DNA of 33,930 bases from Octopus sinensis. Lineage: Eukaryota. The notes under the pieces are model-generated. The model was not told the DNA's origin. It saw only the letters and a program-made list of their open reading frames with translations, and did no database searches. The position numbers and the translations under genes were made by a program. Numbering within the stretch: position 1 is the first letter of the stretch; the number at the start of each line of letters is the position of its first letter. Positions 1 through 33,930 of this stretch are shown here, piece after piece. Location of the stretch: assembly GCF_006345805.1 (NCBI RefSeq), contig NW_021831920.1, forward strand, positions 1 through 33,930, given 5' to 3'.

Positions 1-2445
1 GTGTTTAGAGAAAGCTCGACCCGAATAACAAAGCAGACCATTTTGACAATATACAATCCACAAATTGGCAGTCCCTACGATTTAAGCCACCCCCTTCAGG
101 AAGTGGGGACACAGGATGGAGGGTTGAATTCCGACCTTTGGATGTATATATCTTAATAATAAAAGGTATGGTGTGTGTCTGTCTGTCTGTCTGTCTGTGT
201 GTCTGTCTGTCTGTCTGTGTGTGCACACCAACTTCAAATGGCAATACGATGTCCTCGACTTACATGATGAGGTCCTTAAACCTTCCCCCCCAAAAAAATT
301 AAAAAAAATTTTCTGCATTTTGGTTAAAATGAACAACTACAATGTCCTCGACTTACATGATGAAGTCCTTAAAACTTCCCCCCCAAAAAAATTAAAAAAA
401 AATTTTCTGCATTTTGGTTAAAATGAACAACTACAATGTCCTCGACTTACATGATGAAGTCCTTAAACCTTCCCCCCCAAAAAAATTAAAAAAAATTTTC
501 TGCATTTTGGTTAAAATGAACAACTACAATGTCCTCGACTTACATGATGAAGTCCTTAAAACCTTTCCCCCAAAAAATCAAAAAATTTTTTTCTGCATTT
601 TGATTAAATGAACAACGCGAATGTCCTCGACATTCATGATGAGGTCCATTAAAACCTTCAAGGCAAAAATCTCACGTATTAAGAATATCCTTGATGAAAA
701 CGACAGCGAGAATATTAACAATGATGAACTCCCAATTATTCGCGATAAAGAAATTCAATTCATCCTATGTTTTTTCTCTTAAAATTAAATGCATATATCA
801 TTATCGACCATGAATCAAAATTAAAGCTATTATCATATTTGACTTTGACAGAATGTGCAATCACAGATTGCACGACTTTGAATAGAGTGTGCAAGTAACA
901 GATTTAGAAAAAAACCACTTTGATAGTTGAAACCACATTAGCACAATCATTAACCAATTTACCACCAATTGACGCACGACCTTGAATAGAGTGTGCAATT
1001 AACAGATTTTGAAAAACACTTTGATAGTTGAAACCACATTAGCACAACCATTAACACAATTTACCACCAATTGACAGCGCAATCAGAAGAATTTGCGTAA
1101 AAATATTAACTATTTACTTGAGTTTTTCGTAAAGATAGAATTTATTTTCGGTATGCCTCTTTTCCTAAACTTTTTTATTATTCAAAAATAATTTTTTAAA
1201 TAGATAACCGAAGGAGGAAAAACGAAGCTGAAGAAAAAACGGTCAGCTTAATAAGGTAATTAATTAAATCTTTTTTGTGTGTCGCTTTTTTGTGTGTCGC
1301 TTTCTTGCCTGCCGCATCTCTGCCTGCCGCATTTCCGCCTGCCGCATCTCCCCCTGCCCCATTTCCGCCAGTAAAAAATAAAAAAAGAAAAAAAAGGAAA
1401 TTACAAAGGAAAAATGAAAAAATTAAATATAAAAAAAAATAAACCACAAAAAATGAAAAAAAAAGTTTGCAATGACAATAAACAAGGCCCAGGGACAGTC
1501 ATTAAAGGTAGTTGGGTTTTATTTTTAGAGTGAGTGCTTTTCACATGGACAGCTGTATGTGGGATGCTCGAGGTAGGCAGAAGAGAAAATTTATTCATAT
1601 ATGCCAAGGAAGGACGGACGACAAACATCGTTTATCAACAGGCGATAGAATAGGGTTACATTAAACCAGGTAGTTTTATACATCTACATAAACTTATAGT
1701 TGTTTGATGAAACAGGCCCTCCGCAGGAGCTAGGTCGCGGTGAGCGAAGCGAGCTGCCGAGCTAGTATTTAATATATAGGTACAAACTACTGACTTTGAG
1801 AATTCGGCTTTTGTGTTTTTTGTGATTTTAATTACACGTGCTGCTCTCTCTTTGGGGACTTGTGGAAGGTCAGTGGACTTTCGGGTGCCCATATCAAAGG
1901 TGACCCCTCTGAGGTCATTTATTCAGGTGGACGAGAATATGAGCAGATCTGTACAGAGGGATGCAGTGGTGGATCAAAAGTTTTATTTCCGACTGGACTC
2001 GCTAAATCCGACGAGAGAATATTGCAAGGAAAATATAGTGGAGATGTCGATTGATGAGATTATGAACGGAAGTGTATATTGTGGTGTGATCGTGTGAGTT
2101 TAGACACGTTTTTTGGGGTTGATTGAGTTTATAAAACAATATATCACCACTCATCCTGACGTGGAGGCGTCCACGTTTTGTTTGTTTTCGAAATACCTCA
2201 AGTTATTGTCTGGAAGGGCCTCAGGGAAGTTGATTACTGGGGCTAAGTTGATGGGGGATTTTATTTTGTCTCATCCTGACTATAAAGGGGACTTTTGTGT
2301 GGGTGAGTCGGTGGAGTATGATTTGTTGGTTTTCCTCAGAGATTTGACTGACGAATTGGTTTCTCCAGAAAATTTTTTTCCGGATAATAATTTGTCGCGA
2401 GCGCAGCGAGCGACCGAGCGCAGCGAGCGACCACTCAATTTCTAG
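1..2445 (+). CDS. GCLC: Glutamate-cysteine ligase catalytic subunit, 3' half. Exons <1-143, 1780-1899, 1927-2073, 2104-2391, plus a TE-derived extension to 2445
   Basis: Spliced translation DHFDNIQSTNWQSLRFKPPP..GWRVEFRPLD|VQTTDFENSAFVFFVILITRA..DFRVPISK|VDENM..RDAV..KFYFR..MSIDEIMNGS|..GLI..YLKLLSGRASGKLITGA..FILSHPDYK matches the eukaryotic GCL catalytic family. GT-AG introns at 144-1779, 1900-1926 and 2074-2103 preserve frame. One probable missing A near position 11. Confidence 0.95.
171..222 (+). repeat. (GTCT)n/(GT)n microsatellite in the Helitron 5' region
   Basis: Seen directly; a shorter counterpart lies at about 20729-20756 on the minus strand. Confidence 0.95.
248..655 (+). repeat. 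~93-bp tandem array (~4.4 units) inside Helitron copy 1
   Basis: Unit (g/a)atgtcctcgacttacatgatga.gtccttaaa.cttccccccaaaaaaattaaaaaaaattttctgcattttggttaaaatgaacaactac starts at 248, 341, 435, 528 and 620. Confidence 0.95.
871..1075 (+). repeat. ~104-bp tandem duplication inside the Helitron
   Basis: cacgac(t/c)ttgaatagagtgtgcaa...ttaccaccaattgac begins at 871 and 975; also duplicated in copy 2 (about 19575-19775). Confidence 0.9.
1466..1653 (+). pseudogene. Helitron Pif1-type helicase C-terminal remnant
   Basis: FAMTINKAQGQSLKVVG..FSHGQLYVGCSRVG..TTNIVYQQAIE* with a frameshift; these are helicase motifs V/VI. Confidence 0.9.
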
Positions 2446-2992
2446 ATCCGATCAATCAAAAAATCTATAATTGACAAACCCAGGCTTGTATTTGGGATTA
2501 AATATATTCGATAACAAAAATTAAAATCGATGCCAAAGCAGAATGAGCTTTAAAACCGATTTCATAAATAAAAATAATATTTTAAAATTTATAATTGATA
2601 TTTTAGAATAATGAGAAAAATCTAAATGCTTCATAATTTAAAAATGTCAAAACAAGAATCTTCTGAAGGAGCAAGCCTGTCTGCACAGTTCATTTTTGAT
2701 TAGAAGACCTAATTTTAGAGATTAAAACGAAAAAATAGCAATGAGATCTGTCAAATTATTACCCCCCCCCTCACAACCTAAAATTAGCGTTCAGTATTCA
2801 TTGATTTTACTTTTTCTATTAAGGTCTACTTATAAATTATTTTATGGGATTCAATGGAAAACTTAAGTTATTTCAATTTTAATTTTGAATCATGTTAAAA
2901 TTTTAAATAATTTAATAATATATTTGTTGATGATAGGCTTGTTAGGTGTCAAAGTTGCGTCTAGCGTTCGGTCGCGCGCTGCGCTCGCGACA
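2393..2992. mobile_element. 600-bp MITE with TGT...ACA termini (Ginger/Tdd-like)
   Basis: 29-bp TIRs TGTCGCGAGCGCAGCG(A/C)GCGACCGA(G/A)CGC with 2 mismatches; 5-bp TSD TAATT at 2388-2392 and 2993-2997. Confidence 0.9.
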
Positions 2993-3048
2993 TAATTGAT
3001 TTCAGATTTTAATTATTTGTTATTTTCTTTATCAATTTTGATAAAATC

Positions 3049-4162
3049 TGTGACCGGTTTCTGAGCGGACCCGGTTTTTGGGAGGACCAGGTGCGTATAT
3101 TAAAACAAAAAATGGATAAAATAATTTATTTTCATTAGAAAATAAAAATTGGTTTTATTTTTTATTATATTATTGTAATAATGAATTAATTAAATTCAAC
3201 ATAAAAAATGGGTTTCGTTGTACTTTCAAAAGCAAATCTTCAAAAAATTAAAAAAATCAAAGAGTTGAGGGATCTAGATGAAGTGATTGAAAAAGAGAAA
3301 AGCATAGATTTAGAATTCACGCAAAAAAATTTGAATTCTCTGACGGAAAGGCATTTGTTCGAAAAAACAATTGCTTACTCAGATTTTTTTGTATAGAAGA
3401 GAAAGAACTAAAACTAACAATGATTGAGGTTATTTATAAATCTCCTTATGTTCATTAAACTGATATCGAAGAATTCTTTTTGGTTATAATAATTATGTTA
3501 TAAATGAAAATTTTAGAAGGCACATAATTCTAATCATTTTGGCAGAGATAGAATGATTAGTCAGCTGTCAGAAAAAATTTACGGTGTTACTCGAAATGAG
3601 ATTGAAATTTTATTAAAAACTGTGTTTTTTGGCAGGTATAATAATTAAAATAAGGCGATTAGTCAAAGAGATTAATGGCAACAAAACCTCCTATTAGGCC
3701 AATCATAGCCGATCTCATTGACTTAAGGAGATATTCAGAATTAAATAAGACGGTCCATGCAAATTTTAAAATTCTCTAAGTGAAGAGATACCGCGGCCGT
3801 AGGCCGCATAGGGGACTAGTTGAATTTTTATATCAAACCTTGTGGGTTAGAATGGTTTTTTATTGACAGTTATTTTAAGATTTGATTTTTAAAATATTTA
3901 GGTTTAAAATCATTAAATAAAAATATAATGTTTTTTTAATATTTTACACAAAAATCAAATAAAATTACTTATTTAAAATTTAAAAAGCACTTTTGAAGGG
4001 TATGTTGGTTTTGTGAGCAATGATAAAATCAGAAACAGCTTAAGAAATTATTTAAACGTGGTCTAATTTATTGTATAACTATTTTCAGGATAAAATAAAA
4101 CGATTTATACAATTTTTTGTGTGGTCCTTCCAAAAACCGGGTCCGCTCTAAAACCGGTGACA
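3049..4162 (+). mobile_element. Ginger/Tdd-like DNA transposon, degraded deletion derivative
   Basis: 40-bp TIRs (3049-3088 and 4123-4162, 4 mismatches); TSD AAATC at 3044-3048 and 4163-4167. Integrase-like remnants HNSNHFGRDRM..GVTR and TKPPIRPIIA/DLIDLRRYSELN at about 3520-3750. Confidence 0.85.
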
Positions 4163-4280
4163 AAATCTTATCGTTCTGAGTTGACAATTTTAATTTAAGT
4201 TTTGTTTTAATTCTACAAATCTATATTTCTTTTATTTAATTTTTAAAATATCAAACTTATTACTTTTATTTAATTTCGAA

Positions 4281-4420
4281 CAAATCCTGCTCTAAAACGC
4301 TGAGACCTGGAATCTAACCACCAAAGAACTAGAACAGCTCAACTTTTTCCACAAAAAACTATTAAGACTACTCCCAGGAATTCCCTAGCTAAAAAAGATG
4401 AGCATCGAAGAACTCTATAG
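4281..4420 (+). mobile_element. Old RTE-like LINE fragment (post-RT region)
   Basis: QILL*NAETWNLTTKELEQLNFFHKKLLRLL parallels PVLLYNSSTWGISDTELKNLDSFHRKQLRVL of the RTE element near 25010-25100. Confidence 0.65.
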
Positions 4421-4499
4421 AATTACTCATTTTTTTCAAATAATAATTAATTTAGCTAAATAGACGCGTTAATGAAGTTTATGGAAACAATTATTATGC

Positions 4500-6470
4500 A
4501 TGGATCGACGTAAGAAAGCTTTTGACTCAGTGAGTCACGAATTTCTTTTTGAAGTTTTGGAAAACTCAGGACTACCTAAATGGATAACGAAATTTATGAT
4601 GTCAATAATTCCTAACTGGAGAGTGTCGTTAAGATTAGGAAAAGAGCTGCTTGGAACAGTTAATATTGATCGTGGTATACTCCAAGGTGACTCACTGTCA
4701 CCACAGTTATTTGTATTGGTCTTGGATCCATTAAGCAGGATTTTATCTTTAAAATATCCGAGTATGTCAATCAATACTGGTGAAGACAAGTCCTTAACTT
4801 TTTCTACCAATCATTTTCTATTCATCGATGATTTGAAGCTTTTTGCTCAGAAGGAAGAGACACTGGCACGCATGATGGAGGATGTGAACATTTACTTTAA
4901 ACTGGCTGGTTTGGAGAAGAATTTTGAGAAATCAGCGACAAATTGTTATTTGTTGAGGAATGAAGCTACATTAATGGATGGACTAGATAGCTATCGCTCT
5001 CTGGGGGTGCTAGAAGACAGATGCAGTAATGTTCTTAAAGAAGATGTACTCAAAAATATTAAAGAAGAAATGCAAAGCGTATTGGAAGACTATCGGAAAC
5101 TAAACTAAATGCAGTCAATCTATTTAGAGCAATTAATGAGCATGCTCTATCGCTGATTAACTATTATATCGGTCTACTCGATCTGGAACCATCTTGTTTC
5201 GAAGAAATGGACAAGTTTGTCAGAAAGCTGTTGGCTGATTTGAAAATTCACATGAAGCCAGCCTGTAAAGAAAGACTGTATCTGCCAAGAGATACACTTG
5301 GAAGGGGACTTGTATCAGTTGCCTTTAAGGCGGAAAAAATGCTGTTGGACTTCAAAACCAATTTGGAAAGGCGAAAGTTAATCTCCTTGAGAAAAGCAGC
5401 AATTTTGTGGGCCGAACAGAAAAGGAAAACCCATATGGCCACAATCACAGAATTCCTGCATTGTAAATATGGAACAACCACACTCGATGAGATTGCTAAA
5501 TCACTACGTGACTTGCAGATAGAGTCACTGTTGCTTAGTATTAAAAAGAAAAGGTTGCATTCGAAGCTATTTGAGTCGCTTGAGAATAATACTTTTGATA
5601 TCCCAACATCTTCAACATGGCTAAAGAAAGGGAATATATCTCCTAAATCTGAGGCAATGTTCTCTTTTCTTCAAGACAGAAACGTCTTTTTCAGAAACTC
5701 TGATGAAAAATGCCCACATTGTAAATCCTCGCCTAAAACCGTGGACCATCTTGCGACGCGATGCAGTAGAATGCTAAATTCAGATTATACCAGAAGGCAT
5801 AACGAGATTGTGAGGTGTGTTCACATGCACTTGTGTCGGAGATTTGGAATGAAGAAGTCCAAGAGACTGAAAAACCACTCCGTGCAGTGTATAATGTCGA
5901 ATAGCTCTGCGGAAATTCGGGTCGATACTACAATTCCAACTGAACTAAAAATACAATATAACAAGCCTGATATATTCCTGTATGACAAGAAGGAAAATTT
6001 GATATGGATCATTGAAGTGGGTGTTACCTCGATAGATAATTTGAAATCGGTGGAAGTGGAAAAAATGCATAAATACGACATTCTAGCCAGTGAATTACAA
6101 TTAATTCACAAGGCTAAGGTAAAGATTGTACCGATTGTCCTCACGTGGGATGGGATAGTCTCTACATTCTTCAGAAAATATATGGACCTTCTTAAAATCA
6201 AAGAAAGTGTGCAAGCATACATCCAGACTGTTAGTTTGAAAAAACAATGGAAAGCATGATAGTAGAACACAAATTGGCTTCGAAAATATGTCTACCTCAG
6301 GTAACTCATTTGACGAAGGACGGAAATCGGTGAAGAGACGGCGAGATTCTGTAGTTTCCGCCGATGAAGGAAACAACTCCGAAGTGGGAACAGATAGCGG
6401 GAAGAGGATTCCGAGAGTAAACTTGGCGGAGCAAACTAATATGGAAAAGGAAAGTTAATTAGTTAATTAA
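4500..6470 (+). mobile_element. 5'-truncated RLE-type non-LTR retrotransposon (R4/Dong-like, R2 superfamily)
   Basis: RT motifs KAFDSV, ILQGDSLSP and FIDDLKLF; ERLYLPR..GRGL; CCHC knuckle CPHC..TVDHLATRC; RHN; restriction-like endonuclease KPDI..IIEVGVT..K..KY. Frameshifts fall at A-runs near 5065 and 6240. Confidence 0.92.
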
Positions 6471-6715
6471 TTATTTTATCTTTCATGTCTAGCCTGTTCA
6501 TTATAATAATTTTTGAAATATAAATTCACTTCTTCATGAAAAAAAATAAAAGTAACTAAAGTGTCAATCATATATTTACTAAAAAATATTTTATAAAACA
6601 AACAATCCAAAAAAGAGTTTGACATTTAAAACAAAAAGGACATCTTTTTCCTTATATGTCCATGATTCAGTGGCATTTTTGGAGTTTAAATTTTTGTTTT
6701 ATATAACTCTGTTTT

Positions 6716-7250
6716 TCGGCCGGTTGAGTATGCGCACTGGTAGAACTATGCAAACCGATAGCAACATACCAACCAGCAATATTCCCAGGACACATATTAC
6801 TATGATCTCACTAGTGTCCTAAACCGAATTTTCAAATTAGCGTTAAAAGCACTATTCGCCATTGGTGTTTACTTCTCGGTAAGAAGAAAATCACAAAATT
6901 ATAAAAAATGTCAATTTGTGTTCTAATTCTATTTTATATTCACTATAAATAATTTTTTTGTATCGGGATGATCGGTTTTGAGATATATGAACATGGTATC
7001 CCGGTTGGTCCTCCCTTACTTGTTCACAAAAAATTTCCTACATTTAATTCTCTGACTGTTCAGATTTGTTTAAAGTTTTTTATATGAAAAAAGATAGTTC
7101 TGTCCTCTCTTACACATCGCTGGAACCACCACTGTGTGTTAGACGCCTACACATTCTTAATATAACTCCCAACAGTCTCTCAAAAAAGCTGTCGAGAGTA
7201 TGTTGATGATTTTGACAAATTCTTATATATATAACAAGTCTATGCTTTTT
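6716..7250 (+). other. Unassigned coding-like segments, possibly a degraded intron-split host gene convergent with the Scm/SFMBT-like gene
   Basis: Higher-GC stretches with protein-like translations (YYYDLTSVLNRIFKLALKALFAIGVYFS then gtaag; IGMIGFEIYEHGIPVGPPLL) but in-frame stops and no recognisable family. Confidence 0.25.
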
Positions 7251-7300
7251 TGTAATATAAAGAAAATCGGTAAAAATATAAATAAAAATAAATGATCGTC

Positions 7301-8621
7301 TTAATGATAGGAATTTCTCAGTTCGTTGATGATCTTCAGGAGGGCTTCCGAAATTGTGTCCTTGAGACACATGGAATCCTTCAACGTTCGCTTGTTCAAT
7401 AAGAGAAACGATTGTCCGTCAAAATGCTGGGATCTCAGCACGGGAGCCACATTCCGGCATTTCGTAGACTCGATGTACTTTATCAAATTCTCACAGGACC
7501 AGTCCCGTGGGTCTTTTAGTAGGGAATTTGTATTTTCCTCAGAAAGTGGCAGAGTTTGACTACATTCGATTTTTCTCTTAGGTCTGGAACAGATCTCAGG
7601 AATTGAGAAATTTTTTGTACGTTTTTTGGATTTTGGAATTTTGGGGTTGCCTTGTTAATTTAATTTATTTAAATTTACATATTAAACAAGGTTTTTCTGA
7701 TAAATCGACGAGGGATCTTTTAATTTTAGACACAATTTGAGTAGAAAGTGACTCAGTTGTCCCGCAAATCACAGACCTCAAACTTGTGAAAACTGTCGAA
7801 TTTACTGTTTATTAAGTACATAAATTTAAAAATACTTTTTTACGGATATCTGATTGAACTGGTTAAATCTCCGAAAACACTTAAAATTTCATTCAGACGT
7901 TTAAAATTTGATGTACATTTAAGGATATACTCCTTTAGTGACTTAAGGACCATACAAATTGGCCCAGGTCCAATTATTTTGGGAATTCGAAGTATTTCTG
8001 ACACATAAAGGTACTTCCCTGAGTAGCAATGAGCATTAATGAAGATCTCAGGACTCCAAAGGTCCTCAATTCTCCTAATTTCCACGTGGTCGTCCAACAT
8101 ATTTGATAAAAGGGCTTTCAACAGTATACTTCTATCTTGTTCACATAGTCGTGGCAATTGTGGCTGACTGAGTGGATAACTGTTTGATTCAGCCCACGCA
8201 AAGGGGAGGATTTGAGGACTGTAGATAGAATAGATCAAAGTCGATTCCTCGTTTATTTTGACAAAAATCAAATGTCCAGCAACTTTGAGGATTGTTGCTG
8301 GGCAGACACTTTGATTATTTGTAGTCGTAGTTCTTTAGGAGTATCAGCAGATTGTCTGCCTGGGAAGACTCGTCGTTTTGTTGCTGGGATTAGGACTGGC
8401 TGATACTAAAAATTTGATGATTTTTTCGAAGGTTTCTCGCAGTTTTTTGCGTTTATCTTTGTAGACGGAGGGGTGGAACTTTGGTGGGTCTCCTGATTTG
8501 AATTCTGAGTTAAATAGTGTTTTAAATACTTTCCTTTTAAATTAGTATTTTTAGATCGGTATTGTTCTGTTGGGGCAATACAATTTCCATTTCTTTTCGT
8601 TTTTAACTGTTTTTTGCACAA
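7301..8621 (-). CDS. Scm/SFMBT-like Polycomb protein (MBT + SLED + C-terminal SAM); 5' part unresolved
   Basis: MBT: SVCPATILKVAGHLIFV..SPQILPFAWAESNSYPLSQP. SLED: IFINAHCYSGKYL..RIPKIIGPGPI..VL. SAM: DPRDWSCENLIKYI..LRSQHFDGQSFLLL. The 28-nt intron at 7651-7678 restores frame into the SAM domain; a probable 31-nt intron lies at 7805-7835. One in-frame TAA (7840-7842) and unresolved frameshifts upstream of 8330. Confidence 0.8.
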
Positions 8622-8859
8622 AATAACAAAACGTTTAAATTTGTTGTTAAAAGAACTTCAATTGAAAAACTCTTTTTAATTAAAATATAGCCGCAGCTAG
8701 CAAATGAACCCAGGACCTTTGTCGAAGTATGGAATAACTGATTTGTGAGACTAACCTGCTGTTACGGCAATTAGGCGGAATTGTTGTTAATAAAATAATT
8801 ATAAACATGATTATTTCTGATATAAGATTTATATATTTTAATCTAATTAACATTTAAAC

Positions 8860-9749
8860 ATGTCTTGTTCGGATGGAATATGGGTCAGAAATTAAATGTT
8901 ATTTATTAGAACACTTCTTTGACATGGGAACAATCGAATCCGAATTTTACGACATGTTTCACGAAAGTTGTCCTTATTTGGATTCCTTGTTTAATTTATT
9001 TTGTTTTGTCGTTATTATATGTCATCAAATTACTAATGACGAAGAGAGAGTTATTTTTGTTCAATAAAATTCACATTTTTAAAAAGGTTTGCATCTCATC
9101 ACTTAAATAACAGATTTTTAGCTCTATTTTGTCTGCCGTGAGTTTAATCCACATGGCCTACGCAGTCCACTTGCGACAACAAGAACCAATAGAAGAAATA
9201 CTTTCTTCCGTTATTTTTGCCATTTCCACGGTTTTTTAATTTTTTTTGAATCAAGTTATCTGCCACAATTTTCACTTTTTATGAGAAAACTGCCAATTTG
9301 GAACCGATTCCTCATCTGACACTAACTCACATTCTGGTCCTCTTCTCCAGAATTCGGCGTCTTTATTCAAACGTGGGATATTTTAAACTTAATCTCAGAT
9401 GCCACTGTTTGGAAAAATCACACTTTTTTAATATTCTCGAATTTGTATTTTTGGTAGTCATGTCTGTTCTCTCCCTCCAGGTCGACCGATTGTCTTCAAA
9501 TATAGCACAGAATAAAGTATCCTTTCACTGATTACATATAAGGAATGTTTTCCCGAATAAAGGGTTTCCTATTCAAATAAAATCATGTGCTTTTGGTTTT
9601 TAAAGTAATAGGGTGGTGTATTATGTGTTAGATATGTTAACATGGCGAGGAAAGGGACGCTGAAGGAGACAGACTTGTGGACTGTTGACTCAAATTTAAA
9701 CTTTTTGGCGCTGATCAAAGAAATGGACCAAAAGTTGGATCAAATCTAG
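8860..9749 (+). pseudogene. ABCC/MRP1-type transporter, N-terminal TMD0+L0 only (truncated)
   Basis: Six GT-AG introns (8884-8909, 9087-9113, 9231-9255, 9373-9398, 9517-9542, 9605-9631) give MSCSDGIW|NTSLTWEQSNPNFTTCFTKVVLIWIPC...|ECFPE*RVSYSNKIMCFWFLK|YVNMARKGTLKETDLW. This resembles MRP1 W..SNPDFTKCF...LVWVPC and CPE..ASF..ITFWW....L...DLW. Stops at 9558 and 9747, one frameshift near 9430, then a TE at 9810. Confidence 0.85.
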
Positions 9750-9809
9750 CTTGAAATATTAGAATAAATGAAGAGAAAAGAAAATATTTTGCCATTTCAA
9801 TGTTAAATA

Positions 9810-9893
9810 CAGTAAAACCTCTCGAATCCGCCAAATTTGGGACCTGGGAAATTACGGCGGATTCGAGAGTTTGCGGATTCGAGGAGTTTTACA
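9810..9893. mobile_element. ~85-bp Tigger/pogo-type MITE
   Basis: TA|CAGTAAAACCTCTCGAATCCGCC left end with a degenerate inverted right end; nearly identical to the terminus at 17309. Confidence 0.7.
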
Positions 9894-10038
9894 TCTTTTT
9901 CTCTCTCGAATTACGAGCTAAGTCTTTACGAAAAAACTTCTTGACACTTCAAAACTTATGAATGATTGAGACAACAGGTTTGGGAGAGAATTAAGCAGGT
10001 TTAACCAAAAAATTGTTTCATAAGTAGCCTTTATAATA

Positions 10039-10538
10039 TGTCGCGCCTCACGGTGGCGACAATACCACGCTGGCGACCAGAGCGGCCTTCATTGTTGACA
10101 GGATTGACAAAGTGACCTACATAGTTTGAAACTAATTACTGACTAAAAATAATTGCTAAAAATTTAAAAAACTTGACATTTTTTATTTATATTCATAGTA
10201 ACTATTCTGGTTTCATTTCGTAATTCGATCTAAATAGTTCCTTCTTTATCCATCAGTTTCGCCATAGCCCGTGTCAATGCTTGATTAAATCGCCTGATTT
10301 ATTTCAAATTTACAAATTTCGCAGTCTTTTATAATTTTTTAGATAATAGGACGTTTCACAGTAAGATAAAATTCACTACACTTCTTATGAATCTTTAGAA
10401 TTCCATTCTTATAATCTTTAGCGAATGCCAATGTCTTTATCTCCATTTCATTGAGAGCAATTGTGATTTGGATATTATCGTCCTTTAGATAAAGACTATG
10501 AATTAGTAATTGAAAATACCGATCATCAATGGCTTTTC
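10039..10538 (-). mobile_element. Degraded Ginger-like integrase remnant
   Basis: Minus strand GILKIHKKCSEFYLTVKRPII*KIIKDCEICKF fused to RFNQALTRAMAKLM, paralleling 30060-30590; TGTCGC..GCGACA mini-palindrome at 10039-10061. Confidence 0.6.
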
Positions 10539-13247
10539 CAGCGGTTCTCTATTGCCGTTCTTAGGAGGGACAGTTTGGAGATCCGTCAAGCCGCTCCCCT
10601 TCCCCTCGGCTAAAAGAATAATTAATTATCATCGTTGGTTGGATGGTTAAAATAATTAGATCATAAATTACCATAAATTGATTTGCTTTTTTGTAAATCT
10701 GTATTTTCGAATTTAGATTTAGTTTGTGCGGGTTCTTAGAGTAGGACATTTACAAGATTTTGGTATTCACTGTCATTTTTCACGTAACTTAAAGTATTGA
10801 GACCAGTGTTCCCTCTAAGCGAGTGGTAGCTATGCGCGCTGGGCACATTGCATTGTGCAGCGTTATAAAGTGACGTGTGCAAAAAATTTTGGGGGGGGGA
10901 AATTTTACAATTAAAAAACCAATGGTTAAAAAAATAGGTCTAGTCAATTGGATATTCTCTTCTGTTTTTATTTTGTATCCAAAATTTGTATACTCGATCA
11001 AGATCCACTGTATTCCCACTTGTTAAATAGAACTTGATTCGCATGATCATCTCCAAATGGTCAATCTCAAGTCTATTACGTAGTTTAGTTTTGATACAGT
11101 TCATCAAACTAAATCCACGTTCAGCATCAGCACTCGACGCTTGAAATGTGCCACAAATATCCACAAATGTTGCAGTGGCTGAAAATTTTTTCTCCGCTAG
11201 TATATAGTAAATTACATCTTCAAATGTTTTCAAAGCACCAGAGTGCAGTTTTTCTTTTAAAATAAACTTGAGATCTGTATATTCCGACTGCAGTTTTATG
11301 AGTGGGACTTCTGAAGAGAGTAAATTTTCATATTTTTTCGCTAATTTAATTATCTCCTCTTTTCCAAATTCAAAGTTTGTCTGATTTTGAATTGCTTGAG
11401 TGTCAAATGCTACCCATTCTCTTAATTCGTCAGCTGGAAATCTTTCTTGTAAATGCAGATAAACATGCTCGATAAAGCATAGGATTTCATCTGTATTTGT
11501 ATCTCCATAACCAGTTGTTGATAACAACATCTTCACACTGTCACTCCAGTAAATTTCATTTCCATCCAAATATTGAGATTTCAGCTTCGAAATTTTTGCT
11601 CTGGCAAACTGTACAGCTTCTATGGTCGATATACAGCTTCTTTGGAAAACTGTTCACAAATCTGCTAATTCAGCCAAAATTTCATTTAAGACAGTTAAAG
11701 CAACATGAATAAGAGGATTTTGAAGTTGTTTTAAGCAATATTTTGCAATCGGATCATTATCATCTTCAACCTGTTTCTTGAAATATTCAATTAAAATTGT
11801 GTAGTTTTTTATCAAAGCGTTAACAGCAAAATGCCGAGACACCCATCTCACTTCATTTAGTGGCTTAAATGAAACGACATCTTCAACAACAACATTAGCC
11901 AGGTCCTGAAATGCAGCTTTTTTTATACTTGATCGACTGAAAACAGTATAAACAGTCCGGAGTAATATTTCAATATTTTTCACAAGATTATTTTTTTTCC
12001 ATGCATCATCGAATATTATACTTTCTACTGCGCAGAAAAAAATTTCGCTGCGCAGCAAGGTGCAAACTGCTGCGCGGCCGCGCACGCGCGCAGCTTAGAG
12101 GGAACACTGCTCGTCAGGGCCAGGTTTAGACATGTTCGAATATTTATTATAAAAATAACATGAACATTATGAAAATAACAGAAAATTTAATAGTAATTTA
12201 GTGAGATTTCTGATCTTGTTTGCTCAGAATAATTTTACTTATATCAGGCTCTATGTTCGACAAAGCTACTCGCATATCATCTTGTACCCGTAGTCTATTT
12301 CTATATTTTGTTTTTAGAAAAGTCAGACACGACATCGCCATTTCACAGTGATAAAGAGTGGGGAATGCAAGTATTGATTCCAATGCAGTTTTACTCAAAA
12401 TGGGGAATTCTTTCTCCATCTGACACCTAACAATAATAAGTAATTATTAATGAGAATACCAAAAATCTAATAATGAAGTACATTTGAAAATAATTGGAGT
12501 AGACTGATTACATTGAAGTTCAATCAAGCTCTGCTGAAAATTGAGTTCCTGATATTCTTTAAATGAGGTCAAGAAAGGTTGAACGATCCAGTTTGGAATT
12601 GGGTCTTCAACAGGAAAATAATCATCAAATTTTGTCTTGAGATTTTCCAGATGTTTGATTATCAGACTTAGAAGAACATTATCCGGTGGGTTGTGTCCGA
12701 GATGATATTCAAGCATTGGGAACATTGATGTTATTCCTTTTTTTATTTTCATTATCCACAATAATAACTTTTTTTAAAAGCCATTATTATTTGATTGACC
12801 TCGACAATTGATATATAAAGACCTTTAAATAAATTAATAAAAATTTTACCCTGCATTGACAAATTAAACTCATTTAAAATGTTTAAAAAATCGGCAAGAT
12901 AATACATTTTCGATTTAAAAGTAAAATCATCGAATTGGTCGGCCCAATCATGCTGCATATTATCACGCAAAAACAAAGAGATCGCAGGGGAAAGTTCACA
13001 AATTCTCGAAAGGATTTTCCCCCTTGAAAGCCACCTAATTTCAGAATGATAAAGTAGTATAGAATGAAAATTCCTGGGGACCACTAAAAATTTTCTGGGG
13101 ACCACGATTGAGAACCGCTTGATTAATTTCAATGTTTTTGATTTATACTTAATTGTACAATTAGTTTTAACTTTAATATATTTTTATTTTTCGAAAATTC
13201 CTGGGGACCACTAAAAATTTTCTGGGGACCACGGTTGAGAACCGCTG
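10539..13247 (-). mobile_element. hAT transposon, Charlie/Buster (ZBED8/SCAND3-like), internally deleted, with two tiny introns
   Basis: CAGCGGTTCTC termini at 10539 (+) and 13247 (-). Transposase pieces LLYHSEIRWLSRGK..YLADFLNILNEFNLSMQG, LLDFW|CQMEKEFPILSKTA..TYHCE-like..KTKYRNRL..DDMRVALS..QKSH*. The 8-bp flanks do not match, so the left boundary is less certain. Confidence 0.8.
10804..12109 (-). mobile_element. Second hAT family (ZNF862/C17orf113-like transposase, 5'-deleted), nested in the Charlie-like element
   Basis: Perfect 17-bp TIRs CAGTGTTCCCTCTAAGC; VRWVSRHFAV and hATC dimerisation motif ASSADAERGFSLMNCIKTKLRNRL; no 8-bp TSD found. Confidence 0.88.
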
Positions 13248-13547
13248 GTCTATAATAAATTGTGTCTCTATATCCTTCAAAAATGTTTTGAATTGTTGTT
13301 AGATTAAATTAACCACTTGAATAGATGATTTATTACATGATTAAAACAAAACTAATTTTCGTAAACTTTCCTCCAGGCAAGATAAATTTAGTTTGGCCTC
13401 TTTATGCCGAAGATTAAATAAATTTGTGAAATAACTATTTTCTTATTCTTTTAATGCTGAAAATTCCTATTTTAATATTTTATCGCATGTTGGATTGCAA
13501 TCTTGCTTTTAATAAAATGTGAATTATTAAGAAAGAAACTAATTAAC

Positions 13548-16500
13548 TAAGTAATTTTACTAACTAAGTCCAGAGCCTTCGAAGTGAGCAGAAGGCGGCA
13601 CTCCACGCACCTCCTCCCCTTCTTCCTCCTCTTCTCTGGCACTGTAGACCTTCGAGAAGGTGCAGTCCAGCGCCTCTTGCTGACTAAACGTCAGGAAAGG
13701 GCTGGATCGGCGAGCATCAAACGAGACACTCTCCAGAGTCCTCTTAAGAACAGTTGACTGTATATAAGCCTGTAGAGACTTATCTACATCCAACTGTCTT
13801 AAGTACCGCTTGTGGTATTTGGTGACCAGTCCATCCCATGTCATCACACACGGGATGACATGGACTTTGCACTGGTGCATCAGTCCTAGCTCGTTTGCAA
13901 GGAGGTCATACTTCCTCCTTTTCTCCACTTCCACTATCTGCAAACGGTCTAGGCACGTGATGCCCACCTCCACGATAACAATCTCCCCGGTGACCTTATC
14001 GTGGACCACAATGTCGGGTCTGTTGTGCTGGACAACAATCGAGGTGCGTATGGGGGTATCCACCTTAATGCACACCCGCGAGTTCTCACACACCGATTGA
14101 ACTCGATGGGTTCGCAACTTTCTGGACCGCCTCAAGCCGTACTTATTGCAGAGCAAAAGATGGAGGGACCTCACCACCTCGTTATGCCTCCATGTGTAAT
14201 CATGGTAAAGCATACTCCCGCACTTCGTGGCTAAATGGTCAACGGTCATTGCCTTACTCTTACAGTGGTTACACTGTTTCCGTTGACCATTAAAAAAGTT
14301 TCTATCCTGCAAATATGAGAACAACCCTTCTGATCGGGGAGAGTTATTCCCATATTTCAGCCACGTAGATGACGACGATACGTCAATGTGCGGGTTGTCC
14401 AGGCTGCTAAAGAGAGTCTTGTGAAGGACTTTTAAGTTGATCTTTTTAATTAAAGACTCCTTTTGAAGTTTGATCAACTCCTTCACATTAACTTGGGTAG
14501 CACCTAGACCATACTTAGCCGACACATAGCCTTTTATGGTCCCTAGGTGTGTACCACGCGCTTTTTCAGCAGCAAGGATGGCAGCCTTCCTTGGGATACA
14601 CTCGACCCACTCCACAAGGTGTCGTGCATCTTAGTAAGAATTCGCTCACTTAAGTGTACGATGTTACTCAGTCCACGTCCTAGCTGCCCGCGAGACAAGT
14701 ACAATCTCTCCTTATTGCTTGCCAACACGTGGACATGATTCTCTCGGAGTACTCTTCGGACAATAAGGTCCATTTCATCGTACTCACTCGGCTCGAATTC
14801 GATCAGGCCAACGTAGTAGTTTAGCAATGAGATGGAATACTCGTTCAAGGCATGAAATAAGTTCCGTGCATTAAGCCGAGTCTTACATAACATTGCCGCC
14901 CTACTACGCACACCCTCCACTACACACTTTCTCGTTTCGGGTGTGATTAATGAGGCTGGACTCTCAACCACACCAAGATACTTATATCCTTGGTGTTCCT
15001 CCAAGACTTTGACTAGGTCACCACAAACAGGGGTGTTAGTCGCCGACTTGTTGTAATTGAGCTCCAACCCCACGGCCTTCATGAAACCTTTCAGGACTTT
15101 ACCCATTGAGTGAAGGATCTCTGAAGACCGAGCGAACAGCTTAATGTCGTCTATGAACATGAGATGGTTGGTGCTAAAACACCCTCCTCCATGTTCGATC
15201 GACATTTGTTCGAATTGGGCAGTGAGGACTCTACTCAGCGGTTCTAGGCAGAGGACGAACAGCAGCGGAGACATGCTGTCGCCCTGTAATATGCCCCTCT
15301 CTAGTTTCACCTCGCCTATATCGCATTTGTTGTAATTTAGATGGACGTTCCACCTGTCCATCACAGTTGCAACAAATTTGATAAACCACATTGGCAATTT
15401 AAGCCTTCGCAGACACTCAACGAGGTAGGCATGATCAACCGAGTCATATGCCTTCTTCACATCCACCCACATTGACACTAGTGAGTTTCCGTGGGCTCTC
15501 GCGAGACATTTGTTGATCAGTGCCTGCTCCTTAGCTCCCTGGCAATCCCGCCGAGTACCTAACTGGTTCTCGGACAGAATCCCATTCACCTCCACGAAAT
15601 TTCTGACCTCAGTAGCCACCACCTTAGTCATCAACTTGTACAGGTTGGGCATACAGGTTATCGGACGATAATCTGTCGGAGCGGAAGGGTTATCTACTTT
15701 AGGGATCAAATAAGTGACCCCAGTACATAACCACTCTGGAATCGAGCCAGGGTCTAGTGTAAACTGTTCGATTGCTCGACACATGCAATCATGGATAGGT
15801 TTGCAATTTTTAATAAAGAAATTATACACTTTATCGACCCCAGGTGTCTTCCAGTCAGAGAGACGGTTTACTGCTTCATCGAACTTCTTGCGGATGTCAG
15901 GGACACCACAAGACTCGGTCATCAAGGGAGCATCGGGTCCACAAAACGGAAACGACACACCCTTGCGAGGACGTGCTTTCCACATACTCCCCCATGTGTC
16001 AAGCATTTCGGCCTTTTGCTGGGTACCCTCCTTCGTCTCTCCGTGCAACCGACGATAGAACGACCTGCGATTAAATTCAAACAGGTTGTTCTCCCGCCTG
16101 CGCTGACACCGAGACTCATGAGTTGAGAGCTTCTTCTGATAAACGAGAATCAGCTCCTCCCTCTCTGCCCGGACACGCCTCAACTCGTTGAGGTCCCATT
16201 TGGCAGCTCGTTCCCGACGAAGTAAAGTACGCACCAAGGGGGGAGTCTTGCCCTTGACCCCATTGCTCACATTCAAAATGTGCCCAGTCAGCGCTTCCAG
16301 CTCGGCTTTCCTTGCGGCTACTTTTGCGGCAATGTTTTCTCTCCATCTACTCTTTGGGGCAGGCCTCTGAGTGATTTCATCATAGGTTGTCTGTGCCGAG
16401 TACAAATAAGAGAAATCTCGTCCATTGTCTCCGGAGGCTCACGCACGATCGCGTAAGCTATGGCACGATTGATGCAACCCATCACGTCACTTCTGAGTTG

Positions 16501-17050
16501 CCACCGAGGTATCTTTCGGGTCACTCTGCGGTCCGCAAGGGGGACAACACGATTCGCAGAGATATGCCTACTAAATATCTCCTTAACCTGCAAGAGTAGC
16601 GATAACTCACTACTCTGGTGCTCGTGTTGTTCAGAACACGGGGGGCATCCTGTCGGCATAACCGCACCGCCAGTTCTCCCCCGCGTTCCAGGAAGAGGGG
16701 TCTTGGCCAGCTTCTTCCGTGCATCTAACGATAGGTTCGGCTAAAGCGTCGATTGAAACACTGAAGCAGGGTAGGCCACCCATTTCTGGGCATCCTGGAA
16801 GCTCTTTCCAACATTTGGGAAAGAACGGATTTAACAAAGTCCTCCTGGGTCGTGCACTCAGTCCCTTTGGCAATGCCAAGAACAATGTTCTGTACATCGG
16901 ACGTCTGCCTCTCCGATGCGGTTTTCCATCCTGCTCTAGGTATATTATTATTAATAATATTGTTAGTTTCTTGTTGTCCAGGTAGAGCACACATCGAGAT
17001 AGTAGCACGTTGCATAACCTTGACCTTTATTAATACAGTTTCTCGTGATA
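13548..17050 (-). mobile_element. Apparently full-length R4/Dong-like RLE non-LTR retrotransposon (~3.5 kb, single ORF of about 1100 aa broken by a few indels)
   Basis: N-terminal region about 16990-16400; RT 14543-16405 (WKTPGVD, DYRPITC, DVKKAYDSV, ILQGDSMSP, FIDDIKL); CCHC and RLE in 13560-14615 (CNHC..DHLATKC, RHN, RPDI..EVGIT, KRRKY). About 50% GC against the AT-rich host background. Confidence 0.93.
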
Positions 17051-17308
17051 CATAATGTTTTTTACCAAATTTATAACTATATATAATATCATATCCTATT
17101 TGGTATTAATAATTATATAATGTTTAGGGAATATTGGCAATGTCTTTATTTTTTGTATATAAATTGTCTATGATGACAGAACTCGGAATTTCGCTCTTTA
17201 TTTTGAAAATAATGTTAATCAGCATTTGTATATTGGCTCTTTTCGGGGTACCTAGTGGTAATGTATATTTATTTTCTCGGAAAAGATTTACTTCTGTTTC
17301 GGTAAGTA

Positions 17309-18420
17309 CAGTAAAGTCTCTCGAATCCGCCAATTTCGGGGATCGGCAAAATCTGGCGGATTCGAGAGACTTATCGATTTTTTAATCCATTAATAATTTA
17401 AATTATTAAGCCAAAATAATTAATTAAAAACAAAAAAATCAGCAAGTTTCGACTTGTTTCTTCTTAGAGTTTGGATCATTGAAGATCCAATGTTTTCAAT
17501 ATACTCAAGATTTTCTATATTAAAGAATTCTTCTTGATTATAGAACTCTTTTAATTTGTTTAAAGCGATAAAAGCCTCGTTAATGGTAACAACTTTCTGA
17601 CTTTGTTCACACGGTTCTTCGCTAATTTCTTGTTCTATTTTTTCTGAATTATTTAATTCAAGTTCTTCACTTTCATTATATTCAATCTCAATATAAAGAC
17701 TTTCTTCTAACGGATCAATAATATCCATTTTTTCCAGAATATTATCATAATTTTCAATTAAGGGATTTTCATAATTAATATTTTCATTGTTTTGAGTCCA
17801 TTTTGCATGAATGAAACAATTTAAAATTAAGGAACTTCTATTTTGTTCCAACTTTTCTATTTTGTTTCGAAATTCTTGAAACATCTTGGATTTTTAAACA
17901 ACCCAATTAGTAAGGGTGTTCGCTTATCTGTACCGTCAACATTTGTACATAACATAACAGAAACTCTGTCTTTCAGGACTTTATAGCCAGATTTAATGGT
18001 TTTACAAACACTCTTAGACGGTATCATTTTGTAAAATAAGCCAGTTTCATCGGCATTATAAACATTTTGAGCTCCGTAAAGACTGATTTTATTTTTGATT
18101 AATTCAATGAAATCTGATACTAAATTAGGGTCAAAATTTGGAGTTGCAGATTCTCCATGCATATTACGTAATTTCAAACCATTCCTCTTTTTAAATTTAA
18201 CTAACCACCCTTTGCTTCATTTGAATTCAGTAATCCCGAGATTCAATGCAAAGGCTTTTGCTTTCTCAGTAATAATCCTATCATTTAAAATGGCTCCTTT
18301 AAGATCCATTGAATTGACCCAAGCAATAGTATTATCATCGATTTCAGCAACTTTAAATATTGTTTGCGGGAAATGTCAGATCTTAGGTTATGAAACATAA
18401 TGTTAGATCCTCTTTTACTT
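17309..18420 (-). mobile_element. Tigger/pogo (DDE_1) transposon, internally deleted, one TIR visible
   Basis: TA|CAGTAAAGTCTCTCGAATCC at 17309. HTH-CENPB FK*SKGWLVKFKKRNG and YNADETGLFYK..KDRVSVMLCTN; later catalytic motifs deleted; acidic C-terminus 17420-17884. Confidence 0.85.
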
Positions 18421-18439
18421 TTCAGATCATCAATAGATC

Positions 18440-18679
18440 GGCGAGAAGTGAATTTTTAAAAAGTCCCCCAAAACACTATTGTTTGGCATTGTAGAAAAAT
18501 TTTGACCTAATTAGTTCGAGACAACCGTTTTTTATTGCCGCCCACAGAGAAAGTGGCGAAAACGAGAACCGCGCTTTCCGCTCTTCGGTAACCAGGACGC
18601 CGAAAGTGGCAGAATATGGAGGGTGGGCAAAGCCATTGATTTGAAGTTGGAACTTAAACTAATGGCAGATGTTAGCTTG
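18440..18679 (+). pseudogene. Obg-family GTPase fragment (probably mitochondrial MTG2/GTPBP10 type)
   Basis: Joined across indels: KVPQNTIV..FDLISSRQPFFIAAHRESGENENRAFRSSVTRTPKVAEYGG..KAIDLKLELKLMADVSL, followed by GT. Matches the Obg-fold consensus KVP.GT..DL..F.IA.GG.GG.GN..F.S...R.P..AE.G..G....LELK..AD. Confidence 0.75.
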
Positions 18680-18812
18680 GTTTCTTATCTTTATTTATTT
18701 ACTAGCTCGGCAGCTCGCTTCGCTCACCGCGACCTAGCTCCTGCGTAGGGCCTGTTTCATCAAACAACTATAAGTTATGTAGATGTATAAAACTACCTGG
18801 TTTAATGTAACC

Positions 18813-19203
18813 CTATTCTATCGCCTGTTGATAAACGATGTTTGTCGTCCGTCCTTCCTTGGCATATATGAATAAATTTTCTCTTCTGCCTACCCTCGAG
18901 CATCCCACATACAGCTGTCCATGTGAAAAGCACTCATTCTCTAAAAATAACCCAACTACCTTTAATGACTGTCACTGGGCCTTGTTTATTGTCATTGCAA
19001 AACTCATCCTCAAAGGAAATTGCATCCTTTTAAATCTAAATGGTAATTCATCAGAAATTATCGGAATTCGTGGAATATAAACATCCTCACCTCTATACTT
19101 ACCTGTTAATATCGTCGCCTCTATTACGTTAGCCATTAAATTTTTGGTAACTAACCTCGTTCCGTTGCATAATTTAGGTGGCGCAAGATTTCGTAATAAA
19201 ACC
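18813..19203 (-). pseudogene. Helitron Pif1 helicase C-terminal remnant
   Basis: LLRNLAPPKLCNGTRL..VIEATILTG..GEDVYIPRIP..PFRFKRMQFPLRMSFAMTINKAQ, then SHGQLYVG. Confidence 0.92.
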
Positions 19204-19940
19204 ACTGGCGGAAATGGGGCAGGCAGAGTAGCAGCAGCCAAAAAAGCGACACACAAAAAAGATTTAATTAATTACCTTAAGGTGCCCGTTTTTTCTTCAG
19301 CTTCGTTTTTCTTCCTTCGGTTATCTATTTAAAAAATTATTTTTGAATAATAAAAAATATTAGGAAAAAAGAGGCATACAGAAAATAAATTCTATCTTTA
19401 CGAAAAACTTATTTTCTTAAGGTCGTCTTCCCTCCTTCGGTTATCTATTGAAAAAATTATTTTTGAATAATAAAAAAGTTTAGGAAAAGAGGCATACCGA
19501 AAATAAATTTTAGCTTTACGAAAAACTTAACTAAATAGTTAATATTTTTACGCAAATTCTTCTGATGGCGCTGTCAATTGGTGGTAAATTGTGTTAATGA
19601 TTGTGCTAATGTGGTTTCAACTATCAAAGTGTTTTTCAAAATCTGTTAATTGCACACTCTATTCAAGTCGTGCGTCAATTGGTGGTAAATTGTGTTATGA
19701 TTGTGCTAATGTGGTTTCACTATCAAAGTGGTTTTTCAAAATCTGTTAATTGCACACTCTATTCAAAGTCGTGCAATCTGTAATTGCACATTCTGTCAAA
19801 GTCAAATATGATAATAGCTTTAATTTGATTCATGTCGATAATGATATATGCATTTAATTTTAAAGAGAAAAACATAGGATGAATTGAATTTCTTTCTCGC
19901 GAATAATTAGGAGTTCATCAGTGTTAATATTCTCGCTGTC

Positions 19941-20621
19941 GTGTAAGTCGAGGACATCGTAGTTGTTCATTTTAACCAAAATGCAGAAAATTTTTTTTTA
20001 ATTTTTTTTGGGGGGAAGGTTTTAATGACCTCATCATGTAAGTCGAGGACATCGTAGTTGTTCATTTTAACCAAACTGCAGAAAATTTTTTTTAATTTTT
20101 TTTGGGGGGAAGGTTTTAATGACCTCATCATGTAAGTCGAGGACATCGTAGTTGTTCATTTTAACCAAACTGCAGAAAATTTTTTTTAATTTTTTTTGGG
20201 GGGAAGGTTTTAAGGACCTCATCATGTAAGTCGAAGACATCGTAGTTGTACATTTTAACCAAAATGCAGAAAATTTTTTTTAATTTTTTTTGGGGGGAAG
20301 GTTTTAAGTACCTCATCATGTAAGTCGAGGACATCGTAGTTGTTCATTTTAAACAAAATGCAGAAAATTTTTTTTAATTTTTTTTGGGGGGAAGGTTTTA
20401 AGGACGTCATCATGAATGTCGAGGACATTAACGTTGTTCATTTTAATCAAATGCAGAAAATAATTTTTTGATTTTTTGGCGGGAAGGTTTTAAGGACCTC
20501 ATCATGTAAGTCGAGGACATCGTGGTTGTTCATTTTAACCAAAATGCAGAAAATTTTTTTTTAATTTTTTGGGGGGGAAGGTTTTAAGGATCTCATCATG
20601 TAAGTCGAGGACATCGTATGG
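19941..20621 (-). repeat. ~93-bp tandem array (~7.3 units) inside Helitron copy 2
   Basis: The gtcgaggacat core recurs near 19947, 20042, 20136, 20230 (gaagacat), 20324, 20418 (variant unit), 20511 and 20604. Confidence 0.95.
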
Positions 20622-20780
20622 TGGAAGATTCTTGGAGGAGTTCATGATTTTAAGCTTGTTCCCCATTAATTATAAGGGGGAAAGATTTTGACAATTTATC
20701 TGTACTTTGCCAATTTGAAGTTGGTGTGCACACACAGACAGACAGACAGACACACACCATACCATTTTATTATTAAGATT

Positions 20781-21300
20781 ATAATGACGTTGTGAAGCGC
20801 GCGCTAAACGCCGCTGGATTTCCCTCGATGTTAGAACCGATAGGACTAGACCGTGGAGATGGAAAACGCCCTGACGGGTCGACCTTATTCCCGTTCAGGA
20901 AGGGAATGGCACTCGTGTGGGATGTTGCCTGCGTAGACTCATTTTCCTCATCATCATTGGTTGACTCCGCTTCTCGTCCTGGATCTGCATCTGCCCTTGC
21001 CGAATCTAGGAAAACTGCAAAATATGCCTCTTTGACCGATACCTGCTGCTTCATTCCCCTGGCTTTCGAGACCAGTGGGATAATTGGACCCAAAGCCCTC
21101 CAACTCCTCTCAAAGATTGGTTTAATCATCTCGAGGAGGAGTCACGACAGTCGCGAACGAGCTGGCTTTTTCAGCGGATATCGTTCGCGATATTACGTGG
21201 AAATTACATGTCCATCCGCTCGGCGACTCATCTAAATTAGTTAACATCTCTATTTTACTTGTTATTTTACCTTGCTAAAAAAATCAAAAAAAATCCTTAG
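20781..21300 (+). mobile_element. 5'-truncated CRE-like RLE retrotransposon fragment
   Basis: NDVVKRALNAAG..EP..KRPDG..F..G..LVWDV..AE..K..KY..FIPLAFETSG; A-rich tail at about 21275-21293. Confidence 0.85.
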
Positions 21301-21489
21301 GTTACGTGAAAAATAATAGTGAATATTAAAATCAGTGACAACTACATCTAAATCAAAAAATACAACTTATAGGAAAAAACAAATCGATTTATGATAATGG
21401 ACAATCGGCATATTTTAAATAAGGAATGATCCGAATAAAATAGGGAATGAGGCATATTAAATAGCAACAGTTATGTTTGAATCCTTATA

Positions 21490-24400
21490 CAGTGACTCCT
21501 CTGAAATTGGCCATTTTCGGTTCCACGTGTTTTTGTGGTCAATTCGAGAAATGGCCAATTTGAGAAATAAAACCAATCTTTTGTGTAAATAAATTTTGAA
21601 TAAGAACAACTTTTATCCAGAAAATTTTAAGTAATTAAGCATTATTAATGTTCTTTAAAGTAGAATTGGATGCCCATCTGCTTTTTTGAGTTTTAATGAC
21701 ATTTTCCTTATAGCGCCTTATGGATGTAATCAATTGAACTTCATGTTCGTTCTCAATGTTTTTAGGAGCTCGTTTTCAATTTTAGTTAACTTAACCACAA
21801 TGTCTTCTTTGTCAATTGAATCATTGGATTCTACTTCAGCTTCTACTTCTTCTTCATTTTTTATATTTTCAATATCCTCAACGTCTTGAAATGTATCATT
21901 TTCAGAATATTCAAAATTAAGAAATTCTTCGACTTCTAAGGGATCAAAAATGTCAGTTTTTTCTACTGCAATATCTTGAACTTCAACTACATGATTCTTT
22001 TTGAATGGGTTGCTAAAATTCCGAAAACAATTTAATATCGTTTTTTCAGACACATCTTCCCAAGCATTTTTACGAAAATTACAGTATCCTTTAGAGTTAA
22101 CTTTTTGTAGGAACTGTATACTGAAATATTTTGCTGTTCCAACAAATCAGTCAAATACATTAACTTGTGTCGAGTAAAATGTTGTTTTAAATGTTTTTAT
22201 TATACACAAATCCATAGGTTGAATAAGACCAGTACTATTTGGAGGAAAAAACAATATTTTTATGTTATCCAAATTTGATGGAACACAATGTGAAGGACAA
22301 TTGTCCATGAGAAGTAAAATTTGCTTTTTTTCATTTTTGAGATGGTAATCAAAGTTTAATAGCCAGTTAGTAAAAATTGTTCCTGTCATCCAAGCTCGTT
22401 TTGAGCTATAATAATCAATGAAACATTTATAGTCATAAGATTTAAAGCATCTTGGCATTTTAGGTTTCGAGATCATCACAGGTTTCAATTTATGATTTCC
22501 ACTCATATTTGAACATAGCATAATAGAAACACGATCTTTGAAATTTTTATATCCTTGAAATCTGTTTTTACAAATATTTCTTCGAAGGAATCAGCTGTAA
22601 TACAATCCCGTTTCGTCCAAGTTATAAATTTGATCGGCATTATAACTCTTTGATATTTCTATGAATTTTTCGATAAATAAGTCGACATCTACTGGATCAT
22701 TAGTTCTCATTTCTCCATGTAACTTGGTCATTCGAAAACCATGCCTCTTTTTGAATTTATGAAGGTATCCATTTGAGTTTTTAAAATTATCCAGTTTTAA
22801 TTCAGCTGCGAATAAATTAGCCTTATTTGAAATTAAAGCATCATTAAGAAAGCCACCTTAATCATAAATTAGTACAAATTACCTTTAGACTCAATCGAAT
22901 TTTTTTGTTGAGGTGGCGACGTACCTCTCTTGCACAATGTCTAAAACACACACAGTACAACCGGACAGGCTATCAATTCTATCCTTTAACGTTCGTGGAC
23001 TATGCCAGACCTGGAAACAACAAGCACTCTGTAATGACATGGATAAATATCGTGCGGACATCGCCTGTCTACAAGAGACCAAACAAAAATCTGGAATGGA
23101 CCTAACCTATGGAAATTACCGAATGATCTTTTTACTCTCCGACTGCAGACACTATGGACAAGGTTCTGTGATTCACAAGAGGCTCGGTGTCAAACGCTGG
23201 TGGAGAATTACAGATAGGATTTCAGCAATCCAAGTACAAATCGGCGGTAAAGGCAGGCCTAATGCAGTCGCAACGGTCATTAACGTATACGCCCCGCATA
23301 GTGCCAGAATCGTCAACGCTCCTGAAGAAATCGATGAATTCTATGAGGTACTGACCCGGACATACCTATCCTTACAATCGTCTACCCTCCTGCTCGTCGT
23401 CGGCGACTGGAACGCCAAGGCTGGCATCCGTCGAGGCACTGAAACTTTTATTGGACGGCACGGAAGAGGATATAGAAACCTCCCAGGAGCCCTATTGGCT
23501 AATTTCTGTAAAACACTCGGGCTATTCCTATGCAACACGGCCTTTGATCACCCTGCTCGGCACAAGTCTACCTGGACTGGCAGGAGACGTGGTGAAGACG
23601 GGAACTATGTGCCGATCTACAACCAAATTGACTACATTGTGTGTCGCCAAAGAGACACATGGGTTCTACAAGACTCTCGTTCTTATGGGGGCTCGGTCGT
23701 TGACAGTGACCACAAGATAGTCATCGGCAGATTCAATCTGAAGAAATTATATGTGCTGGACAAAACAAATCGTCAATTCCCTCATAAATCGGACAGATAC
23801 TTGACAGAAAAACTGGCTTCCTCACTATCGACTCGAAACCTCTATAAATCATCCATCGATGAATCCCTTAAAAACATGGAATCTGAACTTATGCCTTCAG
23901 CCGCTTGGAAGGTAATGTCAGCCAACATTCACTCGGCGGCAAATAAATATGTTGGAAAGCAGCCAAAAATACGCACTCTATCGGGCTGTGTCACCCGGAT
24001 GCTCTTGCCTTGTCAGTTGTGCAAAAGGAGCTTAAGCTGAGGACTGAGAACACCAAAGATATGGATACTAAACTCGCACTGAAAGGCCGGCGTGCCGCCA
24101 TCCAAAAACAAATAAGACCCTAAACCTCCAATATGGCCGGGATATCCTGGCTTCCCGTCTTGGAGAACTGGAAACCCTCAAAGATAATGCACGCACGTTT
24201 ATGGCTTTACGGTTGCTTAAGAGGAAGAAAAACCGCCCCAAACTTCGACTCCAAACCAGTAATGGGGTTCAATGACTTTCTGAGACAAAGTCAATGACTT
24301 TCTGTCACCGAGTCACAGCGGGTTCAAAGAAGGACGTTCAACCGCAGATGTCTTTGAGGCCACCGATGGCGGTGTGCAACCCACCAAGATACAAAAGTGC

Positions 24401-25954
24401 CACGAGAATCCTGGGTATCGATATGTCAAGAGCAATCCATCGCGATCTCCTCATGAGGGTTCTACGGAGTTTCTTAGATGAAGATGCTATCAGAATGATA
24501 CAGGTCTTATTGGCAAAAACGGACCTCACTGTTCGCCTTGGGACAACGTCGTCCAGATCCTTCCCAACAAATGGGGAACCCCCAAGGAGACTCTCTCTCG
24601 CCTCTGTTATTTGTGATCTACCTTGAGGCTGCTTTACGAGAGCTGAGAGGTCTATATGACAAGTCAATAACTGAAGTGATTTTACGCTGACGACGTCGAC
24701 TTTGTGTCCAATGACAAATCCGCCCTACTCAGACTATTGGAGATTGCACCGGATAAACTTGGAGAATGGTTGTTAATCATGAACACGGACAAGACTGACG
24801 TGGTCGATGTATCACGCTCAGAGATCCCAAACTATGGAAAAATGAGACTTTCGAAGAAGCTTGGCTCTCTGCTTGGAGACCGAGAAGACATCATGCGGAG
24901 AAAACTACTGGCCGCTGTTGCTCTAAAATCCGTCATGAAAGATTGGCTACGATATTGTCCCGGGAAACCATCACTACGCTCTAGAATCTACAACGCTTTT
25001 GTCAAACCGGTACTACTGTACAACTCATCTACATGGGGCATCTCTGACACCGAACTAAAGAATCTTGACTCGTTTCACAGAAAACAGCTTCGCGTCCTAA
25101 ATGGCCTGCATTGGCCTAAGAAAATTAACAACTCATCGCTCTACAAACTCAGTAACTCGGTGCCAGTCAGCCAGGACATCATAGATGGCCGCTGGAGGCT
25201 CTTCGGACACGTCCTGAGAATGGACCCGTCCTCACCTGCTTACCAAGCCATGGAAGAGTACTTTCTCTCGGATAGCCCAAAGTTTCGCGGACGTCCCCGC
25301 ACAACACTGCCGGTTGCGCTGGAACACGATCTGAAACACGTGGGCAAAACCTTGAAACAATGCGAGGACTTGGACGAACTGCGATGGCTTGCACAAAACC
25401 GCAGAGGATGGCAAACGATGGTTAAGAAGATTGTATCGTGTGTGGCACGTGTGGGGATATAACTCTTTCCTTTCCTTGTTTATGTTCCTACGGGAAGTGA
25501 TAATAATAATACTCAATCGAATCCATCCATTCAACTAACATAGCATCAAGCTGTGGGAACTTGAGTCTATGCGCATTTTTTGAAGATAGATTTTACACTC
25601 TTTGAGAAAAAAATCTTTTTTCAAAATAATATTATTAATTGTTTTTCTGGAAATCTTCTTTTTAACAAATGGGAAAATCTATCAGCCAAATACTGACATA
25701 AAACATCTTCATTTTGATTTTTATAAGTTAAAATCAGTATTTTTTGATAAAAAGTGAGACGAGTATAATTACCACGAGAATTGTTCGAAGACATAAAATA
25801 ACTGAAATTTTATTAATTTGCAAATTATATAAAATATATTTTAAAATTTATGGTCAATTTGAGAATTGGCCACTTTCAATGGAAATTCGAATTTTTCTTA
25901 GATAATTTTATAAGTGTGGTCAATTTCAGAGGTGGCCAATTTCAGGAGTCACTG
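21490..25954 (-). mobile_element. Complete Tigger/pogo-like transposon with a 26-nt intron, interrupted by a LINE
   Basis: TA-flanked TIRs CAGTGACTCCT(CT)GAAATTGGCCA. Transposase from about 25790 (MSSNNSRGNYTRLTF..FPQLDAMLVEWMDSIE) continues after the LINE with SK|GGFLNDALISNKA..SNGYLHKFKKRHG, LDETG, MDNCPSH and IQPMD. Confidence 0.92.
22901..25510 (+). mobile_element. RTE-type LINE (APE + RT), 5'-complete but internally deleted
   Basis: 12-bp TSD ACTCAATCGAAT (22889-22900 and 25511-25522); (TAA)n tail. APE motifs SFNVRGL, LQETK, NVYAPH, GDWNAK, QIDYI, DSDH. RT motifs (P)QGDSLS and ADDVDF. Sequence jumps from QTSNG to (Q)SGFKEGRST near 24270-24310. Confidence 0.93.
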
Positions 25955-26099
25955 TATAAAGAAAAGGGAAAAGTAAAAAATGTAGTGTCTGATAACAGAT
26001 TAATAGCTAATCATAAGAATTAGATCGAATTCCAAATGAACCTAGATAGTTACTATGAATAAAGTTAAAACGCGTTACGAGAATTATGATTTCCATATA

Positions 26100-26310
26100 A
26101 CCCTTCTCCGTCTTTTTTCCGATAACATAGAGATCAATTGTTCGCTTGACAACAATATATTTGTTAACATCAAGTCCACCATACACTGGATACTGCCGAA
26201 CATTGGCATCGTTGTCCTGTATATAAATTAATTTGACGTTTGAGACCTTAAAAGCACAGTCGTCCCAACATTGATATTTTTTCATGTATCTCATTTTTAC
26301 AATCATTTTT
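26100..26310 (-). mobile_element. C-terminal remnant of a Ginger-like transposase
   Basis: QDNDANVRQYPVYGGLDVNKYIV aligns by eye with DDNPGNRRYPLYDKLDINKYTV of 31331-31597. Confidence 0.6.
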
Positions 26311-27155
26311 TGTCAACAATAATTAAATTTTCTAATTCACTATCTCGTACCTATGATAATTCCGTCAAAACACAAGCTAAAAGTTGCTCCGTTTCCCCTG
26401 ATTTATAAAATTTATGAAATCATCTCGTCAATTGTGTTATACCAAATAGCAACTCAAGATAGTTACTTAAATCACAATATTTCTGTAATGTCAATAAGGT
26501 AGTACCATAGCAGTTATAAGTATGATTCTCAATATATTTGTACTTTAGAAAAACTAACGATACCCTACTTAGAATTACACCTTAAAAATTGATTGCTCAC
26601 CTACATTGGTTGGAATGAATATTCCTTTAATGATCTCTTGGATTAGAAACAAAATAATAAAAATTTTTAACACCAAGACCACAGGAAAAAAAATTTTGGA
26701 GATATCCTTGTCGGATGCTTCTTTTGCATTTGTACGTCTGAGAGTTAATATGTTTACTTCTGGAAGAGGAAAGAGGCAATCTTACATTTTCTGAGTTTTC
26801 CAGCGTTTATTTTCAATTCCCAACGACACTGGAACCTTAAAGGTATCATCTAGCTATTGCTAGACGCTCAATAAATCTTTTATAAAGAAAGGTGGGTAAC
26901 AGGGAAGCAACTTGTCGTTATTCCTGGTTTTTAAAAAGTTGATTAGTTAACAACAGCTAAAGTCTCAAACTAATATAAATTCTGTTGTGTATTGAAAGGA
27001 TTTGTAAAATTAAATTCTATCGAAAAAACATTTTTTGGCTGATTGAAAAATAGACAGTCTTTGTAAATTTTAGGTAATTTATTTTTTTATTAATGAAGAC
27101 AATAAATTTTAAGTTATTTTTAAGTTGTTGAATTAATTTTAAACTTTTTACTGAA

Positions 27156-27431
27156 ATGGATTAACGCAGAATAGTATTGAAACGCCCAAACTTTATGTAC
27201 GGAATCATCTTGGATTCGATTCCGGGTCAAAAAACTCACATAATAAATGAGATAATTCCCAATTCGCCTGCTGAAAAAGCTGGTTTACAGGTTAAAGACG
27301 TCATTTTAAAAATTGACAATATAAATGTTAAAAATAAAGTTACAAAGATATCTGTAACAACTCATTATGAAATGTGAAAATAGATTTAATATAGAAGTAG
27401 AAATGAGTTCTGAATATTCAGAAAAATATTG
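27156..27431 (+). pseudogene. PDZ-domain protein fragment (disrupted as assembled)
   Basis: MD*RRIVLKRPNFMYGIIL..IINEIIPNSPAEKAGLQVKDVILKIDNINV..LIMKCENRFNIEV is a PDZ fold (SPAEKAGL..D.I..I.). In-frame TAA at 27162 and frameshifts near 27340-27360. Confidence 0.75.
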
Positions 27432-28065
27432 AAAATGCCAGAAGAAATAAAGTTTACCAATATTCAGGTAAATAAATTTAGCAATAATGCAGTGTCAAAA
27501 TCACAAAAATCAGACAAAAAAAGTTCAAATTAATACAAGAACGCGACGGCGATATTTTGGATGAGGGTAGAATCTAAAATTCTACGAAAAATGTTAAAAC
27601 TAATTAATCTTTATAACAATTACTCGATTGTTACTTTCTACTATTTGATATATAATTAGCTTAGAAAACAACATATTTTTGTTATTTGTCAAATATTCTT
27701 TGCTTTTGACAATCAGGGCTTTTTCAAACCCGATTCTTCACTATTGTCGTCTATTAACTACTAAAAGATGACTCATTTTTAATTTTTTTGAATGGACTTT
27801 ATATTAAATATCCTTTTTATTCTAATTCTATGTAATGGAAGCAGTCAATATTATCAAAATAATTAAATATAGCTAAAATCCCTGACATTACAGTGCAAGG
27901 ATGTGACATCGCCATTTAAACTAGACTTGCAGGAGTCTTAAAGGATTCTTATTTTTGAATTGCTTATAAAATTAACTTAATTAAAAAATAGGTAAGAAAA
28001 AGTTGAAATTAAAGTCGACCAAAATTAAATGCAACACGACTTTTCATCCAAAACCGGGAATTAAT

Positions 28066-28470
28066 TGTCACAGTCCAGACGTGAGTCACGCCGGACGTGA
28101 GTCACTTTTTAAAAATTTATAAAAATAAATAAAAAATAACTAAATAGATATACCTTACTCCAATTATACCATATTAGTGTTTTTTATGTTTTTTTGGATA
28201 AAAGTTCATATTATTCACCCACAAAAAACAAACATAACGCATTTTTGACCCGACATAACGTTTTATCGATAACTTGAATTTTGTTTATTTAGAAAAAAAT
28301 TTAAAATATTAAATGTCACAGTCCAGACGATACTTTTATATCACCAGAAATCATATAAGGAGCGGCATCTGAGATTAACAGATAAAAATTGTCACGAATA
28401 ATCTTAATTTCTCTAATGACGTCATTATTATGTCACGAGCCTAGGTTGTTACCGAGCCTAGGTCGTGACA
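28066..28470. repeat. Cluster of TGTCAC-type transposon termini including a 40-bp hairpin
   Basis: TGTCACAGTCCAGACG at 28066 and 28314; TGTCACGA at 28390 and 28431; 28431-28470 is TGTCACGAGCCTAGG..CCTAGGTCGTGACA. No TSDs found. Confidence 0.6.
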
Positions 28471-28538
28471 TTTCACTTATTTTTCTATAAAGATTAAAAA
28501 TTAATTTATCGCTAAGCCTAATAAAATTATTCTTAATA

Positions 28539-28547
<9 letters not shown>

Positions 28548-28569
<22 letters not shown>

Positions 28570-28998
28570 ATAGAAATAAAACAAGACAAAATTACAGATA
28601 GCTAAGTTAGTTAAAGGCCTCACGAGACACCCGACCAGCCGCGCGAATGGCGAAGACGTTCCTCGGATCACAGCAATCGACAGACGTTCCAGGAGCCAAG
28701 AAAACTCTCTTGGATCGTGACTAGTCCTTGAAATCCGTCGACCGAGCGAGCGAAGGAAGCGGAGTGTCTGGGACCGAAGATCCCGGAGGACTCCAAGGCA
28801 ATTGGAGTAAAGAGCAGCGAGTTGGAGGTGGCCGTACTTGAGAATCTTCGCGCTCCTCGGCCTGCCTGGAAGCGTGCCCAGGATGGCGGCGGACAGCGCG
28901 AGATTTCCCAGCGAGAACGTGTCCGAGCAGGTAGAATCCCAAATAAGGGATTTCCCCTGCTCGTAGGGGAAGGTGGACATGCCGTCAGGGCGTTTGCC
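28548..28998 (-). mobile_element. 5'-truncated CRE-like retrotransposon with poly(A) tail
   Basis: KRPDGMSTFPYEQGKSLIWDSTC..PIALESSG..WLLERLSIAVIRG; poly(A) of more than 20 nt; 12-bp TSD ATATTTAAAATT (28536-28547 and 28999-29010). Confidence 0.92.
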
Positions 28999-29039
28999 AT
29001 ATTTAAAATTAATCTATTAAATATTAAAACAAAAATATC

Positions 29040-29340
29040 TGGACGTGTGTGAACTCCTTTTCCAATCAGAACATCAAATTATGTATCGAGAATCCTGGAG
29101 CCCCGTCTGAACGGGCAGAGAAGAGAAGCTGAGAAATACGCTGGAATGGGAATGGGAGAGTGTTTGTCCCCCTGGCTGTTGAGACGTCAGGAATACAGGG
29201 GCCTTCTACTCGGACCCTACTCCAGCGCATTGCCTCATTAATCGGAAGGGTTACGGCGACCCGTGTGAGCACCGGTATTTAATCGAACGAATATCTATAG
29301 CCATAGTCAGAGGCAATACTCTGGCTATCTGCCAATGACT
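29040..29340 (+). mobile_element. Third CRE-like RLE 3' fragment
   Basis: WTCVNSF..PGAPSERAEKR..KY..VFVPLAVETSG..YLIERISIAIVRGN. Confidence 0.8.
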
Positions 29341-29429
29341 ATTTCTCTTTTGGTTTACATAAATAAAGATAACTAGAAAAAAAAATATCCGGATAACCAT
29401 ACATCTGTAATTGTAATATATATATAAAC

Positions 29430-29618
29430 GCGTGCTCGTAACTAAAATCTCTTGGTCCCGGGTTCGATTCCCAGAGGCTGCCTGTGCCGGAAGCTCCGAT
29501 CGGGTTTGACGAGTGACGCCGTCATAGACATCTCACCATACACGGACTCCGCATGGAACGGATCTCCGGATGGGATGTTGAGCTTCCTAGTCTTCTTCAG
29601 CCACACGCCCAAAAAAAA
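29430..29618 (+). mobile_element. Putative tRNA-derived SINE (5' head incomplete)
   Basis: Pol III B-box GGTTCGATTCC at 29461-29471 in a T-arm-like context, GC-rich body, A-tail at 29611-29618; no clear A-box or full cloverleaf. Confidence 0.45.
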
Positions 29619-29794
29619 CAGTTAAAAAAGACAAGAGAAAACTCTCCCACCTCGGATTAATTAGAATTAATAGTTACTTGTTCTCTCTTGCTCTTGTTCT
29701 TGTGTGGCTGGCACAAGTGAAGGCTCAGGTACATGCGTGCCTCTGTCTTCGCGGACGTGCCGCTATTATTATTATATAAACTCGTGTTTCTTCT

Positions 29795-30790
29795 GTGTTA
29801 CTTATGTCGCGTTCTTTTGTAAGAGATATGGATGAGTATCGATTGCTAGAAAAAGTTTTAAATGGACAAAATATCGAAAATCAATCGAGACAAAAAGTTT
29901 ACTGCCTTAAAAAGAAAGCTGAAAAGTTCATTTTAATCAATGGAAGAATATACCTCAAACAGCCGTGTGGAAATCACAAATTAGTGATTTCGACGGACAA
30001 CGTTGACAAGATGAAATTGGTGGCTAGCCAAATTCGTTTTGCATTGTGGACATAACACTCTCGAGAACATGTGCCATGAAAGATATTTCACTGTAAAACG
30101 ACAAATAATCCGAAAAATTGTTGCCGATTGTGAAATTTGCAAATTTTCAACTCCCTTGAAACTAGGGGATGAAGAAAATCACGTGATTGCCAATCGTCCC
30201 AATGAAAAATTCCAGATGGATTTAATTGATCTGAAGATGTATCAATTTTTTGTATTATATATTAAAGATTTAAACAAACAAATAAACTATAGCATGGCTT
30301 TTAACGGTTATTGACGTCTACTCGAAGTTTGCATTCACTCGAAACCTAAAACATAAAAGCGGAATTGACGTTGCTGAAAATTTCAAAAAAATTTTTCTAC
30401 GTTTTGGACCGTGTCAATATTTGCAATCGGATAATGGAACTGAATTCAAAAATCCACATGTCACTGCCTTGTGTGTATGTTTCAACATTCAACAGATACA
30501 CAGTAGGCCAAACAATCCGAGAAGTCAAGGCATCATCGAGCGTTTTAACCAAACGGTTACGAGGTCGCTATCTAAAATGATGGCTAATGATGAAGATAAG
30601 TGTTGGACGAAGTATATAGATGAAGCTGTTTATTTTTATAATAAACAGCTTCACTTGCACTCAAAAAATTTGAAAGTCCATACGGAGAAGTTTGTACAAT
30701 AAGTGAAATCCTCCCGCATAATATGGTCAGAGTTGAAATGGACGATGGAACTACTAAGAAGACACTTATGAAAAGAATTAAAAAAATTTA
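29795..30790 (+). mobile_element. Ginger/GIN (KRBA2-like) integrase-type transposase, frameshifted; termini not found
   Basis: H2C2 HCGHNTL..VADCEIC; QMDLIDL; WLLTVIDVYSKFA; QSDNGTEFKN; SRPNNPRSQGIIERFNQT; W..YI..AVYFYN. Confidence 0.88.
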
Positions 30791-31063
30791 AATAACATAA
30801 TTTGTCTTGATTGTTTTGTTAATAAAAAAAATTCAAAACCTAATTAGCAGAGAAACATTTATAACCGAACATTCAAATAGACAAAATTTTCGAATAAAAA
30901 TACATTTTCTGCGTATTTTTCTAATTTAAAGCATTTTGAATTTTTCTTATTTGAAAAAAATAGCAATTCATAAATTAAAATATTATTTTTAGTTAGGAAA
31001 TCGTTTTTCAAAAATCACCGATTACATAATTAAAATCTCTAAATAACCTTTGTAATTATATTT

Positions 31064-32636
31064 TGTCACTGGTTTTATAGCCCACCGGGTTGGATAACCC
31101 ACCATCGAAAAAACTACCAAAAAAACATAAATATAATCTAAAAATCATCAGAAAATATAATTAACTTTAATTTTCTTCTTTTTTATTATTTTTTATATTT
31201 CTGCCTGTTGCATAAATCACACACCATTCATTTGTACTTTACATTTTTAAAATAAATAAAATTTTATTTATATTTAATGGGAGTCAATAAAAAATAAGAA
31301 TTAATTCATTTAAAAAAATCAAATTTTTAATCAGATTTTTTTTAATCTACTTAAATGCACGTTTGATACTGTTTCTCCATTATCTTTATTAATAGTACAC
31401 GTAGTTTCAAATTTTTCTGAAACTGTGTACTTATTTATATCCAGTTTGTCATATAATGGGTATCTACGGTTACCAGGGTTATCATCCCTGTCGTGTTTCA
31501 GCAGCACTGTATCTCCAATTTCAATGTCTTCTGCGTCATATTTCCACTTACGACGTTTTTTCATTTTCTCTCCAGCTTTAACAAGGTTTTCATGCACTTG
31601 TTTCTCAGTTCTTTTATCGTCATTTTCAAAATAATTCGAATTTGACTCATCAGTGATGAGTCATCACTTAGTTCTGGATTTGTTCCGTCGAACATTAACA
31701 ATGCATTTATTTGATCTTCTGTTCTCCTTGAACTCTTTCCCATTGTCTGTTTGCAAGATAAACGGGGGTCGGATTGAGAAGAAAATCTTTTTTAACTTTT
31801 TTGTTTTTTTATCAAAATATTTATTTCTTAAAAGAAAACAGAGAGAAAAGAGAGTTAACAAGAGGACTTCCCCGCCTCGTAGATGGAGAAACAGTTTCCA
31901 CGTACAATGGCAAGGGAAATCCTCTGAAAGAGCCATCCACATTACGCCTGAGGTATCCACGGCGATCGGGGTAAACAGATAGCGTTCCGAGAGATTGGTG
32001 TACTTTGAAATCGTTAATTCTTCTGCTCTGCTTTCTTGTTATTTCTTCAGCTGATTTCGTTTTTGCAAGTTGTACCACTGCAAATTTGGAAAAGGAGTCG
32101 ATTACAACAACCGACTAAAACTTATTCAAAAAAGACCCATCCATAATTGCTGTTAAGGTTTGAATAGCTCCTTAGATCCACTAAATCTACAATCAATAAT
32201 TTTTAACTTTAGCTCACTTTCTTCTAGAGTAAAAAAACGCAGTTTTTTATTTCTGACTTTATATACGTTTTTTCAGAAAATTTGAAGCAAAAACGATTTT
32301 TAAGCGTCCTGAGCCTTCTCCTTTTCTCTTATCGTATATAGTAGTGGTGTCATCAAAATTTTTTATTTCATTAAGTTGGTTTGTCGTTAATTTCAAAAGA
32401 AACATATTCTAATTGAACTTTATTGAACAACTCTACTTATTTTCACAGTTTTTAAACTTTATAATAAAAAGTTATAGTTTTCACGCTAAAATATTTAAAA
32501 AAAAAGAACAATAAATTATTAAAATAATTAAGAAAATCATTTTTTCCAATGAAATTAAATATATGAAAAATATTATTATTATAAAATATGTCAGTAGGTG
32601 GGTTATCCAACCCAGTGGGCTATAAAACCGGTGACA
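31064..32636 (-). mobile_element. Ginger/Tdd-like DNA transposon, deletion derivative
   Basis: 40-bp TIRs TGTCAC(C/T)GGTTTTATAGCCCAC(C/T)GGGTTGGATAACCCACC; TSD TATTT (31059-31063 and 32637-32641). Motifs VDLVDLRSY, VIDSFSKFA, LQTDNGKEFK; C-terminal IGDTVLLK..VHLSRLKKI. Confidence 0.9.
31830..32031. mobile_element. 202-bp foreign insertion inside the Ginger transposase
   Basis: Flanked by the 6-bp direct repeat TTTCTT (31824-31829 and 32032-32037); removing it restores EEITRNKYF on the minus strand. Confidence 0.65.
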
Positions 32637-32739
32637 TATTTTAATACTGTTTATTGTTATTTTGATTTCTTGTTCTATTTTTTTGTTCACTATTGTCTAT
32701 AGTGAATATTGTACTGATTTAGGTATTACCCTGATACTG

Positions 32740-33250
32740 TTCATTACCAAATTGAAGAGAAACGGACTGAGGCAGGACCCTTGCGGCATCCCCCTGTGGA
32801 GTTTGATGTTCCTGGAGTGATAGCCGATTCGGACACGAAAGAGTAACGGTTTGAGAGGAAGCACTGTACCCAGAGGAAGACCTCTTCCGTTGGTTTACAG
32901 AGTTGTATCCTTTCCATCAGATCTCGGTGCCAAACTCTGTCGAAAGCCTTCGAGATGTCTAAGAATACGAGAGATATAATTTCTTTGAATTCCATTGGTC
33001 TCAAGACTGAGGACTGCATCGTCAGGAAACAGTCACTGCAGCTCCGTTCCAAACGGAAACCCCATTACTGAGTGAGCAGAACGTTCTTCTCTTTGGCCAG
33101 GAAATCGAGGCGCTTTGCCATGATTTTTTCCATTAGCCTTGAGATGGTTGTAATAAGGCTTATTTGACGGTAGCTCGACTTTCAGGTTTCTTGATTATCT
33201 GGACCTCGTAGTTCATACGACTGGTTTTTTGAGAGCTTTGACTCGTTGAC
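32740..33250 (-). mobile_element. LINE reverse-transcriptase fragment (APE-type clade such as I/Jockey/CR1)
   Basis: SYRQISLITTISRLMEKI..Q*WGFR..RSC..VFLDISKAFDRVWH..W..CFLSNR. Confidence 0.85.
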
Positions 33251-33389
33251 GACAATAATGTCAGGATAAACGCTGTTTATCATCTTAAAGAAGTCGTTAT
33301 GCCGTTTTTAATAGATCGGGCATTCATAGCGATGATTTTCAAAGGGACTATGTTGCTGATTTTCTCCCTTCTAGCAGGATCTTTTGCAG

Positions 33390-33930
33390 TAAGTTCTTGA
33401 TGAACTTGATGGATATAAGTAATCTGGGAGTACTTGAGAGCTCAGCAGGGAAAATTCAAAAATCGGGCATGCTGAAAGTAATTCTTGGAGAATCACACGA
33501 ATTGAAAAGTTAGCAAATACAAAACTGAATGGATTGAATTTGTTCAAACCAATTAACGAGCACGCTCTCTCATTGTACAACTATCATATTGGATTAATCG
33601 ATATCGAGACATTTGAATATGAAATGGTGGACGATACGATTTGGGCAAAATTAACAGAATACAAAATACACCTTCGAACAAATAGAGATTATACCTCCCC
33701 CGTAACAATCTTGGAAGAGGATTGAACTCAATCTCTTTCCTAAGTGAACGGATGCTTTTTGGATTCCTTACGGACTTAAAAAACCGAATTTGTATCTGCA
33801 AAAAAGCTTCTCGATTCTTCAGGCCTAAGTGCTGGAAAAAACTCATCTGGCCACTATTGAAGAATACTTGAAGCATAAATATTTACTTGAAGGATCAGTT
33901 CTACTCAACAAAAATTTTACAAAATCTTGC
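33390..33930 (+). mobile_element. Degraded third R4/Dong-like family, runs off the window
   Basis: LDELDGYK.LGVLE..KLNGLNLFKPINEHALSLYNYHIGLI..RL(Y)LPRNNLGRGL parallels the elements at 4500 and 13548; several stops. Confidence 0.8.

Follow-up and report, generated by a model that had tools for sequence, protein, structure and literature searches.

A non-autonomous Helitron of 1.6 kb lies inside a 21-nt intron of GCLC, the glutathione-synthesis gene for the catalytic subunit of glutamate-cysteine ligase, at the start of the 33,930-nt stretch of DNA analysed here (the window), which is contig VCDQ01009320.1 of GCA_006345805.1, an assembly that is labelled Octopus sinensis together with its proteins. 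The presence of a transposon in an intron is a commonplace and known kind of event, and it is the setting that is unusual, as the owner of the gene is, judging from its gene architecture, probably a mini-intron animal, i.e. a Dicyema-like dicyemid kidney parasite that was co-assembled with Octopus sinensis. We favour, on an evenly balanced judgement, the reading that the window holds a recent, probably polymorphic, impaired GCLC allele (or a copy under relaxed constraint). We do not take the insertion as a sign of any special ability in splicing.

The contig begins inside the GCLC gene, of which the following parts can be read:

1-8, forward strand: end of the preceding GCLC intron (...GTTTAG), with an in-frame TAG at 6-8; the frame is open from 9
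9-143, forward strand: GCLC exon RKLDPNNKADHFDNIQSTNWQSLRFKPPPSGSGDTGWRVEFRPLD, identified by the Pfam GCS match and the alignment to yeast Gcl 3ig5
144-150, forward strand: left 7 nt of the original intron, GTATATA, with the 5′ splice site, by direct reading
1766-1779, forward strand: remaining 14 nt of the original intron on the 3′ side, TATTTAATATATAG, which include a branch-like TTTAAT (putative branch site) and the 3′ AG
1780-1899, forward strand: GCLC exon VQTTDFENSAF...VPISK
1900-1926, forward strand: GCLC intron, 27 nt
1927-2073, forward strand: GCLC exon VDENMSRS...IMNGS
2074-2103, forward strand: GCLC intron, 30 nt
2104-2392, forward strand: last GCLC exon up to a MITE, TRFLGL...ENFFPDNN; the next codon in the empty MITE site is TGA

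The upstream exon ends with CGA CCT TTG GAT at 143 and is followed by GT at 144-145; on the other side, GTA CAA ACT ACT GAC TTT GAG AAT comes directly after the AG at 1778-1779. Joining 144-150 to 1766-1779 gives GTATATATATTTAATATATAG, a 21-nt phase-0 intron (all A/T). An earlier note on this DNA had claimed that excising 151-1765 leaves a 21-nt GT-AG intron that joins RPLD to VQTTDFEN in frame, and direct reading confirms this, as it does the claimed enlargement of about 78-fold (the filled intron measures 1,636 nt; 1636/21 = 78). The 21-nt intron has a length divisible by three, and its final TAG is an in-frame stop upon retention. For the spliced peptide, the match to Pfam GCS (PF03074) has an E-value of 5e-69 over model positions 158-368 of 372, and the alignment with yeast Gcl 3ig5 (E 5e-23) is ungapped at the junction (WRVEFRPLD/VQTTDFEN versus WRVEFRPFE VQLLDFEN). 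The GCS match and the colinearity with yeast Gcl, along with the Helitron termini described below, bear out the central proposal of that note, a 1.6-kb Helitron in a 21-nt GCLC intron. The contig carries only the C-terminal (3′) half of GCLC, the catalytic N-terminal half being off the contig. The reading frame runs uninterrupted by stops or frameshifts through the 691 nt of GCLC exon (230 codons), both neighbouring introns have intact splice sites, and the gene thus shows no visible decay. In a protein database search, the fragment shares only 45-52% identity with any animal GCLC, and nothing exceeds 59% identity to the spliced peptide; the matches include neither an RNA-derived protein nor a second GCLC, and no empty-site allele came to light. 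An exact-sequence look-up of the 110-residue ORF returned no match, and GCLC is absent from the NCBI gene calls on the contig.

The dicyemid assignment is based on gene architecture and the octopus label. Ten introns of 23-39 nt are inferred in conserved genes, all called from reading-frame continuity and homology: two in GCLC, three in an Scm-like gene of the window and five (38, 29, 25, 23 and 23 nt) on a sister contig, where a 6.7-kb NCBI gene model resolves to a compact 1.1-kb NSDHL-like gene. The Scm-like gene, which provides metazoan gene content on the contig, reads as follows:

8334-7304, reverse strand: Scm-like gene, MBT+SLED(+SAM), with introns of 39, 25 and 28 nt

Further MBT exons upstream, belonging to its 5′ part, were not traceable. 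With respect to the range of 25-31 nt that had been given for the other host introns, the GCLC introns (27 and 30 nt) and two of the Scm-like introns (25 and 28 nt) fall within it, whereas the 39-nt Scm-like intron widens it to 25-39 nt. In animals, mini-introns of this kind are on record only from dicyemids and myxozoans (PMC13644364), and the 23-39 nt introns of these conserved genes therefore point to a parasite origin. In Dicyema, the median intron is 27 nt (PMC6543705); in D. japonicum, the mean is 38 nt (PMC6736024) and the splice signals are pared down to GTa and AG (PMC13644364). The D. japonicum genome, from an animal collected from O. sinensis, has 36.7% G+C, 49% repeats and many LINEs, and its gene set is reduced to 5,012 genes (PMC6736024). 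The window has a G+C content of 36.3%, and values of 34-38% do not discriminate between octopus and parasite. Nor does the small size of the related contigs, since VCDQ records are contig-level and tell nothing of chromosomal placement. A true octopus gene was rejected on account of the 23-39-nt introns and the 45-52% identity to other animal GCLCs. A ciliate germ-line internal eliminated sequence (IES) was likewise rejected: GCLC and the long transposon ORFs are open in the standard code, the insert ends are TC...CTAG and not the TA-YAG type of Paramecium IESs, and the contig holds LINE, hAT-like and pogo-like elements in addition to the MBT/SLED gene, which are typical of animals. Rfam and tRNA scans of the window gave no matches.

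The insert and a second copy of the same family in the window have the following structure:

151-1765, forward strand: copy 1 of the non-autonomous Helitron, 1,615 nt long and oriented like GCLC; 5′ end TCTTAATAAT..., 3′ end ...GCCGAGCTAG
172-222, forward strand: (TGTC)n microsatellite in the Helitron, unequal in length between the copies
245-659, forward strand: 93-94-nt tandem repeat in the Helitron, 4.4 units in copy 1 and about 8 in copy 2
1466-1653, forward strand: decayed C-terminal remnant of a Pif1-like helicase, FAMTINKAQGQSLK..FSHGQLYVGCSR..NIVYQQAIE*, interrupted by a frameshift and a stop
1728-1755, forward strand: weak G+C-rich hairpin with an imperfect stem, AGCT.AGG.TCGC-GGTGA-GCGA.AGCG.AGCT, ending 10 nt short of the 3′ CTAG
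18702-20778, reverse strand: Helitron copy 2, 2,077 nt, with the same termini as copy 1, at an A/T site among other transposons; it holds a 130-residue helicase remnant

Copies 1 and 2 have identical first and last bases (TCTTAATAATAAAA... and ...GCTGCCGAGCTAG) in unrelated flanks, and shuffled sequences produce no matches of this kind. A search of seven further contigs (160 kb) added a single 3′ end to the family; this third 3′ end has the CTAG terminus. The 5′ terminus is thus TC in both full copies (TCTTAATAATAAAA), and CTAG (CTRR) closes the 3′ end of all three. The flanks are GTATATA/.../TATTTAA for copy 1 and CATTATAA/.../TAAATAA for copy 2, both without a target duplication, and the 3′ flank of the third copy is .../TAATCTT. 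By coincidence, copies 1 and 2 are both preceded by A and followed by TA, so that the Helitron ends are fixed only to within 1-2 nt, and the coordinates 151-1765 are set by the A/T convention for Helitrons. Terminal inverted repeats are absent, as nothing is shared between TCTTAATAATAAAAGG at the 5′ end and CTAGCTCGGCAGCTCG, the 3′ end in reverse complement, and in an inverted-repeat scan copy 1 pairs with copy 2 only. The helicase remnant of copy 2 (130 residues) is 62-73% identical to PIF1-like helicases (E 1e-56), and these matches carry a precomputed Pfam Pif1_2B annotation, with direct Pfam hits of the remnant falling below the cut-off. A Rep (HUH) domain is absent from both copies, and the approximately 194 kb searched yielded no autonomous Helitron. 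The fold of 1700-1770, with its imperfect stem, is no better than that of shuffles (z = -1.2); in the third copy, the sole difference in the hairpin falls in the loop. On its termini and its A/T insertion site, the insert is classed as a canonical (Helitron1-type) non-autonomous Helitron, and copy 1 is derived by deletion, with the last ∼60 codons of a Pif1-like helicase remaining along with internal satellites. Its G+C content is 34.9%, as against 42.3% in the exons, and its sense strand carries 15 AATAAA/ATTAAA poly(A)-signal hexamers. The last 303 nt of copy 1 are 99.3% identical to copy 2, for which reason copy 1 looks young, and the 5′ end is the same but for the microsatellite length. 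No Helitron in dicyemids is described in the searchable literature and, as far as this literature shows, the family is the first described for a dicyemid-type genome.

The filled intron, at 1,636 nt, is about 60 times as long as the dicyemid median. The original signals are all intact, namely the 5′ GTATAT at 144, the AG at 1778-1779 and, 9-14 nt ahead of this AG, the branch-like TTTAAT. The insertion has in addition created a candidate decoy:

144-165, forward strand: decoy mini-intron GTATATATCTTAATAATAAAAG, 22 nt, of which 7 nt are host and 15 nt Helitron; its use is conjectural

The decoy AG is Helitron-derived; it is the first AG to follow the 5′ splice site, and no other occurs within 120 nt of that site. 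Its use would add 34 residues before a TGA at 265-267. The conserved exons themselves hold 22 GT..AG pairs spaced at 20-31 nt, four of which begin with GTA (e.g. GTACAAACTACTGACTTTGAG at 1780); since these exonic pairs indicate that minimal signals are insufficient for splicing, it is uncertain whether the decoy is used. A non-systematic search through about 194 kb of this genome found no conserved gene with kilobase-spaced exons.

A second transposon is located at the 3′ end of the gene:

2393-2992, no strand assigned: 600-bp MITE, with its insertion point within the GCLC stop codon and 16-nt terminal inverted repeats that match perfectly, TGTCGCGAGCGCAGCG

The MITE is flanked by a perfect target duplication, TAATT (2388-2392 and 2993-2997). 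As it lies inside the stop codon, the GCLC frame extends by 17 codons to a TAG at 2443-2445. With a second young transposon in its stop codon, this GCLC copy seems to be under weak constraint.

The earlier note had posed two alternatives, the splicing of an intron 78-fold longer or a silenced or polymorphic allele, and this framing is fair. Four features that it does not mention, namely the probable parasite host, the decoy AG, the MITE on the stop codon and the youth of copy 1, jointly incline us towards a recent, impaired and probably polymorphic allele. The impaired allele that we favour could have arisen as follows. A recently active Helitron family would have entered the 21-nt intron, where we propose that it landed because the intron offers A/T steps. 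The insertion would have separated the 5′ splice site from the branch region and AG by 1.6 kb, placed a Helitron-derived AG at 22 nt from the 5′ splice site, and imported the 15 sense-strand AATAAA/ATTAAA hexamers. With signals reduced to GTa...AG and introns nearly all below 40 nt, correct GCLC mRNA from this haplotype would most likely be lowered or abolished. Such an allele may be sheltered by a second allele, and the parasite multiplies clonally in its host. That half of the genome is repeats and yet the mean intron is 38 nt would imply that insertions into introns are normally purged (our inference on PMC6736024).

A tolerated insertion, in which the 1,636-nt intron is spliced correctly often enough for the gene to be functional and the insertion may be fixed, is a tentative possibility that deserves consideration, and just as tentative is the reason it would call for, that the dicyemid spliceosome keeps the ordinary animal pairing of distant splice sites. 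The survival of GTATAT at 144, TTTAAT and the AG at 1778-1779 is consistent with it, as is the intactness of the rest of GCLC (230 codons and two introns), and the decoy-like GT..AG pairs in exons are evidently ignored. A tail of longer introns does exist, because the mean in D. japonicum (38 nt) exceeds the median in Dicyema sp. (27 nt) and approximately one-third of the predicted introns are ≥30 nt (PMC6736024, PMC6543705). Against a tolerated insertion stands the absence of any kilobase-spaced conserved gene from the ∼194 kb searched non-systematically, in which the traced genes are compact (e.g. the 1.1-kb NSDHL-like gene). The persistence of tiny introns in a half-repeat genome likewise argues for selection against intronic inserts, the 15 poly(A)-signal hexamers lie on the sense strand of the Helitron, and the MITE on the stop codon suggests that constraint is weak. 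The same MITE would suit a dead paralogue, i.e. a redundant GCLC duplicate in decay with an intact copy elsewhere that makes the enzyme: two independent young transposons have inserted within 2.4 kb, one of them removing the stop codon, the surroundings are rich in transposons, and the contig holds only the 3′ half, leaving room for damage upstream. We nevertheless regard a dead paralogue as unlikely, as the 691 nt of exon are free of stops and frameshifts, the neighbouring introns retain their splice sites, the match to Pfam GCS (E 5e-69) stays strong as far as the domain end, and the set of 5,012 genes in D. japonicum makes duplicates less expected (PMC6736024).

Two further explanations do away with the splicing problem altogether, and both appear very improbable. 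In one, the germ line carries the Helitron and somatic nuclei lose it by excision, for example as a circle; splicing would then never face the Helitron, because excision would restore the 21-nt intron. Helitrons are known to transpose via circular intermediates, and footprint-free excision is possible, which is in line with this explanation, as is the A/T-bounded insert, from which precise excision leaves a working intron. Noto et al. 2003 reportedly dealt with extrachromosomal circular DNA in Dicyema, as would also fit. A Dicyema assembly does contain thousands of apparently circular contigs (PMC6543705), but the circles described are mostly 600-800 bp, mutually unrelated and without protein domains, and the paper that describes them doubts diminution as their meaning (PMC6543705). 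Moreover, neither Helitron copy encodes a Rep domain, and an autonomous element would therefore be needed, of which none was found in the sequence searched. The other explanation, a mis-assembly or chimera of long reads such that no such allele exists, is barely credible. It would draw on the small size of a contig that starts inside a gene and is probably low-coverage contaminant DNA, in an assembly that we take to be long-read based. The Helitron termini are, however, exact at an A/T step, and removal of the insert restores both the GT-AG intron and the frame to the base, which chimeric joins do not do.

The enlargement of a 21-nt intron by 78-fold, where almost all introns are below 40 nt, constitutes a natural experiment. 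The question that it poses is whether lineages whose introns and splice signals have shrunk can still splice long introns, or whether shortness is now required. If the tolerated insertion, the milder reading, were true, the dicyemid spliceosome would efficiently remove a 1.6-kb intron despite minimal signals; if removal at the DNA level were true, a mini-intron animal would tolerate genic transposons as ciliates tolerate IESs. A by-product of the analysis may matter more, in that the Octopus sinensis assembly and the ‘octopus’ proteins appear to include parasite contigs, and that the mini-intron genes of the parasite appear to be mis-modelled or missed by standard annotation.

The insert resembles the canonical Helitrons of animals and plants in its TC/CTAG ends, its insertion between A and T, its lack of a target duplication and of inverted repeats, and its Pif1-like remnant. 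Canonical Helitrons also have a G+C-rich hairpin at ∼10 nt from the 3′ end; the candidate hairpin at this place in the insert is imperfect and non-significant relative to shuffles. The insert differs in that no Rep (HUH) domain or autonomous partner is seen. Internal tandem repeats such as those of the insert are known in several animal Helitron families. Also comparable are the maize sh2-7527 mutant allele, which is said to carry an intronic Helitron (Lal et al. 2003, Plant Cell), and the reported insertion of Hel-It1 in the DFR-B gene of Ipomoea tricolor. As in these alleles, correct mRNA formation from a housekeeping or metabolic gene is put at risk by a Helitron in one of its introns; in contrast, their introns are of ordinary size and their mutant phenotypes and aberrant transcripts were shown experimentally, whereas the present case is read from DNA sequence and concerns a 21-nt intron in a mini-intron lineage. 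In intron size, the genes examined here (23-39 nt, GTa...AG) compare with the mini-intron systems of Dicyema (median 27 nt), myxobolid myxozoans (22-27 nt) and Paramecium (about 25 nt). Introns of Paramecium whose length is a multiple of three have been noted to contain an in-frame stop, as does the 21-nt intron here. Transposon-derived inserts also leave the DNA of Paramecium as TA-bounded IESs; the insert in GCLC differs in having Helitron ends and not IES ends, and the genes around it use the standard genetic code.

The glutathione-synthesis gene GCLC, of which the 3′ part opens the window on the forward strand, is interrupted in an intron by a large insert:

1-8, forward strand: end of an intron (...GTTTAG), the window starting within the gene
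9-143, forward strand: GCLC open frame, ending ...WRVEFRPLD
144-1779, forward strand: intron with GT at 144 and AG at 1778-1779, followed by VQTTDFENSAF...

When 143 is joined to 1780, the resulting peptide matches Pfam GCS (PF03074; E 5e-69, model positions 158-368 of 372, two further introns also being removed), and the junction is ungapped against the solved yeast glutamate-cysteine ligase 3ig5 (WRVEFRPLD/VQTTDFEN versus WRVEFRPFE VQLLDFEN). The match and the ungapped alignment thus identify the gene, as judged from its sequence, as the C-terminal half of a GCLC, which is absent from the NCBI gene calls covering positions 1-16259. The intron separates the D and V codons and measures 1,636 nt, whereas removal of 151-1765 leaves an empty-site intron of 21 nt in phase 0, GTATATATATTTAATATATAG, that is A/T throughout save for the splice-site Gs and on retention would give an in-frame TAG. 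The earlier note had placed a Helitron inside a 21-nt GT-AG intron of GCLC, and this holds, as the empty site restores the frame with intact splice dinucleotides; its range of 25–31 nt for the other introns is corrected to 25–39 nt.

A repeat scan reveals an inverted second copy of the element 17 kb away, and a further 3′ end is present on another contig (L006) of the same assembly:

151-1765, forward strand: copy 1, 1,615 nt, GTATATA/TCTTAATAATAAAA...GCTGCCGAGCTAG/TATTTAA
18702-20778, reverse strand: copy 2, 2,077 nt, CATTATAA/TCTTAATAATAAAA...GCTGCCGAGCTAG/TAAATAA
L006, 2835-3151: third 3′ end, 97% identical, with T next (..GAGCTAG/TAATC)

In pairwise alignment, the similarity of copies 1 and 2 begins and ends at identical bases, and their terminal 26–27-mers are absent from the rest of the window and from shuffled sequence. 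The insert ends are fixed only to 1–2 nt because both copies happen to be preceded by A and followed by TA. The 5′ TC and 3′ CTAG ends, the site between A and T, and the absence of a target duplication or terminal inverted repeats at the element are the hallmarks that identify the insert as a canonical Helitron. The L006 copy (2400-3151) has only its last ∼318 nt in common with the window copies and is either 5′-truncated or a different family member, as the sequence upstream is unrelated.

Both copies carry, in the sense of the element, a decayed helicase C-terminus, which in copy 2 spans 130 residues with one stop (..LCNGTRLV..FAMTINKAQ*QSLKVVGLFLENECFSHGQLYVGCSRVGRRENLFIYA..) and in copy 1 about 60 residues, interrupted by a frameshift and a stop. 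At 62–73% identity (E down to 1e-56), the remnant matches entries annotated as ATP-dependent DNA helicase PIF1-like in spiders, aphids, a hagfish, nematodes and a sponge, as is typical for helicases of Helitrons. Neither copy 1 nor copy 2 has a Rep domain, and both are therefore non-autonomous deletion derivatives. Their interior contains a (TGTC)n microsatellite, 100–120-nt duplications and a 93–94-nt satellite, repeated 4.4 times in copy 1 and about 8 times in copy 2, and 15 AATAAA/ATTAAA hexamers lie on the element's sense strand. Between the copies, the 5′ end is identical save for microsatellite length, the middle is 95.2% identical and the last 303 nt are 99.3% identical; such near-identity points to recent activity of the family.

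A second young insertion is present in the same GCLC:

2393-2992 (2388-2997 with the duplication): MITE of 600 bp, bounded by inverted ends of 16 nt (TGTCGCGAGCGCAGCG) and a TAATT duplication, both perfect

Its site is exactly the GCLC stop codon, the MITE-free frame reading ...PDNN and then TGA; with the MITE present, the stop is lost and the protein is longer by 17 residues (LSRAQRATERSERPLNF). Directly downstream, at 3046-4163, lies a ∼1.1-kb element with ∼40-nt inverted ends (GTGACCGGTTTCTGAGCGGACCCGGTTTTTGGGAGGACCA), a 76%-similar end of which recurs near 32.6 kb (32609-32645). A 66-nt repeat, 80% identical between 9804-9869 and 17303-17368 and containing the palindrome CTCTCGAATCCGCC...GGCGGATTCGAGAG, may be a small foldback or MITE-like element. 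An ORF without Pfam match (..DGSTLFPF..VWDVAC.D.F....L......G.AA..AE.RK..KY..L..) recurs by retroelement ends at 20792-21235 (forward), 28540-29000 (reverse) and L006 1-480, with one copy adjoining the 5′ end of Helitron copy 2, and is probably a retrotransposon C-terminal domain.

The window equals the entire contig VCDQ01009320.1 of assembly GCA_006345805.1, the proteins of which carry the label Octopus sinensis, but the contig's genes differ from octopus genes in their build. In GCLC, two further introns measure 27 nt (1900-1926) and 30 nt (2074-2103), and an Scm-like gene at 8334-7304 on the reverse strand (MBT 1.3e-10, SLED 3.7e-8, weak SAM) stays in frame only with introns of 39, 25 and 28 nt; its upstream MBT exons eluded tracing and are perhaps degenerate or very divergent. 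On another contig (L007), an NSDHL-like gene of 332 residues is complete only after removal of five introns (38, 29, 25, 23 and 23 nt), its product matching the whole Pfam 3Beta_HSD model at 1.4e-53. This gene is compact (23354-22218, 1.1 kb), whereas the NCBI model at 16675-23354 stretches over 6.7 kb and encodes 215 residues; mini-introns of this kind defeat standard eukaryote gene prediction. In Dicyema sp., the median intron is 27 nt and two thirds are <30 nt (PMC6543705), and among 51 animal genomes such introns occur only in myxobolids and Dicyema japonicum (PMC13644364). The latter inhabits the renal sacs of Octopus sinensis, and its genome has 36.7% G+C, 49% repeats, many LINE copies and a mean intron of 38 nt (PMC6736024). 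The window has 36.3% G+C and is mostly transposons (LINE reverse transcriptase and endonuclease ORFs, hAT-like, pogo-like and integrase fragments). Its GCLC shares only 45–52% identity with animal GCLCs in the protein database, as expected in a fast-evolving lineage. Close relatives of the main LINE ORF (98%, 72%) are confined to a few O. sinensis-labelled proteins, with none of its 127 hits in other cephalopods. Past the O. sinensis-labelled proteins, the LINE reverse transcriptase at 14543-16405 (reverse) has its nearest relatives, 34–48% identical, in microsporidia (Hamiltosporidium, Vairimorpha) and Babesia, an odd, parasite-centred distribution. Given the 23–39-nt introns, the published dicyemid traits and the matching window composition, we infer that a Dicyema-like kidney parasite is the probable source of this contig and of at least several more in the assembly.

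With the insertion in place, 1.6 kb separate the 5′ splice site GTATAT from the branch-like TTTAAT and the AG. As only GTa and AG remain conserved among the splice signals of D. japonicum, where a few As probably serve as the branch site (PMC13644364), intron recognition probably leans on short length. The first AG past 144 is Helitron sequence (164-165) and creates a 22-nt look-alike of the original intron, GTATATATCTTAATAATAAAAG; use of this decoy would add 34 residues up to a stop at 265-267, and full retention would reach a stop at 300. Insertions into introns would be harmful and purged almost without exception, since a genome that is half repeats keeps its introns near 27 nt. Our preferred reading, at about even odds, is of an impaired allele that arose recently and is probably polymorphic, or of a copy under weak constraint; in a parasite that multiplies clonally, the other allele could shelter it.

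Correct splicing of the long 1,636-nt intron is a serious rival and quite possible. The 691 nt of visible GCLC exon sequence are undamaged, and the published gap between mean and median shows that some longer introns exist. The conserved exons also contain 22 GT..AG pairs of 20–31 nt that are evidently unspliced, one of them right where the next exon begins, so that the minimal signals are insufficient and the decoy may likewise be ignored. Less likely than correct splicing are that the gene is a dead paralogue of GCLC, which is improbable, that the insert is excised from somatic DNA, which is very improbable, and that it is an assembly artefact, which is marginally less probable again.

The GCLC insertion offers a natural test of length-dependent intron recognition. 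The octopus reference assembly is also flagged as holding probable parasite contigs with genes missed by standard annotation, and, if the contig is the parasite's, 'uncharacterized protein LOC...' entries labelled Octopus sinensis would be parasite transposon proteins. No mention of Helitrons together with dicyemids was found in the searchable literature. Compared with a canonical Helitron, the element agrees in sequence except on two points: its G+C-rich hairpin, which stops 10 nt short of CTAG, the usual place, is imperfect and has a folding energy no better than chance, and the Rep domain is lacking as in any non-autonomous copy. The type of event is already known, maize sh2-7527 reportedly being a Helitron-in-intron mutant, and the situation here resembles it, but with a 21-nt intron of a mini-intron animal as the target.

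Follow-up and report, generated by a model that had tools for sequence, protein, structure and literature searches.

A putative 24-26-nt spliceosomal intron in the transposase gene of a pogo/Tigger family from DNA filed under Octopus sinensis

The transposase gene of a pogo/Tigger DNA transposon family is interrupted by a segment of 24-26 nt. Judged from the coding sequence on its two sides, this segment is almost certainly a true spliceosomal intron of the U2 GT-AG type and of host size. The family was studied from a window of 33,930 nt, which is contig VCDQ01009320.1 in full, from the assembly GCA_006345805.1 labelled "Octopus sinensis". The explanation that best accounts for the whole of the data, and to which we give a probability of roughly 0.85, is that the intron was gained once by this family and kept tiny, that the host is a metazoan with tiny introns, most likely a dicyemid, and that the copy in the window is dead. 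The parts of this copy (copy A) are the following.

21490..22856, minus strand: exon 2 of copy A (rest of HTH_Tnp_Tc5, DDE_1, acidic C-terminus), 3′ UTR and 3′ TIR, which ends ..GGAGTCACTG and is followed by TA
22857..22882, minus strand: candidate intron of 26 nt (GT..AG) in the pogo/Tigger transposase gene, in phase 1 and splitting a Gly codon (aaa g/gt ggc; here and below the slash marks a junction)
22883..22900, minus strand: last 18 nt of exon 1 of copy A, coding for SIESK and the first base of the split Gly codon
22901..25510, plus strand: LINE inserted in exon 1 of copy A, with APE endonuclease, reverse-transcriptase remnant and TAA-repeat tail
25511..25954, minus strand: 5′ part of copy A, with the TIR (TA/CAGTGACTCC..), 5′ UTR and the start of exon 1, from ATG at 25794-25792 to ..LVEWMDSIES

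The transposase frame of copy A is broken by the 26 nt GTAATTTGTACTAATTTATGATTAAG (minus strand, 22882..22857), which lie between tctaaag and gtggc and occur a single time in the window, against 0 occurrences expected from shuffles. Without splicing, the frame reads ..SIESKGNLY and then meets TAA. With the segment removed, it reads SIESKGGFLNDALISNKA.. and continues into the Pfam domains HTH_Tnp_Tc5 and DDE_1. AGGT stands at both junctions, and the segment includes TACTAAT, a possible branch site. It also has an A-rich stretch ahead of its AG, as is likewise known in dicyemids. The assignment to pogo/Tigger made in the sequence-only reading was confirmed by the HTH_Tnp_Tc5 and DDE_1 hits, the TIRs and the TA target duplications. 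The segment itself had also been read correctly; the residues MD that had been placed beside it do not lie there. Only 18 nt of Tigger sequence (SIESK, 22883-22900) are found upstream of it, and MD belongs to the remaining part of exon 1 (..LVEWMDSIES), 2.6 kb away at 25511-25794.

The separation of the two parts of exon 1 is due to the LINE, which is 2.6 kb long, was inserted 18 nt upstream of the intron and is flanked by a perfect 12-bp target site duplication, ACTCAATCGAAT, at 22889-22900 and 25511-25522. In a BLAST comparison with the full-length copy L001, element positions 462-1882 corresponded to window positions 22900..21472 and element positions 31-473 to window positions 25945..25511. 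The ends of copy A were TA/CAGTGACTCC.. at 25954 and ..GGAGTCACTG/TA at 21490. When compared with the intact copy L008, copy A showed two TGA stops (after YYS and after VFD) and several frameshifts, and its 5′ part carried frameshifts and a small deletion. Copy A is a dead relic and cannot encode anything. Both the loss of coding capacity and the LINE insertion had been overlooked before.

Other copies of the element were collected through protein hits. All nine reachable loci were fetched, and six of them (L001, L002, L003, L007, L008 and L009) contained full-length copies of this family. The contigs of the intact copies are VCDQ01011782.1 (L008), VCDQ01000373.1 (L009) and VCDQ01010770.1 (L003). 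The copies fell into two subfamilies, with the following segments.

L008: subfamily 1 (~97% identical to the window), the same 26 nt as in the window, GTAATTTGTACTAATTTATGATTAAG
L001: subfamily 1, 25 nt, one T fewer
L003, L007 and L009: subfamily 2 (~71% nucleotide and 61% amino-acid identity), 25 nt, GTATTAATTGAAAACCAATTTTTAG
L002: subfamily 2, 24 nt

A GT..AG segment was thus present at the identical codon position in all seven full-length copies (the window copy and six others), splitting the equivalent Gly codon at the same base each time. Its presence in 6/6 of the other copies shows that it is not a private insertion in the window copy. The terminal GT and AG were invariant (7/7), the segment started with GTA, and its length was 24, 25 or 26 nt. 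Between subfamilies 1 and 2, the interior of the segment could be aligned only with three gap blocks and differed by 1 nt in length; the flanking 60 nt aligned without gaps at 63-70% identity. One further locus, L004, has an internal deletion ending at the AG of the intron and was left out as uninformative. Judged from these alignments, an interruption at the same site in seven of seven copies from two subfamilies is far beyond chance. The pattern TA/CAGTGACTCC...GGAGTCACTG/TA was seen in the window copy, L001, L008 and the subfamily 2 copies, and L009 and L003 differed at 4 of 1506 coding positions. With their TA duplications and intact TIRs, the copies within a subfamily are, by this measure, very young.

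When the segment alone was removed, three copies showed an open reading frame without interruption between ATG and stop, of 517 aa in L008, 502 aa in L009 and 509 aa in L003. With the segment in place, the first open reading frame (ORF1) stops 3-4 codons into it. The intron-like behaviour of the 26 nt at the AAAG/GTGG site, which had been proposed for the window copy, was therefore borne out by restoration of the frame across copies. In the spliced protein, HTH_Tnp_Tc5 (PF03221) was matched by residues 82-142 over profile positions 1-64 of 66, directly across the junction, and its score was 45.9 bits compared with 34.5 bits for the exon-2 fragment alone. The spliced protein also contained the full DDE_1 domain (PF03184; E=9e-34 in copy A, 1.9e-41 in L008 after splicing), with the motifs NLDETG, LMDNCPSH and QPMDLG; a CENP-B_N match was weak and under the curated cut-off. 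Between the subfamilies, dN/dS was 0.13 (exon 1, 0.17; exon 2, 0.12), dS was ~2 with synonymous sites saturated, and all coding indels were multiples of 3. Purifying selection together with restoration of the frame through such a long divergence indicates that the segment is compatible with transposase function, which is the signature of an intron.

We infer from this that the segment is spliced. It would be the only intron of a ~1.9-kb pogo/Tigger family whose target sites are TA and whose inverted repeats start with CAGTG, and would lie inside the DNA-binding domain HTH_Tnp_Tc5. Exon 1, of 99 codons, is predicted to be joined to exon 2 on splicing, with a transposase of 502-517 aa as the product. 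At the predicted junction, ..GAGTCTAAAG would be joined to GTGGCTTTC or GTGGTTTTT, and the predicted protein would run ..SIESKGGFLNDALISNK across it. Translation of unspliced RNA would end after ~103 aa, leaving a protein in which the N-terminal helix-turn-helix region is kept. The intron would have been gained once at the AAAG/GTGG site, after the split from the intronless relatives and before the split of the subfamilies, and would since have been kept at the host-typical length of 24-26 nt.

What is typical of the host could be read from a gene fragment in the window.

1..2442, plus strand: host gene fragment, C-terminal part of GCLC, the glutamate-cysteine ligase catalytic subunit
144-1779, plus strand: GCLC intron of 1636 nt, repeat-filled
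1900-1926, plus strand: GCLC intron of 27 nt, GT..AG
2074-2103, plus strand: GCLC intron of 30 nt, GT..AG, with two in-frame stops

After removal of these introns, GCLC aligned to bivalve GCLC without gaps at all three junctions. Its best match among 5.8 billion proteins showed 52% identity, and a close cephalopod orthologue was absent. A GCLC gene with 27- and 30-nt introns and with at most 52% identity to any known protein indicates that the host is a tiny-intron metazoan and not the named octopus; a dicyemid kidney parasite (Dicyema) is the most likely candidate. The two lengths also agree with the description of the pogo intron in the sequence-only reading as host-length. An octopus host was first taken from the names of the top protein hits of the window transposase, which are all Octopus sinensis; in such a host a 26-nt intron seemed implausible. 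It was dropped in view of the 27- and 30-nt GCLC introns and the lack of a close orthologue. The window also encodes the metazoan-only MBT and SLED domains (Pfam). The MBT/SLED/SAM gene (7304-8334, minus strand) gave no clean splice solution as a second source of host introns. The tiny introns indicate that the contig probably belongs to a different animal than O. sinensis, a point that had been missed previously.

Several properties of the contig resemble published dicyemid data. The GC content of the window was 36.3%; that of the Dicyema japonicum genome, which contains 49% repeats and was obtained from specimens taken from O. sinensis, the natural host of this dicyemid, is 36.7% (PMC6736024). 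Dicyemid introns have a mean length of 26.2 +/- 1.9 nt (PMC2222250) and a median of 27 nt (PMC6543705), their splice signals are pared to GTa and AG, and among animals introns shorter than 30 nt are known only in dicyemids and myxobolid myxozoans (PMC13644364). With 24-26 nt, a GTA start and an AG end, the pogo intron matches the dicyemid type of ultra-short intron. Further repeats were common to the window and the flanks of other "octopus" loci. Taken on intron size, divergence, GC content, the MBT and SLED domains and the association with octopus, the contig and the related loci are probably dicyemid DNA that was co-assembled with that of the octopus. A literature search found no report of dicyemid contamination of an octopus assembly.

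Relatives without the intron were found both inside and outside the window.

~17309..18420, minus strand: Tigger copy B, from a different pogo family (46% amino-acid identity), with the DDE domain deleted internally

Copy B reads NSMDLKGAILND uninterrupted, and the homologous site, AAAG/GAGCC, lies between 18297 and 18296 in a gapless alignment, in agreement with the earlier statement that a related Tigger in the window has no intron at this place. P0006, a protein labelled Dictyocoela muelleri, is also without the intron and aligned gaplessly across the junction, with 50% identity over 337 aa in pairwise alignment (49% in the protein search). The intron was likewise missing from L005 (53% identical) and from P0007/L006 (43% identical), in which the DNA at the site is GCGG/GTGGA. 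Protein length across the site was equal in all intronless relatives, indicating that the segment was inserted rather than converted from coding sequence. Since the intron is common to two subfamilies with saturated synonymous sites, its gain must be old within the family. A recent gain, as had been suggested at first, did not hold up, given that the intron is shared at dS ~2. By these comparisons the intron is lineage-specific, acquired after the split from the intronless relatives, and not recent.

Concerning the origin only, we considered that AGGT, as a proto-splice site, may have been duplicated upon insertion of ~22 nt of filler, for example during staggered-break repair, as part of an ongoing process that makes tiny introns. 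The AGGT repeat that had been noted at both junctions of the window copy was seen again in both subfamilies, the intronless relatives have ..G/GTGG or AAAG/GA at the site with the same protein length, and a nearby hAT ORF seems to carry two tiny introns. The AGGT repeat is compatible with insertion at a proto-splice site plus a short duplication. However, an AGGT-type repeat was also found at one of the two tiny GCLC introns (AAAG/GT...CAG/GTGG), and the repeat is therefore not diagnostic of proto-splice insertion. The gain, moreover, predates the deep split of the subfamilies, and it is just as possible that the intron was longer when gained and shrank later. No donor was detected within the element itself, where the best matches (17/26 and 16/25) were no better than those of shuffled introns; a tandem duplication or a local filler origin was rejected because these matches stayed at the level of the shuffled controls. 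Allowing up to 3 mismatches, the intron had one match in the window, namely itself, and the intron of subfamily 2 was absent from the window. An Introner-like multi-copy intron was not found in the window or the element, out of ~100 kb of this genome available. Filler insertion of this kind is thus a tentative proposal, and we consider it rather unlikely as stated.

It is far less probable that nothing is spliced at all, i.e., that a small insertion killed a master copy and that the copies belong to a non-autonomous lineage which another transposase mobilises in trans. Two of the copies, that of the window and L001, are clearly dead. As mobilisation in trans is frequent among DNA transposons, young copies by themselves are no proof that these copies produce a transposase of their own. 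The spliced product was also missing from the collection of 5.8 billion proteins: when a query with the reconstructed N-terminus was searched for proteins spanning the junction, only three O. sinensis models were returned, none of which (0) covered exon 1. A dead lineage, though, would drift to a dN/dS of 1 and pick up further frame breaks, and such a defect does not fit the observed pattern, in which the segment is common to subfamilies at dS ~2 and the low dN/dS (0.13 overall) holds in both exons. In addition, three copies are without any other defect over 1.5 kb, and the GT and AG ends were kept in 7/7 copies while the interior was changed by indels.

We hold it to be about equally improbable that the contig is genuine octopus DNA into which a Tigger was horizontally transferred from a tiny-intron parasite, together with an intron that the octopus cannot splice. 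The contig and at least eight other loci were deposited as O. sinensis, and NCBI gene models (P0068, P0071 and P0003) join the intron acceptor to far-upstream exons. These chimeric models, however, look like the work of a predictor that is not tuned for tiny introns. The 27- and 30-nt introns of GCLC, its identity of at most 52% to any known GCLC and the lack of a close cephalopod match also argue against octopus DNA, as do the other repeats that the loci share with the window. Least credible of all is an interruption overcome in translation, by ribosomal bypass from GGT to GGT (for which only the AGGT repeat speaks, by offering identical take-off and landing codons, and which would give the same K-G-G product) or by programmed frameshifting, because in subfamily 1 the ORF1 stop at segment nt 11-13 and the stop of the second reading frame (ORF2) at nt 21-23 leave no frameshift window, the host removes GT..AG segments of 27-30 nt from GCLC, splicing accounts more simply for the GT..AG ends and the host-typical length, and ribosomal bypass is very rare.

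A genuine spliceosomal intron, our preferred reading, can be compared with known systems. Transposase genes with introns are common, ultra-short introns have been known in dicyemids since 2007, and the pogo intron is ordinary for its likely host. Within pogo/Tigger elements (Tc1/mariner superfamily; Drosophila pogo, human Tigger, fungal Fot1), the family has the same order of N-terminal HTH, HTH_Tnp_Tc5 and DDE_1, the same short TIRs starting with CAGTG and the same TA target duplications. Drosophila pogo also needs one short intron to be spliced out for its transposase; the intron described here, of only 24-26 nt, interrupts the Tc5 HTH at a site where P0006, P0007, L005 and copy B, the closest relatives in the comparison, have none. 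Retention of IVS3 of the P element, and of certain introns of other transposases, yields a truncated repressor. By analogy, retention of the pogo intron would give an N-terminal DNA-binding protein of ~103 aa with a repressor-like architecture, a likeness that concerns architecture only. In gains of the Daphnia type, the new introns lie at proto-splice sites between short direct repeats. The pogo intron resembles these in the short direct repeat (AGGT) at both junctions and in being an insertion relative to intronless homologues; in contrast to Daphnia-type gains and Introner elements, it appears to be a single old event that is not repeated in the window or the element. The ultra-short introns of dicyemid genes are of the same length class and have the same minimal GTa...AG signals (PMC2222250, PMC6543705, PMC13644364). 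Those that were published are described as lying at conserved ancestral positions in host genes, whereas the pogo intron would be a lineage-specific gain in a mobile element.

The pogo family provides a well-supported example of an intron that is specific to one lineage and stands at the lower size limit of animal splicing. Its place in a multi-copy gene gives unusually clean evidence at the DNA level, from the comparison of copies, and offers a tractable way to ask if genomes with tiny introns still gain introns. The finding also bears on the databases. VCDQ01009320.1 is probably parasite DNA filed under octopus, and at least eight further O. sinensis contigs look alike. About 17 RefSeq proteins named "tigger/jerky-like [Octopus sinensis]" look alike in this respect, namely those on the fetched contigs and, by extension, the other members of the cluster. 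Mislabelling of this kind may misdirect work on cephalopod transposons or on horizontal transfer.

A broader idea is that transposons in a tiny-intron animal record the gain of introns, that new introns are still made or are quickly trimmed to an optimum of 25-33 nt, and that the retained pogo intron yields a self-limiting fragment of ~103 aa. We regard this as speculative and more doubtful than probable. If true, it would mean gain in a lineage otherwise known only for the shrinking of inherited introns. Our literature search found no report of transposon introns in dicyemids. A blind scan of the window, in which long ORFs were joined across GT..AG segments of 18-45 nt, gave 43 and 67 real matches against 35-110 matches with decoy dinucleotides; it has no statistical value and was used only to choose candidates. 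The sequence-only reading had named a hAT and a Ginger element as further cases, with an active process that makes tiny introns, or a host control of transposases through splicing, as conceivable explanations. At the Ginger/integrase junction (30230-30300), the two frames could not be joined by any GT-AG solution, and this part of the claim was not upheld. The hAT part stood, with the following feature.

12427..12768, minus strand: C-terminal region of a hAT transposase with two candidate tiny introns, at 12768..12737 (32 nt) and 12459..12427 (33 nt)

In this hAT remnant (13183-12190, minus strand), removal of the 32- and 33-nt GT..AG segments joined three ORF pieces into one continuous frame, which ends in ..KQDQKSH and a stop. 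This looks like a typical hAT C-terminus, suggesting that the hAT case of tiny introns is real.

The 33.9-kb contig VCDQ01009320.1 of GCA_006345805.1, of which the window is the entire length, was deposited under Octopus sinensis. The contig, together with L001-L004 and L007-L009 (fetched loci carrying full-length or, in L004, internally deleted Tigger copies), looks to be derived from a metazoan with tiny introns, and a dicyemid is the probable source. The RefSeq entries XP_029653941 to XP_029657973, about 17 proteins with the names "tigger transposable element-derived protein 6-like" or "jerky protein homolog-like [Octopus sinensis]", are copies of the two Tigger transposon subfamilies, and therefore they are probably parasite sequences.

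Some NCBI gene models at Tigger loci involve the tiny intron of the transposase gene.

L009 3001-11061 and L002 3001-4216: NCBI models P0068, P0071 and P0003

In all three models, an exon begins at the acceptor of the tiny intron (AG|GTGGTTTT) and is linked to unrelated exons kilobases upstream. These models are probably chimeric predictions from a pipeline whose settings do not suit introns of 25 nt. The nearest relative beyond these "octopus" contigs was L005 (Logan SRR33639317), with 53% amino acid identity; its intron site is uninterrupted (L005 1-70), and a 1-nt frame change was observed in an A8 run just upstream.

Introns and candidate introns were also located in a host gene and in other elements of the window.

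1-2442, plus: host glutamate-cysteine ligase (GCLC) fragment
144-1779, plus: GCLC long intron, 1636 nt
1900-1926, plus: GCLC tiny intron, 27 nt
2074-2103, plus: GCLC tiny intron, 30 nt
12427-12459 and 12737-12768, minus: hAT transposase remnant, GT..AG segments of 33 and 32 nt
30015-30311 and 30286-30699, plus: overlapping integrase (rve) ORFs in different frames

The long GCLC intron, which contains a tandem repeat of ~60-nt units (about 240-640) and a dispersed-repeat fragment, looks like a tiny intron enlarged through insertions. With both segments taken out of the hAT remnant, the ORF runs on unbroken to the canonical hAT C-terminus (..KQDQKSH*). At 30230-30300 (plus), no tiny intron with clean GT-AG ends was found that would link the two integrase ORFs, and their overlap may represent a frameshift in a decayed copy.

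The remaining features of the window were as follows.

7304-8334, minus: ORFs with MBT, SLED and SAM-like regions
4476-6256, plus, and 13563-16438, minus: two reverse-transcriptase ORFs
1667-1768, plus, and 18700-18800, minus: near-identical ~100-nt pair (ccaggtagttttatacatctacataa..gagctgccgagctagta)

The MBT/SLED/SAM-like ORFs encode a very divergent Scm/SFMBT-like Polycomb protein, for which no clean splice solution was found within this interval. Both reverse-transcriptase ORFs are followed by a C-terminal region with CCHC and PD-(D/E)xK-like motifs (..HCKS..VDHLATRC....PDI..IIEVGVT..) and look like non-LTR retrotransposons with a restriction-like endonuclease; the GC content of the minus-strand ORF was 47-51%, whereas the contig average was 36%. 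The ~100-nt pair, with one instance inside the long GCLC intron and the other adjoining Tigger copy B (a different pogo family), is an unclassified dispersed repeat or an element terminus.
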